In this document: positions 1-64,000 of the stretch, in pieces | Position numbering within the stretch: position 1 is the first letter of the stretch | Layout of the letters: each line of letters begins with the position of its first letter | From: an uncultured Gemmatimonadales bacterium | GTDB lineage: Bacteria > Gemmatimonadota > Gemmatimonadetes > Longimicrobiales > RSA9 | Reading direction: 5' to 3' | Assembly: GCA_963798085.1 (NCBI GenBank) | Contig: CAWCRS010000009.1 | Span: 233,889 to 297,888 of the forward strand | Length of the DNA: 64,000 bases | Made by a program: the position numbers and the translations under genes | Notes under the pieces: generated by a model | Told to the model about the DNA's origin: nothing | Database searches by the model: none | The model's input: only the letters and a program-made list of their open reading frames with translations

Positions 1-19
1 CGTGTTAGTAGTGGAAACT

Positions 20-48
20 GCGTTGCCCCGGCAACCAGCCCCGGCAAC
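20..48. repeat. partial copy of GC-rich intergenic repeat family A
   Basis: The sequence gcgttgccccggcaaccagccccggcaac lies just downstream of the permease stop at 65. The same CCCGrGCAACCAGCCCCrGCAAC core recurs at 10981-11004, 15435-15461, 25261-25308 and 58425-58447. Confidence 0.6.
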
Positions 49-64
49 ACAGTTCTCCAAGACA

Positions 65-2768
65 CTATTCCGACCTCAGCGTCCGCGCCGGTTCCGTGGC
101 AGCCGCGCGCCAGCCGGGGACCAGGCAGGCCAGTACAGCGACGATCAGCGTGCCCGCGAACACTGCTGTCAGCGTCGCCGGATCGCCCGGCTTCACGCCG
201 AAGAGCAGGGTGCGCAGCAGCCGGCTGGCGGCCAGCGCGCCCGCCACGCCCAGTACGGCGCCCCCGAGGCCCAGCCACACGCCCTCGCGCAGCACCATGA
301 GCAACACAGCGCGCGGGCGCGCGCCCAGCGCCAGCCGGATGCCGATCTCGCGCCGCCGGTGATTCACCGCCCACGAGAGAATGCCGTAAATGCCAATGGC
401 CGCAAGCGTGAGCGCCAGCCCGGCAAATACGGCAAGCACGAACATGACCAGGCGAGGCGGATCGGCGGGGGCGGCCAGCACGTGCTGCAGTGGCTGCGCA
501 TCCGCCAGCGGCAGCGTCGGATCGATGCGGTGGACTTCTGCGCTCAGTGTGCGCAGCAGCGAAGCGGCATCGCCCGCGCCCCGCACGTAGAGGTGCATTC
601 TGAGGAATGGGAACTGCCGGAACGTGAAGAAGACCGCTGGCTCGGGAGCGCTCGCTAATGACGTGTTCATGACGTCGCGCACCACACCGATGATCTGGTG
701 GTCGCGCGCGGGCTTGATGCGCTGACCCAGTGGGCCAATGGCGACCGTCACAATGTCGATGTGCCGGCCAATGGGGTCCTGATCCGCGAAATACCGCCTC
801 GCCAGCGCTTCGTTGATCACCACCACGGAGGGGCGCGTGCTGTCGTCCTGCGCCTCGAACGTGCGACCACGCACCAGCGGCACACGCAGCGCCTCGAACC
901 AGCCTTCATCCACCGTGTGAAACTGCGCTTCGGGTTCCTTGCCCTCCACGACGGGTTCACCCGGCAGCAGGAACGTCGAGCGCCAGCCCGGCTGCAGCGG
1001 CAGGAAATTCGAGGTGGCCGCCGCGCCGATCTGCGGCTGCTGGCGCAGATTCGTGAGCAGCGCGTCGTAGAAGCGCACTACCGCGCCCCAGTCCTTGTAG
1101 GTGCCGCCCGGCAGTGAGAGATCGGCTGTCGCCACCGAGGTCGGGATCGAGACCCGAATTCACGTGCAGCATGCTCGCCACGCTGCGGATCAGCAGCGAC
1201 GCGCCCGAGAGCAGCATCACGGCGAGCGCGACTTCCGCCGCCACCAGCAGACTGCGCATGCGGCCGCCCGCGCCGCCGCTGCCCGCGCCGCGCGAGGCGC
1301 GCAACGCGTTGCGCATGTGCGTGCGCGAGAGCACGAACGCGGGCGCCAGACCGAAGGCCAGCGCCGTCGCCACCGAGAGCAGCAGCGCGAAACCCAGCAC
1401 GCTCGCGTTGACACCCACCTGCTCCGCGCGCGGAATCTCGACCGGCGTCCACGCCAGGAAAGCGCGTACGCCGCCCACGGCCACCAGCGTGCCCAGCAGC
1501 GCGCCCGCCCCGGCCAGCAGCAGGCTCTCGATGAGCAGCTGGCCCAGCAGGCGCAGCCGGCTGGCGCCCAGCGCCGAGCGCACCGCCACCTCCGTGGTCC
1601 GCGCCGTGGCCCTCGCCAACAGCAGGTTAGCCACGTTGATGCACGCGATCAGCAGCAGCAGGCCGGCCGCGCCCAGCAGCACCAGCAGCGCCGGCCGGAA
1701 CACGCCCGTCACCTCGACGTCCAGCGGCGTGGCGCGCACGCCCCGGCCCAGGTTGCTGTCGCGATACTCCCGCTCCAGCCGCGTGCCCAGCGCCGCCAGC
1801 TCCGCGTTGGCCCGCTCCAGCGTCACGCCCGGCCGCAGCCGCGCCACTGCCTGCATGAAGTGCGCGTAGCGTGAGTGCGCGGCCAGATTCCAGCTCAGCC
1901 GCCGCCAGACGTCGGTCGTTTCGGGGAACTGGAAGCCCGGCGGCATCACGCCCACGATCGTGAAGGGCCGGCCGTTCAGCCGCACCGTGCGGCCCAGCAC
2001 CGTCTGCGCGCCCGCGAACCGCGTCCGCCAGAGGCGATGGCTGATCACCACTTCGCTCTCGTTGCCGTACAGCGTCGAATCGCGCGGGAACGCACGCCCC
2101 ACGGCCGGATGCACGCCCAGCACGTCGAAGAAATTCTCCGAAACCTCGATCGTCGAGACGCGGATGGGCTCGCCCGCGTCATCCGCCAGGTTGTACTCGG
2201 GACGCCACCACGCCGCGGCATCCTCGAACACGCGGTCCAGCCCGCGATAGTCGAGGAAATTCACCGGCGAGATCGGCTCGTGCGTCAGCGACTTCGGCCG
2301 GTTCGTCTCCCACAGCATCACCAGCCGGTCCGGCTGCGCGAACGGCAGCGGCCGCAGCACCACGCCCTCTACCACGCTGAACACCGCGGTTCCGGCTCCC
2401 GTGCCCAGACCCAGGGTCAACACCGCCGCCGCCGTGAACGCCGGTGTTCGCAGCAGCCCGCGCATGCCCTGTCGCGTGTCCCGCCACACCGCATCCAGCA
2501 GTCGATCCGCCATGCTCCGCCTCCGCCGTGGGTCCGGTTCGCGATTCCCGCCCGCCGCCAGCGCCGCCTGACGCGTCGCCCGGCGCAGCGCCAGCGGCCG
2601 CGATCGCAGCACCTCCAGCCAGTACCACGCGTGCGCCGCCCGCCGCCCGCGCTCCCGCAGCACCACCGCGTAGCGCTCCGCCAGGTCGCCCGTGAACGAC
2701 GCCCGCAACGACTCCGGCAGCCACTGCTCGATCAGCCATCGCGCCATGCCTGGCGGTGTGCCGCGCAC
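65..2768 (-). pseudogene. ADOP-type duplicated FtsX/MacB-like ABC permease, reading frame broken once near 1137-1150
   Basis: Overlapping minus-strand ORFs 957..2768 and 65..1135 together give one ~900-aa protein. It has a prefix helix ([14 protein letters not shown]), TM1, a MacB-like periplasmic domain and an FtsX 4-TM block, followed by a second periplasmic domain plus FtsX block ending EPARTLRSE. A GGAGG lies 8 nt upstream of the GTG at 2768. The junction ...[11 protein letters not shown] / [16 protein letters not shown] needs a 1-nt shift. Confidence 0.8.
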
Positions 2769-2809
2769 GTCGATTGCCTCCGTCCGTGGTGCGTATGACG
2801 ATTATTTTG

Positions 2810-2850
2810 ACATCGTCGATTATACCAAGGGTTGCATCCCGCCACCACGC
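2810..2850 (-). promoter_or_regulatory. putative extended -10 promoter (TGgTATAAT) for the permease gene
   Basis: On the minus strand, CCTTGGTATAATCGACG has its TATAAT at 2824..2819 with TG two nt upstream. This is about 50 nt upstream of GTG 2768 and of the GGAGG at 2781..2777. It sits in an AT-rich island in otherwise ~70% GC DNA. The -35 element is poor (TGGTGG). Confidence 0.4.
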
Positions 2851-3014
2851 TGGCCCTTGCACGCACTGCGCCACGCCCGTTCCTTGGTGTGGGCGACGAC
2901 GTGGCCTCCGGGTTCCGGCGCCGGCCGCAGGCGGCGCCTCGGTCCGCCATCGGGCGAGGGAGCGACGGTGGGGCAGGCCAATGTCCGGCCGCCGCGCGAT
3001 CACACGCACAACGG

Positions 3015-3626
3015 ATGGGCGAGATGAGCCGTTACGATTTCCTGATCGATACCTACGACACGGAGCGCATCAAGACGTTGAGCATCTGGTCGCAGTTCGA
3101 CGATGCGGACCTGGAGTTCCGGCCCGAGCCGCGTGCGCGCACGCCGCACGAGCACATGGTGCACCAGTGCGTGGGCGAGGACCTGTGGATGCGCAGCATG
3201 CTGGGCATCGAGCTGAGCGAACCGGCGCTGCCGCAGGCGGAGGGGCGCCTCGACTTCATTCGCCGCTACGCACGCTCCTCGGCGCAGCGCGCGGAGCAGC
3301 TGCGTCGCATGACGTACGCGTGGTGGGAGCAGACCACGCAGTTCTTCGACGTGGAGCGTTCGCGTGCGTGGGTGCTGACGCGGCGCATCGCGCACACCGC
3401 GCATCATCGCGGGCAGCTGACCACGTACCTGCGCCTGCTGGGGCGGGACCTGTACTCGACGTACGGCCCGACCGCGGACACGGGCGGTCTGCTGCAGAAC
3501 CAGGCGCACGTCATCTACCGCTACGCATCGATCGACGAGCTGCTGCAAGCGGAAGCGACGGGTGGTCGTCATCGGCCGTTGCCCGGTCCGGGCGCGAAGA
3601 ACCCGACCGAACGCCCGCGCGGCTGA
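3015..3626 (+). CDS. DinB-family (DinB_2-like four-helix bundle) protein
   Basis: ATG at 3015 inside ORF 2832..3626. The sequence MGEMSRYDFLIDTYDTERIKTL...HMVHQCVGEDLW...RRIAHTAHHRGQLTTYLRLLG shows the spaced His triad pattern typical of the DinB/YfiT superfamily. Confidence 0.75.
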   Translation: MGEMSRYDFLIDTYDTERIKTLSIWSQFDDADLEFRPEPRARTPHEHMVHQCVGEDLWMRSMLGIELSEPALPQAEGRLDFIRRYARSSAQRAEQLRRMTYAWWEQTTQFFDVERSRAWVLTRRIAHTAHHRGQLTTYLRLLGRDLYSTYGPTADTGGLLQNQAHVIYRYASIDELLQAEATGGRHRPLPGPGAKNPTERPRG

Positions 3627-3690
3627 CGCGCTGCGCTCCTTACACGGAATCGAGGCGACCGTCCTGGCCCGCACGCCGCTGTTCCGACTG

Positions 3691-5310
3691 GTGCGCCGCG
3701 CACTGGCGCAGGCGGGCGCGGCCAACCGTGCGGATCGGACGACGGCCGAATTCCTGGAGCAGCAGCGCGCGCAGGCGCTTGCGCCCATCACGCGCCGTCG
3801 CTTCGTCGGCATCTCCGCGGCGGGTGCGGCCGCGACACTGGCCGGCTGCGCCACGACAGGGGCGGGCCGCGCGCCACGTTCGGACCCCGTGCTCATTGTC
3901 GGCGCCGGCATTGCCGGGCTGACGGCTGCGCAGCGACTGCGCCAGGCCGGTGTTCCGGTGCGCGTATTCGAAGCACAGAATCGCGTGGGCGGGCGCATGT
4001 TCAGCCTGCGCGACTTCTTCGCCGACGGGCAGGTGTGCGAGCTGGGCGGCGAGCTGATCGACACGAACCACGCGCACATCCGCGCGCTCGCCGCCGAGCT
4101 GGAGCTGCCGCTCGATGATCTGTCGCAGGAGGCGCCGGATGTGGCCACGGACTTCTGGTATTTCGGCGGCGCGCGGCGCACGGAGATCGAGCTGGTCGAT
4201 GGCTTCCGCCCCATGGCCGCGCGCCTGGCCGCCGATAATGATACGTTAGGCGGCGACGTCACCTGGCGTACCCCCGTGCATGCCGCCGCCCTGGACCGGC
4301 TCACCATTGACGAGTGGCTGGAGCGCAACGACGTGAACGGCTGGCTGCGCGACCTCTTCCGCGTCGCCTACACGACCGAGTACGGCCTGGAGACGGACCA
4401 GCAGTCCGCGCTCAACCTGCTGCTGCTGATCGACAGCGATCCCTCGCCGTTCCGCATCTTCGGCGAGAGCGATGAGCGCTTCCACGTGCGCGGCGGCAAT
4501 GACAGCATACCGCGCCGGCTCGCGGAACGGCTCGAGGACGCCATCGAGCCGGCCACCGTGCTGGAGGCCGTGCGCGTGCGTGCCGGTGGCGACATCGTGT
4601 GCAGCTTCAAGCGGAACAGCGGCGGCTTCGACGCGGCCTCGCCGGATGTCATTCTCGCGCTGCCGTTCACGTTGTTGCGTCAGGTGCGCATCGATGCCGT
4701 GCTGCCTCCCGCCAAGCGCCGCGTCATCGACGAGCTGGGCTACGGCACCAACGCCAAACTCATGGTTGGGTTTTCCAGCCGGCTCTGGCGCGAGCGCTAT
4801 CGCTCGAACGGCAGCGTCTTCAGTGATCTGCCCTTCCAGCTGACCTGGGAGACCAGTCGCGCACAGCCGGGCGCGGCCGGCATCCTCACGAATTTCACGG
4901 GCGGGCATCACGGTGAGGAGCTGGGCGCCGGCACACCCGCCGCGCGTGCCGCCGACCTGGTGCGCGACCTCGAGCACGTGTTCCCCGGCATCGCGGCGCA
5001 GCGCGCGGGCATGCGGGAAGTGCGCATGCACTGGCCCACGCATCCGTGGACGCAGGGCAGCTACTCCTGTTATCGGCCGGGACAGTGGACCGCGTTCCGC
5101 GGGATCGAAGGGGAGCCCGTGGGCCGGCTGTATTTCGCAGGTGAACACTGTTCGCTCGCGGCGCAGGGATTCATGGAAGGCGGGTGCGAGACGGGTGAAC
5201 GTGTGGCGCGGGAAGTGTTGCGCGCGCGTGGCAGACGCGTGGGTGCAAAGTCTCGGCGAGGCCTGCTGCTGGCCGGCACGCGGGCAGTAATGGGGCGAGT
5301 CACAGCTTGA
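3691..5310 (+). CDS. FAD-dependent amine oxidase (flavin monoamine oxidase family) with Tat signal and lipobox
   Basis: The ORF is 3562..5310, but its 5' end overlaps DinB, so the start is probably GTG 3691 (uncertain). Twin-arginine motif ITRRRFVGISAAGAAATLAGC. Dinucleotide-binding motif VLIVGAGIAGLTAA...RVFEAQNRVGGR. C-terminal FAGEHCS motif typical of amino-oxidase family proteins. Confidence 0.85.
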   Translation: MRRALAQAGAANRADRTTAEFLEQQRAQALAPITRRRFVGISAAGAAATLAGCATTGAGRAPRSDPVLIVGAGIAGLTAAQRLRQAGVPVRVFEAQNRVGGRMFSLRDFFADGQVCELGGELIDTNHAHIRALAAELELPLDDLSQEAPDVATDFWYFGGARRTEIELVDGFRPMAARLAADNDTLGGDVTWRTPVHAAALDRLTIDEWLERNDVNGWLRDLFRVAYTTEYGLETDQQSALNLLLLIDSDPSPFRIFGESDERFHVRGGNDSIPRRLAERLEDAIEPATVLEAVRVRAGGDIVCSFKRNSGGFDAASPDVILALPFTLLRQVRIDAVLPPAKRRVIDELGYGTNAKLMVGFSSRLWRERYRSNGSVFSDLPFQLTWETSRAQPGAAGILTNFTGGHHGEELGAGTPAARAADLVRDLEHVFPGIAAQRAGMREVRMHWPTHPWTQGSYSCYRPGQWTAFRGIEGEPVGRLYFAGEHCSLAAQGFMEGGCETGERVAREVLRARGRRVGAKSRRGLLLAGTRAVMGRVTA

Positions 5311-5342
5311 CGCGCCCGGCTCGACCCGGTATCCATCGGCTC

Positions 5343-5789
5343 ATGCTGAACGCACGGGTTCGCTGGCGTGCACGCTGTCTGCGCATGGCACTGGGTGCGG
5401 CCTTCCTGGTCCGCCCCCTCGTCATGCAGCCGTTCATGATGGCGGACAATGCCGCCGCCATGGCGGGCGGCAGCATGGCACGGCATGCGGGCACGATGCC
5501 GGGCATGGATCCGATGCGCGCGCCCGCCGCAACACCGGCGGCGCACGAGCACGACGGCTCGGACCACGGTCAGAGTCACGACCACGGCGGCGGCGACTGC
5601 TGCTGCCCCGCATGCGTCGGCGCCTGCGCCCTGCTGGCGCCCGAAAACGCAGTCGATACCGCCGCGCGCGTTCCGTTCGCGCGTATCGTTGTTACGCCTG
5701 TCGGTCGCGCCACGGGCCGCCGGCTGCCTCGCCGGGCGATTCGCTACCTGCTCCCTCTCGCCATTGGTCCCCCAGCGCTCCACGCCTGA
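5343..5789 (+). CDS. hypothetical Met/His/Cys-rich protein (DUF2946-like, putative metal binding)
   Basis: ATG at 5343 inside the TTG-initiated ORF 5307..5789. N-terminal hydrophobic segment, then MQPFMMADNAAAMAGGSMARHAGTMPGMDPM, HEHDGSDHGQSHDHGGGDCCCPACVGACALL, and a tail LLPLAIGPP. It lies immediately upstream of a TonB-dependent receptor. Confidence 0.55.
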   Translation: MLNARVRWRARCLRMALGAAFLVRPLVMQPFMMADNAAAMAGGSMARHAGTMPGMDPMRAPAATPAAHEHDGSDHGQSHDHGGGDCCCPACVGACALLAPENAVDTAARVPFARIVVTPVGRATGRRLPRRAIRYLLPLAIGPPALHA

Positions 5790-5903
5790 TCACGACTGAG
5801 GGGACGCCTCCCGCGTCCGCCTGTGCCGGCGGTCGTTTCCGTCGTGCACACAACAGTGATTTTCGAGCAATAAAATGTCGCCTCGAACAGCGTGGAGATC
5901 AGC

Positions 5904-7928
5904 ATGCCATTGCGATCGCCGTTTCTCGTGCTGCTGCTGCTGGCGCCGTGCGTACCGCACGCACTCGCCGCGCAGGTGCCGCCACCTGTACGCCGGGACA
6001 CCATGCATCAGCACGGTGACTCGCTGTCCCGGCCCGTCGTGCCGCTGCGCGAAATCACCGTGGCCGCCACTCGCGCACGCCGCGACGAGCCCATGGGCGC
6101 GACGCAGGTCACGCCGCTGGAGCTGCAGCGTACGCCCTCGATCGACACTTATGAGCTGCTGCGCCAGACTGCGGGCCTCGAGGTGCACGACCAGGGACAG
6201 GGCCCCGGCTTTGCCTCCGATGCTTCCCTGCGTGGCTTCAGCTCCGACCATTCCACCGACCTCGCGCTCTGGATCGACGGCGTGCCCATCAACGAGCCGG
6301 TGAACGGCCACGCCGAGGGCTACAACGACTGGAACCTGCTCTTCCCGGAGGCCGTGAGCAGCATTGACGTGATCAAGGGCCCGTCCAGTCCGCTCTATGG
6401 TAATTTCGCGTTAGCGGGCGCCGTCAACGTGCGTACCCTCGAGCGCATGCAGGGCAGCCGCGCCTGGCTCTCGGGCGGCGCATACGGCCGCGCCGAAGGC
6501 GGTCTCATGGCGGGTTTCGATCACGGCACGTCGGGCGGCGTGTTCGGGTTCCGTGGCCAGCGGGAGGACGGCTGGCGCCCCAACAGCCGCAATACGCTGG
6601 GCCAGGGCCATGCCCGTCTGGTGCAGGCGCTTTCCGCCAGCACCACGCTGGATGCCGGCCTCGAGCTGTACGGCGCCGGCTGGGACTCGCCCGGCTTCCT
6701 GACACTCGACCAGTTCAATGACAACCAGTTCGATCTCGTGTCCGATCCCACCGATGGCGGTTACAAGCGGCACGCGCAGGAGCGCGTCAGCCTGCGCACG
6801 CTGCTGCCCGACGGTGTGCTGTGGCGCACGACGCTCTACGGCACGCAGGGTCGCTGGCAGCTGTTCCTCACCACGCCGCCCGAAGGCGGCGGCGAAGAGG
6901 GCACCGGCAGTCAGACCGAAGAAGAAGATCATCGCTACGGTTTCGGCCTGACCAGCGCGCTGACCACCGTGCGCGGTCGCGTGGAAGCCACGGCCGGTGT
7001 GGAAGGACGCTGGGATCACTCCGACTACGAGAACTGGCTGACCACGCACCGCGTGCGTGACGAAGCGCAGGCCGATGTGGTGGCGCACCAGGTTTCGGGT
7101 GCGGCGTTCGTCGAAAGCCTCATCGACGTGACCCGGCATTTCCGACTCACCGCCGGCGGCCGCTACGATGTGCTCGGCACGCGCTCCACGCCACAGGGCG
7201 CGACCGAAACGCTGAGTGACACGAAGGCCCTGCTCTCACCCAAGCTGGGTGCACTGCTGCACCTGCGCCACGGAGCCGAGCTCTACGTCAATGCTTCGCG
7301 CGGCTTCCGTCAGACGGATGGCGTGATCGACGACCCGACACTGCCGTTCATCACGGCGTGGGCGTACGAGAGCGGCCTGAAGCTGGACGCCGGCCGCGTA
7401 AGCGCCGATGTCGCCCTGTTCCGCATGGATGTGAGCAACGAGCAGACATTCGACCCGATAACACTTGCGTCGACGAGTGGCGGACGCAGCCGCCGGCAGG
7501 GTGTCGAGCTGGGACTGCGCGCCGATCTCTCCGATGCGCTGTCGCTGGATGGCGACTGGACCTTCAACGACGCGAAGTACCGCGAGCTGGTCACCGAAGA
7601 CGGCGACACGCTTTCCGGCGCACGCGTCTTCAACACCGCCAAGTACGTCGGCTCGGCGGCGCTGCAGCTGGAGCCTCCCGCATCCATCTGGAACGTGCGC
7701 CTGGGCACAAACGTGGTCGGGCCGTACACGCCGTTCGATGAGCCCGGCACCGTGGTCTCCGCCTACGGGCTGCTGCACGTGAGTGGGGGCGTACGCATCC
7801 AGCGCGCGCTGCTCGAACTGGGTGTGCGCAACATGCTGGATCACAAATACGCCGAGCTGCGCGCGGGTGGCTTCGTTTCGCCCGGACAGCCACGCTCCGT
7901 GTATGCCACGCTGCGGTACGCGTTCTAG
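5904..7928 (+). CDS. TonB-dependent outer-membrane receptor
   Basis: Signal peptide MPLRSPFLVLLLLAPCVPHALAAQ. Plug domain (ITVAATRARRDE...GLEVHDQGQGPGFASDASLRGFSSDHSTDLALWIDGVPINEP...IDVIKGPSSPLYGNFALAGAVNV). Long beta-barrel ending in the terminal motif YATLRYAF. Confidence 0.92.
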   Translation: MPLRSPFLVLLLLAPCVPHALAAQVPPPVRRDTMHQHGDSLSRPVVPLREITVAATRARRDEPMGATQVTPLELQRTPSIDTYELLRQTAGLEVHDQGQGPGFASDASLRGFSSDHSTDLALWIDGVPINEPVNGHAEGYNDWNLLFPEAVSSIDVIKGPSSPLYGNFALAGAVNVRTLERMQGSRAWLSGGAYGRAEGGLMAGFDHGTSGGVFGFRGQREDGWRPNSRNTLGQGHARLVQALSASTTLDAGLELYGAGWDSPGFLTLDQFNDNQFDLVSDPTDGGYKRHAQERVSLRTLLPDGVLWRTTLYGTQGRWQLFLTTPPEGGGEEGTGSQTEEEDHRYGFGLTSALTTVRGRVEATAGVEGRWDHSDYENWLTTHRVRDEAQADVVAHQVSGAAFVESLIDVTRHFRLTAGGRYDVLGTRSTPQGATETLSDTKALLSPKLGALLHLRHGAELYVNASRGFRQTDGVIDDPTLPFITAWAYESGLKLDAGRVSADVALFRMDVSNEQTFDPITLASTSGGRSRRQGVELGLRADLSDALSLDGDWTFNDAKYRELVTEDGDTLSGARVFNTAKYVGSAALQLEPPASIWNVRLGTNVVGPYTPFDEPGTVVSAYGLLHVSGGVRIQRALLELGVRNMLDHKYAELRAGGFVSPGQPRSVYATLRYAF

Positions 7929-8047
7929 CAGTCCGTAACCGGAATTTCCGCTACGGTCGAGCGCCGCGACTGGCGCCCGCGCGCCACGGGGCCGCATATA
8001 CAGGTGGAGACGGTCCACGGGCGGGTTCTCGACCATGCGGGGGCGCC

Positions 8048-9152
8048 ATGCGATTCAGCAGGTTGTTGTGCGGGGGGGCGGTACTGGCAGTGCTGGCGTG
8101 CAATCGCGTGCCTCGCCGTGACGGCAGAATCGAGCTGAACATCGGCTCGGGCGCGGGCGATGCGCCCGAGCGCATTGGCGAGGTATCAGGGCTCGCGCAG
8201 GACAGCGCGGGTCGCATTTGGATCGCCGAGCCGCTGGCCAGTGAAGTGCGGGTGTTCGGTCGCGACGGCGCTTTCCTGTTCGCCTTCGGCGGGCGAGGCG
8301 AGGCTCAGGGTCAGCTGGACACACCCTGCTGCATCAACTTCGACGCGCAGGGCCGGCTCTGGGTCCACGACGTGGGCAATGCCCGATACACGGTGTTTGC
8401 CCCGGGCGCATCCGGGGCGACACCGCTGTTCTCCGTTCCCAGCATCAAAGTCGATCGCACGTTCCGCGCACCCATCCGTTTCGATGCCCAGGGCCAGCTC
8501 ATCGATGTGCGCCCCGGCGCAGCCACGGGCGGTGGTGGCTTCCTGCTCTTCCGCGTCGACACCACGGGCGCCACGCACGGCTTCACGCAGATCCCCGATG
8601 CACCCTCCGACAGCCTGGGCGTGATAACACTGCGCAACCGTGGCGACCTGGTCTTCATCCATCTGCCCTTCGGGCCTCATCTGCTCGTCGCCTACGCGCC
8701 CGACGGCGGCTTCGCCCGCGCCCTTTCGCAGTACTATCGCGTGGCCTGGTACGACGCGCGCGCCACATTCCTGCGCCGACTCGAGGAAAGCGGGCACGGA
8801 CCCGTGCTGGAACAGGATCAGCGCACCGAGGCGGCCCGTCAGATCACCGCCGATGCGCGTCAGTCCGGCATGGACCCCGCCGAGCTGGCCGCGGTCGTAC
8901 CGCTGCGCAACCAGAATGCTGGCCGGCCTCTGGTTCGACCGCGCCGGCCAGTTGTGGGTCGAGCGCGTCGCACGCGTGGGCCAGCCCCGCCATGCCGACG
9001 TGTACGATCCGTCGGGTAACAAGGTGTTTACGGCAAGGTGGCCGAAGGAAGTGGATTTCTCGAAAGTGAACTGGATGGGCGCGGACTACGCACTCGGCAT
9101 CATGCCTGACACCACCGGCATCACGCACGTCGTGCGCGTCGTCTGGCATTGA
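8048..9152 (+). pseudogene. beta-propeller (NHL-like) lipoprotein, frame broken near 8913
   Basis: ORF 8048..9019 has a signal/lipobox (AVLAVLACN) and repeated propeller strands (GRIWIAEP, GRLWVHDVGN). It continues in ORF 8640..9152 from MLAGLWFDRAGQLWVERV... to ...HVVRVVWH. The junction PLRNQ / MLAGLWFD needs a 1-nt shift. Confidence 0.7.
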
Positions 9153-9299
9153 ACCCGCGGCGCACGAACCCGCGGGCTGATCCCCGCTGCCGTAGCGGCA
9201 GCAACAGCGGTCCCGGTTCCTGTCCGTTGCGTCGACAGCGCGCCATCAGGTGAAGTCGGCAGGCGACGCGCTGCCGACAGTGTGACGCCCGGCGCAGCC

Positions 9300-10739
9300 T
9301 CAGCGCAGGCCCACGGTCCCGCGCACGGACGCGATCAGGCGCGCGGGGTCGTAGCCGGTGCCGTCCTTGAAGACGATCTCCACGTTCTCCACATCCGCAA
9401 TGCGCGTGGCGGGATCACCGCGCACGACAATGAGGTCGGCGGCCTTGCCGACCGCAATGGAGCCGGTGTGGTCCTGCACGCCCAGGAACGTGGCGCCATT
9501 GAGCGTCGCCACACGCACGGCCTCCACGGGAGAGAGCCCCGCCTCGACCAGAAGTTCGACCTCGCGCTGATTCGAGAATCCGGCCACCACCCCGCCGTAG
9601 CCCGTGGGGTCCGTACCCGAAACCAGCAGACCGCCCGCGCGCACGTACGCGACCTCCATGTCCATCATGTTGCGGAAACGCCGTCGCGCCTCGCTCAATG
9701 TGTCCGGTGCAATGCGCGAGAACTGGCGCAGATACTGGTCGCGCACATCGGGCAGCATCGCATCCAGCGCGCGATCCGGCGCGCGCGGCCGGCCGGGCAC
9801 GGTGGTCTCGAATATCGTGAGCGTCGACGTGATGGCGACGTGCGCGCGCACCAGGTCCTGGATCAGGCTGCGCGCCGCATCGCCCTGCGGGTCGAGTTGC
9901 GTGAGTGAGGCGCTGGCGCCGCCCGGACAGCGGTCCGGCTGCTTGTCCGTAACGAAATCCGTGCTGGCAAAGAAGCCGTGCTCCAGATTGTCGATCCCGA
10001 TCGCCGCTGCCTCACGATACGTGACCGAACACAGATGCCCCGTCACTTTGAGTCCGCGGCGGTGCGCTTCTGCCACCACGGCGCGCAGCTCATCACGCGT
10101 GATGTGCATGTACGCCTTGAACGACGTGAACCCCTCATCCGCCCAGTACGCCGTCATGCGCTGAGCGTCCGCCACATCGCGCAGTGCCTTCACTGCCGGT
10201 ATGGGCAGGCCGGGGCCGTTCAGATAAGGCAATGTCAGGAACATCTTCGGTCCGGGTGTCGCGCCTTCATCGATCGACTTCTTGATGTTGACGTCGGCGT
10301 ACGGCACCATGCTGCCGCCCGTGCGGATCGTCGTCGCGCCGCCCGCCAGGTACAGCCGCGGGAAACTGTAGCCCAGCTCGTTGTACATCGCATTGCCGGC
10401 CGGATAGAACATGTGTTCGTGCAGCATGACAAAACCCGGCAGCACCGTGCGCCCCGCCAGATCAATGACTTCCGCGCCGGCCAGCGACGCACCTGCTGCA
10501 TCGCCTGCGTACACGATCACGCCGTCCCGGATCACGATCGTCTGGTTCGCCTTCGCAGGAGAGCCCGTGCCATCAATGACCCGCACATTGGTGAGCGCGA
10601 TCGTCGGCGCACTCGTGCGCACGAACGCCTGCACCTGCGGCCCCAGCGTTCGCTGTCCCCGTACCGGCGCAGCCAGCCCCAGCCATACCACAGTGAGCAG
10701 ACAGGTCTGCCACAGCACGAATCGACAATGCACGCGCAT
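9300..10739 (-). CDS. secreted amidohydrolase-family metallohydrolase
   Basis: Start at the internal Met (MRVHCRFVLWQTCLLTVVWLGLAAPVRGQ signal peptide). Contains VRVIDGTGSPAKANQTIVIRDGVI...VLPGFVMLHEHMF (HxH metal motif) and a C-terminal GSIAVGKAADLIVV...P motif typical of the amidohydrolase superfamily. Confidence 0.88.
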   Translation of the reverse strand: MRVHCRFVLWQTCLLTVVWLGLAAPVRGQRTLGPQVQAFVRTSAPTIALTNVRVIDGTGSPAKANQTIVIRDGVIVYAGDAAGASLAGAEVIDLAGRTVLPGFVMLHEHMFYPAGNAMYNELGYSFPRLYLAGGATTIRTGGSMVPYADVNIKKSIDEGATPGPKMFLTLPYLNGPGLPIPAVKALRDVADAQRMTAYWADEGFTSFKAYMHITRDELRAVVAEAHRRGLKVTGHLCSVTYREAAAIGIDNLEHGFFASTDFVTDKQPDRCPGGASASLTQLDPQGDAARSLIQDLVRAHVAITSTLTIFETTVPGRPRAPDRALDAMLPDVRDQYLRQFSRIAPDTLSEARRRFRNMMDMEVAYVRAGGLLVSGTDPTGYGGVVAGFSNQREVELLVEAGLSPVEAVRVATLNGATFLGVQDHTGSIAVGKAADLIVVRGDPATRIADVENVEIVFKDGTGYDPARLIASVRGTVGLR

Positions 10740-10904
10740 GGAGAATCCAGCCTCGTCTGATGGAAGAATGTCAGCGCAAGATAAAGCCGGCATCCGATCC
10801 GCACAGCAGGCGAGGGACACAACGCCTCCTGCGTTGCACCACTGCCAGCTGCTAGTGCCCGGTTATCAATCCGCGCAACGGAAAAGGGCCGGGACCCAAC
10901 TCGT

Positions 10905-11020
10905 CCCAGCCCCCGGCCCCAGCCCGCCGTTCAGTCCGATCCCGGCCCCAGCCCGAGCCCCAGCCCGCCGTTCATCCGTTCCCGAGCAACCAGCCCCAGC
11001 AACGTCTTCCAGCAGTTCAA
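10905..11020. repeat. GC-rich intergenic repeat family A copy (minus orientation)
   Basis: Two tandem CCCAGCCC..GCCGTTCA units (10905-10940 and 10941-10980) are followed by cccgagcaaccagccccagcaacg. The reverse complement aligns with 25110-25185 (GTTGCyGGGGCTGGTTGCyCGGGAACGrAT.AACGG...GCTGGGGCTCGGGCTGGGG). It abuts the moeZ stop codon. Confidence 0.7.
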
Positions 11021-12230
11021 TCAATACCGCGGCACCGCAGGATCGACCTCGTCGGACCATGCGAGGATCCCGCCCTTGAGGTTCCAGAGCCGGCGGAAGC
11101 CCGCGTCACGCAGCTGGCGGAGTGCCTTGCCGCTGCGCGCGCCCGAGCGGCAGTACAGCACGATTTCGTCGGCGCTGCTCAGCTCGTTCATGTGCTCGGG
11201 CAACGTGCCAAGCGGGATCAGTCGTGCGCCATACAGTCCGAGATTGCCGATTTCCCATTCGTGCGGCTCCCGCACATCGACGAGGACCAGCGGCTCCTCT
11301 CTGTCGAGGCGCTGCTTCAGCGTCGTCGCCGTGATCTCCGGGATAGTCTTCTGCTCGGCCTCTTCCGCCGCGTGTGCCTGCGGGATGCCGCAGAACTCAT
11401 CGTAGTCGATGAGGCCGGTGAGCGTGGGGTGCTCGCCGCAGATCGGGCAATTGGGATCCTTGCGCACCTTCAGCTCGCGGAACCGCATGGCCAGCGCATC
11501 GAACAGCAGCAGCCGGCCGATCATGGCGTTGCCGCGATCGATGATGAGCTTGATGCCCTCGAGCGCCTGCAGCGTACCGACGATGCCGGGCAGCACACCC
11601 AGCACGCCGCCCTCGGCGCAGCTGGGCACCAGTCCGGGCGGCGGCGGTTCGCGGAAGAGGCAGCGGTAGCACGGCCCCTCCTTCGCGTAGAATACGGAGA
11701 GCTGCCCCTCGAAGCGGAAAATCGAGCCGTAAACATTGGGTTTGCCCAGCAGCACACAGGCATCATTGACGAGGTACCGTGTGGGGAAATTGTCGGTGCC
11801 ATCGATCACGATATCCCAGGGCTCGAGGATCTCCAGCGCATTGTCGCTGCGCAGCGGCGTCTCATGCCCGATCACATCAATGTGCGGATTGATGTCGAGC
11901 AGCCGGTCGCGCGCGGATGCGATCTTGGGCCGGCCCACATCCTTCGTGCCGTGCAGCACCTGGCGCTGCAGGTTGGTTTCGTCGACGACATCGAAGTCCA
12001 CGATCCCAATGGTGCCCACACCCGCCGCGGCGAGGTAGAGACCCAGCGGCGAGCCCAGACCGCCCGCGCCCACGCACAGGACCTTCGCCGCCTTCAGCCG
12101 CTTCTGCCCCTCCATGCCCACTTCCGGCATGATCGAGATGGCGGCTGTAGCGGCGGATCTCCTCCGCCGACAATGCGACATCACCCGCGCGTGCCGCGAG
12201 CAATGCCGAGAGTAATGTCGCCTCTTCCAA
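11021..12230 (-). pseudogene. moeZ: MoeZ/MoeB-type E1-like adenylyltransferase with C-terminal rhodanese domain, frame broken near 12135
   Basis: ALSAEEIRRYSRHL (frame of ORF 11877..12419) joins IMPEVGMEGQKRLKAAKVLCVGAGGLGSPLGLYLAAAGVGTIGIVDFDVVDETNLQRQ... (ORF 11021..12331). It is colinear with mycobacterial MoeZ, including the CxxC pairs and a rhodanese domain with CRSGARS. The given sequence has an extra base in cat ctc g atc atg. Possible own start at TTG 12230, preceded by GGGGGA. No stop codon separates it from cysO upstream. Confidence 0.85.
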
Positions 12231-12248
12231 TGCGGTTCCCCCTGTTGC

Positions 12249-12520
12249 CCCGCCGGCAATGCTGGGCACAATGGTAATGGTGTCGCCCTCGTGGATGCGC
12301 GCAGCCGCGCCACCCAGCGCGCGCGCGTCATCCTCGTTGATGTACGCGTTCACGAAATTGCGCAGACTGCCGCGCTCATCATAGAGGTGCGGCCGGAGCG
12401 ATGGATGCTGCGTCACCAATGCTCCAGCGCCTCGCCCACCGTGGCCGCCGCAACACTGACCTCCTGTCCGCCGCCCGCGTACTGTTTCAGCGCCGCCGGT
12501 ATCCGTATGGTCACGCTCAT
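12249..12520 (-). pseudogene. cysO: CysO/MoaD/ThiS-like ubiquitin-fold sulfur carrier ending in Gly-Gly, frame broken near 12415
   Basis: MSVTIRIPAALKQYAGGGQEVSVAAATVGEALEH (ATG 12520) plus VTQHPSLRPHLYDERGSLRNFVNAYINEDDARALGGAAARIHEGDTITIVPSIAGG gives about 91 aa. The apparent stop (cat tgg tga) becomes cat ttg gtg if one T is restored. The GG codons are at 12254..12249, and the frame then runs on without a stop into moeZ. Confidence 0.8.
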
Positions 12521-12542
12521 TCTGACCCCGCAGTCTCGTGTC

Positions 12543-12968
12543 TCAGTCCTCGACGTGCATGACTTCTTCTGCGAACGACGACCGGTCCTCCGCCATGCGC
12601 CAGGCTCTGGTCTCCGCCGGCTCACCCTGACGCACGCTGACGATCAGGTAGGTATACCACGGCCACGAGTGCTCGAGGTCGAAAGCCGAAGGCGATGCCG
12701 GATGGTCGGGGTGCGAGTGGTAGAAGCCCACGATCTCGAGGTCATCACGCGCGGCCGCGCGCTCGATCTGCAGCATGGCATCGGGGGGAATCAGGTAGCG
12801 CCGCTCGCGCTCATCCGTGCGCGCGTTCGCCACACTCGCCACGCCCGCAATGCGGCGCATGGCGCCGTCCTGATCACGGCCCAGCAGCACGCCGCAGATC
12901 TCCTCGGGATAACCGTCCCTTGCGGCCTCACGAATGACCGCGAGATGCAGCTGCTCAATGCGTATCAA
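12543..12968 (-). CDS. mec: JAMM/MPN+ zinc metalloprotease (Mec+-like)
   Basis: 141 aa. Contains EICGVLLG and the JAMM motif FYHSHPDHPASPSAFD. Positioned between cysM and cysO, as in the mycobacterial mec-cysO-cysM cluster. Confidence 0.9.
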   Translation of the reverse strand: MIRIEQLHLAVIREAARDGYPEEICGVLLGRDQDGAMRRIAGVASVANARTDERERRYLIPPDAMLQIERAAARDDLEIVGFYHSHPDHPASPSAFDLEHSWPWYTYLIVSVRQGEPAETRAWRMAEDRSSFAEEVMHVED

Positions 12969-13027
12969 TCCAGGCTCCCGTCGCTCAGGGTCTCAGCAAA
13001 CCCGTATTCAGCAATCGGCCGGCCGCT

Positions 13028-13987
13028 TCATGCGCCCGGTCCGTTCTCGGCGCGCAGCCAGGCTTCCGAGAGGTAGCGCTCGCCCGAGTCCGGCAGCAGC
13101 GTGGCGATCACCGAATGCACCGGCGCTTCCGCGGCAACGCGCAGCGCGGCCACGACGTTGGCGCCGCCCGATACGCCCGCCAGCAGGCCCTCTTCGCGCG
13201 CCAGCCGACGGGCCATCCGCTGCGCATCCTCGGTCTCGATCTCCATCATCCGATCCGCCAGCGAAGGGTCGTAAATGCCCGGCACGATCGCCGTGGGCAT
13301 GTGCTTCAGACCTTCCAGCCCGTGAAACGACGAAGCCGGCTGCACCGCGATGAGCACGATGTCATCACGGTACATGCGCAGCCGGCGGCCCGTCCCCACG
13401 AAGGTGCCGCTCGTACCCAGGCCGGCCACGAAATGCGTGATGCGACCGCGCGTCTGCTGCCACAGCTCGTAACCCGTGCCCTCGAAATGCGACTGCACGT
13501 TCGCCCGATTGTTGTACTGGTCCGCGTAGAAGTAGCGCTCCGGAAACTCTGCGGCACGCCGTCTTGCCTCACGGATGGCGCCGTCCGATCCGAATTCCGC
13601 CGGCGTGATCACGAGCCGCGCGCCGTACGCCCGCAGCATCTGCTTGCGCTCCTCACTGGCTGTTGCCGGCAGGCAGATCTCGCAGCCGTAGCCGCGTTCC
13701 GCGCACAACATGGCGTATGCGATCCCGGTGTTACCCGAGCTGGCGTCGAGGAGTGTGCGACCGGCACGCAGCAATCCCTGCCGCTCGGCCGCACGCACGA
13801 TCGCCAGCGCCGGCCTCGCCTTCACACTGCCGCCGGGATTCTGCCCTTCCAGCTTGACCAGCACGCGCGCACCACCCGCCGGAGCCAGGCGCTGCAGCGG
13901 CACCAGCGGTGTGTGGCCAATGGCCGCCTCCAGCCGGCCAGCGGGCTCATCCAGCTCGGAGATGACGACGTGGGGCATGGATGACAT
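13028..13987 (-). CDS. cysM: PLP-dependent cysteine synthase (CysM/CysK family, probably CysO-thiocarboxylate dependent)
   Basis: 319 aa. Contains PLVPLQRL...KLEGQNPGGSVKARPAL (PLP lysine), SSGNTGIAYAM and GLGTSGTFVGTG. The assignment as the CysO-dependent form rests on operon context with mec, cysO and moeZ. Confidence 0.9.
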   Translation of the reverse strand: MSSMPHVVISELDEPAGRLEAAIGHTPLVPLQRLAPAGGARVLVKLEGQNPGGSVKARPALAIVRAAERQGLLRAGRTLLDASSGNTGIAYAMLCAERGYGCEICLPATASEERKQMLRAYGARLVITPAEFGSDGAIREARRRAAEFPERYFYADQYNNRANVQSHFEGTGYELWQQTRGRITHFVAGLGTSGTFVGTGRRLRMYRDDIVLIAVQPASSFHGLEGLKHMPTAIVPGIYDPSLADRMMEIETEDAQRMARRLAREEGLLAGVSGGANVVAALRVAAEAPVHSVIATLLPDSGERYLSEAWLRAENGPGA

Positions 13988-14604
13988 CGTCGCGTACTCC
14001 AGGAAAAAAGAACGGCCGCGGGCTTCAGAATATCTGGCCCACGGCCGCTGGGTTCGGAGAACCGACCGCCCCCTGAATGGGCGGCCTCAGCCGTCGGCCC
14101 CAGGGGCGCCGCATCATGGCGCCCAGGCTCGAACAACAGCAGCTGCGACGGCAATCGTGCATCACGTTTTTCGGTCCCCGCCAGGTTTCACGAGCGGGCC
14201 CATCCGGCACCCGCTTCACAGCCCTTCAAACCCGCGCGCCGCGATTCCGGTTCCAGACCTTCGCCAGTGTCGGCAACACATCCTGCCGCCGCGTCGCTCG
14301 CCGCAGCACGATCTCGCTCCCCGCGCGCGTCCGCTGATCGAGTTCGCTGGCCTCTGCACGTCGACAGGGTCAGCCGTACGGATTTGCTCACACCGGGGTC
14401 ACAGGGGGACTGAGGGGCGCAGTTCGGGGCTGCGGCTGGCCGTCCGCGAGGGGCTTGGTGAGGCAGTTCGATTTTCCGCATCCCCGGCAACCCGCCGGGA
14501 CGTGGAGCTGCAATTCGAGGTGATGTCGGCCGGCGCGGCGCCCGCTAACTCAACGTTACAACCGCCGCCCGGCCATCCCTCTGCTCTCCGGGTGGACGGA
14601 GAGG

Positions 14605-15247
14605 TCAGGCGGTCTTGCGCTCGAACGCGGCGGCTTTCACCTCGCTGCGCGACAGGCCCTTCTGCTTGCGCCACGCCATCTCGTCGGTGTAGGCGTCAGC
14701 GAAGAACTGCGCCACCTCGTCGGCCGGTGTCGCGATCATGGGGGCAGTGGGCCGCTCCCGCGTGAACCGCAGGTGCAGCGCGGCGGGTGTCAGTCCGGGT
14801 GCACGCACCTTCGTGCGTCCCGGATGCTCGTCCAGTCCGCCGCCCATGCGGGCATTCGTCACCGTGAAGCTGGTGCCGTCCTGGTAGCGGCAGCAGAATG
14901 TCGCAGAACACGCCCGCCTGCGGATGCTCGTAGACCACCGCGATCGCCGCCTCATCCTCTTTCACGAGAAAGTGCAGGGGCAGGTTCTTCATCTCGGGTA
15001 CGGTGAAGCTGCCCGCCGCCACGAAGCCTCGCCGCTGCAGGGATTCCACCGCCGACCTCGCCTCGGGCCTGGCGGGGGGGCCGCTGGCAGGATTCAGCGT
15101 GATCGCATCCGGCTGACTCGCCAGCGCCGCCTTGCCGATCGCATTCCCCGCCACCGCGACCACCAGCCTGTGGAACAGGTCCGGCCGCAGCTTGATGATG
15201 GCGTAGATGAGGCAGAGGATACCGATCCAGAGAAGATCGCGACTCAT
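14605..15247 (-). pseudogene. hypothetical membrane-anchored protein, frame broken near 14905
   Basis: MSRDLLWIGILCLIYAIIKL (N-terminal TM, ATG 15247) ...AVVYEHPQAGVF continues in another frame as ATFCCRYQDGTSFTVTNARMGGGLDEHPG...KAAAFERKTA (ORF 14605..14955). I recognise no family. Confidence 0.55.
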
Positions 15248-15410
15248 GGCCGTTTCCGCGTCCGCAGCACGGGTCACCCGGGGAACGGGCGTATGGTCCC
15301 AGTATCGACAGCGCCCGGATACGGGGTGAATCGCGACTGGAACGCCCCCAGCCGCTTCACCATGCCTATCCGACTGCAATCGCCAGTCGAAAAACCGTTC
15401 TCGATCTCCG

Positions 15411-15485
15411 GCCAGCCCGACTCCCAGGGTCGTTCCCAGCAACCAGCCCGAGCCCCAGCCCAAGCGACGCCGTTGCAGTCCGCCT
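15411..15485. repeat. GC-rich intergenic repeat family A copy
   Basis: The sequence gccagcccgactcccagggtcgttcccagcaaccagcccgagccccagcccaagcgacgccgttgcag contains the CAACCAGCCC / GAGCCCCAGCCC / GCCGTTGCA modules shared with 10905-11020 and 25088-25308. Confidence 0.6.
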
Positions 15486-15563
15486 GCCCAACCCTCATGG
15501 AAAAACGCCTCATTGCGATGCGCCCGACCGCGAGTCCAGATTCGGCGGTCGCCAACCAGTCGG

Positions 15564-17028
15564 GTGGCGATCCCGCAAGGAATCAACGCCTGGAAAGCGA
15601 GCGGAACCGCAGTGCTGACGCTGGGTGGACCCGGGGTCTCGATCCGGCTGGGACACTGGCACGAGCCGGTCGTCTGCGATGGCGAAGACACCCGCCAGAC
15701 AGCGCTCCGCTTCGGGGATCTCGTGGAGGCGACGACGCTGCTTCGCGCCTTCGTCGAAACGCCGCTCGCATGGCAGGGCCTGCGCCAGCTGCTGACTGAA
15801 GCCGCGCCCTCCGAGACTGGCGTCCACGACGTCGCATCGGACAGCGTGCAGCGCGCCGCCGAACTGCTGCTCGAGGGCCGCCTGCAGGCGTTGCGCTGTG
15901 AGCGTGAGTTCTGGGCCGAATCGGTAATTGGCCCGGAGCCACGCCCGGAACCCGAGCCGCCTCGCCCGGCGCCGCCTCCGCCCGGACCCCGGCGCGAGCC
16001 TGCGCCTGTGCTCTCCTTCTACGAGGTGGCACTGCTGGATGAGCTGGAAGCGGGCATTGCCGGCGTGACGCTCGAGCTGAACACGCCGGGCGGCCGGCGC
16101 CAGCTGAAGACGGACGGTTCGGGCAAGGTGCGCATCGACAACGAGCCGCCCGGGCAGGGCACGGCGCGCATTGCCAGCGCCACGCAGCTGGCGCAGGCGC
16201 TGCAGGACCGCCTGTCGCGGCCCGTCCGTAACAAGCCGTTACCAGAACCGGCCAATGACCTCGTGATCGTGACACCCGCGAAGGCAGCGGGCACCGTGTC
16301 GTTCCCTGATGCTCGACCGCAGCGCATCATGATCGTGGCGCGCACCAACGTCGTGTCCGCCACGACGAGTCAGGCGTGGGGCGACCTCGCGCCCGCCGAC
16401 GACGGCGGACCCTGGGATTTCGCGCAGGACCTGTGCAGTCTGCTCAAGCTGTGCTCCACCGGCGAAGGCACCGGCACCGTGATCGGGCAGCGCCCCCTCG
16501 ACCCGCTCGAGCCCCCCGAAGCATCGCCCTCGCCCGACCCGCTGCCCAATACACTCTGGCCTTCGCCGGATACCTGCATCGCACAACCGGACGACACGTT
16601 CGCGACCCTTGCACAGCGTTACCTCGGTGATGCGGAGCGCGGCAGCGAGATCCAGCAGCGGAATCCGCTGCTGGCCGCGCTCGCGCTGTTCGCGCCCATT
16701 CCGCCGGGAACACCCGTGCTGATGCCGTCCGGTTCAATGCCTTCGTTCATGCAGTCCTCGTCGCCAGGCGAATGGCCCGCGGCCGAGGCGGCGCCGCAAT
16801 CGCCCTGGCTCAATGTCGACGTCGAATGCGCTGCACGACGACCTTTTCAACAGCGCGTACGACGCGGTGATCAGCACCTTGAGCGGCGCGCTCGAGGAAC
16901 CGCCGCCGCCGCCCCCGCCGGACTGGCCGCCGCCTGTTGGCGAATCGGTCGAGTTCGCCAACCAAATGCTGGTTCTGGCAATGCAGGGCTACGTGGACTC
17001 ACCCATCGAGCCCGAGGAGCCGGCGTGA
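15564..17028 (+). pseudogene. hypothetical proline-rich protein with C-terminal LysM-like domain, frame changes near 16826
   Basis: Coding frame of ORF 15513..17081. There is no in-frame ATG, so the start is uncertain (candidate GTG at 15564 or 15612). Pro-rich linker EPRPEPEPPRPAPPPPGPRREP. LysM-like CIAQPDDTFATLAQRYLGDAERGSEIQQRNP...IPPGTPVLMP. High third-position GC moves to the frame of ORF 16813..17028 (NALHDDLFNSAYDAV...PPPPPPPDWPPP...EEPA). This is therefore either one frameshifted gene or two genes. Confidence 0.55.
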
Positions 17029-17077
17029 ACCCGTCGCCTCGATCGGGAACGGGGCTCAGCGTGATCCGGCCGCCTTC

Positions 17078-18523
17078 ATGACCATTCGCCTGCAGGTCCA
17101 GTGGCCCAACGCAGACCACCCGCTGCTGCAGGGCGTGTCCGTCGACATGACCATCGATGGCTCGCCCAACCTGCCCATCTCGGCGACACCGGGTAAGATC
17201 CTGTTTGATATCGACGAGGGCAGTTCGCACGTTCTGCTCAAGGTGAAGTTCGAGCCTACCCTGCCGATCCCCGATCTGGAAACGGTTCCGATCGAAGTGC
17301 TGAGCGCGGACCAGGCCTGGAACGTCGAAGGCAACACGCTGCGTCCGGACCCGACACCGTTCCACCTCGAAGACGGCGAGATCATCCTGCAGAATGTCCA
17401 CCCGCTCATTGACACGATCAGTGCCGGCAACGCGGCCTCGGGTGTGACCATTGCCGAAGTGCGTACGGAGTATGTGGACTCTACCGACATCTGGGGCCTG
17501 GTCGCGAATGGCTATTTCCTGAGCGAGTACACGGCGGACAAGGAGCCCGGCATCAACCTGGTGTCGATAGCGGCCACAGGAAAACGAGGGCCGCCGCTCT
17601 GGTTCGCGAACTTCCCGACAGGCCTGATGCCGCCCACGCCGGAAGTCGGCACGTTCATTTTCTTCCGGCCCACCATGCAGTACGACTACAGCACGGCATG
17701 GGACAAGCGGCACGGCGGCGACTGGGGACAGTCGCTGCTGAACCGGTACATGCTGGCCGGCGGCGATCCCAATGTTCCGGTCATACGCTGGTACACGAGC
17801 TTGATGGATCGTCCCGGCGGCGCCATGTGGCTGATCCGCGATGCCTATGCACTGCGCTGTTCCATGCAGAGCGCCATGCTGAAGAGTGGCCGGCCCATCG
17901 TCGCGCTGCATCCCTGGCCCACGGGCGGTACGAATTTCGGCGACGCAATGAATGCCAACCTGCCCGAGGCGCTGCGCGGGATTCTGCGGATGCTGCGCGG
18001 CCTGGGTTACGTCGGCATCAATCACCCGGCCATCGTGCCCGGACGGGTCGGCATTGGCGGTTTCAGCGCGGGTGGCAGGCCCGTGTTCGCGTCGCTCCTG
18101 GCGAATCGCACACTGGTCAAGGAGCTGTATCTCTGGGACCCGATGGGTCTCGCTGCGGTGGCGCCATTCATCATTCAGTGGGCACGACACACGCCGGATT
18201 TCCGACTGCACATGACCGGGCTCAACGCCTACGCTTCGATGATGGGCATCTACAACGCCGTACGCGCGGGTGTGAGCGGTGAGGCCGGCGATCTTTTTCT
18301 GTCCGCGCAGCCCCAGGACCAGCGCTTCTGGAACCCCGTCGACAAAGGCGGCAGTCCCTACTGGAACTTCGTGATCCAGGAACATCCCGAGATGCAGCAC
18401 GACTGGAGCGTCATGCACCAGTTCATGATGTTCGGAGGCAGCGAGATCCAGGTGAACGAAGCCAACAAGATCGACAACAACGTGACCTGGTTCGAGAAGT
18501 TTCTGAACGCGTCGGGATTCTGA
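17078..18523 (+). CDS. hypothetical protein with C-terminal alpha/beta-hydrolase (esterase-like) fold features
   Basis: ATG at 17078 (MTIRLQVQWPN). The N-terminal ~200 aa are beta-rich. The C-terminal half has RPIVALHPWPTGG, a nucleophile elbow RVGIGGFSAGG (GxSxG), LYLWDP and SVMHQF as possible Asp and His. Amino-acid composition is normal, unlike the antisense shadow ORF 16871..18592. Confidence 0.6.
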   Translation: MTIRLQVQWPNADHPLLQGVSVDMTIDGSPNLPISATPGKILFDIDEGSSHVLLKVKFEPTLPIPDLETVPIEVLSADQAWNVEGNTLRPDPTPFHLEDGEIILQNVHPLIDTISAGNAASGVTIAEVRTEYVDSTDIWGLVANGYFLSEYTADKEPGINLVSIAATGKRGPPLWFANFPTGLMPPTPEVGTFIFFRPTMQYDYSTAWDKRHGGDWGQSLLNRYMLAGGDPNVPVIRWYTSLMDRPGGAMWLIRDAYALRCSMQSAMLKSGRPIVALHPWPTGGTNFGDAMNANLPEALRGILRMLRGLGYVGINHPAIVPGRVGIGGFSAGGRPVFASLLANRTLVKELYLWDPMGLAAVAPFIIQWARHTPDFRLHMTGLNAYASMMGIYNAVRAGVSGEAGDLFLSAQPQDQRFWNPVDKGGSPYWNFVIQEHPEMQHDWSVMHQFMMFGGSEIQVNEANKIDNNVTWFEKFLNASGF

Positions 18524-18605
18524 AGCAGAGCCGTCGCCTGAAATACGAAAGGGGGTACGCGCCTCTCGGCACGCACCCCCTGATGCTGCCATTCCCGCGC
18601 CGGAC

Positions 18606-21180
18606 TCAGTGCATCGTGGTTTCCTGCGAGGGCAGCCGGGTCTCGGGGAACACGAGTGATCCCTTCTCCAGACTCGCGCCGCGCAGGGCCAGCGCCAGCA
18701 CCTCGCCCAGATCGCGCACCGTGTGGAACTTCATCTGCGCGTGCACCTCGCGCGGCAGATCATCGAGATACGCCTCGTTGTCCTTGGGCAGAATGATTTC
18801 GCGGATCCCGGCACGGTAGGCGCCGAGCACTTTCTCCTTCAGCCCGCCGATGGGCAGCACGCGACCGGTGAGCGTGATTTCGCCGGTCATGGAAACGTCG
18901 CTGCGCACGGGTCGCGCCGACAACGCGGACACGATCGCCGTCGCCATTGTCACGCCCGCCGACGGACCATCCTTGGGAATGGCGCCGGCCGGCACGTGAA
19001 TGTGCAGCTCGACTGTCCTTCAGATTCTCCTCCGGAATGCCCAGCCGGTCGTAATGCGTCTTGGCGTACGTAAGCGCCGCACGCGCGGACTCCTTCATCA
19101 CGTCGCCCAGCTGTCCGGTGAGAATCAGTCCATCGCGGCCCTTGGCCACGCTGGCTTCGACGAACATGATGTCACCGCCCACGGGCGTGTAGAACATGCC
19201 TGTTGCGACGCCCACCATGTCTTCGCCCGCCGCCCGCTCCGGATGGACCCTCGCGCGGCCCAGCAGGTCATCCATGTCAGCTGGTCGATCGTCACGTGCT
19301 CCGACTTCGCCGGCCGCAATGCGACGCGCCGCCTTGCGCGCGACCTTGCCCAGCTCGCGCTCGAGTTGGCGCACGCCGGCTTCGCGCGTGTACTCACTGA
19401 TCACGGTCTCCAGGCGCCGTGTCCGTGACATCGATCTGCTCCTCACCCAGCCCGTTCTCATCGCGCTGGCGAGGAATCAGGTAACGGCGTGCGATCTCCT
19501 TCTTCTCCAGCTCGGTGTAGCCGGTGAACTCGACCGTCTCCATGCGGTCGAGCAGCGGCGCCGGGATCTGATCCCGGTAGTTCGCCGTGGCAATGAACAG
19601 CACCTCGGACAGATCGAACGGCAGACCGAGGTAATGGTCGACGAACGAGTGGTTCTGCGCCGGATCGAGCACCTCGAGCAGTGCCGCCGAGGGATCGCCC
19701 TGCAGACTGACACCGAGCTTGTCGACCTCGTCGAGCAGGAACACGGGATTCTTGGTGGCTGCCTGGCGCAGGCCCTGGATGATGCGGCCCGGCATGGCAC
19801 CCACGTAGGTACGCCGGTGTCCGCGGATGTCGGCTTCATCGCGCGCGCCGCCCAGGGCGATGCGCACGTACTTGCGCGAGAGCGCGCGCGCAATCGACTT
19901 GGCGATGGATGTCTTGCCCACACCCGGCGGTCCCACGAAGAGCAGGATCGGTCCGCGACCCACCGCCTTCGCCTTCGCGCGCACCTCGCTCTTGTGCGAC
20001 CTCCTTCACGCCCTCGCCCTTGCCGAACTCGTCCAGCGGACCAATCTCCTCGGCGCCGCCGTTCTTCGAACTTCGGCGGCGCGACACCTGCGTCTCTTCC
20101 TCCACTTCGACCTTCAGCTTCTCCTCTTCCGCAGCCTCCCTCGCCGCCCGCTCCATCTGGCAGCTTGCGCACGGCCAGGAACTCGAGAATGCGATCCTTC
20201 ACATCTTCGAGACCGTAATGGTCCTCCTCGAGGATGCGCTCGGCTTCGGGCAGATCGATCTTGTCTTCCGTGCGCTCGTTCCAGGGCAGCTCGGCGACCA
20301 GCTCGAGATACGTACGCACCACCTGGTATTCCGCGGACTGCGGGTTCGTGCGCCGCAGTCTGCCCAACTCGCGCTCGATCTCGGTCCTGGCTTCGGGCGG
20401 AAGCTCGAGGGAGTGCAGGCGCTCCTCCAGCTCCTCGATCTCGGAGCCTTCGTCCTCTTCACCCAGCTCTTTCTGAATCGCCTTCATCTGTTCGCGCAGC
20501 ACCATCTCGCGCTGCTTCTCGCCCAGCTCTTCCTGCACCTTCTGCTGGATCTCCTGCTGCGCCTCGAGGCGCACGAGATCGCGCTCCACGCCGACGAGCA
20601 CGCGGCGCATGCGCTCGGGCACGGGAAACAGCTCGAGCAGCTGCTGCTTCTCGCCCGCGGGCATGTCCAGATAGAAGGCGACGAGGTCCGCGAACGCGCC
20701 CGGCTCCTCGACACCCTGTACGATCTGCGCCAGCGCCTCGCGGGGCATGCCGCGACGCCGGCCCAGCTCGACCGCGCGCTCACGCAGCTCGCGATCGAGT
20801 GCGATCACCGCAGGCTCGTACGGCTTCGACGGCTCCTGCGGATCGATGACCCAGATGTCGGCCTCGAGCATGGAATCACCCTTGCGCGTGTACGTAAGGG
20901 CCTTCGCACGCTTTTCGCCGTGAATCAGTACCTGGAGTCCGCCCGTCGAGCGCTGCACCTGCACCACGCGCACGATCACACCCATTTCGTACAGCACTTC
21001 GGGAACGGCCTCGTCTACGTTCTCCCGCTGGCAGGCCGCGAACAGCAGGCGGTCGCCATCGAGCACTTTTTCGATTGCTTCCAGCGTGCCCGGCCGGCCG
21101 GCACTGATAGGAAGCGCCACGCCGGGGAACACGACGGTCTCCCGCATGGGGAGCACGGGCATTTTCAGTCGCTCAGCCAT
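18606..21180 (-). pseudogene. lon: ATP-dependent Lon protease, frame broken at about 20157, 19995, 19415 and 19013, plus a compensated pair at 19276-19308
   Basis: Five consecutive minus-strand ORF pieces. (1) LON N-domain MPVLPMRETVVFPGVALPI... (2) A charged insert. (3) AAA+ core [16 protein letters not shown]...FLLDEVDKL. (4) [19 protein letters not shown]...LTGQLGDVMKESA. (5) Protease domain [23 protein letters not shown]...[20 protein letters not shown]. All motifs are intact, and only the frame changes. Confidence 0.9.
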
Positions 21181-21498
21181 TGTTCTTCTTCAGTTGAAAG
21201 TCCGGTCCCGCCGACACGGCAGTATCCGGATGAGTCTCGACAGCAGGGAGCAGGAATCTTGCCATCCGCGGTGGCTTTTCTTTCACGCGTGTTATTGCTG
21301 GAGATGCACGCGGCGAGGCGCGAAGCCGGGTCGCCGCGGGTTCGAGCGTGAGGCTGGCTGCGCGTCGCGCACGGTGCCGAATGCCGGCCGATTTGGCAAG
21401 GATCGCCGCGCGACTGTCTGCGCGGCAGGCGAGCAGCGGCTCGCGATTCGTGCGGCCGTGAATCGTGACGCAGGAGCGGTCCGTGCAACCGCGCCGCG

Positions 21499-22266
21499 TC
21501 AGCGGATCAGATCGCCGATGCGACTCCAGCGGATGTGATTGAAGAGCGGAATCGGACCCAGTGCGTTACGGTCGTAGGAGAAGTAGAGCACGACGGCCTT
21601 GCCCTTCATCCACGACGGATCGACGAAGCCCCAGTAGCGCGAGTCGAGGCTCTCATCGCGGTTGTCGCCCATGACGAAGTACTTCCCCAGCGGCACGACG
21701 AGCGGGCCCCAGTTGTCGCGCGTGGGCTGATACGTGCGCGGATCGATGGTGTCCGCGAGGTAGCTCGACTGCCAGCCCATCCAGTTGGGTGCGGGTGCGT
21801 CGCCCGTCGGATCGGTGTGCCGCACATAGGGCTCGATTTGAGCCACGCCGTCGATCGATAACACACCGTCCTTCATCGACAGCGTGTCGCCCGGCATGCC
21901 GATGAGTCGCTTCACCAGATCGATCGGCTCGTGGTGCCCGCGGAACACGATGACATCACCGCGCTGCGGATGCGTGTAGCCGGGCAGATGCATGTGCGTG
22001 CCGGGAATGGTCGCGCCGTACGCCGACTTGCTGAGCACGAGGAAGTCACCCACCAGCAGGGTGTTTTCCATCGAACCCGATGTGATGGTGAAGGTCTGGA
22101 TCAGGAAGGTGCGCAGCACGAGGAACAGCACGAAGCCCATCGCCAGCGACTTGGTCCACTCCCACGCCACGTGCCCAATGGTTTGCCGTGCCCCCGCCGC
22201 GGGCGCCGGCTGTCCGGCCGACATTCTGCGTGCCGTGCTGACCCGCCTGCCGCGATTCGTCGCCAT
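21499..22266 (-). CDS. lepB: signal peptidase I
   Basis: Start taken at MATNRGRR (22266). Contains a TM segment, the catalytic-Ser box ITSGSMENTLLVGD, RGDVIVFR, KRLIGMPGD and YFVMGDNRDESLDSRYWGFV. Confidence 0.9.
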   Translation of the reverse strand: MATNRGRRVSTARRMSAGQPAPAAGARQTIGHVAWEWTKSLAMGFVLFLVLRTFLIQTFTITSGSMENTLLVGDFLVLSKSAYGATIPGTHMHLPGYTHPQRGDVIVFRGHHEPIDLVKRLIGMPGDTLSMKDGVLSIDGVAQIEPYVRHTDPTGDAPAPNWMGWQSSYLADTIDPRTYQPTRDNWGPLVVPLGKYFVMGDNRDESLDSRYWGFVDPSWMKGKAVVLYFSYDRNALGPIPLFNHIRWSRIGDLIR

Positions 22267-22465
22267 CCCGTGGCCTCGATCTGCTCTGGAACATGGTCGT
22301 ACGGTCCGCGACGAGCGGGCGCACGCGAAACGATACGCCATAATGCAGATGATGTTTCAAACGCGCGACGCGCAGCGCGATGCTCGGGGCGGGTTGCCTG
22401 CAATCGCGTGCGGGATGGCCAGGGCGGCGAATACGCGTGAATCGTTCCTGGCCTCGGGGGAAAAG

Positions 22466-22775
22466 GGTCAGAGGAGGGGGAGCGTTCAGGGGTCGAGCGC
22501 GGACAAGGGCACCCGTTCAGGGGAGAGGGCGGGGAGCTGTGGCCAGTTCAAATGAACCGTCCTGCTCTCGAGGATTCCGATTTACCCGAACGCAGCCGTG
22601 AGCTGTCGCTGCTTCTCGCATTGTCCGACACGGCGTGAGCAGAGGCGCGCGGGTGACGACTGCCGGCGGCGACGGAATCCGAGCGGGCGGAAAGTGCGGC
22701 CAGCGCACCCACCCCGACCCCTCAACGGGTGCCCGTGCCCGCGCTCGACCTCTGAACCCGACCGCTCCCCTGACC
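22466..22775. repeat. large imperfect inverted repeat (58-nt arms, ~194-nt loop)
   Basis: Arm 22466-22523 (ggtcagaggagggggagcgttcaggggtcgagcgcggacaagggcacccgttcagggg) matches the reverse complement of 22718-22775 at 49 of 58 positions by hand alignment. It lies in a 1.07-kb gene-free interval. Confidence 0.75.
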
Positions 22776-22822
22776 CCGGCCCCTGCGCAGCCGCCACCCA
22801 CCACCATCCAGAAGCCTGCCCG

Positions 22823-22863
22823 AAAAAAACGGGAGGCACCGCCGCGCCTGCGACGATGCCTCC
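22823..22863 (-). terminator. canonical intrinsic terminator with no annotated gene upstream
   Basis: The minus strand reads GGAGGCATCGTCG-CAGGCG-CGGCGGTGCCTCC, a 13-bp stem including two G.U pairs, followed by C G TTTTTTT. It is one of only two hairpin-plus-T-tract terminators I could find in the window. Confidence 0.7.
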
Positions 22864-23130
22864 ATCCCCCTTCTCCCCCACCAACTGTGCCGCATCATGC
22901 GGCGTGCCCACCATTTCCGAACCGAGGGGACACCGTCCTCGGGTGTCCGGCCTCATCACCGGCACGGCGCGCCGTTCTGGTCGGCGCCGCTCGCATGGAG
23001 CGTCTGTCCGTGTCGCCAGGCCCGCGTCGGCGAGGCATACTCCCGTTGGCTCGTGTCCGGACGCGGGTCATTACAAGACCGGTGCCGCTTCCTGCGTGAC
23101 CTGCGGCCAGACCCGGCGCGGGTCGCCTCC
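22864..23130 (-). ncRNA. candidate unannotated structured transcript ending at the 22823-22863 terminator
   Basis: This call is inferred from the orphan terminator, the absence of a plausible ORF, an AT-rich island at 23131-23170 that could hold its promoter, and several local hairpins (GGACACC..GGTGTCC, GCCGCAT.ATGCGGC, CCCGCGTC..GACGCGGG). The 5' end is unknown, and I could not match it to any RNA family by eye. Confidence 0.3.
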
Positions 23131-23170
23131 AGTATTTGTTAAGTAATTTGTATCAAACGATTTAACTGCA
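23131..23170. promoter_or_regulatory. AT-rich island, possible divergent promoter/operator region (hutU side and minus-strand transcript side)
   Basis: The sequence agtatttgttaagtaatttgtatcaaacgatttaactgca is far more AT-rich than its flanks. It lies 243 nt upstream of the hutU ATG and contains TTTG/TTGT motifs and a TTGATA on the minus strand. Confidence 0.3.
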
Positions 23171-23412
23171 TGCGACAACACGGATCCCGGGGCTGCTATG
23201 GCGATGCCGGAGCGGTTGCCAGAGCCTGCCGGCGGGCTTCGCGGCTGGCGTCGTGCAAATACCGTTGCAAAGCGCCATGAAATCCCGGTCCGGGTCCGGG
23301 TCAGCGCGGCACGGTGCCGCGGCGGCGCAGGCAACCGGCCGGGCGGCGGCGTTGCGATTCGGGGAGAGGCCAGCCATTCTCCGCCAACACCTCCTGCCGA
23401 GGAAGAACCGTC

Positions 23413-25074
<1,662 letters not shown>

Positions 25075-25087
25075 CCGTGACCCGACT

Positions 25088-25308
25088 GCGTTGCTGGTTG
25101 CTCGTTGCCGGGGCTGGTTGCCCGGGAACGAATTGAACGGATCCGGAGGCGTTGCTGGGGCTGGGGCTCGGGCTGGGGCTGGGGATTGCATCGTGCGCTT
25201 CGAACACGTGGTTAGGTTACCGTCCGGGCCCCAGAAGCGCGGGTTGATCTGATGAATCCCTTCCCGGGCAACCAGCCCCAGCAACCAGCAACCAGCAACC
25301 AGCAACGC
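25088..25308. repeat. inverted-repeat-bounded GC-rich element (family A) filling the hutU-hutF spacer
   Basis: The left arm gcgttgctggttgctcgttgccggggctggttgcccgggaa (25088-25128) matches the reverse complement of the right arm ttcccgggcaaccagccccagcaaccagcaaccagcaaccagcaacgc (25261-25308). Internally there is a (GCTGGG)n run at 25153-25185, and a (GCAACCA)n run lies in the right arm. Confidence 0.8.
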
Positions 25309-25340
25309 TGTCCGACAACGCTGAAAAGGCGAGACCCCGA

Positions 25341-26753
25341 GTGCAGGCCCTGATCCCCGATCTCCTCTACGTCGACGGGCGGTTCCGGCGGGATTTCGCG
25401 GTGGAGTTTTCGCCGACGACGGGGCTCATCACGCGGGTGGTGGAATCGAAGGAGCTGTTCGCCAACGGCGTCGCGGACGGCGGGCCCATGCTGCGCCTGC
25501 GCGATCGCGCGCTGCTGCCGGGCTTCGTGAACGCGCATTCGCACGCGTTCCAGCGCGTGATCCGCGGGAAAGGCCAGTGGCGGCCGGTGGATCGCGAGAA
25601 GTCCGACTTCTGGACGTGGCGTGAAGCCATGTACGGAGCGGCGCTGTCACTGACACCGGAGGATGTATTCGAGGTTTCGCGCTTCTGCTTCATCGAGATG
25701 CTGTGCGCGGGCTACACGACGGTGGGCGAGTTCCACTACCTGCACCGCGCGGAGGATGGGCAGCCGTACGACTCGCCCGGCGAGCTGGCGCACCGCGTGA
25801 TCGCCGCGGCGGAAGATGCGGGCATCCGCATCTGCCTGCTCAACACGGCGTACGCGTGCGGCGGCATTGGCCAGGCACTGCAGCCGGAGCAGCGGCGCTT
25901 CGCCACGCCCGATCTGGAAGCCTATCTCACGGACACGGTGGAGCTGGCGGACCTTGCGGGCAAGCGGCCGCTGGTAACCGTGGGTGTTGCGCCGCACAGC
26001 CTGCGCGCAGTTCCGAAAGCGTGGCTGGGGCCGATGCATTCGCTGGCGTTCGGTCTGGGCGCGCCGCTGCACATGCACGTGAGCGAGCAGCCGGCGGAAG
26101 TCAGCGCGTGTCTCGAGGTGTACGGTCGCCGTCCCATCGAACTGCTGGCCGAAAGCGGCATGATCGACCAGCACTTCACCGCGATTCACGCGACGCACCT
26201 CACCTTCCGCGAAGTCGAACTGCTGGGCACACCCGGCCCCACGGTATGCGCGTGTCCCAGCACGGAGCGTGATCTGGGCGACGGCTTTCTTCCCGGCAGA
26301 GAGCTGATCGAAGCGGGCGCGCGCATTGCGCTCGGCACGGACAGTCAGACGCTGATCGATCCGCTGGGCGAGATGCGGCTGCTCGAGTATCACGAGCGCC
26401 TGCGCCGCCAGCGGCGCACGGTGCTGACGCAGCCGGTGGGCAGCGCGCGCATGGAAGTGGCGCCCACACTTCTGGAAATGGGAACAGCCGCGGGCGCGCG
26501 CGCGTTGCATCTTCCGGCGGGCCGGATCGCGCGTGATGCGTGCGCGGACTTCGTCGCCATTGATCTGGGACATCGCGCGCTGGAGGGCTGGACGGACGAA
26601 AACCTGGATGCGTTTCTCGCGTTGTGCGCACCGCCGGATGTCGTAAGCGACGTGTGGGTGGGCGGACTGCAGCGCGTGCAGGGTGGCCGGCATCGCCTGG
26701 ACCGCGAGAGCGCTGCGGCGTTTCGCGGGGTAGCAGCACGTATTGCGGGTTGA
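25341..26753 (+). CDS. hutF: formimidoylglutamate deiminase (amidohydrolase superfamily)
   Basis: GTG at 25341. Contains LLPGFVNAHSHAFQRVIRG (HxH) and HVSEQ..E, with 470-aa colinearity to HutF/guanine-deaminase-like enzymes. Adjacent to hutU. Confidence 0.85.
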   Translation: MQALIPDLLYVDGRFRRDFAVEFSPTTGLITRVVESKELFANGVADGGPMLRLRDRALLPGFVNAHSHAFQRVIRGKGQWRPVDREKSDFWTWREAMYGAALSLTPEDVFEVSRFCFIEMLCAGYTTVGEFHYLHRAEDGQPYDSPGELAHRVIAAAEDAGIRICLLNTAYACGGIGQALQPEQRRFATPDLEAYLTDTVELADLAGKRPLVTVGVAPHSLRAVPKAWLGPMHSLAFGLGAPLHMHVSEQPAEVSACLEVYGRRPIELLAESGMIDQHFTAIHATHLTFREVELLGTPGPTVCACPSTERDLGDGFLPGRELIEAGARIALGTDSQTLIDPLGEMRLLEYHERLRRQRRTVLTQPVGSARMEVAPTLLEMGTAAGARALHLPAGRIARDACADFVAIDLGHRALEGWTDENLDAFLALCAPPDVVSDVWVGGLQRVQGGRHRLDRESAAAFRGVAARIAG

Positions 26754-26789
26754 AGTGTCGCTGGAATTTCTGTCACAGGTTGCCGCAAC

Positions 26790-27923
26790 ATGAGTGGATT
26801 CCGCCTCGGCTCCATTTTCGACTTCGAGATCCGCATCGACTTCTCGTGGTTCGTGATCTTCTTCCTCATCCTGTGGTCGTTCTCGACGGGCGTCTTTCCC
26901 GCACAGGTACCCGGTTACTCGCGCACGGTCTACCTGCTGATGGGGGGTGCGGGCGCGCTGCTCTTCTTCGCATCGCTGCTGGGCCATGAGCTGTCCCATT
27001 CGCTGATCGCGAAACGCAAGGGCATCGTCGTGGAAGGCATCACGCTGTTCATCTTCGGCGGCGTGGCGAGGACGCGATCGGAGGCGACGACGCCGGGCGA
27101 CGAGTTCGCGATTGCGGGTGTCGGCCCGCTGGCCAGCCTGATTATCGCCGCCGCGCTCTACGGCCTGTCCGTGCTGGGCGCGCGCGTCGGCATCAGCAGC
27201 GCCGTCAATGCGGTGCTCGAGTACCTGGCGCTGCTCAACCTGGTGCTCGCGATTTTCAACCTGCTGCCCGGTTTTCCGCTGGATGGCGGGCGCCTGTTCC
27301 GCGCCATCGTCTGGAAGCTGACGGGCAGCCTCGACCGGGCCACACGCGCGGCGACGGCGGGCGGACGACTGCTCGGATGGGCGCTCGTGCTCTGGGGCGC
27401 CGTGCAGGCGCTCTACCAGAACAACTGGGTAGGCGGCATCTGGCTCGTGTTCATCGGGTGGTACCTGCGCAATGCCGCGGTGGTGAGCTATCAGCAGCAT
27501 CGCATCCAGGATGTGCTTAGCGGGGTGAGCGCGGCGCAGACGATGTCGCCATCGCCGCAGACCGTGACGCCCGACATCACGCTGCAGCAGCTGATGGACG
27601 ACGTGTTCATGCGCAGCCGCTTCGTTGCGTTTCCCGTGGTCGAGGACGGCAGGCCCATAGGTCTGGTGACGCTGCATCAGCTGCGCGAGGTACCACGCGA
27701 CGAGTGGGCGTACGTGCAGGTTCGCCATGTCATGCTGCCGCTCGAGCCGCAGCTCGTCGTGAGTCCGGAAGAGAGCATGATGACCGTGATGGATCGGCTG
27801 CGCGCGTCGCCGGCCAGCCGCGTGCTGGTCATGTCGGACGGTCAACTCGTCGGCATCATTACGGCACGCGATGTGGCGCACTGGCTGGAACGCGCACGCC
27901 AGATACAGGATGTGCGTTCGTGA
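26790..27923 (+). CDS. site-2 (M50) metalloprotease with tandem CBS domains
   Basis: HELSHSLIAKRKG (HExxH) and NLLPGFPLDGGRLFRAIVW (the second metal-ligand motif). Multiple TM helices. The C-terminal CBS pair includes GLVTLHQLREV...GIITARDVAHWL. Confidence 0.9.
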   Translation: MSGFRLGSIFDFEIRIDFSWFVIFFLILWSFSTGVFPAQVPGYSRTVYLLMGGAGALLFFASLLGHELSHSLIAKRKGIVVEGITLFIFGGVARTRSEATTPGDEFAIAGVGPLASLIIAAALYGLSVLGARVGISSAVNAVLEYLALLNLVLAIFNLLPGFPLDGGRLFRAIVWKLTGSLDRATRAATAGGRLLGWALVLWGAVQALYQNNWVGGIWLVFIGWYLRNAAVVSYQQHRIQDVLSGVSAAQTMSPSPQTVTPDITLQQLMDDVFMRSRFVAFPVVEDGRPIGLVTLHQLREVPRDEWAYVQVRHVMLPLEPQLVVSPEESMMTVMDRLRASPASRVLVMSDGQLVGIITARDVAHWLERARQIQDVRS

Positions 27924-27946
27924 GCGACCGGTCGCGTCGAGCCGGC

Positions 27947-28774
27947 ATGTTCATTCCCGCAGCGCAGCTGCCGGATGGTTTCGTGGACCAGCTGCACGAG
28001 TCGAGCGCGCATCCGGTGCAGCCCAGGCCGGCGGCGACGGTCGTGCTCATGCGCGACGGCGAGGCGGGTCCCGAAGTGCTGCTCCAGCGGCGCACGCGCA
28101 ACGTGGGTTTCGTGCCGGGCGCCTGGGTCTTTCCTGGTGGGCGGGTCGACGCCGCGGATGGCGATCCCGCGCTCTGGACAGGTCAGAGCCCGCCGCTGGA
28201 ACCGGCACCGGAGTACTGGGCGGCCGCGCTGCGCGAGCTGTTCGAGGAAGCCGGTATCCTGCTGGCGCAGAACGAGCGCGGCGAGTACGCTCCTGACACA
28301 CGCGATGCCGCGATGAACGAGTCACGCGCCGCACTGCTCGCGAATCGCGTGACCCTGCACCGTGTACTGGAGGAGCGCCGACTGCGCATCGCACTCGAGC
28401 CGATGGTCTATTTTTCTCACTGGATCACACCGCTACCCGAGCCCCGTCGCTACGACACGCGTTTCTTCCTCGCCGCGCTGCCGCCTGGCCGCACGGCCAC
28501 GGCGAACGTGCATGAGACCAGCGCCAGCGCCTGGCTCACGCCGGCCGCCGCGCTGCAGCAGTTCGCCGATGGACGCCTGCCGATGGTGTTTCCCACGGTG
28601 CGCACGCTCGAGGGCCTGGCCGGATTCGCTCACGTAAACGCGGCGCTGCAGGCTCTGCGCGGCCGATCGGTGACACCGGTGCTGCCCCGGCTCGTGCGCA
28701 CCATCGAGGGCGTTTCGCTGCTGGTGGATGAGGCTTCTGCTGGAGGGAACGAGGAGGATCATGACGGAGCGTAG
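27947..28774 (+). CDS. NUDIX-family hydrolase
   Basis: MFIPAAQLPDGF... then VVLMRDGEAGPEVLLQRRTRNVGFVPGAWVFPGGRVD...AAALRELFEEAGILLA (Nudix box with an insert). An alternative GTG start at 27920 overlaps the M50 stop as GTGA. Confidence 0.75.
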   Translation: MFIPAAQLPDGFVDQLHESSAHPVQPRPAATVVLMRDGEAGPEVLLQRRTRNVGFVPGAWVFPGGRVDAADGDPALWTGQSPPLEPAPEYWAAALRELFEEAGILLAQNERGEYAPDTRDAAMNESRAALLANRVTLHRVLEERRLRIALEPMVYFSHWITPLPEPRRYDTRFFLAALPPGRTATANVHETSASAWLTPAAALQQFADGRLPMVFPTVRTLEGLAGFAHVNAALQALRGRSVTPVLPRLVRTIEGVSLLVDEASAGGNEEDHDGA

Positions 28775-30221
28775 GCCCGCGACGGTGGGCGAGTTGAAGA
28801 AGAGCGGTTATCAGCCGCGATCCGTGAAGGATGAGCTGCGCATCAACCTGATCTGCCGACTGCGCCGCGGCGACGCACTCTTCCCCGGCATCGTCGGCTA
28901 CGAAGACACGGTGATTCCACAGATCATCAATGCACTGCTGGCGCGGCAGAACTTCATTCTGCTGGGTCTGCGCGGACAGGCGAAGAGCCGCATCATCCGG
29001 CAGCTTGCCGACCTGCTGGATGCCGAGACGCCGATCATTGCGGGCAGTGAGATCAACGACGATCCGCTGCAGCCCATCTCGAAGCATGCGCGCATGCTGC
29101 TCGAGGAGATGGGTGACGAAGCGCCCATCGCCTGGGTGCCGCGCGATGCGCGCTTCGTCGAGAAGCTGGCCACGCCGGATGTGACGATCGCCGACATCAT
29201 CGGTGATGTCGATCCCATTCGCGCCGCGCGCGGCGGCCATGTGCTCGCCGATGAGCTGACCATCCATTACGGGCTGCTGCCGCGCGCCAACCGCGGCATT
29301 TTCGCGCTCAACGAGTTGCCCGACCTGGCTGGCAAGATCCAGGTGGGCCTCTTCAACATCATGCAGGAAGGCGACATCCAGATCAAAGGCTACCCGGTGC
29401 GACTGCCGCTCGATGTGCTGCTCGTTTTCACCGCGAATCCGGAAGACTACACGGCGAGAGGCAAGATCATTACGCCGCTCAAGGACCGCATCGGTGCGGA
29501 GGTGATGACGCACTACCCGGAAGGCATCGAGGCAGGCGTGCGCATCACTGCACAGGAAGCCTGGCTGGCGCGTGACACGGACGGCGCACCCATCATCATT
29601 CCGGAATTCGTGGCCGAGACGATTGAGCGCGTGGCTTTCCTGGCGCGCAAGGACAAGCGCGTGGACCAGCGCTCCGGTGTGAGTCAGCGCATGCCCATCA
29701 GCGTGCTGGAGAACGCGGTCTCCAACGCCGAACGGCGCGCGCTCTCCTGCCGCGAAACGGAAATCGTGCCTCGCCCGTCGGACATTTACGCCGCACTGCC
29801 CTCGATCACCGGCAAGATCGAGCTGGAGTACGAGGGCGAACTGATCGGTGCGGACAAGATCGCGCGCGAGCTGGTCAGCTCGGCCGCCGGCGAAACCTTC
29901 TCGGCATGGGGGGGCGAAGCCGCAGCCGATCCGCTGGAGGAAGTCGTCGATTACTTCGAGCGCGGCGGCGTGCTGCAGGTGGGTGATACGGCCAGCGGTC
30001 CGGCATCGCTCGAGGGCTTCCAGACGGTGCCCGGACTCCTCGATGCGGTGGACCGCGTGGGCTGGCGCAAGGCGGATTCGCCCGGCTGGACCGTCGCCGC
30101 ATGTGAAATGGTGCTGGAAGCGCTCGTTGCGGAACGACGCATCTCGCGCAGCGAGGGCGGCAACTACGGCCGCGCGCCGCGCCGAGGTCCGTCGCCCGGC
30201 AAGCCACCGTTCGACGTGTGA
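28761..30221 (+). CDS. ChlI/MoxR-like AAA+ ATPase (magnesium-chelatase-like family)
   Basis: ATG at 28761, preceded by GAGGAGGA. Contains FPGIVGYEDTVIPQIINALLARQNFILLGLRGQAKSR, RGIFALNELPDL (Walker B region), FNIMQEGDIQIKGYPVRLPLDVLLVFTANPEDY and ITPLKDRIG. Confidence 0.85.
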   Translation: MTERRPATVGELKKSGYQPRSVKDELRINLICRLRRGDALFPGIVGYEDTVIPQIINALLARQNFILLGLRGQAKSRIIRQLADLLDAETPIIAGSEINDDPLQPISKHARMLLEEMGDEAPIAWVPRDARFVEKLATPDVTIADIIGDVDPIRAARGGHVLADELTIHYGLLPRANRGIFALNELPDLAGKIQVGLFNIMQEGDIQIKGYPVRLPLDVLLVFTANPEDYTARGKIITPLKDRIGAEVMTHYPEGIEAGVRITAQEAWLARDTDGAPIIIPEFVAETIERVAFLARKDKRVDQRSGVSQRMPISVLENAVSNAERRALSCRETEIVPRPSDIYAALPSITGKIELEYEGELIGADKIARELVSSAAGETFSAWGGEAAADPLEEVVDYFERGGVLQVGDTASGPASLEGFQTVPGLLDAVDRVGWRKADSPGWTVAACEMVLEALVAERRISRSEGGNYGRAPRRGPSPGKPPFDV

Positions 30222-30271
30222 ACGAAAGCGGCGGCGCCAGCGCGCCACCGCCATCACGCGCGGCTCTCCAG

Positions 30272-30312
30272 GCGCCGGCGGAACGCGAGTGTTCCGCCGG
30301 CGCTTTTCATTT
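30272..30312 (+). terminator. intrinsic terminator of the M50/NUDIX/AAA+ operon
   Basis: Perfect 13-bp stem GCGCCGGCGGAAC-gcgagt-GTTCCGCCGGCGC followed by TTTTCATTT, 51 nt after the stop at 30221. Confidence 0.8.
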
Positions 30313-30381
30313 CGCGACGCTGCGTTTGACGGCTGCGGATTTCGCCACCCGTCCTGTGAAGCCTGCAACGAGAGTGGCGCG

Positions 30382-31761
30382 CTACTCGTGTTCGTGCTGC
30401 GCAGGCATGCTCCTGCGCTGCGCAGCGGCGGGACGGAGTGAAGCGAACAGGGCGAAGCCGGGCGCGCGCTCGCGACCATAGATGTCGGCGATCTGCGTGG
30501 GCACGAAGCTGAGCGATGCACGCCCGCCGATGCCCGCCTCCGCGCTGCCCATGCGCACGCGCAGCTGATAGCCGGCCGACAATTCCGCAACACGCAGGCG
30601 CCGCGGGTTCGCAATGTGGTCGTGGGAGCCGTCCTCGTGCTCGATGATGGTGATGCGCGGATCATCGCGCTGCGCGTACTCGGCGCGCGCGAAGAACGTG
30701 TGGCGCATAGTTGGCGACAGCGCGGTCTCGAACAGCGCGGCACTGAGCGGCAGGAAGCCGTCGTGCATGTGCGCGGCGCCCACGGTCGTAGCCCACTGTC
30801 CCTCTCCCAGTGGCTGGTTCTGCGATGCGCTGAGCGTGATCATGCGCAGGGTGCTGCCCGCGCCCGGATAATGCGACACCGTGCTGTGGATACGGCCAGC
30901 CGAAGCCTGCAGCGACCAGTGCGCCGCAGGATTGTACGAGAGGCGGGCGGACTGCGAATGCAGCGGCGCGAGAGATGGCGCGAAGCGGTCGCCGTTCACG
31001 GGTTCGCCATTGAAGATGGAGCCTTCCAGCTTCCAGCGGCTCGCCACCAGGCCGGCCGTGACCACACCATCGGCGACGTGTGCGGGATTCAGCTCGTGGT
31101 CGGTAATGGGCGATACCGGATCGAACGCGGCCGAGGCCCTGTGCACGGAGGAGACGGGTCCGAGGGCGGGTTCGCCGGCCAGGCCGCCGTAGAGCAGCAG
31201 GCCCAGCCGCCCGCTAACAGGTTGTTCCCAGCGCGCGGCCAGTTCCATGAGCGGCGGATGCGGGTGCTGGTACTCGCGCACGCCATCCGTGGAGCAGAGC
31301 GGGCCCGCCGAAAAGAGCAGGGGATAGCCGCAGCTTCCCAGGGTCAGCGTTTCCATGCTGCCCATGGCCGTCAGGGCGAGCGAACCGCCCAGCGCTGCGC
31401 GGCTGGCGCCCAGCATGAGCCAGTTGGCGCTGCCCAGCCGGGCGCTGCCCTTCGTCGAAGTTTCGCGCACGTATCCGAAGAACACGGAGCCGTGCAGCAT
31501 CAGCTGCCAGCCACCCAGGCGGCCATGCAGCGCATCCATGGGCGTGGCATCGGGCTGCCAGCTGGTGCCCGAAGCCAGGCGGGTCGCCGGGGTGGTGGAC
31601 TCACGACTGGCGCCGTTCTGAGCCAGCTGCGCCCGCAGCGGCGGCGGCAGAAACAGCAGCGCCGCGGCCGGGATGACGCCGCCTGCGGAGACCCGCAGCG
31701 TCAGCCGGACCACGGCGCCGCGCAGCGTGCCGCGGCAGCGCCGGCTGCCGCGCTGCATCAT
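30382..31761 (-). CDS. hypothetical secreted, probable outer-membrane beta-barrel protein
   Basis: 459 aa. Signal-like N-terminus (...AAALLFLPPPLRAQ). Alternating-pattern strands, Gly- and aromatic-rich, with a His-rich patch (YQHPHPP). Last gene of the cupredoxin-CHRD operon, with a 6-nt gap to the CHRD stop. I cannot name a family. Confidence 0.6.
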   Translation of the reverse strand: MMQRGSRRCRGTLRGAVVRLTLRVSAGGVIPAAALLFLPPPLRAQLAQNGASRESTTPATRLASGTSWQPDATPMDALHGRLGGWQLMLHGSVFFGYVRETSTKGSARLGSANWLMLGASRAALGGSLALTAMGSMETLTLGSCGYPLLFSAGPLCSTDGVREYQHPHPPLMELAARWEQPVSGRLGLLLYGGLAGEPALGPVSSVHRASAAFDPVSPITDHELNPAHVADGVVTAGLVASRWKLEGSIFNGEPVNGDRFAPSLAPLHSQSARLSYNPAAHWSLQASAGRIHSTVSHYPGAGSTLRMITLSASQNQPLGEGQWATTVGAAHMHDGFLPLSAALFETALSPTMRHTFFARAEYAQRDDPRITIIEHEDGSHDHIANPRRLRVAELSAGYQLRVRMGSAEAGIGGRASLSFVPTQIADIYGRERAPGFALFASLRPAAAQRRSMPAQHEHE

Positions 31762-31767
31762 GGCCGG

Positions 31768-32262
31768 CTACCTGGTCACGACCTGGCCGCGGATCTCGCC
31801 CGCCGCATTGGTCACCGTGTGATAGTTGACGTACGCATGGCCGTTGCGCAGCAGCGTCAACACGGAGTCCACCGTGACGCCGGTCTTGATGGTGAAGCTG
31901 CTGGAGGGAAACGTACCGCTGCTCAACACGCCGTTAGTCACGTTGACGCCCGGCGCCGCCGCCGCGAACAGCGTCACCAGCACGCCCACGGCCGTGTTGC
32001 TGTCAGCCGGGCCGTGGATGTGCGCCGCCGTGGCGCCGGTCAGGTTGGTCGCGTTCAGCGTGAAGGTCACGGTGCCATCGGCATTGTTGGTGAAGGTGGC
32101 CGTGCCGGTGGCGTTGCTGTTGATGGCGGTGGGCTTCTCGTTGGCGCCGTTCAGCGTGGCCGTGAACTGCTCCTTCGCCGGCTCCGTGTTGCTGTCCTTG
32201 CAGCCGAGTGAGAACGCGACCAGGCTGGTGAGCAGCGCGGAAAGCAGGGGACGATGCGACAT
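31768..32262 (-). CDS. CHRD-domain lipoprotein
   Basis: ATG at 32262 with lipobox LVAFSLGC. Contains FTATLNGANEKP...GTATFTNNADGTVTFTLNATNLTGATAAHIHGPA...YVNYHT..N.AGEIRGQV, the CHRD signature. Confidence 0.85.
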   Translation of the reverse strand: MSHRPLLSALLTSLVAFSLGCKDSNTEPAKEQFTATLNGANEKPTAINSNATGTATFTNNADGTVTFTLNATNLTGATAAHIHGPADSNTAVGVLVTLFAAAAPGVNVTNGVLSSGTFPSSSFTIKTGVTVDSVLTLLRNGHAYVNYHTVTNAAGEIRGQVVTR

Positions 32263-32307
32263 GAAGTCTCTCCTGTGAGCGATGGTCAAGAATGGGCGGG
32301 CATTGGC

Positions 32308-32787
32308 CTACTCCACCACGACGACGCCGCGCATGAACTGCGCATGAGGAATGCAGTGATAGTCGTAGCGACCGGGCTGACTGAACACGAAGCTGAAGAT
32401 GGAGCCGGTCGTGAGCGAAGGTGAGTTCCACAGCCCTGTGTCCGAGGTGGTGGTGTGCGCGTCGATGCTGGACACCTCGCAGTCCACCCAGGTGACGCGC
32501 GTACCGGCGGGCACGTGCAGCTCCTCCGGATGAAAGGCGAAATCCTTGAGCGCCACCACGGCGCCGACCGCGCCGATGACCGGGGAGTCGAGACGGAGCC
32601 GGCAGTCGCCGGCGGCGGGACCGACGACAGCGCCGGGCTGATCGGAAAAGCAGCCGAGCAGCAGTGTGGCGATGCCGGTGAAGGCGAGCAGCACGCCGGT
32701 AGTCCATGGCCGCCGCGTGTGCAGGCGGTACCTCGCCCGCTGCGGGCAAGGGCGGGTCGAGCAGAGATGACGCAGGGGCTGATCCAT
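32308..32787 (-). CDS. cupredoxin (plastocyanin/azurin-like type-1 copper protein), lipoprotein
   Basis: Start taken at MDQPLRHL (32787). Lipobox ATLLLGC. FAFHPEELHVPAGTRVTWV (His ligand region) and YDYHCIPHAQFMRGVVVV (C-x2-H-x3-M copper ligands). Confidence 0.8.
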   Translation of the reverse strand: MDQPLRHLCSTRPCPQRARYRLHTRRPWTTGVLLAFTGIATLLLGCFSDQPGAVVGPAAGDCRLRLDSPVIGAVGAVVALKDFAFHPEELHVPAGTRVTWVDCEVSSIDAHTTTSDTGLWNSPSLTTGSIFSFVFSQPGRYDYHCIPHAQFMRGVVVVE

Positions 32788-33335
32788 GAGTGCGTTGTCG
32801 ACTGTTCCAGTACAGTATTCGCCGTGCGACGCGTTGCCGTGCACGACAACGCGTGCATGGTGCGGCCTCGCGGGACTGGTCATCACAAACGTGCGAACCA
32901 CGAAAACCTGACTCCGCATTTCCACCCGACCACGCGGGTAACGCGGGGGACGCTGACCGCGAGCCCCTGTAATCCCTGGTTAGGGGGCGCGCCTGCGGCG
33001 GAACCGTGCGCGTCAGCACGCGCGGAGCGTCGGGCAACGACGATCAGTCTGGAAAGCGTGTACGGCGAAGTGCCGCACCGGAGAATCCGTCCACCGTGAT
33101 ATGACCGTGCACACGCGAGGGCGCAGCACCGCGTCGCGCGCGGCAGAGATGGACGGACGGCGCCAAAAGGCACGTCGGCCGCAGTGAAGAACGTTCGAGA
33201 GAATGCGAAGCTGACTGTGTGGCGCGGGCCGCATGAAAACGCGGCGCCTGTCAAGGTCGCGCGGACCGTCTCGACCGCATACTCTTCCGGGGCGCAAGGC
33301 GGCGGCTCGCAACCGTTCCGGAGGGGAGGTCGACG

Positions 33336-33914
33336 ATGACGCCTGACGATTCACACCGCAGACCGCATCGCACCGAATACTACATGGGCATTGCCATCGC
33401 CGTGCGGCGGCGGGCGAACTGCATTGGCAACCGCGTGGGCGCGGTGCTGGTGCGCGAGGATCGCATCATCTCGACCGGCTACAACGGCACGCCGCAGCAC
33501 ATGCGCAACTGCGATGAGGGCGGGTGCGAGCGCTGCGCCAACCGCGATCGCTACCCGTCGGCGACGAGCTACGACCTCTGCATCTGCGTGCACGCCGAGC
33601 AGAATGCGCTGCTGAGCGCGGCGCGCTTCGGCATTCCAGTGGAAGGCTCCGTGCTGTACACCACGCTGCGGCCGTGCTTCAACTGCGCGAAGGAGCTGCT
33701 GCAGGCGAGGGTGCACGCGGTGTATTACCTGCACGACTGGAAGCCGCCGGCCGATGATCTGGGCCAGCAGTATCAGCTCCTGGAGCAGCGCTTTCCGGGT
33801 GGCGTGGCAAAGATCGACATGGCGGATGCGGATGCGACGTGGGCGCTGTCGTCACTGCGCGAAGCCGGGAGCGGCGGCCCGGCAGCTTCGCCGGCGGATG
33901 CAAAGTCAGGATGA
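33336..33914 (+). CDS. deoxycytidylate (dCMP/CMP) deaminase, zinc-binding
   Basis: Contains YYMGIAIAVRRRANC..NRVGAVLV, the HAE motif CVHAEQNAL, and PCFNCAKELLQA (PCxxC). Confidence 0.88.
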   Translation: MTPDDSHRRPHRTEYYMGIAIAVRRRANCIGNRVGAVLVREDRIISTGYNGTPQHMRNCDEGGCERCANRDRYPSATSYDLCICVHAEQNALLSAARFGIPVEGSVLYTTLRPCFNCAKELLQARVHAVYYLHDWKPPADDLGQQYQLLEQRFPGGVAKIDMADADATWALSSLREAGSGGPAASPADAKSG

Positions 33915-33946
33915 CGGCGCGTCGTCGCCTGAAGTGAGATGGCGAG

Positions 33947-34366
33947 TCAGTGCGGCCAGGCCTTCAGGATGAGCAGCACCAGCGCACCGACGAGGGCGAG
34001 GAAGATGGCCTGGCTCAGGATTCGGCGCACCGCATGCGGACCGAACAGACCGGAGCCGGTGCGATCACCGTTGCGGAATGCGAGCGTGAAGTGCGTCTCG
34101 ACGGGCACCGGTCGATTGCCGAAGCCCACGGTTTCGAGGGACTGATCCACGAGCGCGCGGTCTTCCGGTGAGAGCTGGCGGGAATCCGTGAACACCCGTG
34201 TCTGAAAGCCGGTTCGCCACGGTCCTTTTTCCAGCAGGTCCGGCACGCCGTTGCCGTTACGATCCTGCATCAGGTTCATGGCTTCCTGAAACCGTGCACG
34301 CACGTCGGCCGGCATCTCATCCGGACTGGCGTACTCGACGCCATTGAAAACGATCGCAGGCTTCAT
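33947..34366 (-). CDS. hypothetical small protein with C-terminal TM helix
   Basis: ATG at 34366, preceded by GGGAGGAATGG. Sequence MKPAIVFNGVEYASPDEMPADVRARFQEAM...AIFLALVGALVLLILKAWPH. The upstream part of ORF 33947..34999 looks non-coding. Confidence 0.55.
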   Translation of the reverse strand: MKPAIVFNGVEYASPDEMPADVRARFQEAMNLMQDRNGNGVPDLLEKGPWRTGFQTRVFTDSRQLSPEDRALVDQSLETVGFGNRPVPVETHFTLAFRNGDRTGSGLFGPHAVRRILSQAIFLALVGALVLLILKAWPH

Positions 34367-34432
34367 GGGTCCATTCCTCCCTGTCGAAGGATCGGTCCTG
34401 CCGGGCGCGCGCATGAGTTGCGGTGAGGCCGC

Positions 34433-34915
34433 GTGACGGCGCCGCGGCGCAGTGCCGGGCTGCTGCTGTACCGCTGGGGCAGGGACGGGCCGGAGGTGCT
34501 GCTGGCGCACCCCGGCGGCCCGTTCTGGGCGAAAAAGGATGCCGGCGCCTGGACCATACCCAAAGGGGAGCTGAAGCCGGATGAAGATGCGCTTGCCGCC
34601 GCGCGCCGCGAATTCGAGGAGGAGACTGGCATCCGCGCGAGCGGTCCGTTCCTGGATCTGGGCGAGATCCGGCAGAAGGCGGGCAAGGTCGTGCAGGCAT
34701 GGGCTTCGGGGGGCGACGCCGATCCCGCACGCATCGTCTCGAATACCGTGCGACTGGAGTGGCCGCGCGGCTCCGGCCGCTGGCTGGAGTTCCCGGAAAT
34801 CGATCGCGGCGCCTGGTTCGGCATGGCGGAGGCAAAGCGCAGGATCAATCCCGCCCAGGCGCTGTTTCTCGATCGGCTGGCCGAGCGAATCGGCGAAGGC
34901 GGCGAGGGCGCATAG
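34433..34915 (+). CDS. NUDIX hydrolase
   Basis: GTG at 34433. Classical Nudix box PKGELKPDEDALAAARREFEEETGI. Confidence 0.85.
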   Translation: MTAPRRSAGLLLYRWGRDGPEVLLAHPGGPFWAKKDAGAWTIPKGELKPDEDALAAARREFEEETGIRASGPFLDLGEIRQKAGKVVQAWASGGDADPARIVSNTVRLEWPRGSGRWLEFPEIDRGAWFGMAEAKRRINPAQALFLDRLAERIGEGGEGA

Positions 34916-34920
34916 TAGCA

Positions 34921-34957
34921 GCGTCGTCGCCTGCCATCCGATTTCAGGCGACGACGC
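34921..34957 (+). terminator. perfect 13-bp stem-loop after the NUDIX gene (no T-tract)
   Basis: GCGTCGTCGCCTG-ccatccgattt-CAGGCGACGACGC starts 6 nt after the stop. There is no downstream U-run, so terminator function is uncertain. Confidence 0.4.
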
Positions 34958-35175
34958 GCTGTCCGATTCCGGGACGGATACCGCCTGCGGCGAACGCACG
35001 GCCGCCTGCCCGGGGTTGCTTCCAATATGCCAAGATCAATGCACACAACGGCTTGACATTGCAGTCGCGGACGGCACGGCCCGTGCCCGAGGGGAAGCCA
35101 CCGTGAGCAGGTTCGCGCGCGCCGTGCTGCGGCCGGCCCAGCCATTGGGCCGGGACCCGAGCTTCCGAGGAAATC

Positions 35176-37596
35176 ATGGACGCATTCCGGCAGGATCTGC
35201 GTTTCGCCTGGCGCACGCTGCTATCGCGGCGAGGCTTCACGCTCGTGGCTGTGCTGACGCTGGCGCTGGGGATCGGCGCGACGACCGCAATCTTCAGCGT
35301 GGTGCACGGCGTGCTGCTGCGGCCGTTGCCGTATGCACAGTCGGACCGGCTGGTGCACGTGTGGCAGTCGGCGAAGGACAGTCCGCCGGGCGAACGGCTG
35401 CTTTCGCATCCCAACTTCCAGGACGTGGGCGCCGAGGCACGCAGCATCGAGTCGATTTCGCAGGTCGATGGCGTCAACCTGACGGTGAGCGCGGATGGTG
35501 GCGCGGAGCTGGTGCGTGGTGGTGAGGTGAGCGACGGTTTCTTTCACGTCTTCCGCGCGCCGCTGCTGCTGGGTCGCGAGTTCACGGCACTGGAGGATCG
35601 GTACCAGGGTCCGCTGGTGGCCGTGATAAGCGAGGGTTATTGGCGCGAACGACTGGGCGCGCGCTCCGACGTGGTGGGCTCCACCATCCGCATCGGCGGC
35701 GCCGACCACGAGATCGTGGGCGTGGTGCGGGCCGGATTCTCGTATCCCGATGACGCGAGGATCTGGGTGCCCGTGCAGAACAACGATGAAGGCTGCGGCC
35801 GCGGCTGCGTGACGCACGTGGCGGTGGCGCGTCTGGCGGCGGGCGCAACGCTGGGGCAGGCGAATGCGGAACTCGCAGCGCTGCACGCGCGACTGGAGAA
35901 GGCATATCCGCGCTCCAGCGCGGGGGGCGCACTGGTCGCGGCTTCCATGCGCAGCGTCGTGGTGGGCGACGTGCAGCCGGCGCTGGTCATCGTGCTGGGC
36001 GCGGTGCTCATGGTGCTGCTGATCGCCTGCGCCAACGTGGCGAATCTGCAGCTGGTGCGGGGGAACGGGCGGGTCACGGAGATTGCGGTGCGGTCGACAC
36101 TGGGTGCGAACCGGCGCCGGCTGCTGTCGCAGCTGCTGACGGAGAGCGCGCTGCTGGCGGTGCTGGGCGCAGTGGCGGGCGTGGCGCTGGCCGCGTGGGG
36201 CGTGGATGCGCTGCGCCGACTGGCGCCATCGGATATTCCGCGGCTGGATGAAGTGCGCCTGGACGCGATAACACTACTGTTTGCAAGCGCCCTGGCCGGT
36301 GCCAGCGCCCTGCTGTTCGGGCTGGCGCCCGCGCTGAACCTGTCGCGCGTCGAGCTGGCGACCGCGCTGCGGCGGGGCGGGCGAGGCGATGTGAACGCGG
36401 GCCGCAGCGGCGTGGGGCGGTCGGCGATCCTGGCGGCAGAGACCGCGCTCTCCGTGATCCTGCTGCTGGGTGCGGGTCTCATGGTGCGCAGCATGGTACG
36501 GCTGACACGCGTGCAACCCGGTTTCGACACGCGGGGGGTCATGCAGTTCCGCCTCTCGTTGCCGGACGCGCGCTACCCGACGCCGGACGATAACGTGCTG
36601 TTCATGGACCGCGTGCGGGAGGAGCTGTCGGCGGTGCCGGGCATCGACAGTGTGGGCATCATGGTGGCGGCGCCGCTCACCGGCATCTCGCTGCACGGCG
36701 GTTTCACGCGCACGGACCAGCCTCCTCCCGAGCCCGGCAGGGGGCCGCAGATCAACTACCGGGTGACGGACGGGTACGGGGCTGCCATGCTGCACGTGCG
36801 CCTGCTCCAGGGGCGCGGCTTCAGCCCGGCGGACCGCCACGGCGGGCAAGGCGTTGCGCTGATCAGCCAGAGCACGGCGCAGCAGTACTTTCCGGGCGAG
36901 GACGCGGTGGGCAAGGTGATACAGCTGCACATCTCGACCGGCTACGAAGAGGACGCGCCGCGCACCATTGTGGGCGTGTTCGCGGATGTGCGCGCCGGCC
37001 GGCTCAGTGCCTCGCCGCAGCCGGAGTTGTGGATCCCCTACGCGCAGGCCGGCTCGAGCTTTCCTAACGTGCTGCTACGCGGCTCGCTGGGCCGGCGTGC
37101 GATGATCGAGAGTGCCCGCGGTGTGCTCCGCAGCCTGGACCCGGAGCTGCCGCTGATCCGGCCGGTGCCGCTCGATACCTTCGTTGCCGAACAGCTGGCG
37201 CAGCCGCGTTTCTATCTGCTGCTGCTGGGACTGTTCGCGGTACTGGCGGTGGCGCTGGCGGCGGTCGGCATCTTCGGCGTGGTGGCGTTCGCGGTGTCGC
37301 AGCGCACGCGCGAGATCGGGGTGCGCATTGCCCTGGGCGCGCGCATCGAGCAGGTGATCCGGCTGGTCATGCTGCAGGGGCTGCGCCCGGCCGTGGCGGG
37401 TGTCATCATCGGGTTGCTGGGTGGCCTTGCCGGCACACGCCTGATGCAGGCATTGCTCTATGACGTGGCGCCGCGCGATCCTGTGACGTTCGCGCTCGTG
37501 CCGCTGGTGCTGCTGGCCGTGGTCGGCCTGGCGTGTGCGCTGCCGGCAAGGCGAGCGACGCGCATTCCGCCCTCCGTGGCGCTGCGCTCCGAATGA
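35176..37596 (+). CDS. ADOP-type duplicated FtsX/MacB-like ABC permease
   Basis: 806 aa, intact. MDAFRQDLRFAWRTLLSRRGFTLVAVLTLALGIGATTAIFSV, then two MacB periplasmic domains and two FtsX blocks (ACANVANLQLVRG..R..EIAVRSTLGA and EIGVRIALGA). Ends VALRSE. Confidence 0.9.
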   Translation: MDAFRQDLRFAWRTLLSRRGFTLVAVLTLALGIGATTAIFSVVHGVLLRPLPYAQSDRLVHVWQSAKDSPPGERLLSHPNFQDVGAEARSIESISQVDGVNLTVSADGGAELVRGGEVSDGFFHVFRAPLLLGREFTALEDRYQGPLVAVISEGYWRERLGARSDVVGSTIRIGGADHEIVGVVRAGFSYPDDARIWVPVQNNDEGCGRGCVTHVAVARLAAGATLGQANAELAALHARLEKAYPRSSAGGALVAASMRSVVVGDVQPALVIVLGAVLMVLLIACANVANLQLVRGNGRVTEIAVRSTLGANRRRLLSQLLTESALLAVLGAVAGVALAAWGVDALRRLAPSDIPRLDEVRLDAITLLFASALAGASALLFGLAPALNLSRVELATALRRGGRGDVNAGRSGVGRSAILAAETALSVILLLGAGLMVRSMVRLTRVQPGFDTRGVMQFRLSLPDARYPTPDDNVLFMDRVREELSAVPGIDSVGIMVAAPLTGISLHGGFTRTDQPPPEPGRGPQINYRVTDGYGAAMLHVRLLQGRGFSPADRHGGQGVALISQSTAQQYFPGEDAVGKVIQLHISTGYEEDAPRTIVGVFADVRAGRLSASPQPELWIPYAQAGSSFPNVLLRGSLGRRAMIESARGVLRSLDPELPLIRPVPLDTFVAEQLAQPRFYLLLLGLFAVLAVALAAVGIFGVVAFAVSQRTREIGVRIALGARIEQVIRLVMLQGLRPAVAGVIIGLLGGLAGTRLMQALLYDVAPRDPVTFALVPLVLLAVVGLACALPARRATRIPPSVALRSE

Positions 37597-37686
37597 CCGG
37601 ACCACGGCGGCGCGAGTCATGATCGCGCGTCGCAGTTCGTTGTGGGCGCAGGCTGAACGGCTGAATTATGCAATGAGGCGAATTCG

Positions 37687-40102
37687 ATGAGTCTGTCCAT
37701 GGACCTGCGCGTGGCGCTGCGCGGGCGTGCGTCGAGACCCGGCCCTTTCCCTGATCGCGGTGCTGGTGCTGGGGCTGGGCATCGGACTCACCGCGGCGAT
37801 GTTCAGCGTGGTGCGCAGCCTGGCGCTGCGCGGTCTGCCGGTGCCGGAAGGCCAGCGCATCGTCGACATCGAGCGGCGGCCGCACGGCGCGACCGGCGAA
37901 GGCTGGGGCGTACAGCCACGCGACTGGGTGGCGTGGCAGGAGCAGCAGCACACGCTGGAAGGCCTTGCCATCTATTCAACGAACACGGTGGCCGTGCGCG
38001 TGGACCGCGGCGCGTGGCGTTATCCGGCCGCGCAGGTGAGCGCCAATGCGTTCGAGCTGTTGCGCGTGCACGCGGCGCTGGGACGCACCTTCCGCACGGG
38101 CGATGATGCGGAAGGCGCGGATCCCGTGGTCGTGCTGGGTCACGATCTGTGGCGCGACCGCTTCGACTCCGATCCCGGCGCGGTGGGCCGCACCCTCTTC
38201 GTCGACGGCGTGGCGCACGTCGTGATTGGCGTGATGCCCGCCGGCTTCCGCTTCCCTTCCAGCGAAGATCTGTGGCTGCCGTTCGTGATTCCGGCCAGCG
38301 CGGTGACGTCCACGAGCTTCCCCAGCTTTGGCGTGTTCGCGCGGCTGGCGCCCGGCGTTTCGCGCCGTCAGGCGAGCGCTGATTTCGCGGTGATCGCGGC
38401 GCGGCTGGAAGCGCAGTACCCGGCGACGAACCACAACATGGGTGTCGCCATCAAGTCCTTCACGGCTCGCGCCATGGGTGAAGCCGCAATCGCGCAGATG
38501 CTGGTGATCCTGGGCGCCGTCGGCCTGGTCCTGCTGATCGCGTGCGCGAACGTGGCCAACCTGCAGCTGGTGCGCGCGATTCATCGCATGCGCGACCTCT
38601 CCGTGCGCGCATCACTGGGCGCCACCCGCGGCCGGCTCATGGCGCAGGCGCTCACGGAGTCGACCGTGCTGGCGCTGCTGGGCGCCGCGCTGGGCGTGCT
38701 GGTGGCGCTGGCCGCCACCGGCGGTCTGCGCCACTGGCTCACGAGCCGCCTGCCCTACTGGGCCGTGTTCCGGCTGGATGGCATGACTCTGCTGTTCGTG
38801 ATGGCCGTGGCGCTCGGCGCCGGCCTGCTCGCGGGTGCGCTGCCTGCACTGAAGGCGGGGCGCGCCTCAATGCACGATGCGCTGCGCGATGAGGCGAGAG
38901 GCTCGACCGGATTCCACTCTGGTCGCGCCATGCAGACGCTGGTCGTGCTCGAGATCGCGCTCTCGCTGGCACTCATGGTTGCGACCGGACTCATGCTGCA
39001 GGCAGTGCGTCGCGTGCGTGACGTGCGCGCCGGCTTCGCTGTGGATCGGACGGTGACCGCGCAGGTGACGGTGCCCGACGCGTGGGATGCGGCGGCCCGC
39101 CTGCGTTTCGCGGTGAGCCTGCAGACAGCCCTGACGCAGGCGCCGGGCGTGGCTACGGCGGTGCTTGCCTCGAATCTGCCGACCACGCGCGCGAACACGA
39201 CGCGCTACGCGCTCCAGGGCCAGGCGTACGACGAGGATCGCGCCATGCCGTACGCGCGGCTGGTGTCCGTGTCGCCGGGCTTCTTCGAGCAGTTTGGTGC
39301 GGCGGCGCGGGCCGGCCGGTTGTTCGACAGCCATGATGGCGCGGCGGGCGAGCCGGTCGCCATCATCAACCAGCGGCTGGCAAACACGCTGTTCGGGAGC
39401 GCCGATCCGCTGGGCCGGAGCATTCGCACGGGTGGCAGGGAGTCGCAGCAGCCGTGGCGTCGCATTGTGGGCGTGGTGCCCAACCTGTGGATCGCCGGAC
39501 TGGATGCGTTCCCGGACCGCAATCCGGCGGGCATCTACGTGCCGCTGGCACAGCAGCCGCCGGCCACGCTGGCGATCGCGCTGCAGGTACGGGGCGAGAC
39601 CGCGGCACCTGCGGCCGCGATTCGCGAGGCGGTGGCAGCGCTGGCGCCGGATGTGCCCGTGTACGACAGCAAGCTCATGGGCGAAGTGATCGAGGATAAC
39701 AGCTGGTTCTACGGCATGGCGGCCACACTCGTGGGCACGTGCGGCGTGGCCGCAATGCTGCTCGCCACCATCGGACTGTACGGCGTGATCGCGTTCACGG
39801 TGGGCCGGCGCACACGCGAGTTCGGCATCCGCATGGCGGTGGGTGCGCGGCCCGGCAGCATTGTGGCGCTGGTGCTGCGGCGAGGCTGGCTGCAGACGGG
39901 CATTGGCATGACACTGGGTTTCGCACTGGCGGCTGTGATTGGTGGCGGCCTGAGTACACTCGTGTTCGAGGTGAACCCGCACGATCCCGTGGTTTTTGCC
40001 ACATTCGGCCTGCTGCTGATCCTGGTGAACATGACCGCCACGCTGGCGCCTGCGCTGCGCGCCGCGCGCATCGATCCGCTGCAGGCGCTGCGCTCGGAAT
40101 AG
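37687..40102 (+). pseudogene. ADOP-type duplicated FtsX/MacB-like ABC permease, N-terminal frame break near 37725
   Basis: MSLSMDLRVALRG (ATG 37687) is in a different frame from VRRDPALSLIAVLVLGLGIGLTAAMFSV... (ORF 37727..40102). Together they recreate the family N-terminus DLRxALRxxRRxP. The remaining 791 aa are intact and end LQALRSE. Confidence 0.85.
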
Positions 40103-40109
40103 CACGACC

Positions 40110-40721
40110 GTGCCGCGCCCGGTCGTCACGGTGTACGGCGGGGGCGGCGCCGGCGGCAGTGGCCGCAACAGCGTGTTTGCCGCCGCGGCCGCCTGGGCCA
40201 CGGGACGGAATCCCTGGGCGCGTCTGGGGCTGCTGCTCGGCATGACATGGGTGTTCTGGCGGCATCTGCGGGACACCGGCTACAACAGCCTGCTGGGCGG
40301 CCTCAACCTCGGCATCCACGAGCTGGGCCACGTGGTATTCTCGCCCTTCGGGCAGTTCCTCGCGATTGCCGGCGGTACCCTCCTGCAGTGCGCGGCACCC
40401 ATCATTGCCGGTGTTCTCTTCTGGCGGCAGCGGGATTATTTCGCGATCGCTTTCGCACTCTGCTGGCTGGGCACGAACTTCTTCGCCATTGCGCCGTACG
40501 CCGCGGACGCCATCGTGCAGGAGCTGCCACTGGTGTCCGTGGGCTCGGGCGAGCCGATTCACGACTGGGGCTACATGCTGGGGCGTCTGGGCTGGATGCA
40601 TCACGCCACCACCGTGGGCGGTCTGTTCCGCGCGGCGGGCGCCAGCGCCATGCTGTGCGGGCTGCTGGCTGGAGGCTGGCTGGTGTGGCAGAATGCTGCG
40701 CACGCGCGAGGAGGCACATGA
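40110..40721 (+). CDS. hypothetical polytopic membrane protein with HExxH motif
   Basis: 203 aa. Contains GGLNLGIHELGHVVFSP and 4-5 hydrophobic helices. The stop overlaps the next start as ATGA. The start is uncertain (GTG 40110, or the internal Met at MTWVFW). Confidence 0.6.
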   Translation: MPRPVVTVYGGGGAGGSGRNSVFAAAAAWATGRNPWARLGLLLGMTWVFWRHLRDTGYNSLLGGLNLGIHELGHVVFSPFGQFLAIAGGTLLQCAAPIIAGVLFWRQRDYFAIAFALCWLGTNFFAIAPYAADAIVQELPLVSVGSGEPIHDWGYMLGRLGWMHHATTVGGLFRAAGASAMLCGLLAGGWLVWQNAAHARGGT

Positions 40722-41944
40722 GAACACGACCAGGCCGTGACGCTTCAGGTCAGAAGCGGAACCCGAAGCGGCGTCGTCGCCTGCTCCTGCTGTTTCCGGG
40801 ACTGCTGGCCGCACTGGCGCTGCGCGGTCCCTCACCCGGGCCAGCGGGTGTGCCTGACAAGGAGTCAGGCGACCGGCGGCTTCCGCTGGCCGGCGCCGCG
40901 CTGCGCACTTCCAGCGGGCGCCTGCTGCGCGCCGATGTGGTGGCGAGCGGGCTGGACACGCCCTGGGATCTGGCGTGGGGCCCGGACGGCGCGCTCTGGT
41001 TCACGGAGCGGCCGGGGCGGGTGTCGCGGCTGGACCTGGCGACCCGCCGGGTCACGCGGGTGGCGGACATTGCGGTGGTCGAGTCGGGCGAGAGCGGACT
41101 CCTGGGCATGGCCTTCCATCCCGACTTTCCCAGCCAGCCGTACGTGTACTTCGCGCACTCCTACCGCGGCCTGACCGGCATCAGGAACCGGCTGATCCGC
41201 ATGACCTGGCGCAGCGGCAGGCTGGAGGACCCGAAGACGCTGCTGGAGGGCATCAATGGCGGCGGCATCCACAACGGCTCCCGCCTCACCGTCGGGCCGG
41301 ATCGCATGCTGTACATGACCACCGGCGATGCCGGCAACGGGGATCACGCGCAGGACAAACAGTCGCTTAACGGCAAGATCCTGCGCCTCACGCTGGATGG
41401 CCGGTCCCCGCCCGACAATCCTTTCGGCAGCGCCGTCTGGACCTGGGGCCACCGCAATCCGCAGGGCATTGCGTTCCGGCCGGGCACGGCGGAGCTGTAC
41501 GAGACCGAGCACGGGCCCAGCGATGCCGACGAAGTCAACCGCATCGAGAAGGGTCGCAATTACGGCTGGCCCGAGGTGCACGGCGCCTGCGACCGCGCCG
41601 ACGAGGTGGAGTTCTGCCGCACGCACGAGGTAATGGAGCCGATCACCGAATACACCCCCACCATCGGCATTTCCGGCCTCGCCTTCTATGATAACACTGT
41701 TGTTAGCGGCTGGCAGGGCAGCATGCTGTACACCTCGCTGGTCGGCCGCAAGCTCATCCGCCTGGTGCTCACGGGCGACGGCCGCCATGCGGCGAGCCAG
41801 GAGATCGTCATCAACGGCCAGTACGGCCGCCTGCGTGATGTGCTGGTGGCGCCCGACGGCGCCGTCTACATCGCGACCAGCAACAAGGACGGCCGCGGCA
41901 CCCCCGCCCCCGGCGACGACCGCATCATCCGCATTACTCCATAG
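40718..41944 (+). CDS. PQQ-dependent sugar (glucose/sorbosone) dehydrogenase, beta-propeller
   Basis: ATG at 40718, preceded by GAGGAGGCAC. Signal peptide. Contains SGLDTPWDLAWGPDGALWFTERPGRV, GLLGMAFHPDF, HNGSRL, MYMTTGD, GKILRL..DG..P.DNPF, WTWGHRNPQG and GWPEVHG. Confidence 0.88.
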   Translation: MRTRPGRDASGQKRNPKRRRRLLLLFPGLLAALALRGPSPGPAGVPDKESGDRRLPLAGAALRTSSGRLLRADVVASGLDTPWDLAWGPDGALWFTERPGRVSRLDLATRRVTRVADIAVVESGESGLLGMAFHPDFPSQPYVYFAHSYRGLTGIRNRLIRMTWRSGRLEDPKTLLEGINGGGIHNGSRLTVGPDRMLYMTTGDAGNGDHAQDKQSLNGKILRLTLDGRSPPDNPFGSAVWTWGHRNPQGIAFRPGTAELYETEHGPSDADEVNRIEKGRNYGWPEVHGACDRADEVEFCRTHEVMEPITEYTPTIGISGLAFYDNTVVSGWQGSMLYTSLVGRKLIRLVLTGDGRHAASQEIVINGQYGRLRDVLVAPDGAVYIATSNKDGRGTPAPGDDRIIRITP

Positions 41945-42207
41945 CTCTCTTCACCTCGGAGAGCGCGGTGGGCGTGGAGGCTGCTGCGCATGTGGGAGCG
42001 CCGAGGGCGATTGAACGGACGGATTGCTGGTTTACCGCGAAGTGCACGGAGGGCGCAGGCTGCAGAAACGGGCGGGCGGGGCGTGGAGCGAGCCGTGAGC
42101 CTTGCGATGAGCGCCTCGACTGGCGGGGTGCGCGGGTGAATGCCACTGGACTTCGGAGTTGCGGCAGCAGGTTTGCTGCCATCCACCCTTCAACCTGGTG
42201 AGCTGCA

Positions 42208-45200
42208 ATGCGCGCGTACGCACGAGTTCCGGCCATGGTGCTGCTCGTCGGTTTCACTGCCAGTCTGCTCGCGCGACGGGCGAGCGCACAGACGGCGGCG
42301 CAGAACGACAGCGCGGCGGCGGCCGCGTTGAAGGCGAAGTCGCTGCCGCTGATCGCGACGCGCACGCTCGATTTCACGACGGACGAAGGTTCCTGGATCT
42401 CGCTCAATGTGTCGCGCGACGGGAACACGATCGTGTTCGAGCTGCTGGGCGATCTCTACACGCTGCCGATCGCGGGGGGCACGGCCACGCGTATTACCAG
42501 CGGACTCGCGTACGACATGCAGCCGCGCTTCTCGCCGGACGGCCGGCGCATCGTCTTCATCAGCGATCGCAATGGCGCGGAGAACGTGTGGATCGCGGAT
42601 GCGGATGGGTCGCACGCGCGTGCGCTCACGACCACCGAGCGCGACAGTTACATGTCGCCGGTCTGGACGCCGGATGGCCAGTACGTGATTGCCGCGAAGG
42701 GCGCGCAGCTGTGGCTCTACCATCACGAGCGTGGTTCCGGTCTGCAGCTCACGGGCAATCGCGGTGCCGGTGCAACCGCCGCACCCGGTGCGCCCGGACA
42801 GGCCGCACCCGCACTGCTCGGCCCCGCTTTCGGCAGTGACCCGCGCATCCTCTGGGTCAACGTGCGCGGTTCGGTTACGAGCGGCTTTGCGGCTGCGGCG
42901 CGCGAGCCGTGGGATGATGATTTCGATCCCGCCGATGCGCGCAGCTCGGCGCGCGTGGTAGGGCCGTACCAGATCGGGCAGTACGACCGCGAGAACGGGC
43001 GGCTTCGCTTGCGCACGCACGAGATGGAAGGCGCGTTCCGGCCGGTGCCCAGCCCGGATGGAAGGTGGCTGGTCTACACGACGCGCTACGATGCGCGCGA
43101 GGCGCTCAAGCTGCTCGACCTCGGCACCGGCGAGGAACGCTGGCTGGTGATGGATGTGCAGCGCAATGACAGCGACGGCGGCGGTTCGCGCGATCGCAAT
43201 GTCTACCCGGGCTCGGCGTTCACGCCCGACTCGCGCTTCCTGATCACGAGTTATGGCGGGAAGATCTGGCGCGTGGCCGTACCCACGGGTGAAGCGACGC
43301 AGATCCCGTTCAGCGCGCACGTGCAGCAGCAGATGGGAGCGCTCTCGCACTTCGAGTATCCCATCAACGATTCGGTGCTGACCGTGACGCAGATCCGCGG
43401 CGCGCGTCCCTCGCCCGATGGCCGGCGGGTGGTGTTTGCAGCGCTGGACCACCTCTGGATCGCGGACCTGCCGGCCGGCCGCGGCGGGCCGCCCGCCGAC
43501 AACGAACCGCATGCGACGATTCGCGACGCCACCCGTCTGACAGCGTCCGCGGATGTCGAGCACGCTCCCGTGTGGTCGCCGGATGGCCAGTACATCGCAT
43601 GGATCACCTGGAACGACTCCACAGGCGGCGACATCTGGCGCATGCGCGCGAGTGGCGCAGGACAGCCCGAGAAGCTGACCCGCAGTCCGGCGTTCTACGA
43701 CAGGCTCGCGTACTCGCGCGATGGCTCACGACTCATCGCGGTGCGCGGCTCGAAGATGCACCGCATGCGCACGCTCGAGGACTTCGGCAACAACGACGCT
43801 TCGGCGGAACTGGAGTACGCCTGGATGCCCGCCGGCGGCGGCGACATGCAGCGCATCGCCTGGGTGGGGAGCGGCGCGACACAGGAAGGCCGCAATGAGC
43901 CACACATCGGACCGGACTCGTCGCGCATCTATGTGTGGGCCGGCAGCGAAGGTCTCATCTCAATGCGTTACGACGGCACCGACATCCGCACGGTAGTGAA
44001 GGTGAGCGCGCCGCCGCAGCCGGGGAGCACGGGGCCCGCGCCACCGCCGGAGGAGGTGCTGCTCTCGCCCGACGGCACGCGTGCGCTGGTGTACGCCAAC
44101 CGCAATGTCTACATGATCACGGTGCCACCGGTGGCCGGTGACGCGCCGGCGGTCTCGGTGGCGGCGTCGTCTTCGGTGCCGACCTGGCGACTTACCCGCA
44201 TTGGCGGCGACTTCATTGGCTGGCGCCAGGACGGCGCCGTGGCCTACTACTCCATCGGTCGCAGCCTCTTCCTCTACGACATCGCCATGGCGGACTCGCT
44301 GCACGCCGATTCGCTGGCGCGCGCGCGCGCTGACACGGCGAGGACCCGCGCAGCCGGCGATTCGGCCGCGGCCGGCGCACGGGCACGACCGGCGTACGAG
44401 CCGCACCGTGTCAATGTCGAGATCACCGCAAGGAAGGACAAGCCCGGCGGAACGCTGGTGCTGCGCGGCGCCCGCATCATCACCATGAAGGGCGACGAGA
44501 TCATCCCGTCCGGGGACATCGTGATCCGCGACAACCGCATCGCCGCAGTGGGCGCGCGCGGCAAGGTCGCGGTGCCTGCGAACGCACGTGTTATCGACGT
44601 GAGCGGCAAGACCATAATTCCCGGCTACGTCGACATCCACGCGCACACCTGGGTGGCGTGGGGCGTGCACCGCAGCCAGGTCTCGCAGTTCATGGCGCAG
44701 CTGGCGTACGGCGTGACCACGCAGCGCGACCCGCAGACATCGTCGGAGGACATCCTCACCTACAGCGACCGCATGGAGATGGGCGAGCTGATCGGACCTC
44801 GCCTGTACTCGACCGGCCCGGGCATCTTCGCCTCGGACAACATCCACAACCTGGCGGAAGCCCGCGACGTGGTGCGCCGCTACGCGGATTATTTCAACAC
44901 GCACACGATCAAGCAGTACCTGGTGGGGGACCGCAAGGTGCGGCAGTGGGTGATCATGGCGGCGCGTGAGCTGGGACTGACACCGACCACCGAGGGCGGC
45001 TCCAACTTCACGATGAACCTCACGCTCATGCAGGACGGCTACGCCGGACTCGAGCACGCGCTGCCCATCAGCCCATTCTACAACAATGTGGTCCAGCTGG
45101 AGCGCACCAGTGGCATCACCTACACACCCACACTGATCGTGAGTTATGGCGGGCCGTGGGGCCGCGACTACTACCTCACCCGCACCAACATCGACGAGAA

Positions 45201-45675
45201 CGCGAAGCTGCACCACTTCACACCACACGATGAGCTGGACAAGTGGCAGACCGCGACGTTCAACCGCACGGACCAGTACGTCTACACGCTGCACGCGCAG
45301 CAGCTCAAGAAGGTGGTGGAAGCGGGCGGCCGCGTGGGCCTCGGCTCACACGGCGAGGTGCAGGGGATCGGCGTGCACTGGGAACTGTGGATGATCGGCT
45401 CGGGCGGCATGCGGCCGCATGATGTTCTGCGCATCGCCACACTGTACAGCGCGGACGCGATCGGCTTGAGCCGGGACATCGGTTCGCTCGAGCCCGGCAA
45501 GCTGGCGGACCTGCAGATTCTCGACGCCAACCCGCTCGACAAGCTCGAGAACAGTACGTCGATTCACTATGTGATGAAGAACGGGCGGCTGTACGAGGCC
45601 GCCACGCTGAACGAAGTCTGGCCGCGGCAGCGGGTGCTGCCCACGCAGTGGTGGTGGCGGGTGGAGCCCCGGTAG
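42208..45675 (+). CDS. secreted multidomain protein: TolB/PD40-like beta-propellers fused to a C-terminal amidohydrolase
   Basis: 1155 aa. Signal peptide MRAYARVPAMVLLVGFTASLLARRASAQ. Repeated PD40-type motifs (PRFSPDGRRIVFISDRNG, SPVWTPDGQYV, PSPDGRWLVYT, PVWSPDGQYIAW). C-terminal IIPGYVDIHAHTW (HxH) ...GSLEPGKLADLQILDANPL. Confidence 0.88.
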   Translation: MRAYARVPAMVLLVGFTASLLARRASAQTAAQNDSAAAAALKAKSLPLIATRTLDFTTDEGSWISLNVSRDGNTIVFELLGDLYTLPIAGGTATRITSGLAYDMQPRFSPDGRRIVFISDRNGAENVWIADADGSHARALTTTERDSYMSPVWTPDGQYVIAAKGAQLWLYHHERGSGLQLTGNRGAGATAAPGAPGQAAPALLGPAFGSDPRILWVNVRGSVTSGFAAAAREPWDDDFDPADARSSARVVGPYQIGQYDRENGRLRLRTHEMEGAFRPVPSPDGRWLVYTTRYDAREALKLLDLGTGEERWLVMDVQRNDSDGGGSRDRNVYPGSAFTPDSRFLITSYGGKIWRVAVPTGEATQIPFSAHVQQQMGALSHFEYPINDSVLTVTQIRGARPSPDGRRVVFAALDHLWIADLPAGRGGPPADNEPHATIRDATRLTASADVEHAPVWSPDGQYIAWITWNDSTGGDIWRMRASGAGQPEKLTRSPAFYDRLAYSRDGSRLIAVRGSKMHRMRTLEDFGNNDASAELEYAWMPAGGGDMQRIAWVGSGATQEGRNEPHIGPDSSRIYVWAGSEGLISMRYDGTDIRTVVKVSAPPQPGSTGPAPPPEEVLLSPDGTRALVYANRNVYMITVPPVAGDAPAVSVAASSSVPTWRLTRIGGDFIGWRQDGAVAYYSIGRSLFLYDIAMADSLHADSLARARADTARTRAAGDSAAAGARARPAYEPHRVNVEITARKDKPGGTLVLRGARIITMKGDEIIPSGDIVIRDNRIAAVGARGKVAVPANARVIDVSGKTIIPGYVDIHAHTWVAWGVHRSQVSQFMAQLAYGVTTQRDPQTSSEDILTYSDRMEMGELIGPRLYSTGPGIFASDNIHNLAEARDVVRRYADYFNTHTIKQYLVGDRKVRQWVIMAARELGLTPTTEGGSNFTMNLTLMQDGYAGLEHALPISPFYNNVVQLERTSGITYTPTLIVSYGGPWGRDYYLTRTNIDENAKLHHFTPHDELDKWQTATFNRTDQYVYTLHAQQLKKVVEAGGRVGLGSHGEVQGIGVHWELWMIGSGGMRPHDVLRIATLYSADAIGLSRDIGSLEPGKLADLQILDANPLDKLENSTSIHYVMKNGRLYEAATLNEVWPRQRVLPTQWWWRVEPR

Positions 45676-45936
45676 CCGGACCGTCTTGGCGTTCTTGGGT
45701 TAGGCCTGATCAGACATGCGACCCGGCCTCAAGCCTTCCCGCCTGCCATGCCCGCGGCGCGGCCAGCCATGGAGATCGGGGGTCCAGGCGGTAGAATTAC
45801 GCGTCCACGCACAATGCTCCGGCACGAAAGTGCTGCACATCCGGGCTGCGACGCGTGGAATCGCTCGTTCGCAGGCGTTCTTGAGGCACAGGCATGGGAG
45901 CAGCGGCCACAACCCAAGAACGCCAAGACGGTCCGG
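45676..45936. repeat. MITE-like element (family B) with perfect 26-bp terminal inverted repeats
   Basis: CCGGACCGTCTTGGCGTTCTTGGGTT at 45676-45701 is the exact reverse complement of 45911-45936. It starts at the base after the TAG of the plus-strand gene and ends 4 nt before the TGA of the minus-strand gene. A second, shorter copy is at 60817-60950. Confidence 0.75.
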
Positions 45937-45940
45937 AACC

Positions 45941-46351
45941 TCAGCGCGACACGCCAAAGGTGCCGCGCACACCCACCCCGTTGCTCCACTCGCCCTGCAC
46001 TCTTCCGCCGTTGACCTCGCCGTCCAGCAGCCACTCGTCGCCGCCCGTGCGCTTGAGCCGCAGGTGCACCCGACCATTCGCTGCCGACCCCGTCAGCTCG
46101 CCGCCTGACTGCTCTACGCTCGCCCGGCTACCTACCCTCTTGGACAGGATGAGCCGGTAGTTGCCGCTGACCTGCCCGTTCGCGTCGATCAGCGTGAGGG
46201 TGAGCGCGCCACCATCATAGGCCGGGTGACTCAGCGTGCCCTGCCAGGTCCCGCTCACGTCCGGCTCCGTCTCCGGACCGCTCATGTCCTTGCACGCACC
46301 AGTCACCGCCACCGCCAGCACCAGCATCCACAGATTCCGTCGCGCCCGCAT
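45941..46351 (-). CDS. hypothetical small secreted/lipoprotein
   Basis: 136 aa. MRARRNLWMLVLAVAVTGACKD signal with a Cys, then a beta-rich body (GTWQGTLSHP...GQVSGNYRLIL...). I recognise no family. Confidence 0.6.
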   Translation of the reverse strand: MRARRNLWMLVLAVAVTGACKDMSGPETEPDVSGTWQGTLSHPAYDGGALTLTLIDANGQVSGNYRLILSKRVGSRASVEQSGGELTGSAANGRVHLRLKRTGGDEWLLDGEVNGGRVQGEWSNGVGVRGTFGVSR

Positions 46352-46603
46352 CGGTCGGCTCCTTCGAGAGTAGTCTCAGCGTCTTCTACTCAGAAGGGCG
46401 ACAGAACCCGGGCTCCACCCTCATCGCGGGCAGATCGCGGTGTCCGTGACCGACCGACGGACGGCCAGGAACGGGCGACCGCGTACGCCGGACCCTCCTC
46501 CGCCAGCCTGGCCTCCGCGGCTGCCCGGCCAACTGCTGCCACCGGAAAAGCCGAGTCGCGCTCACTCGTCCCGTGGAACGCAGCCACGCGCTCGTCCAGT
46601 TGT

Positions 46604-46622
46604 CTATAACATAGTGTTATAG
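46604..46622. promoter_or_regulatory. AT-rich perfect palindrome CTATAACA-tag-TGTTATAG (operator-like)
   Basis: 8-bp perfect arms with a 3-nt centre, about 250 nt upstream of the 46351 start on the minus strand. The half-site TAACA/TGTTA resembles the TGACA/TGTyA palindromes in the three repeats at 46693-46897. Confidence 0.45.
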
Positions 46623-46692
46623 GGAGACCGTTCGCGCAACCACGCGGAGATCTCCGCCGGCCGCATTCAGTCCAGGCGAGGACGCCTGCACC

Positions 46693-46897
46693 GGCACTTC
46701 TGACATCGTGTTACAAGCGGGACACGCGCACACGCAACCAGGCAGAGGTCGCCTCACAACGTTCGCGGCAATCCCCAGCCGGTCATCCTGCCGGCACTTC
46801 TGACATCGTGTCATAAGCAGGGAACGTGCACACGCAACCAGGCGGAGACCCAGGCACTTCTGACATCGTGTTACAGGTGCCGCGCACGCACACACAC
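46693..46897. repeat. three direct copies of a ~51-bp unit, each carrying a TGACA-N3-TGTyA palindrome and a (CA/CG)n tract
   Basis: Copy 1 at 46693-46743: ggcacttctgacatcgtgttacaagcgggacacgcgcacacgcaaccaggc. Copy 2 at 46793-46843: ggcacttctgacatcgtgtcataagcagggaacgtgcacacgcaaccaggc. Copy 3 at 46853-46897: ggcacttctgacatcgtgttacaggtgccgcgcacgcacacacac. Start-to-start spacing is 100 and 60 bp. Confidence 0.8.
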
Positions 46898-47130
46898 TAC
46901 TGCCCGATTTCTGGTGGTTCCGTGATTGGGGCAGCGCGTCCTTGACGCAGTCAGCGATTCCTTGCCGCCTTGCCCGGCGCGCGCAGCGCACTCGGCGGTG
47001 AAGCCACCGCAGGGAGGAGCCGGTGGAGGATAGCATCGGCCGGGGCGTGGACGGCGGCGGGCAGCGGCAGGGAGATCGCATCAACGAAGGCGTTGGGTTC
47101 GCGCAGGCGGAGGCTCAGCACGTCGCCCGA

Positions 47131-47682
47131 TCACGAATAGCTCATGAACTTCGACCACGGGGACAGGTAGCCCAGGTTGAGGAGGCCATTCTGGCGCAGC
47201 TCCAGGCGGCTGCGGGCCCGCAGCAGGGCAGCCGTGGCGGCACTGAGCCCCGCGAGATCGAGACCAATGCCGGAAAGACTGAAATCGTGGCCGATGAATT
47301 TGCTGAGTATGTGCCCGCTGATGGACACGCCCAGGAGCACGACGCCGAGCCGAAGGTGCGAGCGCTGCGGCGTCGGGCCGGCATCGAGGAGGAGGGCACC
47401 GGACCCGAGGCGGCGGCGTCGCCATTGCACCAGGTCGCGGGCCTCCAGGACGGCTGCGGCCAAACCGAGCGCGGCACCGAAGCGCTGCAGTACGCCGGGG
47501 GTGATCGTATGGTGGCGGGCCAGCAGGATCCCCGCGAGTACGGCGACGCTGGGCAGCAGCAAGGTCAAGCCCAGGACGACTCTGGCTCGTTTGTTGACGC
47601 GGCGCCAGACGCCTCGCAGAGAAAACGCGAGAGCGCCCGCCATTGCTACCGCCGCAAGCAGCATTACACCCATGTTGTGCAC
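47131..47682 (-). CDS. hypothetical membrane protein
   Basis: 183 aa with four hydrophobic segments (MGVMLLAAVAMAGALAF, VVLGLTLLLPSVAVLAGILL, GAALGLAAAVL, LGVVLLGVSISG) and a soluble tail. I recognise no family. Confidence 0.55.
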   Translation of the reverse strand: MHNMGVMLLAAVAMAGALAFSLRGVWRRVNKRARVVLGLTLLLPSVAVLAGILLARHHTITPGVLQRFGAALGLAAAVLEARDLVQWRRRRLGSGALLLDAGPTPQRSHLRLGVVLLGVSISGHILSKFIGHDFSLSGIGLDLAGLSAATAALLRARSRLELRQNGLLNLGYLSPWSKFMSYS

Positions 47683-47839
47683 CCCGGGGGAACAACCATG
47701 CCTGCCTGACTCGACGGGCAGCGAGTGTGTCCTTCCCGAAGCCGGGGAGCGAACGGGCCGTGGCCCGGCTGAAACGGACGGCGGGACCCGGCCGTAATGG
47801 CGGGTCAGTTCCCCGGACCCGCTCAGACGACGAGGCTCG

Positions 47840-50258
47840 ATGAACGCGCTGCTGAAGGACCTGCGCTACGGTGCGCGCATGATCCGCAAGACGCCGGGCG
47901 CATCGCTCATCGCGGTCATTGCGCTGGCGCTGGGCATCGGCCTGACCACGCTGATGTTCAGCATCGTGTACGGCGCGCTCATCCGGGGCCTGCCCTTCGA
48001 GCACAGTGAACGCCTGGTCAACATCAACCGCGTGCGCAAGGATCGCGGCAACGTGGGCATTTTCGCGCCCGACTTCGCCGACTGGAGCGCACAGCAGCGC
48101 TCCTTCGAGGAGCTGGGCGCCTACGCCGGCACATCCATCACGCTGTCGAGCGGCGACGCGCCGCGGCGCGTGAGAGGCGCGTACGTGTCAGCCAGCCTGT
48201 TCCGCGTGCTGCGCGTGCATCCACTGATGGGTCGCGTGTTCACGGATGAAGACGACCGGTCCGGCTCACCTGACATGCTGATCATCGGCTACGACGTGTG
48301 GCAGAGTGATTTCGCCGGCGATCCCGGCATCATCGGCAGGTCCGTGCGCATGAACGGCATCGATGCCGTGATCGTCGGCGTCATGCCGCGCGGTTTCGGC
48401 TTCCCCGACACGCAGAGCGCGTGGGTGCCATTGCGCCTGGATCCGGCGCGGACGGAGCGGGGCAGGGGCATGTCGGTGGGCGTCGTGGGCCGGCTGCGGG
48501 CCGCGGTGAGCATGGCGCAGGCGACGGCGGACATGGAGGCCATCGCGCAGCGCCAGGCGAGCGCGTATCCGGTCACGAACCAGGACATCACCGTCAGACT
48601 GCAGACCTCGCAGCAGGCGAGACTGGGCCGGGACGAGCGCACCGTGCTCTACACGATGCTGGGCGCCGTGCTGTTCGTGCTGCTCATTGCCTGCGCCAAT
48701 GTGGCGAATCTGCTGATCGGCAGGGCCATGGTGCGCACGCGCGAGATCGGCGTGCGCACCGCGCTGGGCGCATTCGAAACTGCGTGTGATGAGCCAGTTC
48801 CTCACGGAATCGCTGGCGCTGGCCATCGCCGGTGCCGCCATCGGTGTGGTGATCGCGGCGGTCGGCATCCGCGCGTTCAATGGCGCGATTGCAGGCGTCA
48901 ATCCACCGTTCTGGCTGAAGATCGCGCTGGACACGCCGTCACTGCTCTGTGCCAGCGCCGCCACGGTGCTGGCCACGCTGGCGGCGGGCTCCATTCCCGC
49001 CGTGCAGGCGGCCACCGCGAACACGCACGACATCCTGAAGGATGAGTCGCGCGGCAGCTCGAGCTTCAGACTGGGCAACCTGAGCCGCGTCCTGGTGATG
49101 GCGGAAATGGCGCTGTCGGTCGGGCTGCTCGTAGGTGCCGGCCTCATGATCAAGAGCGTGGTCAAACTGGAAACAATCGATCTCGGCTTCGACGCAAGGC
49201 ACACGCTGAATGCACGCATGATCATGTCCGACACCATCTACAACGACCGCGAGCGCCGCCTGCGCCTGGCCACGGACCTGCTGACACGCGTGTCAGCAAT
49301 GCCGGGTGTCACCGCGGCCACGCTCACCACGTCCGCGCCGGGCATGGGTGGCGGCAGCAACCTCTTCGCACTGGAGGGCGTCACCTACGCCACCGATCGC
49401 GACTACCCGTCGGCGCCCGGCGCCACTATCGCGCCCGGGTTCTTCGCCACGCTGGGCTTCAGGGTCATCGGTGGCCGCGAATTCACGGCGGACGATCGCG
49501 ACGGCACGCTGCCCGTTGTGGTCGTCAATCAGTCGTTCGAGCGACGCTGGTTCCCGGGGCAGAGCGCGCTGGGCAAGCGCCTGCGCTTCGGCACCAACAT
49601 CGCCGGCAACCCGAACCCGTGGATGACGATCGTGGGCGTGGTCCCCGATCTCTATGTCACTGCCGTGGACGAACAGGTGCACGAAGGTCTGTACCGGCCG
49701 ATTGCGCAGGCGGGCCCGCGCGGCCTCACGGTGCTGGCACTGACGCGCGCGAAGCCGGCATCGCTCGTGAATGCGCTGCGCGGCGTCGTCGCCGATGTGG
49801 ATCCCAACCTGGCGCTGGATCAGCTGGGTTCGCTCGAGGAAGTCATCCAGCAGGAGAACTGGTACTACGCCGTGTTCGGTGCGCTGTTCGTCGCGTTCGG
49901 CGGCGCTGCTCTCTTCCTTGCCTCGATCGGGCTGTACGGCGTCATGTCGTTCGCCGTGAGCCGGCGGCGGCGCGAGATGGGTGTGCGCATGGCCGTGGGT
50001 GCGGACGCGCGCGACGTGGTGCGCCTGGTCCTGCGACAGGGCATGACACAAACCGCCATCGGCCTCATTGTGGGAACCGCTTTTGCGCTTTTCGTGTCGA
50101 AACTGCTGGCGGCCATCCTCTTCCAGGTGCAGCCCCGCGATCCGGTGATCTTCGCGTCCATCATTGCAGTACTGCTGCTCACCGCCGTGCTGGCGTGCTG
50201 GATCCCGGCCCTGCGCGCGGCCCGCGTGGACCCCCTGGAAGCTCTGCGCTACGAGTAG
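47840..50258 (+). pseudogene. ADOP-type duplicated FtsX/MacB-like ABC permease, frame broken near 48773
   Basis: ORF 47840..49045 (MNALLKDLRYGARMIRKTPGASLIAVIALALGIGLTT...ACANVANLLIGRAMVRTREIGVRTALGA) continues as SKLRVMSQFLTESLALAIAG... in ORF 48786..50258, ending LEALRYE. One extra base lies in gca t tcg. Confidence 0.85.
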
Positions 50259-50404
50259 CCCGGCCCGCCCGTGCGCGCTACCGCTGTCGCGCGCGGTTGC
50301 CCGCAGGGTGGCGGGGGCGTACGTTGCAACGCCCCGTCGTTGCGATTGTCGGCGCGGGTTACAGCAAATGTCTCCAGCGCGAGAATCGAGAACATCCACA
50401 CGGC

Positions 50405-51124
50405 ATGCTGAGCATCCGCGAGGTGTCACGCATCCTGGACGTGTCCGAGCGCACGGTGCAGCGCTGGATCCGCTCCGGTGATCTGCCCGCCAGCCGGCAG
50501 CGCGAACAGGCACTGATCAATCCCGTCGACCTGCTGGAGTGGGCTTCCGCGCGGGGCGTCGAGCTGTCGCCCGAGCTGAGCCAGCAGTGGGCCGTGCCCG
50601 AGCTGCCCTCGCTCTACGACGCCCTTGCGGCAGGCGGCATTCACACGGACGTACCGGGGCACAGCAAGGACACGGTGCTGCGCGCCGTGGCCCGGCGCCT
50701 GCCGCTGCGCAACGAGGACGAGAAGGAGTTCGTGCTGCAGGGCATGCTGGCCCGCGAAGCGCTCGGTTCCACTGCGATCGGCGGCGGTGTCGCCATTCCC
50801 CACGTGCGCAACCCCATCATCCTGCACGTCACCCGACCCGCCGTGATGCTATCGTTCCTGGAGAACGAGATCGATTTCGGCGCCCTGGATGGGCAGCCGG
50901 TCACGGTCCTGTTCACAGTCGTCAGTCCCACCGTGCGCCTGCACCTGCACCTGCTGTCGCGCCTCGGTTTCGTGCTGCACGATGCCGATGTGCGGCGGTT
51001 GCTGGGTGAGCGTGCCTCACCCGCCGCCGTGCTGGAACGCGTGCGCTGTGTGGAGGCGGCACTGCCCGGCCGGGATGGACTGGACGGCCACGTCTCCACC
51101 AACGGGCCGGCACAGGCGAGCTAA
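50405..51124 (+). CDS. HTH (excisionase/MerR-like) plus PTS EIIA(Ntr/fructose-type) domain protein
   Basis: ATG at 50405. MLSIREVSRILDVSERTVQRWIRSGDLPA (helix-turn-helix). EIIA_2 domain with STAIGGGVAIPHVR (phospho-His region) and VTVLFTVVSP. The stop TAA overlaps the next ATG as TAATG. Confidence 0.8.
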   Translation: MLSIREVSRILDVSERTVQRWIRSGDLPASRQREQALINPVDLLEWASARGVELSPELSQQWAVPELPSLYDALAAGGIHTDVPGHSKDTVLRAVARRLPLRNEDEKEFVLQGMLAREALGSTAIGGGVAIPHVRNPIILHVTRPAVMLSFLENEIDFGALDGQPVTVLFTVVSPTVRLHLHLLSRLGFVLHDADVRRLLGERASPAAVLERVRCVEAALPGRDGLDGHVSTNGPAQAS

Positions 51125-53094
51125 TGCTGCTGGCGGGCGCGTTCCTGGCACTCCTGCTGGGCGCGGTCCTCTCGCTGGTCTTCGGCCGTGATGCGCTGAC
51201 CCGCGCCCGACTGGGCGTGGCCGGCGCCGTCACTGCATCGCTGCTGGGTCTGGCCGCCTGCCTGCCCCCGCTCATCTCTGCCGGCGCCGTGGTCTACCAC
51301 GTTGCGTGGTCCGTGCCCCGTGGCTCCTTCACGCTGGTGCTCGATCCCCTGGCGGCGTTCTTCCTGCTGATCACGTTCCTGCTGACACCCCTGACCGCGT
51401 GGTACGGCGGGCGCTACCTGCGCGAGCAGGCGCACGCACCGCGCGCCACGTGGTTCTTCTGGAACCTGCTGATCGCGGCGATTGCGCTGGTGCTGCTGGC
51501 GGGTAACGCAGTGTTATTCCTGGTCGCATGGGAAGTGATGACCATCGCCTCCTTCTTCCTGGTCACGACGGAGGATGAGCGGCTCGAGGTGCGACGCGCG
51601 GGCTGGATCTACCTGATCGCCGCGCACATTGGCACGGCCTTCCTGATGGTGTTCTTCCTGCTGGCCGGCGGCAGCGCGGGTTCGCTCGATTTCGCGGCGC
51701 TCGGCGGCCACGCGCTGGTGGCGCCGGGTCTGCTGTTCGCACTGGCGCTGGTGGGTTTCGGCGCCAAGGCCGGACTCGTGCCCCTGCACGTGTGGCTGCC
51801 CGAAGCGCACCCGGCGGCGCCCAGTCACGTGTCCGCCCTGATGTCGGGTGTGCTGATTGCGACCGGCATGTACGGTATTCTGCGCGCCCTCGTGCTGGCC
51901 GGCCCGCTGGCGCCCGCATGGGGACCGGCCCTGATCGTGATCGGCGCACTGAGCGGACTGGTGGGCGTGGTGTTCGCGCTCGCGCAGGATGACATGAAGC
52001 GCGCTCTCGCATACTCGAGTGTCGAGAACATGGGGATTGCGCTGCTCGGCATCGGCGCGGGCGTGACCGGACTGAGCCGCGGCTCGCCCGTGCTGGCCGA
52101 GATCGGCTTCGGCGCTGCCCTGCTGCACGTGCTGAATCATGCGTGCTTCAAGGGACTGCTGTTCCTGGGCGCGGGCGCAGTGCGCCAGGCAACGGGCCAG
52201 ACGGGAATCGACCGGCTGGGTGGCCTGCTGCGACGCATGCCGCGCACCGGCCTCGCCTTTCTCGTGGGGTGCGCTGCCATCACGGGCCTGCCGCCGCTCA
52301 ATGGCTTCAGCAGCGAATTCCTCACGTTCCTCGCGGGACTGCGCATCGTCCGCGACATGCCGCCGGGCACGCGCTGGGCCGGCATCATCCTGGTGTGCGC
52401 GCTGGCCGCGGTGAGCGGCCTGGCCGTGGCACTGTTCGCGAAGTTGTTCGGCAGCGCATTCCTGGGCACGCCGCGCAGCGCGGCTGCGGCGCAGGCGCGC
52501 GAGGCGCACGTCGATCTGCGCACGCCGCTGCTCATCCTGGCAGCCGCGTGTGTGCTGCTGGGTCTCTTCCCGATCGTGGGCGTGCGTGCCGCGGCCGGTG
52601 CGGTGGGGCGGCTGGCGGGGCGGCCGCTCGATACCCGGACAGCCACACTGCTGCTCAGTACGCGGCTGCTGGGTAACGCCGTGTTGGGACTGAGCGCTCT
52701 GCTCGCACTGTGCGCCGGCCTGCGCTGGTCGCTCGTGCGACGACGCGAACGTCAGATCTCCGTCACCTGGGGCTGCGGTTATGCCGGGACGGTGGAACGC
52801 GCGCAGTACAGCGCATCATCGCTGGTGGCACCACTGGTCGCGTTCCTGGGCGGGGTGCTGCCCAGTGAGACGACAAGGGTGGCGCCGCCCCACGGCCTGT
52901 TCCCGGACACGGCAACGCTGCATGCGGGCGCCGCCGACGTATTCACGCAGCGCATGTACGGTCCCTCCTTCCAGTGGCTGAGCCGCTCCTTCCGCAGGCT
53001 GCGCATCGTGCAGCACGGCCGCCTGCACTGGTACCTGCTGTACGTGTTCCTCACGCTGCTGCTCATGCTGCTGATCGAGTTCGGCCAATGGTGA
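51124..53094 (+). CDS. HyfB-like (NuoL/Mrp antiporter-like) membrane subunit
   Basis: 656 aa, polytopic. Contains the proton-pump family motifs WEVMTIASFFLV, GFGAKAGLVPLHVWLPEAHPAAPSHVSALMSGV, LAYSSVENMG and HACFKGLLFLGAG. Confidence 0.9.
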   Translation: MLLAGAFLALLLGAVLSLVFGRDALTRARLGVAGAVTASLLGLAACLPPLISAGAVVYHVAWSVPRGSFTLVLDPLAAFFLLITFLLTPLTAWYGGRYLREQAHAPRATWFFWNLLIAAIALVLLAGNAVLFLVAWEVMTIASFFLVTTEDERLEVRRAGWIYLIAAHIGTAFLMVFFLLAGGSAGSLDFAALGGHALVAPGLLFALALVGFGAKAGLVPLHVWLPEAHPAAPSHVSALMSGVLIATGMYGILRALVLAGPLAPAWGPALIVIGALSGLVGVVFALAQDDMKRALAYSSVENMGIALLGIGAGVTGLSRGSPVLAEIGFGAALLHVLNHACFKGLLFLGAGAVRQATGQTGIDRLGGLLRRMPRTGLAFLVGCAAITGLPPLNGFSSEFLTFLAGLRIVRDMPPGTRWAGIILVCALAAVSGLAVALFAKLFGSAFLGTPRSAAAAQAREAHVDLRTPLLILAAACVLLGLFPIVGVRAAAGAVGRLAGRPLDTRTATLLLSTRLLGNAVLGLSALLALCAGLRWSLVRRRERQISVTWGCGYAGTVERAQYSASSLVAPLVAFLGGVLPSETTRVAPPHGLFPDTATLHAGAADVFTQRMYGPSFQWLSRSFRRLRIVQHGRLHWYLLYVFLTLLLMLLIEFGQW

Positions 53095-53998
53095 TCCGCA
53101 GCCTGCTGCCGCCGCTGCTGGGCCTGGCCGGCGCGCCCCTGCTGCTTGGCACGATCAACAAGCTGAAGGCCGCGTTCGTGGGCCGCACGGGCGCACCCCT
53201 GACACAGCCGTATCACGACCTGGCCCGCCTGCTGCGCAAAAATCTGGTGTACAGCAGCACGACGACGTGGCTGTTCCGCGCGCTTCCCGCAGTCTCGCTT
53301 GCGGCCGGCGTGGCTGTCGTGCTGCTCCTGCCGGCACTGGGACAGCGCCCGCCGTTTTCCTTCCCTGCCGACTTCCTGGTTCTGGCCGGTGCCCTGGCGC
53401 TGAGTCGCGCGAGCACGGTGTTAGCGGCGCTGGACACGGGATCGAGTTTCGAGGGCATGGGCGCCAGCCGCGAGCTGTTCATCGCCGCCCTGGCCGAGCC
53501 GGCGTTCTTCCTGGTGCTGCTGGTGCTGGTGACCCGGAGCGGGGAGCTGTCATGGCGGGCATGCTGGGTCCGGCGCTGACCGCGCACGGGTCAGGCGAGG
53601 CTGCCGCTCTGCTGCTGGCGGGCGGGGCCTTGCTGCTGCTGCTGCTCGCCGAGAACTCGCGTGTGCCGGTCGATGATCCGACGACGCATCTCGAGCTGAC
53701 CATGATTCACGAAGTCATGGTACTGGACCATGCCGGGCCCGATCTGGCGTTCATCCTGTACGGCGCCATGCTCAAGTTGTGGCTGTTCGCGGCGCTGCTG
53801 GTCGATCTCGCGCTTCCGGTGGGCGGCCTGCCCGCGCTGCCTGGCGCGCTGCTCTTCCTGGCGGGCATGGCGCTCAGCGCGCTGCTGGTGGCGCTGGTGG
53901 AGTCGAGCATGGCACGACTGCGGCTGGCGCGCGTGCCCCAGCTCCTGATCGCGGCATCCGTGCTGGCCGCGTTCTCCCTCCTGCTATCGGCGAGTTAG
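53088..53998 (+). pseudogene. HyfC/HycD-like (NuoH-like) membrane subunit, frame broken near 53551
   Basis: MVIRSLLPPLLGLAGAPLLLGTINKLKAAFVGRTGAPLTQPYHDLARLLRK... (ORF 52974..53579) continues as MAGMLGPALT...LLAENSRVPVDDPTTHLELTMIHEVMVLDHAGPDLA... (ORF 53267..53998). The junction GELS / MAGML needs a 1-nt shift. The ATG at 53088 overlaps the hyfB-like stop. Confidence 0.85.
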
Positions 53999-53999
53999 C

Positions 54000-54644
54000 A
54001 TGCAGCCGCTGCTGGAGACCCTGCTCATCGGCATTGTGCTGGTGAACCTGTCCATCCTGGGGTCGAGCCGGCTGGCCGGCTGCATCCGGCTGGTGGCGGT
54101 GCAGGGGGTGCTGGCCGGGCTGCTGCCCGCACTGCTGGGCACCACCGCGAGCGGCGCACGCGCCTTTGTCATGGTCGTGGTGGCCATGGGCGTGAAGGGG
54201 TTTCTGATGCCGTGGCTGCTGACGCGCGCGATCCGCGAAGCCAACGTACGCCGCGAGGTGGAGCCGTTCGTCGGTTTCAGCGCGTCCGTCGTGCTGGGAG
54301 CGCTGCTCACCGCCGCCGGGTTCGCGCTGGCCGCGCAGCTGCCACACCAGGGACCGGTGCAGGCGCCGCTCCTGGTGCCGGTGGCGTTCGCCACGCTGCT
54401 GAATGGCGCGCTGCTGATGGTGACACGGCGCAAGGCGATCATGCAGGTGCTGGGTTACCTGGTGCTGGAGAACGGCATCTTCCTGTTCGGCCAGAGCCTG
54501 GCGACGGAACTGCCCACACCCGTCGAGCTGGGCATCCTGCTCGACCTGCTGGTGGGCGTGTTCGTGATGGGCATCGCCATCTTCCGCATCAACCGCGAGT
54601 TCGACAGCACGGCCGTGCACCACCTGGCGGAGCTGAAGGACTGA
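54000..54644 (+). CDS. HyfE-like small membrane subunit
   Basis: 214 aa with 7 hydrophobic helices. Contains KGFLMPWLL and MQVLGYLVLENGIFLFG, typical of hydrogenase-4 component E homologues. Starts 2 nt after the previous stop. Confidence 0.8.
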   Translation: MQPLLETLLIGIVLVNLSILGSSRLAGCIRLVAVQGVLAGLLPALLGTTASGARAFVMVVVAMGVKGFLMPWLLTRAIREANVRREVEPFVGFSASVVLGALLTAAGFALAAQLPHQGPVQAPLLVPVAFATLLNGALLMVTRRKAIMQVLGYLVLENGIFLFGQSLATELPTPVELGILLDLLVGVFVMGIAIFRINREFDSTAVHHLAELKD

Positions 54645-56080
54645 TGCTGCCGGCGCTCGTGCTGCTTCCCGCGCTGGCGGGCGTGCTCGCGTTCTTCGCG
54701 CGCTCGGCCCGGGTGCGCGCCAACACGCTGCTGGGCGGTGCCCTCACGCACGCCCTGCTGACCGCCGTAGTGGCGTGGCGGCGGCCAGGACCAATGCTGG
54801 GCGGCTGGCTGCAGCTGGACGCGATCGGCCTGCTGTTCCTGGCCATTGTGAGCGTGTTGTTCCTCGTGGTGGTGCTGTACCTGGGCGTGCGGCGCACGCC
54901 GGACGAGCAAAGGCCGGAGCGCACGTTCGCGGCCTGCCTGCTGTGGTTCGCCGCATCCATGTCCCTGGTGACCATCAGCCATCATCTCGGTCTGCTCTGG
55001 GCGGCAGTGGAGGCGACGACACTCGCCAGTGCTCCGCTCATTTATCACCATCACAGCCGCCGCTCGCTCGAGGCGGCGTGGAAGTATCTGCTGATCTGCT
55101 CCGTCGGTATCGCGCTGGCACTCATGGGCACGTTCCTGCTGGCTCTGTCGGCGGCGGGCGGCGCCGTGCCGCACGGCGATCCGCTGCTGCTCCAGCGTCT
55201 GGTCGCCGCGGGACCTCGCCTGGATGGACCCGTGCTGCGCGCCGCGTTCGTGTTCCTGCTGGTCGGCTACGGCACCAAGATGGGACTCGCGCCGCTGCAC
55301 ACGTGGCTGCCCGATGCGCACAGTGAAGCGCCATCGCCGGCATCGGCGCTGCTCTCGGGGGCACTCCTGAATTGCGCGTTCCTGGCACTGCTGCGCGGCT
55401 GGCAGGTCGTGGCCGCCGCCGGCATGCAGGCGTTTGCCGCGCGCTGGCTCGTGCTCTTCGGCCTGCTCTCCATGGCGCTGGCCGGCGCGCTCATCCTGGG
55501 ACAGCGCGACTACAAGCGCATGCTCGCCTACTCGAGCGTCGAGCACATCGGCATCCTGGCGCTGGGTCTGGGAGCGGGGGGTGGCGCCGCGTTCGGCGTG
55601 CTGCTGCACGCGCTGAATCACTCGCTGGCCAAGGGCCTGCTGTTCCTGACCGCGGGCAACATCCTGCTTGCCTATGACACGAAAAGCAGCCGCAATGTGC
55701 GCGGTGTGCTGTCCGCCCGTCCGCTGACCGGCGTGCTCTGGCTGGCGGGATTCCTCGCCATCGCGGGCATGCCGCCATTCGGCCTGTTCCTCAGCGAATT
55801 CAGCATCCTGCGCGCACTGCTGGACCAGCAGCGCTTCCTCGTGGCCACGCTGTTCCTGGCACTGCTCGCCGTGGTGTTCGCGGGGCTGTCCTCCATCATG
55901 CTGCGCATGGCACAGGGAAAGCCTTCCGAGGTCGTGCCGGTGCCCGGCCGGGAGCGCTGGAACACGCTGTTATCACCCGCGCTGCTGGCCGTCGCCGTCC
56001 TGCTGCTTGGCCTGTACCTGCCACCCCAGCTCGACCGGCTGCTGCACGACGCCGCCGCCATCCTGCAGGCAGCGCCATGA
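54644..56080 (+). CDS. HyfF/HyfD-like (NuoM/N antiporter-like) membrane subunit
   Basis: The ATG at 54644 overlaps the previous TGA (ATGA-type overlap). Contains LLWAAVEATTLASAPLI, GYGTKMGLAPLHTWLPDAHSEAPSPASALLSG, LAYSSVEHIG and HSLAKGLLFLTAGN. Confidence 0.9.
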   Translation: MLPALVLLPALAGVLAFFARSARVRANTLLGGALTHALLTAVVAWRRPGPMLGGWLQLDAIGLLFLAIVSVLFLVVVLYLGVRRTPDEQRPERTFAACLLWFAASMSLVTISHHLGLLWAAVEATTLASAPLIYHHHSRRSLEAAWKYLLICSVGIALALMGTFLLALSAAGGAVPHGDPLLLQRLVAAGPRLDGPVLRAAFVFLLVGYGTKMGLAPLHTWLPDAHSEAPSPASALLSGALLNCAFLALLRGWQVVAAAGMQAFAARWLVLFGLLSMALAGALILGQRDYKRMLAYSSVEHIGILALGLGAGGGAAFGVLLHALNHSLAKGLLFLTAGNILLAYDTKSSRNVRGVLSARPLTGVLWLAGFLAIAGMPPFGLFLSEFSILRALLDQQRFLVATLFLALLAVVFAGLSSIMLRMAQGKPSEVVPVPGRERWNTLLSPALLAVAVLLLGLYLPPQLDRLLHDAAAILQAAP

Positions 56081-57611
56081 GCACCCGCCGCACGCTCCGG
56101 CTGCACAACGGTCAGGCGTTCGATACCGCCCTGCTGCCCGAACTGTCGATCGCCGAATTCACCGGGTTCGTGACCAGCCGTTGTCGCGAAGGCGAAAGGC
56201 TGGTGACGCTCTTCGGCTGGCAGGAACCCGATCCCGCGAACGACCGGGCGCGCACCCGGCTCGCCGTGGTGCTGGCCAGCGATCAGAGCGGACAGCTGGA
56301 AGTGCTGTGCTGCACGGTTGCAGGGCATCAGTACACATCGCTCACGCCCGACGTGGCCGCAGCCGCACGCTTCGAGCGCGAGATCCGCGAGCAGCTGGGC
56401 ATCGTGCCAGTGGACCACCCCTGGCTCAAACCACTGCGCAGCCAGCCACCGCTATATCCCGGTCTCCGGCCCCTGCACAATGCGGCGGTCGAGATCGGCG
56501 TCGACTATCCCTTCTTCCGCATGGAAGGCGAGGCAATACACGAGGTCGCGGTAGGCCCGGTGCACGCGGGCATCATCGAGCCCGGACACTTCCGCTTCCA
56601 GTGCTACGGCGAGCGCGTGTTCCACCTCGAGATAATGCTGGGTTATCAGCACCGCGGCATCGAGCGCGCACTGCTGGGCGGTCCGCAGCGCAATTCCGCC
56701 GTGCAGATCGAGGAGCTGGCCGGCGACACCACCGTGGGCCACAGCATGGCGTGGGCCCAGGCGCTGGAAGCGCTGGCCGCGTGCGACGTGCCCCTGCGCG
56801 CCCAGGCGCTGCGCGCGCTCGCGCTCGAACTCGAGCGCCTGGCCAACCACACCGGTGACATCGGCGCACTCGCCGGCAATGTCGCGTTCCTGCCCACGGC
56901 GGCCTACTGCGGGCGCATTCGCGGCAGTTTCCTCAACATGACGGCGCTGCTGTGCGGGAACCGTTTCGGTCGCGGCTTCATCCGGCCCGGCGGCGTCGCC
57001 TTCGATATCGATGGCGGAGATGTGCTGCAGCTGCAGGCTGCGCTCAATGCGGCGAGCCACGATCTGCACATTGCCGTCGAGCTGTTCTTCGAGACCGGAT
57101 CGGTCGTCGACCGGCTCGAAGGCACCGGACCGGTGACGCCCGAGCTGTGTCAGGAGCTGGGTGTCGTGGGTCCGGCCGCCCGCGCCTGCGGCATCGCCCG
57201 CGACGTGCGCCACGACCACGCCCACGGCATGTACCGCCTGGCGCACATTCCCACCGCCACCGTGGAAGGCGGTGACGTGTACGCGCGTGCCATGGTGCGC
57301 TGGCTGGAGATGCAGCGCTCGCTGGCATTCATTCGCGAGCTGCTCGCGGGCTTGCCACCCGGACCGTCCAGCGTGCCCATGCCGGGTCTGCTGCCCAATC
57401 TGGGCACCATTTCCCTTGTCGAAGCCTGGCGCGGTGAGATCGCGCACATCGCCATGACCAATGCACACGGCCGCTTTCTGCGCTACAAGATCACCGACCC
57501 CTCGTTTCACAACTGGCCGGCACTCGAAATCGCAATGCGCGGCCAGCAGATTCGGACTTTCCGCTCTGCAACAAGAGCTTCAATCTTTCCTATTCGGGGG
57601 CGGATCTTTGA
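56077..57611 (+). pseudogene. HyfG/HycE-like fused NuoC-NuoD large subunit lacking all four NiFe cysteine ligands, frame broken near 57552
   Basis: NuoD-type core VGPVHAGIIEPGHFRF...LGYQHRGIE. Where hydrogenases have R-x-C-G-x-C-x3-H, this protein has E-L-A-G-D-T-T-V-G-H. After GQQI the frame must shift by 1 nt to read SDFPLCNKSFNLSYSGADL-stop (TGA 57609-57611), which aligns with D.P....S.DPCxSCxDR with Cys replaced by Ser and Gly. The ATG overlaps the previous stop (ATGA). Confidence 0.85.
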
Positions 57612-57619
57612 ATGCGGAA

Positions 57620-57727
57620 TGCGTTGGAGTTGCTGAGGCTGGGGCTGGGGCTCGGGCTGGGGACGAATTGAAATGCGTTGCCTGGGGGCTGGTTGCTGGG
57701 GCTGGTTGCTCGGGAACGGCAGCAACG
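57620..57727. repeat. family A GC-rich repeat block (left boundary of the intra-operon spacer)
   Basis: The sequence gcgttggagttgctgaggctggggctggggctcgggctggggacgaattgaaatgcgttgcctgggggctggttgctggggctggttgctcgggaacggcagcaacgg shares its modules and the GAATTGAA linker with 25110-25185. Confidence 0.75.
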
Positions 57728-58337
57728 GATACAGCGTGCAGCTGCCCTGGTAGGGCTGGCACGGGGGACGGACTGCATGCGTTTGCGGCGGCTGGTTGCT
57801 CCACGGCATCAACGGAAACCGCCCGCACGGAGTTGTTCGGGATGCTGTCTGGGAATGGCGCGGCAGGCTGCCGCCGTCTACGCCATCGACGTTCGCACGA
57901 AGCGGCGACCAGAGCCATGCTGCCCATGGAAAGCACTGGATTGAGGCTCGACAGCAGCGGGTGGTCTTGCGACAGGCGCCGGGCCGCGGGGTGGGACCGG
58001 GGCGGAAATCGAGACGCGTCGCGGGCGAAGGGTGGGACAACATTGGCTTGCACTGCAGGGCCGTTGCCCGGGAGCACCCGGGAACATCGTGGAGGTGGCG
58101 GACGCGACCTGCGCACGCCTGCACCGAATTCTGTGTTAGTACGATGATCGAGGTTCAGGCCGTGGATCGGTGGCCCGCGCACGCCGGGCAGACCCTGAAC
58201 GCGTCGAGGGGGAACCGTTTGAGAAAGGTCGAACCGCGGCGCCGGTTTTCTTCCGTCGGGGCGCGACAGCGCGTGCGCGACACCCGCCTCACGGCAGCCG
58301 TGCGCAATCGTGCAGAGGGCGCGGGAGCCGCGCTGTT

Positions 58338-58462
58338 TCCCAGCCCCGGTCCCGAGGTCAGCCCCGGCCCCGGCGCCAGTGCCAGCCCCAGCCCGGGGCA
58401 GGCCGTCCAGTCCGTCTTGCCATACCCGGGCAACCAGCCCCGGCAACGAGTTCCAGCAACGA
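58338..58462. repeat. family A GC-rich repeat block, inverted (right boundary of the intra-operon spacer)
   Basis: ...cccagccccggtcccgaggtcagccccggccccggcgccagtgccagccccagcccgggg...cccgggcaaccagccccggcaacgagttccagcaacgac. Its reverse complement, gttgctggaactcgttgccggggctggttgcccggg, is nearly identical to 25091-25126. Confidence 0.75.
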
Positions 58463-58472
58463 CGCCGGCTCC

Positions 58473-59240
58473 ATGTTAGAGATTCTGCGGGCTCGTCTCG
58501 ACCAGGGGCATCGCACGATCCGGTTTCCGCCCGAGGATGCCGGGCTGCCGGAGCGCTACCGGGGCAGGCCGGTGATCGGCGAGGGGCCGTGCCCGGACGG
58601 CTGCGACGAGTGCCGTGAGGCCTGTCCGACCGAAGCGATCGTGATCGAAGGCGGAGGCGTTCAGCTCGACCTGGGTCGCTGCGTCTTCTGCGGCGCATGC
58701 GAGGCCGCATGTCCGGCAGGGGTCATCACGTTTGGCCAGGACTATCGCATGGCAACACGCACGCGCCAGGATCTCGTCGTGCGCGCAGACGCCGAATACC
58801 CGCTCGCAATGGAACTCGACAAGCATATGCGTCGCCTCTTCGGACGCTCACTCAAGCTGCGACAGGTCTCGGCGGGCGGCTCCGGGGCCGAAGAAGCAGA
58901 CTGCAACGTGCTGAACACCGTCGTATTCGACCTCGCTCGCTTCGGCATCCAGTTCGTCGCCTCGCCTCGCCACGCTGACGGACTGCTGGTCACCGGACCC
59001 GTCTCGCGCAATATGCGCCGCGCGCTCGAGCTGACCTGGGAAGCGCTGCCTTCACCCCGCCTGGTCATCGCGGTGGGCGCCTCCGCGATCAGTGGCGGTC
59101 CCTGGCGCGGCCAGCCCGCTGTCCTCGACGGCGTCAGCGCCATTCTGCCTGTCGATCTCTACATTCCGGGTTTTCCGCCACATCCTCTTACGATCCTCAA
59201 TGGGCTTCTTCGGCTTCTCTCTCACCGCGGAGTGCGCTGA
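58473..59240 (+). CDS. fusion of a 2x[4Fe-4S] ferredoxin-like domain with a NuoB/HycG-like small subunit that lacks all four cluster cysteines
   Basis: ATG at 58473 inside ORF 58170..59240. The N-terminal part has CPDGCDECREACP and CVFCGACEAACP. The C-terminal part has FGIQFVASPRHADGLLVTGPVSRNM, AVGASAISGG and PVDLYIPGFPPHP. Aligned by eye to HycG (GSCNGCE, GACGNSGG, IPGCPP), the four Cys positions read S, A, S and F. Confidence 0.85.
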   Translation: MLEILRARLDQGHRTIRFPPEDAGLPERYRGRPVIGEGPCPDGCDECREACPTEAIVIEGGGVQLDLGRCVFCGACEAACPAGVITFGQDYRMATRTRQDLVVRADAEYPLAMELDKHMRRLFGRSLKLRQVSAGGSGAEEADCNVLNTVVFDLARFGIQFVASPRHADGLLVTGPVSRNMRRALELTWEALPSPRLVIAVGASAISGGPWRGQPAVLDGVSAILPVDLYIPGFPPHPLTILNGLLRLLSHRGVR

Positions 59241-59796
59241 GGGCGCAGAGAGCGGCTCCGGAGAGATCAGGCCGGGGGCGGGAACAGATTCTGTTGATCT
59301 GGTTTCACCCGGAGGCCGGTGAGGACGCGGAGGATGCAGGGCCACTCTGGTGTTTGTGTCTGGTTCTTTCAGCATGTCACCAGAGGTCAATGTCTTTTCT
59401 TTCGCATTTGGCAGAGGCCGATCTCATGCTTGGACGTTGGTGTGCTCGGTCACGGGCGCGCGAAGTCAACGGCGTCCACGCGCGAGCCTGCGCAACGCGG
59501 ATGCGCTGACGCTCGAGCTATCGCTGGGGAGTGCGGCGCGTTGCGGTGCGGGCCGGGCCGCGCGGATGAAGGTGTGATCGTGTTAAGGCACTGTTAAATG
59601 GTCGCGCACGGAGCCGCCAATGGTGGCAGCGCGCTCGACCCTCTCGCCTCACGTGGGCGTCTGCGCGTGACGGGAGGCTTGACGCTCAGACTTCAGGCAG
59701 GGACATTTCTGCTGCACCGCGTCAGACAGGGCAGGCTGCTGCGCTGCAGCACTGCCGCACGGTCACCGTCAATCGAGCTGAGAGAGTCGCCAGGGC

Positions 59797-60615
59797 ATGC
59801 CGCTCTTCATGGACCGTCACGATATTCGCAATGCAACGGCCGAGGCTGTTGCCGCGGCGCACCAGCGGGATCTCATCGTCCAGGCGAGCCATGCGTGCAA
59901 AGCTCTCACCTACTGGTTCGATGAGGACCGCGGGACGGCTTTCTGCCTCATTGAAGGACCTACCGAAGCAGCCGTTCGTGCCATGCACCGCGAAGCGCAC
60001 GGCCTCATTCCCAACGTCGTCGTGGAAGTCGATCCCGCGGCTGTTGCCGGCTTCCTGGGACGCGTCACTGATCCCAATGACGCAGTGGCGAACCCGATCC
60101 GCGAGGCAGGGTTCCGGGCACTGATGTTCACCGACATGGTGAACTCCACACTGATCACGAACACACTCGGCGACGACAGGGCACAATCGGTTCTGGCGAA
60201 GCACAATGAGATTGTGCGGAGGACGCTGCTGAGCCACGGCGGGCGCGAAATCGACCGGGCCGGTGACGGCTTCCTGATATCCTTTTCGTCCGCCGCGCAA
60301 GCCGTGGCGTGTGCCGTGTCAATGCAGCGTGCGTTCCAGGACTACAATGCCGATGCCGCCCGTCCCGCCGACATCCAGGTGCGCATTGCGCTGGGGGCGG
60401 GCGAACCGATCGCCGACGGAGAATCGCTGTTTGGTTCCGTGGTCAACCTGACCGCGCGCATCTGCGCTCACGCTGGCGCGGGCGAGATCCTGGCTACACG
60501 CGTCGTCCGCGATCTCTGCACCGGCAAGCCGTTCACCTTCCTGCCAGCCGGCGCTCTGGAACTCAAGGGTTTCGCCGATCCGATCGAAGTGCACCGCGTC
60601 GACTGGACCGCCTGA
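59797..60615 (+). CDS. DUF4242-like N-terminal domain fused to a class III adenylate/guanylate cyclase catalytic domain
   Basis: N-terminal MPLFMDRHDI...AHQRDL..Q...CKALTYWFDEDRGTAFCLIEGPTEAAVRAMHREAHGL (SCO4226-like). Cyclase domain RALMFTDMVNST...REIDRAGDGFLISFSSAAQAVACAVSMQ...IRIALGAGEP...GSVVNLTARI...LKGF.DPIEVHRV. Confidence 0.8.
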   Translation: MPLFMDRHDIRNATAEAVAAAHQRDLIVQASHACKALTYWFDEDRGTAFCLIEGPTEAAVRAMHREAHGLIPNVVVEVDPAAVAGFLGRVTDPNDAVANPIREAGFRALMFTDMVNSTLITNTLGDDRAQSVLAKHNEIVRRTLLSHGGREIDRAGDGFLISFSSAAQAVACAVSMQRAFQDYNADAARPADIQVRIALGAGEPIADGESLFGSVVNLTARICAHAGAGEILATRVVRDLCTGKPFTFLPAGALELKGFADPIEVHRVDWTA

Positions 60616-60816
60616 TCCAGACCATCCGCTGAGCATCGCGCTACGGCACGATGATCCCACGGCGGGCGAAGTCACTCCCGGAGTCAGCGGTGAGGCGTTC
60701 GCGCCCCGCCGGAGCCGCCGGCACCACGCGCTTCGCCGCCCCATGAACGCCAGCTCGTGGTCAAGCACCGACCACATCAGGAGCCGCAACCCGCATTGAG
60801 CAATTAGTCCGCCCGC

Positions 60817-60950
60817 CCGGACCGTCCTGGCATTCTCGCGTTCCGGCCGCGTGCGCTATCGAAGCATGCGGCTTCGCGCCGCAAACGGCGTGTTACAGGA
60901 CACACGCATGGCGGTACCGGCCACAACCCAAGATTTCAAAGACGGTCCGG
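60817..60950. repeat. second, shorter and degenerate copy of MITE-like family B
   Basis: The left end ccggaccgtcctggcattctcgcgtt resembles the left end at 45676. The right end ggccacaacccaagatttcaaagacggtccgg (to 60950) matches 45905-45936 at about 80% over ~50 nt. As in the first copy, it ends 4 nt before the TGA of a minus-strand gene (modC). Confidence 0.6.
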
Positions 60951-60954
60951 CGAT

Positions 60955-62097
60955 TCAGTCGAGGAGCGCCACGCTCTTGACGCGTGCGTACACGTCCAGG
61001 CCCGCGGTGATGCCGAGGCGCTGGCAGGAGTGGCGGGTGATGAGAGCGAGCAGGCCGGGTTCGCGGCTGGCGCCGGTCATGCGCACCAGGACTTCGCCGG
61101 GTAAGGTCTCGCGCAGCTCGGCGACGCGCACCGAGAACTGATTCATGATCGTCGTGAGGGGCTCCGTCGCGAGACTGAGCGACACGTCGCTGGCTTCGAT
61201 CTGGAGGCGGACGCGGCGGCCCGGCTCCCGCTGCTGCCGGCGCACCCAGACGGGACCCCACGGGCCGTCCAGCAGGGTGAGCGCGTTTGCCTCGTCGTGT
61301 TCGCGCACCACCGCGTCCACGACGACCGCCGCCTGGTCTCCCCGCGCCTGCGCGAAGTCCAGCTGTCCGATCACGGAGCCCGTCGGACCGGCAGCACGCA
61401 CGCGTCCATCGACCAGCCAGATCATGTGATCCGCGAGCCGGCCCACCTCGGCCAGCGCATGACTGACATAAATGATGGGAATGGACAATCGCTCCGGCAG
61501 CCGCTGCAGGTAGGGCAGTATCTCGAGGCGGCTGCTTTCATCGGTTGCGGAGAGCGGCTCATCCATGAGCAGCAGCCGCGGGCTCGCGAGCAGGGCACGC
61601 GTGATGGCCACACGCTGGCGTTCGCCACCGGAAAGCCCGGCGGGAGAACGCGACAGCAGCGGCTCGACTCCGAGCCATTCCACCGCATCATCCCAGGCTA
61701 TGCAATGCGCGGGCGCGCGGCGCCACGCGTAACGCAGATTGCCCCGCACGTCGAGGTGCGCGAACAGGTCGGCTTCCTGGAAGACGTAACCCACCGAGCG
61801 GCGGTGCGCGGGCAGAAAGCGGTTGTCCTCGGTATCCTGCCACACCTCGTCGCCGACTCGGAGGAACCCATCCGCGACGCGTTCCAGGCCCGCGATGCAG
61901 CGCAGCAGTGTGGTTTTGCCCGCGCCCGACGGTCCAAACAATCCGGTTACACCACGCGCCGGACAACCCAGTGTCGCATCCAGCTCGAAGCGACCTCTCG
62001 CCAGACGGAATCTCGCCTCGAGACCGCTGCGGCCGGCCGCGCCGCCATCGGGCGAGGACGAAGACGTGACGGGCATCGTCGCCTGATCCCCACTCAC
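60955..62097 (-). CDS. modC: molybdate ABC transporter ATP-binding protein with C-terminal TOBE/Mop domain
   Basis: Walker A GPSGAGKTT, signature LSGGERQRVAITRAL, Walker B LLLMDEPLSATD. The C-terminal ~130 aa are TOBE-like. The start overlaps the modB stop. Confidence 0.9.
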   Translation of the reverse strand: MSGDQATMPVTSSSSPDGGAAGRSGLEARFRLARGRFELDATLGCPARGVTGLFGPSGAGKTTLLRCIAGLERVADGFLRVGDEVWQDTEDNRFLPAHRRSVGYVFQEADLFAHLDVRGNLRYAWRRAPAHCIAWDDAVEWLGVEPLLSRSPAGLSGGERQRVAITRALLASPRLLLMDEPLSATDESSRLEILPYLQRLPERLSIPIIYVSHALAEVGRLADHMIWLVDGRVRAAGPTGSVIGQLDFAQARGDQAAVVVDAVVREHDEANALTLLDGPWGPVWVRRQQREPGRRVRLQIEASDVSLSLATEPLTTIMNQFSVRVAELRETLPGEVLVRMTGASREPGLLALITRHSCQRLGITAGLDVYARVKSVALLD

Positions 62098-62783
62098 AGA
62101 CGAGGCGCCTCGAAGCGCCGGCCGCCCAGCGCGTACACCACCAGCAGCACGAGGAAGGAAAACAGCAGCAGGCCCGCCGCCAGCGTGTGTGCCTGTCCAT
62201 AGCGCACGGCCTCGACATCGTTGTACAGCGCAATGGAGACCACCTGTGTGCGACCCGGTATGTTGCCGCCCAGCATCAGCACCACGCCGAACTCGCCCAT
62301 GGTATGAGCGAAGGCCAGCACCGCGGCCGTGAAGAAACCGGGTCTCGCCTGCGGCAATGCGACCGAGAAGAAGCGATCGAGCGGGGAGGCGCGCAGTGTC
62401 GCCGCCACTTCGAGCGGGCGACTGCCGATTGCGAGAAACGAATTCTGCAGGGGCTGCACGACGAAAGGCAGGGAATAGAGCACGGAGCCGATCACCAGGC
62501 CGCTGAACGAGAACACCAGCCGGTCACCGCCCAATCGTTCCCAGACGCTGCCCACAGGGCCGGCCGGGCCTAACAGCACCAGCAGATAGAACCCGAGCAG
62601 CGTGGGCGGCAGCACCAGGGGCAGCGCGCATAGCGCCTCGATCACGGCACGCGCCCGGGTCCGCGTGCGCGCCAGCCACCAGGCCAGTGGCGTGCCCAGC
62701 ACCAGCAGCACGGCCGTCGTCACGGACGCGAGCTTGACGCTCACGATGACGGCGCGCAGGTCGGCCGGATCAAAGGCGATCAT
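62094..62783 (-). CDS. modB: molybdate ABC transporter permease
   Basis: 229 aa with five or more TM segments and an EAA-type loop (ATLRASPLDRFFSVALPQARPG) typical of ModB/CysTW permeases. Lies between modA and modC. Confidence 0.88.
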   Translation of the reverse strand: MIAFDPADLRAVIVSVKLASVTTAVLLVLGTPLAWWLARTRTRARAVIEALCALPLVLPPTLLGFYLLVLLGPAGPVGSVWERLGGDRLVFSFSGLVIGSVLYSLPFVVQPLQNSFLAIGSRPLEVAATLRASPLDRFFSVALPQARPGFFTAAVLAFAHTMGEFGVVLMLGGNIPGRTQVVSIALYNDVEAVRYGQAHTLAAGLLLFSFLVLLVVYALGGRRFEAPRL

Positions 62784-62958
62784 GGGTGCGGTCGCCCGGC
62801 TGACAGTGTGTTATGGAAGCCGCGGCGTGACGCTTCACGTGCCGATTCGACCTGGAAGGCTGCTTGCGGCGCCGGCGCGTCCGCGCCTGCTGTGGCTGCC
62901 GTGACGACCCATTCGCCGGTTGCCGGGTCACGTGGCCTGGCTCTGCAGAACGCGTGCA

Positions 62959-63964
62959 TCAGCGGGTGCCGTACCCGAACGATTCGATGAGCCGCCTGGC
63001 CACGTCGCCGCGCAGGAAGTCCAGGTACGCGCGCGCCGCGGGATGGTCGCGGCCGGGCAGGAGCAGGACCGCGTCCTGCGCAAGGGGCTCATGGTACTCG
63101 GCGGGCACCAGCCAGTACGTGTGCTCCGGCTCGTGGATTACCTGCGACCACGCGACGAAGCCCAGCTCCGCCGCGCCCGACTTCACGAACTGCAGCGTCT
63201 GCGTGAGGCTCTCGCCGCGCACGAGGCGGGCGGCAATCGCATCGTACAGACCCAGAATGCCGCAGCACCTGCATGGCCGCCACACCGTAGGGCGCCGTCT
63301 CCGGGTTGGCGATGGCAATGTGGCGAAACCGCCCGCTGCGCAGATCCTCGCCGGCCGCGCGGACGGAATCGAGCGACGGGCCGTACAGCGCGAGTCGCCC
63401 GACCGCGTACGTGAAACGCGAGCCCGCCACCGCGTAGCCATCACGCTCCAGCAGCGCGGGCCGCTCGCTGTCCGCCGACAGGAACACGTCGAAGGGGGCA
63501 CCGTTGCGCGCCTGCGCGTAGAGCAGCCCGCTCGAGCCCACGCTGCTCACCACACGCTGGCCCGATCCCGCCCTGAACTTCGCCGCCAGCTGCTCCTGCA
63601 CCACTGCGAAATTCGCGGCCACCGCCACTCTCACCTCTGCGGCCACCGCCACCCTCACCTCTGCGGCCACCGCCACCCTCACCTCTGACGACTCGCGCGC
63701 TCCCGCGTATGCGTGAGCGCGCGTACCCGGACCGTCGCGCCGTCCGGCGCCCGATGTGCCGAGCCCGAGCAGCAGCAGGAACACGCTGTGCCGCGCAGCA
63801 GCGCGCCCGCAGCGGAAGGTCGCGCGGACAGAGGTGGACACGGCTGCAGCGACACGGGCCGGCGCGCAGGCGGAGAGCCCAGCCGCGCGCGCCCGGGCGC
63901 GGCCTGACAGGCTGCCAGGCGGCCGGCGGCGGCGCCACGCGCGGATTCCTGCTGCCGCCATCAC
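62959..63964 (-). pseudogene. modA: molybdate-binding periplasmic protein, frame broken near 63262, with an in-frame 3 x 24-bp tandem repeat near the signal peptide
   Basis: VAVAANFAVVQEQLAAKFRAGSGQRVVSSVGSSGLLYAQARNGAPFDVFLSAD...IANPETAPYGVAAMQVL (ORF 63089..63964) continues as LGLYDAIAARLVRGESLTQTLQFVKSGAAELGFVAWSQV... (ORF 62959..63501). The true start is uncertain. Confidence 0.8.
63615..63686. repeat. perfect-frame tandem triplication of a 24-bp unit inside modA
   Basis: GCGGCCACCGCCAC(T/C)CTCACCTCT occurs three times (63615-63638, 63639-63662, 63663-63686). On the coding strand it encodes (EVRVAVAA)x3. Confidence 0.85.
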
Positions 63965-64000
63965 GCCAGTTCGCCGGTGCGTGCGGCGTTGTAACCCGGC

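Follow-up and report, generated by a model that had tools for sequence, protein, structure and literature searches.

What is the GC-rich, repeat-bearing DNA that lies between hutU and hutF in this chromosome, and how does it come to recur in other spacers nearby? The stretch analysed here (the window) comprises 64,000 nucleotides of a Longimicrobiales (Gemmatimonadota) chromosome with a G+C content of ~68%, and a preliminary description made from its letters had proposed a dispersed family of intergenic elements that it could not assign to a described type. Gemmatimonadota, notably the Longimicrobiales, abound in soil and have hardly been studied by genetics; we know of no interspersed repeat family described in them.

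Composition and counts of the repeat family

All the loci listed in the preliminary description were found at or near the positions it gave, and its proposal of a dispersed family with motifs more frequent than chance is borne out by the counts. In the 64-kb window the 23-mer GTTGCYGGGGCTGGTTGCYCGGG, with up to three mismatches, has 6 matches (0.00 expected); GGCTGGTTGCYSGG, with up to one mismatch, has 10 (0.32 expected); and the 19-mer GGGCTGGGGCTCGGGCTGG has 4 exact matches (0.00 expected). The 23-mer is identical in five copies and the 19-mer in four. These four share the same CTC interruption, which favours a common source from which they were copied over independent slippage. In total there are six blocks in five intergenic regions (Table 1), and neither BLAST searches with the six blocks nor nhmmer searches with profiles built from their units detected further copies in the window. 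No copy lies in an open reading frame (ORF) that has Pfam support or a GC3 coding signal, as expected from the claim that the copies are confined to intergenic DNA.

Table 1. Repeat units, arrays and adjoining features in the 64-kb window
Feature	Position	Strand	Basis or remark
23-mer GTTGCYGGGGCTGGTTGCYCGGG, matches	26-48(-), 10981-11003(-), 25104-25126(+), 25263-25285(-), 57692-57714(+), 58425-58447(-)		up to three mismatches
Locus 1, solo A unit	17..60	-	reads TGGAGAACTGTGTTGCCGGGGCTGGTTGCCGGGGCAACGCAGTTTCCA on the - strand; 23-mer match
Locus 1, A profile match	60-20	-	nhmmer, E 1.3e-7
Locus 2, A-B-B head-to-tail array of three ~40-nt units	10898..11022	-	41-nt period; nhmmer
Locus 2, unit matches	A 11022-10975; B 10976-10935, 10936-10898	-	nhmmer
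Locus 2, pairing partner (non-repeat sequence)	10863..10900	-	fold; terminator scan match 10900-10888
Locus 3, hybrid B/A unit GGACTGCAACGGCGTCGCTTGGGCTGGGGCTCGGGCTGGTTGCTGGGAACG	15431..15480	-	nhmmer B match, E 5e-8; 19-mer
Locus 4, left A arm	25082..25132	+	nhmmer, E 5e-13; 23-mer match
Locus 4, B unit with (GCTGGG)5 run	25140..25189	+	nhmmer, Tandem Repeats Finder; short-loop G4 at 25157-25178
Locus 4, unique core from B unit to right arm	25190..25256	.	BLAST
Locus 4, right A arm, inverted, (GCAACCA)5.7	25257..25314	-	nhmmer, 23-mer, Tandem Repeats Finder
hyf left block, B-A	57612..57720	+	23-mer, 19-mer, nhmmer; G4 at 57641-57662
Degenerate A unit GGACTGCATGCGTTTGCGGCGGCTGGTTGCTCCACGG	57760..57812	+	89-92% identical to A unit
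hyf insertion centre, unique, apparently non-coding	57813..58329	.	no Pfam, Rfam or similarity
hyf right block, A-B, facing the hyfHI start	58330..58457	-	23-mer; nhmmer A match 58466-58419

When the blocks are oriented on their G-rich strand, a common building block emerges: a unit of ~40 nt in which an AT-richer head precedes a G-rich body. The head is GGAYTGAACGGCG-like or ACTGCG-like, as in GGACTGAACGGCG, GGATGAACGGCG, GAATTGAAATGCG and GAACTGTG. The preliminary description had treated this sequence as a linker between modules; it is indeed present, but is better seen as the head of the next unit. The body is of two types. Type A is GTTGCYGGGGCTGGTTGCYCGGG, which comprises two 13-nt sub-repeats and can be expanded by GTTGCTG heptamers, whereas type B, GCTGGGGCTCGGGCTGGGG, is a hexamer run with the fixed CTC interruption. 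Sub-repeats of 6, 7 and 13 nt differ in number between copies, and the units are joined in variable order, being A, A-B-B, B/A, A-B...A', B-A... and A-B in the six blocks. Tandem Repeats Finder accordingly reports GCTGGG x5.2, GCAACCA x5.7, 13-nt periods and, at 10912-11000, a 41-nt period. One array sequence of the family is GTTGCYGGGGCTGG. The assembly carries several frameshifts, and exact G-run lengths may be imprecise.

Could such sequences have arisen without any homologous family behind them, by independent microsatellite expansions in GC-rich spacers, as a compositional effect, or as an assembly artefact? In favour of this, the bodies consist of sub-repeats of 6, 7 and 13 nt in tandem, indel errors are numerous in the assembly, and loose versions of the B motif match coding DNA above shuffle expectation. 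The head motif GGAYTGAACGGCG is not enriched by itself (9 matches against 6.1 expected), nor is GTGTTAGTA, which adjoins two copies. Against this, the long composite motifs are identical between loci where none is expected, the hexamer run is interrupted in the same way in four copies, and the heads are common to the copies. The same family, with the same architecture, is also present in soil metagenome contigs L008, L009 and L003/L006. As these contigs were assembled independently from Illumina short reads, the family does not owe its existence to the error-prone assembly of the window. We regard an origin by chance or artefact as essentially refuted.

Position relative to genes and predicted folding

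The gene map against which the blocks were placed combines Pfam scans of ~60 ORFs with GC3 signals; by crude gene calls, about one-sixth of the window is non-coding. Four blocks have an upstream gene on their G-rich strand, and all four begin within 0-7 nt after its stop codon, the G-rich strand being the sense strand each time (MacB/FtsX, ThiF/MoeB, hutU and hyfG-like). A MacB/FtsX permease gene, identified by an FtsX Pfam match, has its stop codon at 65-67, and locus 1 starts 4 nt beyond it. Locus 2 starts directly after the TGA (11021-11023) of a ThiF/MoeB-rhodanese gene assigned by Pfam, and the same strand carries an amidohydrolase gene downstream of the array. Locus 4 follows the hutU stop codon (25072-25074) at a distance of 7 nt, with a left arm in which GTTGCYG/13-nt sub-repeats occur three or four times; its right arm ends 26 nt before the GTG start of hutF at 25341, a start confirmed by a 100%-identical database protein (P0001). 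The hyf left block begins right after the TGA of the hyfG-like gene at 57609-57611. This stop was corrected with an ortholog that ends ...RGQQISDFPLCNKSFNLSYAGHDL at its stop codon, the C-terminus encoded in the window matching only after a 1-nt shift at ~57551; the hyfHI start at 58473 is confirmed by database protein P0121, and the HyfHI-like protein, like HutF, has a 100%-identical database entry. The flanking genes (hut, hyf-like, MoeB and MacB) are functionally unrelated.

This relationship to stop codons is not universal, since locus 3, in a spacer flanked by poorly defined genes, and the metagenomic copy in L009 both sit in spacers beside gene starts. In part it could hardly be otherwise, given ancestral spacers of only 12-50 nt.

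The orientation of the copies might instead mark them as a strand-polar signal of the chromosome similar to Chi or KOPS, its G-rich strand running in the direction of replication. E. coli Chi is GCTGGTGG, and both body types likewise start with GCTGG. All copies before ~22 kb have their G-rich sequence on the minus strand, whereas beyond 23 kb the first copy of each locus has it on the plus strand, a pattern that matches the sign change in GC skew. Gene orientation flips at the same place, however, and transcription explains the pattern equally well; moreover, inverted copies occur at two loci, and six loci of ~100-nt composites in 64 kb do not resemble 8-mer polar signals, which are found within genes as well. 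We regard such a role as very improbable.

Locus 4 spans 229 bp, with terminal inverted repeats of 41-48 nt around a non-coding core that has no similarity to the other copies, a BLAST search with 25127-25262 giving alignments over its B part only. The inverted arms that had been reported for 25088-25308 are real: 72-nt arms are 81% complementary and their 28-nt core arms 89%. The two inverted A arms are predicted to form a 40-50-bp stem, and the whole hutU-hutF spacer (25075-25340) folds as one long stem, with an RNA folding energy of -145.3 kcal/mol (z -6.0; z -5.5 as DNA).

At the hyf site, by comparison, the two blocks had been grouped as a single element, but they are not one mirror-image inverted repeat, since B-A on the plus strand is set against A-B on the minus strand. 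The region is weakly structured (z -1.8 for the 881 nt of 57600-58480). No ORF inside the 861-bp spacer has a Pfam match, BLASTN and TBLASTX searches with its centre gave noise only, and the codon-position GC signal of the centre is weak.

The proposal that the elements form long GC-rich hairpins is therefore correct where two A arms are inverted but not elsewhere, and the loci differ widely. Besides locus 4, a significant hairpin is found at locus 1, where it is short (12-17-bp stem; RNA -31.5 kcal/mol, z -4.2) and is followed by CACUACUAAC, with no U-tract terminator. Locus 3 has no significant secondary structure compared with shuffled sequences (z -0.18). At locus 2 the only stable stem requires non-repeat sequence as a partner: the last B unit pairs with 10863..10900 to give a GC-rich stem followed by CTTTTCC, which is terminator-like. 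Of the six blocks, this 3' end of locus 2 is the one with a GC stem and U-tract, and no such arrangement was found in 57400-58600. The family cannot therefore be read as a generic terminator motif, as had been suggested, and as a candidate for the intrinsic terminator class only the 3' end of locus 2 qualifies. All four short-loop G4 motifs of the window, two of them at locus 2, fall within B bodies, against 0.34 expected.

Empty sites, relatives and known repeat systems

Were these blocks inserted, or do they belong to the spacers in which they are found? The named homologues of HutF and the HyfHI-like protein come from metagenome-assembled genomes (MAGs) of Longimicrobiales or Gemmatimonadota, the nearest being ~74% identical. 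The hutU-hutF gap is 266 bp here, compared with 27 bp in contig L002 and 54 bp in a JGI contig, and the hyfG-hyfHI gap is 861 bp, compared with 12 bp in contigs L050-L052. The spacer of L050, GGGACGACGCCG, is still recognisable in the window as ACGACGCCG (58458-58466) just before the ATG, where the insertion ends, implying that ~846 bp were added right at the stop codon of the hyfG-like gene. A third site is the sigma-thrC spacer of L009, which measures 406 bp; eight contigs that encode a ThrC with 90% identity to the L009 protein have 205 bp at this site, and both flanks can be aligned. At the level of sequence comparison, the blocks are thus shown to be insertions, with orthologous spacers that are short and empty at three sites in related Longimicrobiales contigs. 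For the two sites in the window, the ~74% identity of the nearest relatives means that insertion, ancient gain and loss in the relatives look alike.

The distribution of the family is likewise patchy, as expected for mobile DNA. Loci of 14 relatives (L002 and L050-L062; ~110 kb, partly redundant), which were fetched via their proteins and not via the motif, contain 0 matches to the family motif, compared with 10 in the 64 kb of the window, and nhmmer searches with the unit profiles found no copies in them. A scan of metagenomes with the 23-mer did recover true relatives in the soil contigs named above. One of these, L009, is a Longimicrobiales contig whose ~256-bp copy repeats the architecture of locus 4: its 48-nt arms are 85% complementary, lie 128 nt apart and consist of 13-nt sub-repeats (GTTTC/GTTGC variants), and it folds at -141.7 kcal/mol (z -4.9). 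The same scan of a genome-contig collection gave a single chance match, in a Dehalococcoidia MAG. Viral contigs, scanned with a 17-mer, gave 40 matches, all of them single-motif chance matches or coding.

The three empty sites directly support the earlier reading of the blocks as a non-autonomous element. Its wording 'active or recently active' goes too far, as the comparison behind it is a single one, at 90% protein identity, and concerns a metagenomic relative and not this genome. No transposase, RAYT or integrase is encoded among the ~60 ORFs of the window, and no transposase was found adjoining the metagenomic copies. No convincing direct repeat that could represent a target-site duplication was seen at locus 4, the hyf insertion or the L009 copy; the relatives are so divergent that the boundaries are blurred.

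The same comparisons bear on the idea that the blocks are not mobile DNA at all but a cis-acting motif selected by the host, which might be an array of sites for a nucleoid or regulatory protein, a G-quadruplex switch, or a signal that stabilises mRNA or terminates antisense transcripts, spread and homogenised by recombination or gene conversion. Such a role would fit the very exact conservation of the core motifs amid rearranged units, their consistent position and orientation relative to stop codons, the confinement of the short-loop G4 motifs to B bodies, the part that one copy takes in a terminator-like stem, and the presence of copies also in divergent promoter spacers (L009 and locus 3). 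Yet the orthologous operons of relatives function with motif-free spacers of 12-54 bp, relatives at 90% identity have no element at the same site, and the genes beside the copies have no function in common. Unit order and number are, moreover, highly variable, and locus 3 is unstructured. We consider this reading unlikely, although it is the main rival to mobile DNA.

How, then, does the family relate to known systems? The preliminary description recognised no described family, and we found none either: Rfam gave 0 matches at gathering thresholds over the whole window and 0 at E<=1 for 57500-58600, and nothing relevant was found in the literature on the motifs or on repeats of Gemmatimonadota/Longimicrobia. 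The kind of element is familiar, being REP/BIME/MITE-like; this family is new.

Its likeness to the BIME and REP sequences known from Proteobacteria, among them E. coli, lies in architecture and does not extend to homology. Both are short, non-coding and intergenic, often lie just after stop codons and within operons, and are found either as single copies or in inverted pairs able to fold into stable stem-loops. As in BIMEs, a few modules, joined by conserved linkers, make up a mosaic of variable combinations found only outside genes. The effect of REP sequences on mRNA 3' ends is exemplified by malE-malF, and protection of the 3' end or attenuation would be the effect to expect here; for REP sequences it is established (PMC3733652). 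The family differs in that its units are mostly in direct, not alternating, orientation, its bodies are microsatellite-like and G-rich, it has no known RAYT, and there is no sequence similarity. It also differs in the features by which Di Nocera et al. define REPs, namely palindromic units tagged with GTAG or CGTC (PMC3733652). Its units are G-rich direct repeats and not self-folding palindromes of 20-40 nt. GTAG occurs near two loci only, once formed by the hutU stop codon, and inspection of the oriented units shows CGTC in 2-3 of 11 heads, the remaining heads having CGTT. Classical REP was accordingly rejected, single units being non-palindromic and without the GTAG tag.

A true REP/REPIN family, mobilised by a RAYT (an IS200/IS605-type tyrosine transposase) encoded elsewhere, would still account for the intergenic placement near gene 3' ends, for the occurrence of both single copies and inverted hairpin-forming pairs, and for the patchy, lineage-specific distribution, and REP-like families are known in many phyla (PMC12306157, PMC3733652). 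The form of the unit and the tags just described count against it, as do inverted arms that lie 128-700 nt apart and thus do not make a compact REPIN, and the lack of a Y1 transposase gene among the ~60 window ORFs. This origin seems to us quite improbable.

MITEs such as Correia, ERIC and Nezha offer a parallel in some respects. Locus 4 and the L009 copy resemble them in having terminal inverted repeats around a non-coding core. Presence and absence at orthologous sites, the mobility criterion for MITEs, is seen at the three empty sites, and insertion polymorphism between related genomes goes together with patchiness across lineages. Unlike MITEs, however, the family shows no detectable target-site duplication and has no known parent insertion sequence, its inverted repeats are tandem arrays of 7/13-nt sub-repeats in variable number, and many copies are solo units or direct arrays without inverted repeats. 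Terminal inverted repeats are present at 25082-25314 and in L009, imperfect at 57612-58457, and absent from loci 1-3 as arrays.

Other modular repeats show similar partial likeness. BOX of Streptococcus pneumoniae and RIME of rhizobia are modular, vary in number and order, are intergenic, structure-forming and lineage-specific, and resemble the family in build, although their sequences are unrelated. In BOX the order of modules is fixed as A-(B)n-C, whereas A and B of the present family are variants of one unit and occur in any order. MIRUs are tandem units of 40-100 bp in the spacers of operons. They run in the direction of transcription from the stop codon of the upstream gene, and the small ORFs within them link the translation of the genes on either side. 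The present family shares with them the tandem units that run from the upstream stop in operon spacers, but has no coupling ORF; the hutU-hutF, moeB-amidohydrolase and hyfG-hyfHI spacers are interrupted by stop codons in each of the three frames, which precludes a MIRU-type ORF. Finally, the STRR sequences of filamentous cyanobacteria are intergenic tandem heptamers, capable of forming hairpins, which occur, among other places, between the hydrogenase genes hupS and hupL and have been proposed to act in transcript stability or termination (PMC2670836). The family resembles these in its tandem heptamer runs in intergenic DNA able to form hairpins, but STRRs are simple arrays, whereas here the runs form part of a conserved, composite ~40-nt unit that also has a head, and long motifs are identical between copies.

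Possible origin and effects

We favour, with somewhat better than even confidence, the explanation that these blocks are lineage-restricted, small, non-coding, non-autonomous interspersed repeats, of a MITE/BIME-like mosaic type, in a Longimicrobiales (Gemmatimonadota) chromosome. The copies would have spread by transposition or by some copy-and-insert process for which a gene elsewhere in the genome supplies the enzyme in trans, and slippage may since have altered their arms. Which insertions are retained inside operons probably depends on selection. Those that adjoin the stop codon would spare the downstream ribosome-binding site, and by presenting RNA that is G-rich (Rho-resistant) or base-paired they could avoid Rho-dependent polarity. 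This explanation sits less well with loci 2 and 3 and with each hyf block taken singly, which have no terminal inverted repeats, and with the hyf blocks as a pair, which are not mirror images and enclose a 520-bp centre for which it does not account.

By analogy with REP/BIME sequences, and with the part proposed for STRR hairpins between hupS and hupL in cyanobacteria (PMC2670836), the elements would probably act as RNA 3'-end barriers or attenuators between co-transcribed genes. The stems formed in the transcript, and possibly the G-quadruplex-prone B bodies, would provide the barrier, and could uncouple the expression of neighbouring genes as REP/BIME do in E. coli.

Might the tandem-repeat ends instead point to a type of mobile element not yet described? 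Its ends would be tandem 13-nt G-rich arrays serving as multiple recombinase sites, its insertion would be directional and fall within the first nucleotides that follow a stop codon, for instance through a preference for sites of transcription or translation termination or for single-stranded DNA, and the G4-prone B module would be a regulatory or targeting device. We think this improbable.

As a MITE/BIME-like mosaic, the family is an ordinary genome feature in a new guise and involves no new principle. Were its mobilising enzyme to be found, the REP/RAYT and MITE picture would be extended to a new phylum, with unusual tandem-repeat ends. For practical purposes the family is a strain-typing marker and a known assembly hazard. 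It also comprises insertions of 230-850 bp inside apparently intact operons (hut and hyf-like), and provides naturally occurring examples of strong hairpins and of canonical G4 motifs directly after stop codons. A G4-candidate sequence of the family is GGGGCTGGGGCTCGGGCTGGGG.

Organisation of the hyf-like locus

In the window, the gene for a regulator with HTH_17 and PTS_EIIA_2 domains (49619-51124) lies upstream of the hyf-like cluster, whereas in the related contigs L050-L052 the corresponding gene comes after hyfHI (6693-7403 in L050). The hyf-like locus has therefore been rearranged, in addition to carrying the 846-bp insertion in the spacer between hyfG and hyfHI. The hyfG/NuoCD-like gene that precedes this spacer is itself frameshifted close to its 3' end, within 57540-57636. 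Comparison with the L050 ortholog shows that the conserved C-terminus, SDFPLCNKSFNLSYSGADL, can be read only in the +2 frame, ending at a stop codon at 57609-57611. The frameshift appears to be caused by TT in place of TTT at ∼57551.

Split genes and assembly quality

Several other genes of the window are broken into overlapping ORFs, as listed below.

Genes of the window that are split into overlapping ORFs
Gene	Position	Strand	Remarks
Lon protease	18606-21180	-	3 pieces; Lon_C domain shared out over two ORFs
MacB-type permease	65-2768	-	2 pieces
MacB-type permease	47840-50258	+	2 pieces
Small gene, 14.6-15.2 kb	14605-15247	-	Also split

Such reading frames suggest roughly one indel per 10 kb, arising from long-read assembly error; that they instead represent widespread pseudogenes is less likely. 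Caution is warranted in relying on homopolymer lengths within the repeats.

Repeats beyond family A

Repeat-laden spacers may be common across the Longimicrobiales. In L061, a contig from another MAG of this order, a single 1.3-kb spacer contains three distinct tandem arrays (19100-19790), with units of 50, 54 and 52 nt and 87-91% matches. Their sequences are unrelated to those of family A, the dispersed G-rich intergenic repeats of the window, yet both have AACGG-rich heads. The spacer between the sigma factor gene and thrC in L061 carries a different, 32-nt direct repeat, at 9368 and 9440. The 13-mer of family A, GTTGCCGGGGCTG, is also present, 2.5 times in tandem, in three contigs from an organism of 56% G+C (L004, L005 and L007, at ∼6120, 6170 and 970, respectively). 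The position is orthologous in all three, and the remainder of the family is absent from it; the copies may be either a distant relative or the result of convergence.

Within the window, three near-perfect copies of a 24-nt tandem repeat (GCGGCCACCGCCACCCTCACCTCT, 97% matches) are found at 63601-63687. They fall inside an ORF (62864-63688) that has no Pfam hit, and probably constitute a coding repeat.

Skew minimum and putative sulfur-gene cluster

Cumulative GC skew reaches its minimum at ∼20-22 kb, where gene orientation turns from - to +. About 1 kb here is non-coding (22357-23400) and includes a short AT-rich patch at 23125-23175. The region 20000-23400 may represent a replication origin, or simply a divergent promoter region; there was no sign of a dnaA gene.

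Adjacent genes on the - strand at 11021-13987 encode ThiF/MoeB-rhodanese, JAB/Mov34 and PALP (cysteine synthase-like) proteins, presumably a cluster for sulfur-carrier-protein cysteine biosynthesis of the CysO/MoeZ/Mec/CysM type, which it resembles. The A-B-B repeat, a family A array, is placed at the 3' end of this cluster.

What the first reader, a model, noticed from the sequence alone, without database searches (positions are those of the whole stretch)
45676..45936. MITE-like element with perfect 26-bp terminal inverted repeats wedged exactly between two convergent stop codons, with a second copy in the same context
CCGGACCGTCTTGGCGTTCTTGGGTT (45676-45701) is the exact reverse complement of 45911-45936. 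The 261-bp element begins at the nucleotide after the TAG of the 1155-aa gene and ends 4 nt before the TGA of the minus-strand lipoprotein gene.

A shorter, diverged copy (60817-60950) again ends 4 nt before the TGA of a minus-strand gene (modC), in a convergent gap.

This is either a transposon-derived element that targets gene 3' ends or a family of very long bidirectional terminator structures. The identical 4-nt offset at the two right ends is striking.
Basis: seen in the sequence. Interest (0 to 1): 0.55.

Follow-up and report, generated by a model that had tools for sequence, protein, structure and literature searches.

The report
Small palindromic repeat element, two copies
Two diverged copies of a small non-coding, hairpin-forming repeat with inverted ends sit just past gene stop codons in an uncultured Gemmatimonadota genome; this is a new family of a well-known kind of bacterial "junk" repeat (MITE-like), not a new kind of system.

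Summary
There is a perfect 26-nt inverted repeat (45676-45701 / 45911-45936), and the 261-nt element fills a convergent gap, 0 nt after a TAG and 4 nt before a TGA. A shorter, decayed copy (60817-60950) also ends 4 nt before a minus-strand TGA (modC). The two copies share the terminal repeat and a ~64-nt half-unit. The outermost 10 nt (CCGGACCGTC) are identical at all four ends.

The abutting genes end at their native C-termini. Relatives' modC and lipoprotein loci have gaps of 12-163 nt without the element, though none is a strict syntenic empty site. That fits insertion of a small, non-coding, terminal-inverted-repeat element of the MITE / ERIC / Correia kind.

Not shown:
- mobility;
- a target-site duplication (only an ambiguous CCGG);
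- an autonomous partner;
- genome-wide copy number: the source contig could not be retrieved, and scans of 185,579 genomes and 241 million metagenome records gave only chance hits.

It is not a canonical terminator. There is no T-tract on either side, and this genome's ordinary post-gene hairpins have 13-14-bp stems, at least two with T-rich tails. The window also holds other, unrelated long palindromic repeat families.

Verdict: real feature, new member of a known kind, modest interest.

The parts
45676..45936 (.). Copy 1 (C1). A 261-nt imperfect palindrome that fills the convergent gap between the amidohydrolase gene and the lipoprotein-like gene.
   Evidence: RNA MFE is -138.9 kcal/mol on the + strand (z -6.3) and -144.8 on the - strand. 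The self reverse-complement alignment is 65% identical over the whole length.
45676..45701 (+). Left terminal inverted repeat of C1: CCGGACCGTCTTGGCGTTCTTGGGTT. It contains an internal near-tandem CGTCTTGG / CGTTCTTGG.
   Evidence: read directly from the sequence.
45911..45936 (-). Right terminal inverted repeat of C1, the exact reverse complement of the left one.
45873..45936 (-). Conserved ~64-nt half-unit of C1 (terminal repeat plus GTGGCCGC...CATGCC...). It is the part most similar to copy 2, and it abuts the minus-strand gene.
   Evidence: Blastn gives 78% identity over 64 nt. The nhmmer profile built from the four half-units finds it.
45770..45797 (+). Sigma-70-like promoter consensus match inside C1 (TGGAGA-16-TAGAAT). 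This is a consensus match only.
   Evidence: 1 site found against 0.1 expected.
60817..60950 (.). Copy 2 (C2). A 134-nt decayed copy made of two half-units without the ~130-nt centre seen in C1.
   Evidence: MFE is -60.6 on the + strand and -72.0 on the - strand.
60817..60842 (+). Left terminal repeat of C2: CCGGACCGTCCTGGCATTCTCGCGTT (22/26 identical to C1).
60925..60950 (-). Right terminal repeat of C2: CCGGACCGTCTTTGAAATCTTGGGTT on the - strand (22/26 identical to C1).
42208..45675 (+). Flanking gene: 1155-aa Tricorn/PD40 beta-propeller plus amidohydrolase protein. Its TAG stop directly precedes C1.
   Evidence: The C-terminus ...WWWRVEPR lies within the natural range of orthologues.
45941..46351 (-). 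Flanking gene: conserved 136-aa lipoprotein-like hypothetical protein. Its stop lies 4 nt from C1.
59797..60615 (+). Flanking gene of C2: SCO4226-like plus adenylate/guanylate cyclase domain protein. Its stop is 201 nt from C2.
60955..62097 (-). Flanking gene of C2: ModC-like molybdate ABC transporter ATPase. Its stop lies 4 nt from C2.
   Evidence: The last 13 residues (VYARVKSVALLD) are identical to those of the L007 orthologue.

Best explanation
C1 and C2 are two diverged members of a family of small, non-coding, terminal-inverted-repeat palindromic elements. They are of the MITE type, the same general kind as ERIC, Correia/NEMIS, RUP or Coxiella QMITE. The host is an uncultured Gemmatimonadota (Longimicrobiales-like) chromosome.

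Shown here:
- Both copies are built from the same ~64-nt half-unit in inverted orientation. C1 has an extra ~130-nt centre.
- The outermost 10 nt are identical at all four ends, while the inner terminal repeat has decayed in C2.
- Both copies lie just beyond the native stop codons of unrelated genes, in convergent gaps.

Inferred:
- Each copy arose by insertion, mobilised in trans by a transposase encoded elsewhere that recognises the CCGGACCGTC... ends. The target may have been a CCGG tetranucleotide.
- The copies survived because the first nucleotides after a stop codon in a tightly packed convergent gap are among the few neutral sites.
- Because the C1 gap holds nothing else, both convergent transcripts must run into the element. 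They would then form a very stable hairpin, with a 26-bp perfect outer stem of about -54 kcal/mol on its own.
- That hairpin most plausibly acts as a 3'-end structure: a barrier to 3'-to-5' exonucleases, an RNase III substrate, or a road-block to read-through. Comparable effects on transcripts are documented for Correia and ERIC elements. It does not look like a canonical Rho-independent terminator.
For: - The perfect 26-nt terminal repeat is far beyond chance.
- The two copies are homologous at unrelated loci.
- The terminal 10 nt are invariant at 4/4 ends, while all 8 differences fall in positions 11-26 (p = 0.014).
- Size (134-261 nt), lack of room for a transposase, intergenic position and a highly stable stem-loop transcript all match the structural definition of prokaryotic MITEs in PMC10969869 and PMC2229807.
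- The abutting genes keep native C-termini.
- Relatives' modC and lipoprotein genes are followed by gaps of 15, 41, 12, 55 and 163 nt. The four whose DNA could be read (41, 12, 55 and 163 nt) contain no such sequence, and the 15-nt gap is too short for a 134-nt element.
- Placement within 4 nt of a stop is non-random.
- The window contains other, unrelated long palindromic repeat families, so this genome tolerates and propagates such elements.
Against: - No flanking target-site duplication exists outside the element. The only candidate common to both copies is CCGG, which cannot be told apart from the outer 4 nt of the terminal repeat.
- Only two copies were seen.
- No transposase or integrase domain was found in any called gene scanned; the nuo-like genes at 50405-57636 were not scanned.
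- No IS with similar ends turned up in the plasmid collection, in 185,579 species-representative genomes, in 241 million metagenome records or in viral contigs.
- The element is not AT-rich: GC is 0.64-0.66 against 0.68 for the window.
- The whole element, not just its ends, is palindromic. That is not expected of a simple internal-deletion derivative of an IS.
- None of the relatives' loci is a strict syntenic empty site, because their neighbouring genes differ.
Confidence: 0.6

Rival explanations
1. The element belongs to a single-strand-transposed or otherwise TSD-less palindromic repeat family. It would be REP/REPIN-like and mobilised by a RAYT, or a palindrome-associated element of the IS200/IS605 type. 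It would insert as a hairpin without duplicating the target, at a preferred position just after stop codons.
For: There is no target-site duplication. The element is palindromic along its whole length and is built from two inverted half-units, like a REPIN doublet. It is strictly extragenic and sits at gene 3' ends. Several unrelated palindromic families coexist in the window.
Against: By inspection of the sequence, the 26-nt terminal unit is not itself an imperfect palindrome as REPs are. At 64 nt the half-unit is much longer than a REP (20-40 nt; PMC2817692 abstract). No Y1/RAYT domain was found in the window. The left flanks share no conserved tetra- or pentanucleotide of the kind IS200/IS605 elements require. 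Copy number is unknown, whereas REPs usually exceed 100 per genome.
Confidence: 0.15
2. The element is a host-selected structural module, either a very long bidirectional terminator or a convergent-gene insulator. It would have been copied between loci by recombination and would be maintained for its RNA hairpin rather than by transposition.
For: C1 is the only sequence in its convergent gap, so it is the only candidate 3'-end signal for both genes. The hairpin is extremely stable on both strands. Both copies have the same orientation and the same 4-nt offset relative to the abutting gene. G-U wobble asymmetry leans toward the strand of the abutting gene (C1 4:3, C2 7:2, unrelated E25 9:3; pooled 20:8). 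In relative L006, long hairpins directly follow many stop codons.
Against: There is no T-tract after the stem on either strand, with 0-3 T in the first 10 nt. Ordinary post-gene hairpins in the same window have 13-14-bp stems, and two of them have T-rich tails. In C2 the outer stem has decayed to 20/26 by non-compensated mismatches, so the pairing is not being maintained. Only the terminal 10 nt are conserved, which looks more like a protein recognition site than like selection on a stem.
Confidence: 0.15
3. The feature is an assembly or sequencing artefact, such as a fold-back chimera, in a metagenome-assembled contig.
For: The lon gene in the same window is broken over at least four reading frames, which could reflect indel errors in the assembly.
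Against: Two independent, diverged copies exist 15 kb apart. The interior of each is an imperfect palindrome, not a perfect one. The flanking genes are intact with native ends. Fold-back artefacts are typically long, perfect and at contig ends; this last point rests on general knowledge and was not tested here.
Confidence: 0.03

Closest known systems
Prokaryotic MITEs in general (as defined in PMC10969869 and PMC2229807)
   Same: The length is under 500 bp and the terminal inverted repeats fall within the 4-30 bp range. There is no room for a transposase. The location is intergenic, the transcript folds into a long stable stem-loop, and the copies vary in size.
   Different: There is no unambiguous target-site duplication. 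The element is not AT-rich and sits in GC-rich DNA. No parent IS is known. Only two copies could be seen.
Correia / NEMIS elements of Neisseria
   Same: Both have terminal repeats of similar length (24 contiguous bp per PMC2229807) and come in size variants that differ by an internal segment. Correia elements are co-transcribed with neighbouring genes, have an internal sigma-70-like promoter, and their hairpin RNA is cut by RNase III (PMC10969869, PMC2649163). C1 has a promoter-like match and a 26-bp perfect duplex that would be long enough for RNase III; the RNase III point is an inference.
   Different: No sequence similarity was found. There are no 5'-TA-3' termini and no TA duplication. 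The phylum is different. The review places Correia elements predominantly immediately upstream of genes, whereas these copies hug stop codons.
ERIC (enterobacterial repetitive intergenic consensus)
   Same: ERIC is an imperfect palindrome of about 127 bp along its whole length, close to C2's 134 nt. It lies in transcribed intergenic regions, including gene 3' ends. Its effect on mRNA stability depends on orientation (PMC2229807, PMC10969869).
   Different: ERIC has only about 7 bp of contiguous terminal pairing and TA termini. It shows no sequence similarity to this element, and nothing matched in Rfam.
REP / BIME / REPIN elements with RAYT transposases
   Same: These are extragenic palindromic repeats, often just after stop codons, without target duplications. 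REPINs are inverted doublets that form one hairpin. The documented roles of REPs as mRNA 3'-end stabilisers are cited from general knowledge, not tested here.
   Different: The unit here is 64 nt and is not itself palindromic. No RAYT was found in the window. High copy number is unverified.
Bidirectional intrinsic terminators of convergent genes
   Same: In both cases a single hairpin is shared by two convergent genes and fills the gap between them.
   Different: Flanking A and U tracts are absent. The stem is 5-10 times longer than those of the ordinary post-gene hairpins in this window.

Membership tests
Prokaryotic MITE | Total length typically under 500 bp and no transposase gene | tested here: met
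   The copies are 261 nt and 134 nt. Only meaningless short ORFs overlap them.
Prokaryotic MITE | Terminal inverted repeats of about 4-30 bp | tested here: met
   C1 has 26/26 complementary positions. C2 has 20/26, with the outer 10 nt perfect.
Prokaryotic MITE | Flanking direct repeats (target-site duplication), at least in young copies | tested here: inconclusive
   No duplication lies outside the delimited ends. CCGG fits both copies only if the outer 4 nt of the terminal repeat are counted as target.
Prokaryotic MITE | Multiple dispersed copies in the genome | tested here: inconclusive
   Two copies lie 15 kb apart in 64 kb. The rest of the 345,868-bp source contig was not retrievable. External scans gave only chance hits.
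Prokaryotic MITE | Transcript forms a thermodynamically stable stem-loop | tested here: met
   C1 folds at -138.9 / -144.8 kcal/mol (z -5.5 to -7.0). C2 folds at -60.6 / -72.0 (z -3.0 to -4.8).
Prokaryotic MITE | AT-rich and inserted in AT-rich intergenic DNA (typical, not obligatory) | tested here: not met
   Element GC is 0.66 and 0.64 against a window GC of 0.68.
Prokaryotic MITE | Mobilised in trans by an IS with matching ends, or presence/absence polymorphism as proof of mobility | tested here: inconclusive
   No transposase was found in the window. No matching ends turned up in plasmids or in the large collections. Relatives lack the element but are only 62-80% identical in protein, and synteny is not preserved.
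REP / REPIN (RAYT-associated) | Basic unit is a short (about 20-40 nt) imperfect palindrome | tested here: not met
   The 26-nt terminal unit has no usable self-complementarity (read from the sequence). The shared unit is about 64 nt.
REP / REPIN (RAYT-associated) | A RAYT (Y1 transposase) gene flanked by the repeats, and more than 100 copies per genome | not testable with these tools
   The window has none, and the whole genome is unavailable.
Correia / NEMIS | 5'-TA-3' termini with a TA target duplication, in Neisseria | tested here: not met
   The ends are CCGG...CCGG, the flanks are TAG|...|AACC and CCGC|...|CGAT, and the host is Gemmatimonadota.
Canonical (bidirectional) intrinsic terminator | GC-rich hairpin followed by a U-tract on the transcribed strand, or on both strands if bidirectional | tested here: not met
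   The first 10 nt downstream contain 1 and 1 T for C1 and 3 and 0 T for C2. The terminator scan finds nothing at either element.
Integron attC site | Outer core sites RYYYAAC / GTTRRRY, an intI gene, and arrays of co-oriented cassettes | tested here: not met
   The outer ends are CCGGACCGTC. A GTTAGGC motif occurs only internally and on the wrong side. The neighbours are convergent housekeeping-type genes with no integrase.
Any Rfam RNA family | Match at the gathering score | tested here: not met
   There are 0 matches in the whole window.

The most novel reading that the evidence does not exclude
The element could be a 3'-end-homing mobile hairpin. On this reading, the family inserts in a fixed orientation and at a fixed 4-nt offset past the stop codon of a gene, perhaps at CCGG. 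It would then supply tightly packed convergent gene pairs with a shared RNA 3'-end structure, effectively a mobile replacement for terminators.

It might be one instance of a wider Gemmatimonadota habit of placing long hairpins directly after stop codons. Some of those hairpins have arms built from tandem 7-9-nt units, as seen in E25 in this window and in several sites in relative L006.
Probability: 0.12. Interest if true: 0.55.

Novelty: new member of a known kind. Interest (0 to 1): 0.3.

Why it matters
If confirmed genome-wide, this would be one of the first MITE-like families described in Gemmatimonadota. My one literature search on this returned no paper describing MITEs in the phylum.

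It would also be a clean example of such elements surviving in the few neutral nucleotides between convergent stop codons. In that position they necessarily become part of both 3' UTRs and can affect mRNA stability or read-through.

Practically, such repeats are useful strain-typing markers. They are also a source of assembly breaks and mis-annotation in MAGs. The finding does not point to a new mechanism.

Tried and rejected
1. Genome-wide and cross-species copies. The degenerate terminal-repeat pattern CCGGACCGTCNTNGNNNTCTNGNGTT gave 2 hits in genome contigs, 2 in metagenome contigs and 0 in viral contigs. All four hits sit in coding-like DNA without a partner arm. My own arithmetic, assuming equal base frequencies, puts the chance expectation for 19 fixed bases in the 596-Gb genome collection at about 4, so I rejected the hits as chance.

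2. Retrieving the source contig. Exact-protein look-ups for the window's own proteins failed, and P0001 carries no name or accession.

3. Strict syntenic empty site. Relatives' amidohydrolase genes have different downstream neighbours. L008's convergent neighbour is an SMC-like gene, not the amidohydrolase. Only looser evidence was obtained: native C-termini and short, unoccupied gaps.

4. Autonomous partner.
- No transposase domain was found in the window.
- The IS5-type IS in relative L006 has unrelated ends.
- Plasmid searches with the whole element and with the 46-nt end gave nothing, or only hits at E about 9.

5. Known RNA family: Rfam gave 0 hits.

6. Canonical terminator: rejected for lack of T-tracts.

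7. Integron attC, retron ncRNA, and IS200/IS605 or OMEGA-RNA ends. I considered these and rejected them on anatomy and context: wrong end motifs, and no integrase, RT or TnpB nearby.

8. Relationship to the other big palindromes in the window (E22, E25): no sequence similarity.

9. Wobble-pair asymmetry as evidence for RNA-level selection: only suggestive, at 20:8 pooled and including an unrelated element.

Full report
**1. Observation**

Arms 45676-45701 and 45911-45936 are perfect reverse complements of 26 nt, separated by 209 nt. None of 100 dinucleotide-preserving shuffles contains the 26-mer within 3 mismatches. A composition-based estimate gives about 1.3e-7 such perfect pairs within 400 nt in a 64-kb window of this GC content.

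The + ORF 42208-45675 (1155 aa, Tricorn/PD40 propeller plus amidohydrolase) ends with TAG at 45673-45675, so the element starts at the very next base. The - ORF 45941-46351 has its stop at 45941-45943, which leaves the four bases AACC. That 136-aa ORF is a genuine gene. It has six homologues of 129-138 aa at 62-64% identity, and all of them end at the same position (...F.VSR*).

The second copy, 60817-60950, has arms that are 76% complementary over 33 nt. It ends four bases (CGAT) before the stop of ORF 60955-62097, a ModC-like ABC ATPase with a TOBE domain. Its gap is convergent with a cyclase-domain gene that ends at 60615.

**2. Anatomy**

The two copies are homologous. The right-hand 64 nt are 78% identical (E about 6e-9) and the terminal repeats are 22/26 identical. 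All four half-elements align to one ~64-nt unit made of the terminal repeat, then NN-GGCC, then a CATGC-containing stretch. A profile built from them finds exactly these four sites in the window and nothing else.
- C2 is two half-units back to back.
- C1 carries an extra ~130-nt centre that is itself partly palindromic.
- The outermost 10 nt, CCGGACCGTC, are identical at all four ends. All eight differences between the copies fall in positions 11-26 (p = 0.014).
- In C2 the two arms have diverged from each other by uncompensated mismatches (20/26). Pairing of the outer stem is therefore not being maintained, whereas the extreme termini are conserved.

Both copies fold into very stable hairpins on either strand. 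C1 gives -138.9 / -144.8 kcal/mol and C2 gives -60.6 / -72.0, with z from -3.0 to -7.0. They fold somewhat better as minus-strand RNA, which is the transcript of the abutting gene. No T-tract follows the stem on either strand, and the terminator scan finds nothing at either site. A sigma-70-like consensus match (TGGAGA-16-TAGAAT) lies inside C1. Rfam has no match anywhere in the window.

**3. Context and origin**

The window has about 68% GC and comes from a Gemmatimonadota, Longimicrobiales-like, genome. The window's own proteins reappear as P0001, P0121 and P0241 on a single 345,868-bp contig. The next-best hits are only 62-80% identical, and those that carry a source name are mostly called Longimicrobiales or Gemmatimonadota. 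The source contig could not be retrieved.

The genes next to both copies end at native positions:
- The amidohydrolase C-terminus ...WWWRVEPR lies at the short end of a naturally variable tail, and P0023 ends identically.
- ModC ends ...VYARVKSVALLD, exactly as in the L007 orthologue.
- The lipoprotein-like protein ends where its homologues do.

In relatives the equivalent gene ends are followed by short, ordinary gaps:
- 15 nt and 41 nt after modC.
- 12 nt, 55 nt, and 163 nt with a plain 17-bp hairpin after the lipoprotein homologues.

The DNA of the 15-nt gap was not available. None of the other four gaps, nor anything else in the fetched relatives' loci (L005-L010, about 56 kb), resembles the element. 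These are not strict empty sites, because the neighbouring genes differ. They do show that tight convergent packing is normal in this lineage and that the element is an addition. Without the element, the C1 gap would be 4 nt, or 8 nt if CCGG was the target.

**4. Is it a transposon-type element?**

The structural criteria for prokaryotic MITEs in PMC10969869 and PMC2229807 are a length under 500 bp, terminal inverted repeats of 4-30 bp, no transposase, an intergenic position, and a stable stem-loop transcript. All of these are met.

The evidence for mobility itself is missing:
- A systematic scan that allowed the boundaries to shift found no flanking direct repeat common to both copies except CCGG. 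That is the palindromic outer 4 nt of the terminal repeat and is therefore ambiguous.
- No transposase, integrase or Y1 domain occurs in any called gene scanned; the nuo-like genes at 50405-57636 were not scanned.
- The plasmid collection has no IS with similar ends.
- The IS5-type IS in relative L006 has unrelated ends.
- A degenerate pattern covering all four observed ends gave only isolated hits inside coding-like DNA. It was run against 185,579 species-representative genomes, 241 million metagenome records and 2.9 million viral contigs.

So the family, as far as can be seen, is confined to this unsampled lineage, and its copy number is unknown.

**5. Placement**

Under uniform insertion into the window's pre-insertion intergenic space (12.6 kb, 36 gene 3' ends), the chance that an insertion point lies 0-4 nt from a stop is 1.4%, or 2e-4 for both copies. 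Restricting the null model to convergent gaps gives 7.7% and 6e-3. In addition, both copies have the better-conserved half toward the abutting minus-strand gene and the same 4-nt offset.

With two copies this is suggestive of either targeting or strong survivorship at gene 3' ends. It is not proof of homing.

**6. Terminator reading**

Ordinary post-gene hairpins in this window have 13-14-bp GC-rich stems. At least two have T-rich tails: 30272-30303 is followed by TTTTCATTTC, and 18581-18550 on the minus strand by TTCGTATTTC. C1 and C2 are 5-10 times longer and lack T-tracts, so they are not canonical terminators.

Because C1 is the only sequence between its two genes, its hairpin must nevertheless be part of both transcripts. 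A role as a 3'-end protective structure, as an RNase III substrate, or as a road-block is plausible. Correia elements show RNase III cleavage at their terminal repeats, and ERIC elements show orientation-dependent effects on mRNA stability (PMC10969869, PMC2229807, PMC2649163).

G-U wobble asymmetry leans toward the strand of the abutting gene. The counts are C1 4:3 and C2 7:2, and the unrelated element E25 gives 9:3. This is too weak to carry weight.

**7. Wider picture**

The window contains other large palindromic repeats that are unrelated in sequence to C1 and C2.
- E22 (22465-22776) has an MFE of -215 kcal/mol.
- E25 (25084-25312) has arms made of GTTGCTG / GCAACCA heptamers plus (GCTGGG)5. 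Its modules recur at 10905-11005, 57630-57720 and 58340-58460.

In relative L006, long hairpins directly follow several stop codons. Several of them have arms built from tandem 7-9-nt units, and one family is present twice. The C1 terminal repeat itself contains a near-tandem CGTCTTGG / CGTTCTTGG. Long post-stop palindromic repeats may therefore be a recurrent feature of some Gemmatimonadota genomes. L005 and L007 show none, so it is not universal.

**8. Verdict**

The feature is real and accurately described. It is best read as a new family of a known kind of element: a small palindromic repeat with terminal inverted repeats, of the MITE / ERIC / Correia type. It sits in 3' intergenic space.
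- Mobility by a transposase and a fixed 3'-end target preference are inferred, not shown.
- A canonical-terminator role is not supported.
- The decisive test, counting and aligning all copies in the complete source genome and its reads, could not be run here.

Interest is modest (0.3). The most novel reading that the evidence does not exclude is a 3'-end-homing mobile hairpin that stands in for terminators, at about 0.12 probability.

Noticed in passing
window 25084-25312 (also 10905-11005, 57630-57720, 58340-58460): This is a second repeat family, unrelated to C1/C2, built from GCTGGG hexamers and GTTGCTG/GCAACCA heptamers. At 25.1 kb, two inverted halves form a ~230-nt hairpin between urocanase (hutU-like, 23494-25074) and an amidohydrolase gene on the same strand. 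At 57.6/58.4 kb, inverted halves lie about 620 nt apart, and the left one overlaps the stop codon at 57634-57636.
   Followed up: partly
window 22465-22776: A 312-nt imperfect palindrome has arms of 59-69 nt at 81-85% complementarity and an MFE of about -215 kcal/mol. It lies in a 1.3-kb divergent gap between a signal peptidase gene and the urocanase gene. It is unrelated in sequence to the other elements, and no Pfam hit was found for the ORFs that overlap it.
   Followed up: partly
window 18606-21180, minus strand: The Lon protease gene is split over at least four reading frames. LON_substr_bdg is in 19477-21180, AAA in 19394-19984, Lon_lid plus the first half of Lon_C in 18760-19461, and the second half of Lon_C in 18606-18995. 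This is either a pseudogene or indel errors in the assembly, so it bears on assembly quality.
   Followed up: partly
L006 13452-13548, 15198-15283, 22879-22962, 2142-2253, 2631-2755: In a Gemmatimonadota relative (62% GC), long hairpins start at or just after the stop codons of several genes. Several have arms made of tandem 7- or 9-nt units (AATATCC, CGCAGAGAA, TCTCACT). The one at 13452-13548 starts at the stop of the amidohydrolase orthologue. Two sites are copies of one family with the core CTGCCACGGATTGAT, and one of those is followed by a T-run.
   Followed up: partly
L006 5229-5267 and 6622-6639, flanking an IS at about 5300-6622: An IS5-type insertion sequence (DUF772 + DDE_Tnp_1, terminal repeats TCTAGCAGGTTGCGGAAAAAGTC) appears to have inserted inside a hairpin whose arms are GATTGCA heptamer arrays, splitting the two arms about 1.35 kb apart.
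   Followed up: no
window 63615-63687: A 24-nt tandem repeat (GCGGCCACCGCCACCCTCACCTCT, 3.0 copies, 97% matches) lies upstream of the modA-like ORF region at the right end of the window.
   Followed up: no
window 46352-48785: About 2.4 kb next to the lipoprotein-like gene has only weakly supported ORFs (46617-47084, 47081-48004 and 47131-47682, all on the minus strand) with no Pfam match. A 19-bp-stem hairpin lies at 48313-48380.
   Followed up: no

Follow-up and report, generated by a model that had tools for sequence, protein, structure and literature searches.

Four dyad-bearing tandem repeats between two envelope-protein genes of a Gemmatimonadota bacterium, tentatively read as an operator array

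A cluster of short palindromes and direct repeats lies between two minus-strand genes of an uncultured Gemmatimonadales bacterium, and the question is what it is there for. The whole stretch of DNA analysed, 64,000 nucleotides in length, is called the window. The sequence-only reading had offered two answers, an array of four dimer-binding operators or a family of small repeated transcripts. Repeat analysis showed that positions 46600-46907 consist of four contiguous head-to-tail units (U0-U3) of 91, 100, 60 and at least 57 bp. The features of the locus are as follows.

45941-46351, minus strand: lipoprotein gene (136 aa) with a strong SD, AAGGAG; downstream neighbour of the array
46352-46423, minus strand: promoter-proximal leader of the lipoprotein gene, conserved in the relative L091
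46368-46391: hairpin GAGTAG...CTACTC inside the lipoprotein leader, just upstream of the SD
46600-46690, plus strand: unit U0, the diverged fourth copy, with a palindrome, a GCAACCA box and a further palindrome
46604-46622: perfect 19-bp palindrome CTATAACAtagTGTTATAG of U0 (arms 8/8; 8/9 as a 9-3-9 dyad at 46603-46623)
46636: GCAACCA box of U0, followed by the palindrome GCGGAGATCTCCGC
46691-46790, plus strand: unit U1, 100 bp, with the invariant 19-mer at 46693-46711
46697-46717: U1 dyad CTTCTGACA-tcg-TGTTACAAG, 7/9 matched
46722-46736: alternating tract of U1, with GCAACCAGGC at 46734
46791-46850, plus strand: unit U2, 60 bp
46797-46817: U2 dyad CTTCTGACA-tcg-TGTCATAAG, 8/9 matched
46824-46836: alternating tract of U2, with GCAACCAGGC at 46834
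46851 to about 46907, plus strand: unit U3, with a 25-27-nt core common to U1, U2 and U3
46853-46881: 29-bp U3 dyad GGCACTTCTGACA-tcg-TGTTACAGGTGCC, 13-3-13 (GGCAC...GTGCC), 10/13 matched per arm
46881-46897: (CG/CA)n tract of U3; the rest of U3 is diverged from U1 and U2
46951-47682, minus strand: DUF5673-family membrane-protein gene; upstream neighbour of the array
62800-62817, plus strand: isolated site with the same core, CTGACAgtgTGTTATGG, about 16 kb from the array

The repeats and their dyad symmetry were observed directly. The repeat finder agreed with the three direct repeats noted earlier at 46693, 46793 and 46853 (spacing 100 and 60 bp) and returned them as a 57-nt direct family at 46691, 46791 and 46851, the later copies being 88% and 68% identical to copy 1. 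U2 corresponded to U1 minus its last 40 bp. Downstream of the U0 palindrome, CGCAACCACGCGGAG was present as in U1 and U2 (81% over 21 nt, the offset differing by 4 nt); since this box is shared on the 3' side, the 19-bp palindrome heads a fourth, older copy of the unit. Every unit began with the dyad; behind it came a GCAACCA box, a CA/CG tract or both. A second small repeat family, CGCAACCA(C/G)GC(G/A)GAG, trailed the U0 palindrome and copies 1 and 2. Of the intergenic repeats of this genome, the (GCAACCA)n/(GCTGGG)n family had only 8 nt in common with the array. The low GC content remarked on earlier proved modest (60% in the array versus 68% in the window), and only U0 was strongly A+T-rich, its palindrome having a GC content of 26% in a genome of 68%.

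Analysis of the flanking genes changed the extent of the spacer, which had been given as 780 bp. The membrane-protein gene contains an in-frame TGA at 47131-47133, aligned with a tryptophan that was invariant in 8 of 8 homologues. Past the TGA, 59 in-frame codons aligned with the C-termini of the homologues, all of which carried 46-57 extra C-terminal residues relative to the TGA-ended product, and the frame stayed open to a stop at 46951. Because the frame runs on to 46951, the true non-coding spacer is about 600 bp (46352-46950), and U3 lies approximately 45 bp beyond the actual membrane-protein stop. TGA was the commonest genuine stop codon in the window (19 of 30), and the TGA at 47131-47133 was therefore attributed to a nonsense mutation or a base error, not to recoding. 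The Lon, ADOP and ModA genes are split as well, either as real pseudogenes or through assembly errors. A 56-codon frame at 46951-47121 had been a candidate RHH protein; it gave no family match, a low-confidence model and no fold match, and since the homologue C-termini align with it, it is the C-terminal part of the membrane protein and not a DNA-binding protein.

By sequence comparison, both flanking genes are near-orphans. A full HMMER scan returned remote homologues of the membrane protein (27-37% identity; DUF5673 in 7 of 8), with none above about 35% identity among 1.8 billion representatives. The neighbours of the array encode the lipoprotein, the DUF5673 membrane protein and an ADOP permease. 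There was no transcription-factor gene adjoining the array, the nearest HTH gene being that of an HTH_17-PTS_EIIA protein 3.5 kb off. The array lies 250-555 bp upstream of the lipoprotein start codon. In the relative L091, conservation of the spacer was limited to the leader at 46352-46423, which ends 180 bp short of the array.

The spacer was devoid of coding signals. No codon-position GC signal was found across 46352 to about 46950. A 155-codon minus-strand frame over the array was rejected as coding (flat GC of 0.65/0.63/0.68, no family match). A coding role of the repeats and of the small ORFs was rejected too: copies 1 and 2 lie in different frames, and the ORFs that start inside the units are mutually inconsistent. 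Within the units, no SD preceded an ATG or GTG, and no GC3 signal was seen. Signals of known RNAs were likewise absent: no match to Rfam 15 reached the gathering score anywhere in the window, and relaxed scanning of 46300-47200 yielded chance-level matches only (E 2.7-9).

The dyads were beyond chance. All four units contained the consensus half-site CYTnTRACA with a 3-bp centre, the full motif being CYTnTRACA-N3-TGTYAnARG. The 19-bp palindrome had been described as having the half-site geometry of the repeats, which was borne out: TRACA-N3-TGTYA occurred five times in the 64-kb window versus 0.05 expected, and four of the five sites fell within a 260-bp cluster. With as many as 3 mismatches allowed, the core 21-mer was found in three places only, versus 0.00 in shuffles. 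Perfect 8-N3-8 palindromes of any composition were as frequent as expected (2.5 expected, 2 seen, the second being G+C-rich at 16654); with at least 6 A/T pairs per arm, only 0.002 would be expected per window. The dyads described earlier were present, with TGACAtcgTGTCA perfect in copy 2 and TGTTA in copies 1 and 3, but their real extent is longer, 9-3-9 in U1 and U2 and 13-3-13 in U3.

The symmetry also persisted across diverged copies. U0 and U2 differ as TAACA/TGTTA and TGACA/TGTCA, a change on both arms that preserves the dyad, and the right arms of U1, U2 and U3, which are not copies of their left arms, nonetheless match them. Conservation along the unit, again a direct observation, was uneven. 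In the U1-U3 alignment 34 of 57 columns were invariant, and 19 of these formed one unbroken block, GGCACTTCTGACATCGTGT, at the dyad end, a run reached in only 9 of 100,000 column permutations; outside this block, differences among U1-U3 numbered 7-22. The block is asymmetric about the dyad: it takes in the left flank, the left arm and the centre but just the first 3 nt of the right arm. The alternating tracts noted earlier were present, but their Z-DNA potential does not mark the locus: the window held 45 alternating purine-pyrimidine runs of at least 12 nt, and alternation is therefore a habit of the genome.

The repeat array is real, statistically solid and lineage-specific, and it matches no named family. 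The exact 19-mer had no match in the GTDB representative genomes or in viral contigs; its nine matches in JGI metagenomes were chance occurrences throughout, in DNA that was unrelated, lower in GC and in part coding. In 80 loci related through the PD40-amidohydrolase gene (1.05 Mb; best 75% amino acid identity), there were no TRACA-N3-TGTYA sites and no homologue of the lipoprotein or membrane-protein gene. The best matches of this PD40-amidohydrolase neighbour, at 66-75% identity, came from Gemmatimonadota and Longimicrobiales MAGs. Three contigs carried distant lipoprotein orthologues (62-64% identity), and the regions upstream of them were without the array or the motif; among the best non-self orthologues, upstream regions differed from the window and among themselves. 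The sequence-only reading would have counted against itself an absence of the repeats from related genomes. The array was indeed absent there, yet this is uninformative because the neighbouring protein is only about 63% identical in the nearest available relatives.

In one of the relatives, L090, a PadR gene stands beside the orthologous lipoprotein gene and is preceded by its own palindrome cluster, CTTCCTATGGG-ttt-CCCATAAGGAAG, with a 3-bp centre. PadR genes in the related loci were too few for deriving an operator rule, and a tblastn search for a lost PadR gene in the spacer found no gene or remnant in the window. Operators of the BlaI/CopY type read TACA-N2-TGTA, with a GAC-N5-GTC core for M. 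tuberculosis BlaI, and go together with a BlaI/BlaR1 gene pair; no Penicillinase_R protein was found among the window proteins scanned. A literature search on the motif returned steroid-receptor response elements only, and for Gemmatimonas operators it returned nothing.

We tentatively prefer to read the array as an operator array for one dimeric DNA-binding protein, multiplied by tandem duplication, a reading that falls somewhat short of an even chance. The dyads would be candidate recognition sites for one dimeric, sequence-specific protein encoded elsewhere. Three features, namely symmetry kept across diverged copies, conservation at the dyad end and weak RNA stems, together suggest that a symmetric protein, probably a dimer, reads the double-stranded DNA. 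The stems of U1 and U2 were no better than shuffles, which favours read-out at the DNA level. The head-to-tail layout indicates that the sites were multiplied by tandem duplication, so that an ancestral unit of about 95-100 bp with one site may have become a degenerate tandem array of four. Constraint would act on the unit's 5' end, which is an A+T-rich dyad 19-29 bp long, and the best dyads, the outer ones of U0 and U3, would flank two weaker ones.

Protein binding, the target gene and the mode of action are what we infer from this arrangement. Cooperative occupancy, looping or a roadblock might modulate transcription running through the spacer in the direction of the lipoprotein gene. The dyads of U0 and U3 are 254 bp apart, equal to 24.2 helical turns, a spacing that would suit cooperative binding or looping. 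The array appears to fit a known kind, the multi-site protein-binding arrays made by tandem duplication. Like lambda OR1-3/OL1-3, lac O1-O3 and the MexR boxes, it has several dyad sites of 17-21 bp within a few hundred non-coding bp, and the sites are unequal in quality, with the strongest at the edges. In contrast to those systems, the sites here are embedded in longer duplicated units (57-100 bp) with an asymmetric conserved block, and they have neither an overlapping promoter consensus nor a regulator gene next to them. The cluster of L090, a different one with several palindromes and likewise a 3-bp centre, would speak for operators.

The four-operator proposal of the sequence-only reading is partly supported and fits best, given the symmetric half-sites, the conservation at the dyad end and the weak RNA stems. 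Several observations count against the operator array. A symmetric dimer site would not predict the asymmetric block, which recent gene conversion or an asymmetric ligand would predict. The dyad centres are 94, 100 and 60 bp apart, distances that do not all keep helical phase; the array has no adjoining regulator gene and no overlapping promoter consensus, it is separated by 180 bp from the conserved lipoprotein leader, and it is absent from every relative examined (the neighbouring protein being only about 63% identical in the nearest of them).

Hardly any regulatory site of the Gemmatimonadota has been mapped by experiment. Should the dyads prove to be operators, they would define the binding motif of a regulator of this phylum and serve as a clean bait for finding it. 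The locus would exemplify a multi-site regulatory region built by tandem duplication. It is otherwise ordinary, flanking two poorly conserved envelope-protein genes, and gives no hint of a new type of system.

The main rival, a fairly unlikely one, is a functionless minisatellite: an intergenic segment of 95-100 bp, holding a palindrome by chance, would have been duplicated through replication slippage or unequal crossing-over; the identical 19-27-nt core would then stem from recent duplication or gene conversion and not from selection. Like the MIRU/VNTR minisatellites of high-GC bacteria, the array has tandem units of 40-100 bp and variable length between co-directional genes. The head-to-tail order, the derivation of U2 from U1 by loss of its end, the slippage-like variation of the (CA/CG)n tracts among units, the occurrence of other intergenic simple-repeat families in the genome and a lineage-specific position in a spacer between near-orphan genes all agree with this, as does the failure to find promoter, terminator or RNA-family signals. 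However, divergence along the units is strongly non-uniform, and the A+T-rich dyad is preserved, which sets the array apart from MIRU/VNTR loci. U0, old and otherwise diverged, has kept and even perfected this dyad; U3 gained the outer arms GGCAC/GTGCC independently; and the double change between U0 and U2 leaves the symmetry intact.

Quite unlikely is a set of plus-strand tandem promoter or small-RNA modules. Here GTGTTAYARG would be an extended -10 (TGnTAnnnG), and the dyad would serve each promoter as its operator. With start points 6-8 nt further downstream, in the CA-rich tract, as many as four short RNAs would be made, antisense to the genes on either side. The pattern TGnTA(Y)A(R)G was present in all four units at the same position and on the plus strand only. 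An unrelated site at 60890, GTGTTACAGG followed by ACACACGCA, showed the same combination of a -10 and a CA-rich start in a convergent intergenic region, and the G:T difference of U1 and U3 would pair as a G:U wobble only if the RNA comes from the plus strand. By pattern, no sigma-70-type promoter, ECF-type promoter or intrinsic terminator was found in the spacer, in a phylum whose promoters are poorly known. A relaxed promoter scan returned only the extended -10-like TGnTAYARG of the units and TGCTATCCT at 47035 (minus strand). The sigma-54 element (GG-N10-GC, TGGCAC-N5-TTGCW) had no match in the spacer with up to 2 mismatches, and the TGACA after GGCAC comes 3 nt too early for that pattern.

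The -10-like hexamers of these modules are without T at position -7, and no -35 accompanies them; a clear promoter of this genome, TGGTATAAT at 2814-2822, is canonical. Terminators, Rfam families and a regional fold signal were all wanting, with neither strand of the region folding significantly better than shuffled sequence (z -1.6 and -1.5), and U2 leaves just 60 bp ahead of the next unit. The array resembles the tandem sRNA arrays LhrC1-5, PrrF1/2 and OmrA/B in its co-oriented intergenic units, each with a conserved 5' box, but differs from them in that promoters and terminators are not recognisable, a conserved structured RNA body is lacking and the shortest unit has only 60 bp. Only an extended -10-like TGnTAYARG speaks for the earlier suggestion of small repeated transcripts, no -35 and no terminator having been found.

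An RNA-level element was judged very unlikely. The array would then lie in the 3' UTR of the membrane-protein gene or in a long lipoprotein leader, its four hairpins with the same A-UNG-U loop acting as processing, stability or protein-titrating sites. The proximity of the true stop of the upstream gene to U3 agrees with it, as does the possible extended -10 at 47035, which could drive read-through. The hairpins of U0 (z -3.4 to -5.2) and U3 (-12.5 kcal/mol, z -3.7) beat shuffles, but those of U1 and U2 (-3.6 and -5.1 kcal/mol; z +0.28 and -0.72) did not on either strand, and the whole-region fold was not significant. The stems, at -3.6 to -7.8 kcal/mol, would be A+U-rich triloop hairpins in an organism of 68% GC.

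Protein-binding repeats of a mobile or replicative element have only a slight chance, whether as a Tn7- or Mu-like end, as iterons of an integrated replicon, as recombinase arm sites or as a dispersed REP/MITE repeat. Elements of the Tn7 or Mu type have multi-site ends with irregularly spaced transposase sites, several direct sites at one end and inverted copies at the other, with transposase genes inside. The three direct, asymmetric 19-nt sites at irregular spacings of 60-100 bp recall such ends, and a possible fifth site lies 16 kb away. However, no inverted copy with up to 3 mismatches and no inverted partner end was found in the window (46 kb leftward, 17 kb rightward), and there was no transposase, integrase or Rep gene among the window genes, no transposase turning up among the scanned proteins. 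An inverted repeat related to direct repeats, as U0 is to U1-U3, is typical of iteron replicons. Iteron origins have direct repeats of 17-22 bp about 22 bp apart, a rep gene, an A+T-rich unwinding element and DnaA boxes; the spacing here was 100 and 60 bp, no rep gene was found, and DnaA boxes were at chance level in the window, with none in the spacer and no cluster. REP/BIME repeats are G+C-rich imperfect palindromes of 20-40 nt with many dispersed copies and alternating orientation in clusters, and were rejected, the dyads here being A+T-rich, the units co-oriented and the 64 kb holding one cluster and one marginal site. There was no match in plasmid, phage or viral collections (blastn against plasmids and phages; viral contigs) and no exact copy of the 19-mer in GTDB representative genomes.

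The chance is just as slight that the array is a chromosomal loading or titration platform, either with sopC-like nucleating repeats or as a transcript whose four A-UNG-U loops sequester an RNA-binding protein. In the sopC locus of the F plasmid a 43-bp unit is repeated 12 times in tandem, and SopB binds the 7-bp inverted repeat that every unit contains. The array shares with sopC the head-to-tail units with one short inverted repeat each, which in sopC is the protein-binding core. It differs in having three to four units of unequal length on the chromosome, with no parA/parB-type genes nearby and no parS consensus. Such a platform, if true, would be confined to one Gemmatimonadota lineage and be without a described counterpart in the phylum.

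Similarity between the flanks of the isolated site at 62800-62817 and the units was borderline, its score being reached by 3 to 54 of 300 shuffles, and because this similarity is marginal, a small regulon cannot be affirmed. The site lies in the interval that separates the modA-like from the modB-like gene, and the modB-like gene, which encodes an ABC permease, starts 17 bp downstream of it.

A hairpin (GAGTAG...CTACTC, 46368–46391) was located in the minus-strand mRNA directly 5' of the Shine-Dalgarno (SD) sequence of the lipoprotein gene. The upstream region of the orthologue at L091, a locus from a relative, carried an identical stem, while the corresponding position of L090, the locus of another relative, had AATGA...TCATT instead, which looks like a compensatory replacement. 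At L090, a PadR regulator gene adjoined the lipoprotein orthologue. Repeated palindromes were found 5' of this PadR gene at L090 340–400 (window orientation), namely TTTCCCATAGG and CTTCCTATGGG-ttt-CCCATAAGGAAG, with the latter overlapping the SD of the PadR gene; the palindromes are probably the autoregulatory operator of PadR.

The DUF5673-type membrane-protein gene contained an in-frame TGA at 47131–47133 (minus strand), at a position which the alignment showed to be an invariant Trp in all eight of the eight remote homologues. Past the TGA, the frame held 59 more alignable codons (46951–47130, minus strand), down to 46951. This TGA is a nonsense mutation, pseudogene or base-call error. Three other genes in the window were split.

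Split genes
18606–21180: Lon protease, split across frames (Lon_C, 18606–18995; AAA, 19394–19984; N-domain, 19477–21180)
47840–50258: ADOP/MacB-like permease, split across frames in two overlapping ORFs
62959–63964: ModA-like solute-binding protein, split, with profile positions 1–129 and 127–226 in different frames

In all, four genes (Lon, the ADOP/MacB-like permease, the ModA-like protein and the DUF5673-type membrane protein) were broken within 64 kb, which suggests either indel errors in the assembly or a genome in decay. A 24-bp tandem repeat of about three copies, GCGGCCACCGCCACCCTCACCTCT, was also present at 63601–63687, within the split ModA-like gene, in its N-terminal region.

Parts of the array unit were resembled at two isolated sites.

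Isolated look-alikes of the array unit
62800–62817: CTGACAgtgTGTTATGG, with a modA-like gene on one side and a modB-like gene on the other
60890–60908: GTGTTACAGGacacacgca, in the convergent spacer past a modC-like gene

Blocks of (GCTGGG)n / GCTGGTTGC, together with the complementary (GCAACCA)n / CCCCAGC, made up a separate intergenic repeat family.

Window sites of the GCTGGG/GCAACCA family
20–50
10900–11005
15430–15470
25089–25305
57620–57800
58385–58460

The blocks frequently formed inverted pairs directly past stop codons, and 16 of the 18 GCAACCA/TGGTTGC 7-mers were non-coding. The G-runs match the sequence pattern of a putative G-quadruplex. GCAACCA was present once per unit in U0, U1 and U2, the first three units of the array.

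Cumulative GC skew reached its minimum at about 20000–23300, where gene orientation flipped from mainly minus-strand (up to 22.3 kb) to plus-strand (from 23.3 kb). Upstream of the urocanase gene lay a 970-bp spacer that included an A+T-rich patch (23130–23175). Neither a DnaA-box cluster nor parS was found; therefore, a replication origin was not supported.

A canonical extended −10 promoter, TGGTATAAT, was located at 2796–2825 (minus strand) within a 64-bp divergent spacer (2768–2832), adjoining an inverted repeat (GACGAT...ATCGTC). As judged from this putative promoter, −10 elements of the ordinary sigma-70 type are in use in this organism.

Follow-up and report, generated by a model that had tools for sequence, protein, structure and literature searches.

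In the 64-kb stretch of DNA analysed here (the window), positions 50405–59240 encode a regulator and the subunits of a hydrogenase-related membrane complex, all on the forward strand. The regulator gene (50405–51124; HTH-EIIA, with Pfam HTH_17 and PTS_EIIA_2 domains) is followed by ehrA (51124–53094), ehrB (53088–53998), ehrC (54000–54644), ehrD (54644–56080) and ehrL (56077–57611), and then by ehrS (58473–59240). The order regulator, HyfB-, HyfC-, HyfE-, HyfF-like, large and small subunit, which an earlier note had read from the sequence by eye, was confirmed by profile matches. Contrary to that note, not every start codon overlaps the preceding stop codon: 861 nt without codon periodicity (57612–58472, assigned to neither strand) separate the large- and small-subunit genes.

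Four of the genes encode a putative membrane arm. EhrA, a HyfB-like antiporter-type subunit of 656 amino acids, matches hydrogenase 4 subunit B (NCBIfam, 1.6e-168) and Proton_antipo_M (Pfam, 4e-51), and its E137 (TM5), K215 (TM7), K343 (TM11) and E398 (TM12) are conserved in at least 95% of 51 relatives. EhrB is HyfC/HycD/NuoH-like (Pfam NADHdh, 3.9e-26, with the frame-joined sequence) and has a conserved acidic loop, AENSRVPVDDPTTHLELTMIHEV. EhrC, of 214 amino acids, is a HyfE-like membrane subunit (NCBIfam hydrogenase 4 membrane subunit, 4.9e-22; the Pfam Oxidored_q2 match is weak) with a conserved E157 in GYLVLENG. The HyfF-like antiporter-type subunit EhrD (478 amino acids) matches hydrogenase 4 subunit F (NCBIfam, 2.9e-115) and conserves E123, K212 and K330. 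Overall, the antiporter Glu and Lys residues and the acidic residues of the NuoH loop are at least 95% conserved. Aligned with MbhH, MrpA and NuoM, EhrD retains the TM5 glutamate and the TM7 lysine, and the TM8 lysine is replaced by asparagine, a change that counts against a role as translocator.

EhrL, a NuoC::NuoD/HycE-like large subunit of 511 amino acids after frame correction, includes Complex1_30kDa and Complex1_49kDa domains (Pfam) and has HycE as its best solved-structure match (7z0s_E, E = 9e-52; phmmer, residue-level alignment). In this alignment RVCGICGFAH of HycE is paired with ELAGDTTVGH, the motif that the earlier note had singled out: the cysteines are replaced by A215 (56719–56721) and T218 (56728–56730) and the arginine by E213, and the histidine is retained. 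Once one base is inserted at ~57552, DPCYSCTDR is paired with the C-terminal NLSYSGADL, and S505 (57588–57590) and G508 (57597–57599) occupy both cysteine columns, so that the C-terminal CxxC pair is indeed missing. From these residues we predict that EhrL cannot hold a NiFe centre. Its end coincides with the mature, protease-cut C-terminus of HycE, and the protease step would therefore not be needed. The NiFe ligands are lost throughout the family: all four are absent in 80/80 genome relatives, and among 120 further metagenome clusters 104 share the AGDT motif and two keep a cysteine at the first ligand position. The earlier note's view that this is no NiFe hydrogenase or formate hydrogenlyase but an Ehr-like complex is supported by the absence of all four ligands.

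The former NiFe pocket is itself strongly conserved. Across 81 sequences and the 120 further clusters, the motifs E-x-[IL]-A-G-D-T-x-[IV]-G-H and SDFPLCNKSFNLSYxGxDL hardly vary; 118 of the 511 EhrL positions are invariant, both former NiFe motifs among them, and E212, D217, H222 and C498-N-K-S-F-N-L-S-Y-x-G-H-D-L are pocket residues invariant across phyla. S507 and A509 of the window EhrL are unusual in the C-terminal motif, these positions being Ala/Cys and His in most relatives. Of the complex I quinone ligands neither is present: H38 and Y87 of Nqo4 align with I167 and G216.

In EhrS, a NuoI/HycF-like 2x[4Fe-4S] domain (residues 1–107) is fused to a NuoB/HycG-like domain (residues ~120–250) whose best solved-structure match is formate hydrogenlyase (7Z0S, E = 7e-24). 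Compared to HycG (7z0s_G) and MbhJ (6cfw_J), GGCNGCE has become GGSGAEE, GAC has become GAS and PGCPP has become PGFPP. The ligand positions hold S137 (58881–58883), E140 (58890–58892), S204 (59082–59084) and F234 (59172–59174); the earlier note was right that all four cysteines are replaced and one residue out of register at the second, which it had given as alanine. Judged from these replacements, the proximal [4Fe-4S] cluster cannot be held in this clade. The two remaining NuoI-like clusters would have no electrical connection to the former active-site pocket because the proximal cluster is missing, given inter-cluster distances that we take to be those of formate hydrogenlyase and complex I structures. 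The N-terminal domain retains its eight cysteines, as had been noted, and matches HycF/HyfH/NuoI profiles (HycF, 7z0s_F, E = 9e-14). This match identifies the fusion as one of two ancestral neighbouring subunits, and the proposal that a ferredoxin domain had been gained is rejected; the NuoI::NuoB fusion is present in 79/79 related loci and is already listed as typical of Ehr (PMC6349859 Supplementary Note 4).

We assign the locus with high confidence to the energy-converting-hydrogenase-related (Ehr) operons, here under an HTH-EIIA regulator, since each subunit has matching profiles and PDB structures, the operon is kept in 80 genomes (Gemmatimonadota, Eisenbacteria, Hydrogenedentota, Elusimicrobiota and Planctomycetota) and the published Ehr composition is identical to the set at 50405–59240, both fusions included: HyfB-, NuoH-, HyfE- and HyfF-like subunits, NuoC::NuoD without NiFe cysteines and NuoI::NuoB (PMC6349859 Supplementary Note 4). 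Geobacter sulfurreducens EhrA–D, L and S (GSU0739–0745) are an example, and Ehr was also noted in Margulisbacteria, Saganbacteria, Elusimicrobia, Nitrospira and CPR bacteria. The Elusimicrobia MAGs among the related loci are groundwater genomes of the kind with reported Ehr. Unlike other Ehr complexes, the window clade keeps none of the four cluster ligands in its NuoB-like domain (S/E/S/F instead) and the operon has an HTH-EIIA regulator attached; it includes one HyfB-like gene, whereas Geobacter Ehr and many relatives have two. In the literature searched, which leaves the key 2005 and 2013 papers outside, no description of NuoB ligand loss or of mosaic Fe-S ligand loss was found.

E. coli Hyc/Hyf (PDB 7Z0S) is the best solved-structure match for the large subunit and for the NuoB-like and NuoI-like domains, and the HyfB, C, E and F profiles are matched as well. 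It differs from the present operon, in which the NiFe and proximal cluster ligands are missing, HyfH and HyfI are fused, and HyfA, HyfD, HyfJ, formate dehydrogenase and hyp genes are absent nearby. Within the 64-kb window no hyp, formate dehydrogenase or other hydrogenase genes were found, and comparison of related loci yielded no conserved redox partner gene near the operon. By homology with formate hydrogenlyase or Mbh, the subunits should assemble into a four-subunit ion-translocating membrane arm and a two-protein cytoplasmic cap.

The regulator-B-C-E-F-G-I order is also that of hyqRBCEFGI in Azorhizobium caulinodans, where neither CxxC motif is present in the NuoC::NuoD large subunit. Hyq, found in alphaproteobacterial diazotrophs, is genetically linked to H2 recycling, and its deletion alters H2 evolution in vivo (PMC3357923). 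These genetic data connect H2 turnover in vivo with a large subunit that lacks the cysteines, and they count against a redox-independent reading of the window complex. They also raise the idea that the window complex is a non-NiFe "endo-hydrogenase" like that proposed for Hyq, which we consider very improbable. The NuoB homologue HyqI is small and unfused and keeps all four cysteines, whereas here the proximal cluster is missing and a NuoI domain is fused; the conserved-cysteine pattern of HyqG is unlike that of EhrL, and the window includes no hyp genes. Activation of H2 without a metal centre corresponds to no known chemistry. Rv0081–Rv0087 of Mycobacterium tuberculosis, a hyc-like set called EHR and cotranscribed with its regulator Rv0081 (PMC6728331), has a different regulator.

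The earlier note had corrected a single frame break, but there are two, at ~57552 in ehrL and at ~53552 in the HyfC-like gene, ehrB. The latter is a one-base frame shift, and the joined protein is colinear with its orthologue in the closest relative examined (L001), with no gap. In ehrL one base is missing, and it is present in 13/13 metagenome contigs that share the 32-nt context of the break. Since no relative is out of frame at either point and many other window genes are split (two or three permeases, two of them MacB/FtsX, a Lon protease and a ModA-like binding protein), assembly error is the most likely cause of both breaks. The 861-nt insert, an element bounded by repeats, is specific to this genome; the ehrL–ehrS junction spans 0–324 nt in relatives and ~14–25 nt in the closest ones. 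At its left end lies a G-rich arm of GCTGGGG/GCTGGTT units (57629–57721), belonging to a dispersed intergenic repeat with related copies at 25–55, 10897–11014, 15430–15483 and 25087–25299, and at its right end a C-rich arm (58340–58460), in which the G-rich units stand in reverse complement (inverted repeats I1 and I2). The arms pair in the predicted fold, forming a long terminal stem (z = -3.3). No ORF in the insert had a Pfam hit, and no Rfam hit and no promoter or terminator consensus was found in it.

Two real frame shifts, a mobile insert splitting ehrL from ehrS and ligand loss as decay would together make a decaying pseudo-operon, and the two breaks, an insert unique to this genome and the unusual S507 and A509 are what such an operon might display. 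We regard this as improbable, as frame breaks scattered through unrelated and housekeeping genes of the window (Lon, ModA, permeases) fit assembly error, and as intact orthologues under selection have the S-E-S-F pattern as well. The clade without the NuoB cluster is under strong purifying selection and not in decay: dN/dS within the clade is 0.15–0.24 for all six genes, omega is 0.07–0.11 for the cluster-less NuoB-like domain, and singleton changes of the window copy at otherwise invariant positions, two in the large subunit and none in the small one, are like those of relatives.

Among 79 small-subunit-encoding genome loci, loss of the NuoB cluster was found only in the window and in L001, L003 and L004; of the 120 closest metagenome small-subunit clusters, 72 have an incomplete NuoB ligand set. 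The combination that the earlier note called unusual is so in part: among the genome loci it is confined to a small clade, but incomplete NuoB ligand sets are common among the metagenome clusters. The S-E-S-F pattern is common to the window, L001, L004, 12 metagenome clusters and L086/L087, and it recurs in independent short-read assemblies. Fe-S loss is a mosaic, which affects a single ferredoxin cluster in many Gemmatimonadales, the other one alone in Elusimicrobia and both in several lineages; L003 has no Fe-S ligand set whatsoever. At least one set is missing in 39 of 61 full-length family representatives at 50% identity, and the remaining 22 keep all three. This mosaic indicates that the Fe-S chain is dispensable family-wide, as far as ligand residues can tell.

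A classical redox-driven Ehr pump, in which reduced ferredoxin or a loose dehydrogenase would pass electrons through the NuoI-like clusters to a quinone, a sulfur compound or another substrate, as in Mbx/Mbs or complex I, is the reading favoured by published Ehr papers. The eight retained cysteines, the 22 representatives with three ligand sets and the strongly conserved pocket agree with it, and in Geobacter the abundance of Ehr subunits is higher on formate (PMC7894505). We nevertheless find it unlikely for the window complex: the proximal ligands are all lost in the clade and their replacements are conserved, the chain is interrupted at differing places across the family, up to the complete loss in L003, the complex I quinone ligands are missing and no conserved partner oxidoreductase is encoded nearby. 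Because about a third of the representatives keep the complete three-cluster wire, the ancestral Ehr function may have been redox-driven, with this clade a derived exception.

We therefore read the locus as a known kind, Ehr, in a variant with its electron wire cut that is probably a redox-independent ion translocator; the whole explanation, with the frame breaks as errors, has in our estimate a probability of roughly 0.4. That the iron-sulfur cluster towards the NiFe site is also gone suggests ion movement without redox chemistry. Of the input that the earlier note had described as non-redox or ferredoxin-linked, the first fits the mosaic Fe-S loss, and the second is at odds with clusters severed from the pocket. 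The mechanism, which we infer with moderate confidence from missing parts and conservation patterns, would be as follows. Electron transfer to the former NiFe pocket would no longer drive the complex, which would act as a cation/proton translocator of the Mrp or complex-I membrane-arm type, and the conserved cap would be a structural plug and a gate, responsive to a ligand or a state, on the NuoH-like channel. The strict conservation of the eight ferredoxin cysteines in the clade speaks against this and hints that the clusters may still matter, in redox sensing, in structure or in an alternative electron route.

That a NiFe-less relative can still pump ions has a precedent in Mbs. The Pyrococcus complexes Mbh and Mbx/Mbs (PDB 6CFW, 6U8Y) have homologous cap and antiporter-type subunits but differ in having the proximal cluster, a separate two-cluster subunit, many more Mrp-type subunits and ferredoxin as known donor. 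The Mrp antiporter (PDB 6Z16, 7QRU), whose MrpA and MrpD align with the antiporter-type subunits, key Glu and Lys kept, may serve as a working model for redox-free ion exchange in this complex, although it has no NuoB/NuoD/NuoH-like cap or channel subunit and the operon lacks MrpB, C, E, F and G. The complex I Q-module (Nqo4/6/9; PDB 4HEA and relatives) shares the NuoB-, NuoC-, NuoD-, NuoH- and NuoI-like folds and the NuoL/M/N-like arm; by comparison, the window complex has no N2 ligands, has Ile and Gly in place of H38 and Y87 and is encoded without NuoE, F and G.

Such near-invariance of the pocket is more what one expects of a site of catalysis or ligand binding than of a passive plug. A proton or sodium gradient might accordingly drive a non-redox reaction or binding event there, such as hydration/dehydration or metal or ligand handling, analogous to CO2-hydrating NDH-1/CupA or DAB. 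Pocket residues invariant across phyla, dispensable Fe-S ligand sets and retained ion-path residues are compatible with such chemistry. It is pure inference, no candidate substrate or accessory gene pointing to one was found, and at two positions that are Ala/Cys and His in most relatives the window EhrL has Ser and Ala; we hold it to be rather less probable than the redox-driven pump.

In the regulator, an N-terminal excisionase/MerR-like HTH_17 domain (PF12728, 5e-14) is fused to a PtsN-like EIIA_2 domain (PF00359, 1.8e-22; NCBIfam PtsN, 5e-16) with the phosphorylatable-His motif GVAIPH. A homologue lies upstream on the same strand in 38 of the 51 related loci with enough flank, and G[IV]AIPH is present in every matched homologue. 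For the redox-independent translocator, expression might be set by this PtsN-like regulator sensing the PTS-Ntr phosphorylation state (carbon, nitrogen or potassium status). In L001 a paralogous HTH-EIIA gene and then a ClC/CBS ion-transporter gene lie immediately downstream of the operon, and in L004 a matching regulator hit occupies the position of the downstream HTH-EIIA gene.

Genes were mapped from the ORF list and from the third-position G+C frame signal, which is clear because the window has a G+C content of ~68%. The putative operon at 50405–59240 lies on the plus strand and starts with a regulator gene encoding HTH_17 and PtsN-like EIIA_2 domains (50405–51124). It is followed by genes for HyfB-like (51124–53094), HyfC/NuoH-like (53088–53998, frame-broken at ~53552), HyfE-like (54000–54644) and HyfF-like (54644–56080) proteins, a large subunit with NuoC-like and NuoD-like domains (56077–57611, frame-broken at ~57552) and a small subunit (58473–59240). 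All of these assignments were confirmed with Pfam and NCBIfam, and they bear out every subunit type, as well as the gene order, proposed in an earlier note that was based on the sequence alone. The membrane part consists of two antiporter-like subunits (HyfB, HyfF) together with the NuoH-like and HyfE-like subunits. Pfam places Complex1_30kDa and Complex1_49kDa in a single protein, a NuoC::NuoD fusion (the large subunit, EhrL). Fer4 and Oxidored_q6 are likewise found in a single small-subunit protein (EhrS) with NCBIfam matches to HycF/NuoI and NuoB; its residues 1–107 form a 2x[4Fe-4S] domain that matches the HycF/HyfH/NuoI profile, and residues ~120–250 form the NuoB/HycG domain.

Hydrogenase-related complexes that lack the NiFe ligands, termed Ehr, have been described as a missing link that connects hydrogenases with complex I. 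To our knowledge, no function has been assigned to them since 2005, and several papers give their function as unknown. EhrA, EhrC, EhrL and EhrS were reported in Geobacter (PMC7894505). The published Ehr subunit set is the same as that of the window operon, including the NuoC::NuoD and NuoI::NuoB fusions, both of which are typical of Ehr (PMC6349859, Supplementary Note 4). The nearest solved structures among the structure-chain matches were those of FHL, complex I, Mbh and Mbs. On these grounds the locus is assigned, by sequence, to the known Ehr family as an Ehr operon, with which it shares a large subunit devoid of the four NiFe cysteines, both fusions and the set of membrane subunits. Elusimicrobia among the relatives lend indirect support to a place within the Ehr clade. 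The NuoI::NuoB fusion, previously taken for an unusual feature, is thus an Ehr hallmark; the other feature so described is the loss of the NuoB cluster.

Ehr complexes are widespread: when one genome per species was scanned, at least 379 related stretches turned up, of which the best 80 were fetched, and a protein search found at least thousands of related metagenome proteins. The best 80 belong to Gemmatimonadota, Eisenbacteria, Hydrogenedentota, Elusimicrobiota and Planctomycetota, the closest among them being two Longimicrobiales MAGs (Gemmatimonadota) with 63% identity. The gene order (regulator)-B-C-E-F-G-HI is conserved among the relatives, many of which include a second HyfB-like gene.

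The two frame breaks raise the question of whether they are real. The break in the large-subunit gene had been recognized before, and the one in the HyfC-like gene had been overlooked. Other window genes are split as well: MacB/FtsX permeases (65–2738, minus strand; 47840–50258, plus strand), a Lon protease (18609–21168, minus) and a ModA-like binding protein (62962–63796, minus). The corrected large subunit is matched through residue 511 by all 80 related loci (the best 80 of at least 379), and the HyfC-like protein, once corrected, runs colinear with the orthologue in L001, the closest relative examined. The extra base at the large-subunit break is present in 13/13 metagenome contigs that share its 32-nt context, and changes at positions that are invariant elsewhere are not in excess in the window proteins (two in the large subunit, none in the small one). 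Taken together, these observations indicate that the breaks are probably not real, and the density of split genes across the window suggests that the assembly, probably a long-read one, is prone to indels, more than it suggests pseudogenes. The reading of the window copy as a pseudogene, which the two breaks might suggest, was therefore rejected, and a pseudo-operon is very unlikely. Programmed frameshifting was also discarded, as the relatives are in frame at both break sites.

Two further features of the split genes were observed. The region encoding the N-terminal part of the ModA-like protein contains a 24-nt unit repeated three times (63615–63687, 97% matches), which is translated to three copies of EVRVAVAA. 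The two split permease genes belong to a group of four large MacB_PCD/FtsX paralogues in the 64 kb, the others being located at 35164–37533 and 37736–40102. Multiple large paralogues of this type are typical of Acidobacteriota and Gemmatimonadota genomes.

The ligand columns of the former NiFe site were read by aligning the corrected large subunit with E. coli HycE using phmmer (7z0s_E, E=9e-52). Group 4 [NiFe] hydrogenases (Hyf/Hyc/FHL, Mbh, Ech) carry the motifs RxCGxCxxxH and DPCxxCxxH/R, whereas in the window RVCGICGFAH is matched by ELAGDTTVGH, and DPCYSCTDR by NLSYSGADL. In place of the four cysteines there are thus A215, T218, S505 and G508, in agreement with the replacement of the ligands in both motifs that had been read by eye. 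All four are missing in all 80 genome relatives (the best 80 of at least 379), and the AGDT motif was found in 104/120 further metagenome clusters; judged from these alignments, the family as a whole has lost its NiFe ligands. Two motifs, E-x-[IL]-A-G-D-T-x-[IV]-G-H and SDFPLCNKSFNLSY-x-G-x-DL, are near-invariant in 81 sequences, are present in most of the 120 further clusters and belong to a protein in which 118 of 511 positions are invariant among the 81. Within residues 505–509 (57588–57602), directly 3' of the frame break, Ser507 and Ala509 are unique to the window among the 81 sequences; the 80 relatives have Ala/Cys and His/Arg/Phe at these positions.

In the small subunit, alignment to HycG and MbhJ shows that GGCNGCE is replaced by GGSGAEE, GAC by GAS and PGCPP by PGFPP. 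The four cysteines that hold the proximal [4Fe-4S] cluster in group 4 [NiFe] small subunits therefore correspond to S137, E140, S204 and F234 (S-E-S-F). The earlier note had them as S, A, S and F; all four are indeed replaced, and its register was off by one residue at the second. Its statement that the NuoI-like domain retains its cysteines is correct, as all eight are present; the spacing of the first motif, C-x3-C-x2-C-x3-C-P, is common to relatives from several phyla. This domain is not a gained ferredoxin, as had been suggested: profile and structure-chain matches identify it as a HycF/NuoI homologue, which rules out that reading. The NuoI::NuoB fusion was found in 79/79 related loci that include the small-subunit gene.

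All four NuoB cysteines are kept in 75/79 genome relatives. Loss of these ligands was seen there only in L001 and L004, which carry S-E-S-F like the window, and in their sister L003 (S-D-E-F). The S-E-S-F residues were found again in 12 metagenome protein clusters at 65–75% identity and in two JGI contigs, indicating that the pattern is genuine and stable. The full NuoB set is missing in 72 of the 120 closest metagenome small subunits, with several different replacement patterns.

The ligands of the NuoI-like domain, as far as sequence can tell, vary independently of those of NuoB. All eight cysteines are kept in the S-E-S-F clade, Hydrogenedentota and Planctomycetota; many Gemmatimonadales keep solely the C1–C3+C8 set, Elusimicrobia solely the C4+C5–C7 set, and several Gemmatimonadaceae neither. 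In the 2x[4Fe-4S] ferredoxin fold each of these sets binds one cluster. Many Gemmatimonadales and the Elusimicrobia therefore retain different clusters, and the chain must be interrupted in at least one of the two. L003 (2982–3728, Gemmatimonadota) has no complete Fe-S ligand set, with AWWSCALL at the ferredoxin positions and SDEF at the NuoB positions, and its fused small subunit is in frame and well aligned despite these losses. A census of 61 full-length fused small subunits, obtained by searching 50%-identity representatives, counted 22 with all three ligand sets, 19 with one ferredoxin set (C4+C5–C7) and NuoB, eight with the NuoB set only and five with one ferredoxin set and no NuoB. Four have both ferredoxin sets without NuoB and three have no ligand set at all, and a few members of these two classes may be sequencing artefacts. 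In the literature searched, we found no description of total proximal-cluster ligand loss in a selected clade, nor of Fe-S ligand sets being lost in a mosaic across Ehr; the founding papers, Coppi 2005 and Marreiros 2013, lie outside that search, and one of them may possibly have noted NuoB ligand loss in some Ehr complexes already. The loss of the NuoB cluster and the family-wide mosaic of Fe-S loss are in our view worth following up.

In group 4 [NiFe] hydrogenases, hyp genes serve maturation, and an endopeptidase cuts off a C-terminal extension of the large subunit. The 64-kb window was searched for hyp genes, a formate dehydrogenase and a second hydrogenase, and none turned up. EhrL ends at the cut-site position, coinciding exactly with the end of mature HycE after protease cleavage. 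Compared to complex I, the N2 ligands are absent, the quinone ligands H38 and Y87 of T. thermophilus Nqo4 align to I167 and G216, and NuoE/F/G are absent from the operon and the window, none being conserved beside the relatives. Mrp shares only the MrpA/D-like folds; NuoH-, NuoD- and NuoB-like subunits take the place of MrpB/C/E/F/G. Hyq of Azorhizobium, which is genetically linked to H2 recycling, agrees with the operon in gene order, and its large subunit also lacks the CxxC motifs, but HyqI is an unfused NuoB-like protein with four cysteines, whereas the window small subunit is NuoI-fused and lacks them (PMC3357923). Hydrogen turnover of the Hyq type is, accordingly, extremely improbable here.

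In the S-E-S-F clade dN/dS is 0.15–0.24 across all six structural genes, and constraint is stronger on the NuoB-like domain without its cluster (0.07–0.11) than on the ferredoxin domain (0.16–0.27). The predicted ion path is also kept. The TM5 Glu, TM7 Lys and TM11 Lys of the antiporter-type subunits, the NuoH-like acidic coupling loop and the HyfE-like membrane Glu are conserved in at least 95% of relatives. The TM12 Glu is conserved to the same extent (≥95%) in the HyfB-like subunit; it is present in the window HyfF-like subunit and variable among HyfF-like relatives. At residue ~243 of the HyfF-like protein (54644–56080), the central TM8 Lys of antiporter-type subunits aligns to Asn.

Subunit homology, missing ligands, purifying selection, a conserved pocket and ion path, the lack of a conserved redox partner, and regulator linkage are the observations around which a mechanism can be proposed. 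The complex would assemble like FHL or Mbh, and with the proximal cluster gone, those that remain would be too distant from the pocket for electron tunnelling, given a geometry that we presume, from FHL and complex I, to apply. With the clusters too far away, the complex may act as a redox-independent cation/proton translocator whose cap would plug, gate or sense, a reading to which we give a probability of about 0.4. A classical redox pump could still make use of the eight retained NuoI-like cysteines; it would face the same distance and is unlikely. Gradient-driven non-redox chemistry in the conserved pocket we hold to be distinctly unlikely as well. Extending the redox-independent translocator to the whole family is more tentative: Ehr, most clearly the S-E-S-F clade, might be a relative of hydrogenases and complex I that abandoned electron transfer, its Fe-S wire being lost piecemeal by lineage. 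While the wire is lost piecemeal, strong selection persists on the pocket that once held NiFe, on the coupling loop of the NuoH-like subunit and on the antiporter residues.

If true, this would be the first known complex-I-type machine in which non-redox chemistry or ligand binding links the cap to ion translocation, with the cap either driving or gating the translocation or being driven by it, and it would be under the control of a PTS-Ntr-type regulator. If the Fe-S chain is dispensable while pocket and ion path are conserved, the question shifts from the redox couple to the non-redox job of the cap. Natural variants offer ready-made experiments: the S-E-S-F clade without the proximal cluster, relatives with one ferredoxin cluster and a relative without Fe-S ligands. 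Annotations such as "Ni,Fe-hydrogenase III" or "NuoB/NuoC" overstate hydrogen and NADH metabolism in Gemmatimonadota and other soil and groundwater phyla.

A homologue of the HTH-EIIA regulator is located upstream, on the same strand, in 38/51 loci with enough flank, and every matched homologue includes the motif G[IV]AIPH. Clustering of all ORFs from the 80 loci revealed no partner oxidoreductase travelling with the operon; besides the core genes and the regulator, it gave just lineage-specific neighbours, namely TetR, ArsR, GlpA-like/DUF1667/MsrB in Elusimicrobia and ClC in the closest relatives. In L001 a second HTH_17-EIIA gene and then a gene for a ClC chloride channel/antiporter that carries CBS domains directly follow the operon (12372–15129), and L004 has a regulator match at the equivalent position (12433–13041); the pair is absent downstream of the operon in the window. 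This arrangement gives a weak hint that HTH-EIIA-type regulators control ion-homeostasis genes. Just downstream of the window operon, a plus-strand gene (59797–60615) encodes a protein in which an SCO4226-like "nickel-responsive" domain is joined with an adenylate/guanylate cyclase domain, a curious neighbour, as a nickel-linked signalling protein, for a hydrogenase relative no longer able to bind nickel.

The junctions of the operon all overlap or abut, with one exception that the earlier note, which described start and stop codons as overlapping throughout, had missed: 861 nt without codon periodicity (57612–58472) separate the large-subunit gene from the small-subunit gene. The same gap is 0–324 nt long in relatives and ~14–25 nt in the closest ones, which makes the spacer an insertion particular to this genome. 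No Rfam match, no promoter or terminator (scan) and no Pfam match on any ORF was found in it, and it was therefore classified as a repeat-bounded non-coding insert. It is bounded by two arms of one repeat, G-rich at one end and complementary and C-rich at the other, which pair in the predicted fold (z = −3.3). The repeat, in which G-rich units (GCTGGGG/GCTGGTT) are combined with their reverse complement, is dispersed and intergenic, and the window has at least four further intergenic sites with it (25–55, 10897–11014, 15430–15483 and 25087–25299). A compact palindromic copy of ~230 nt lies 3' of a urocanase-like gene.
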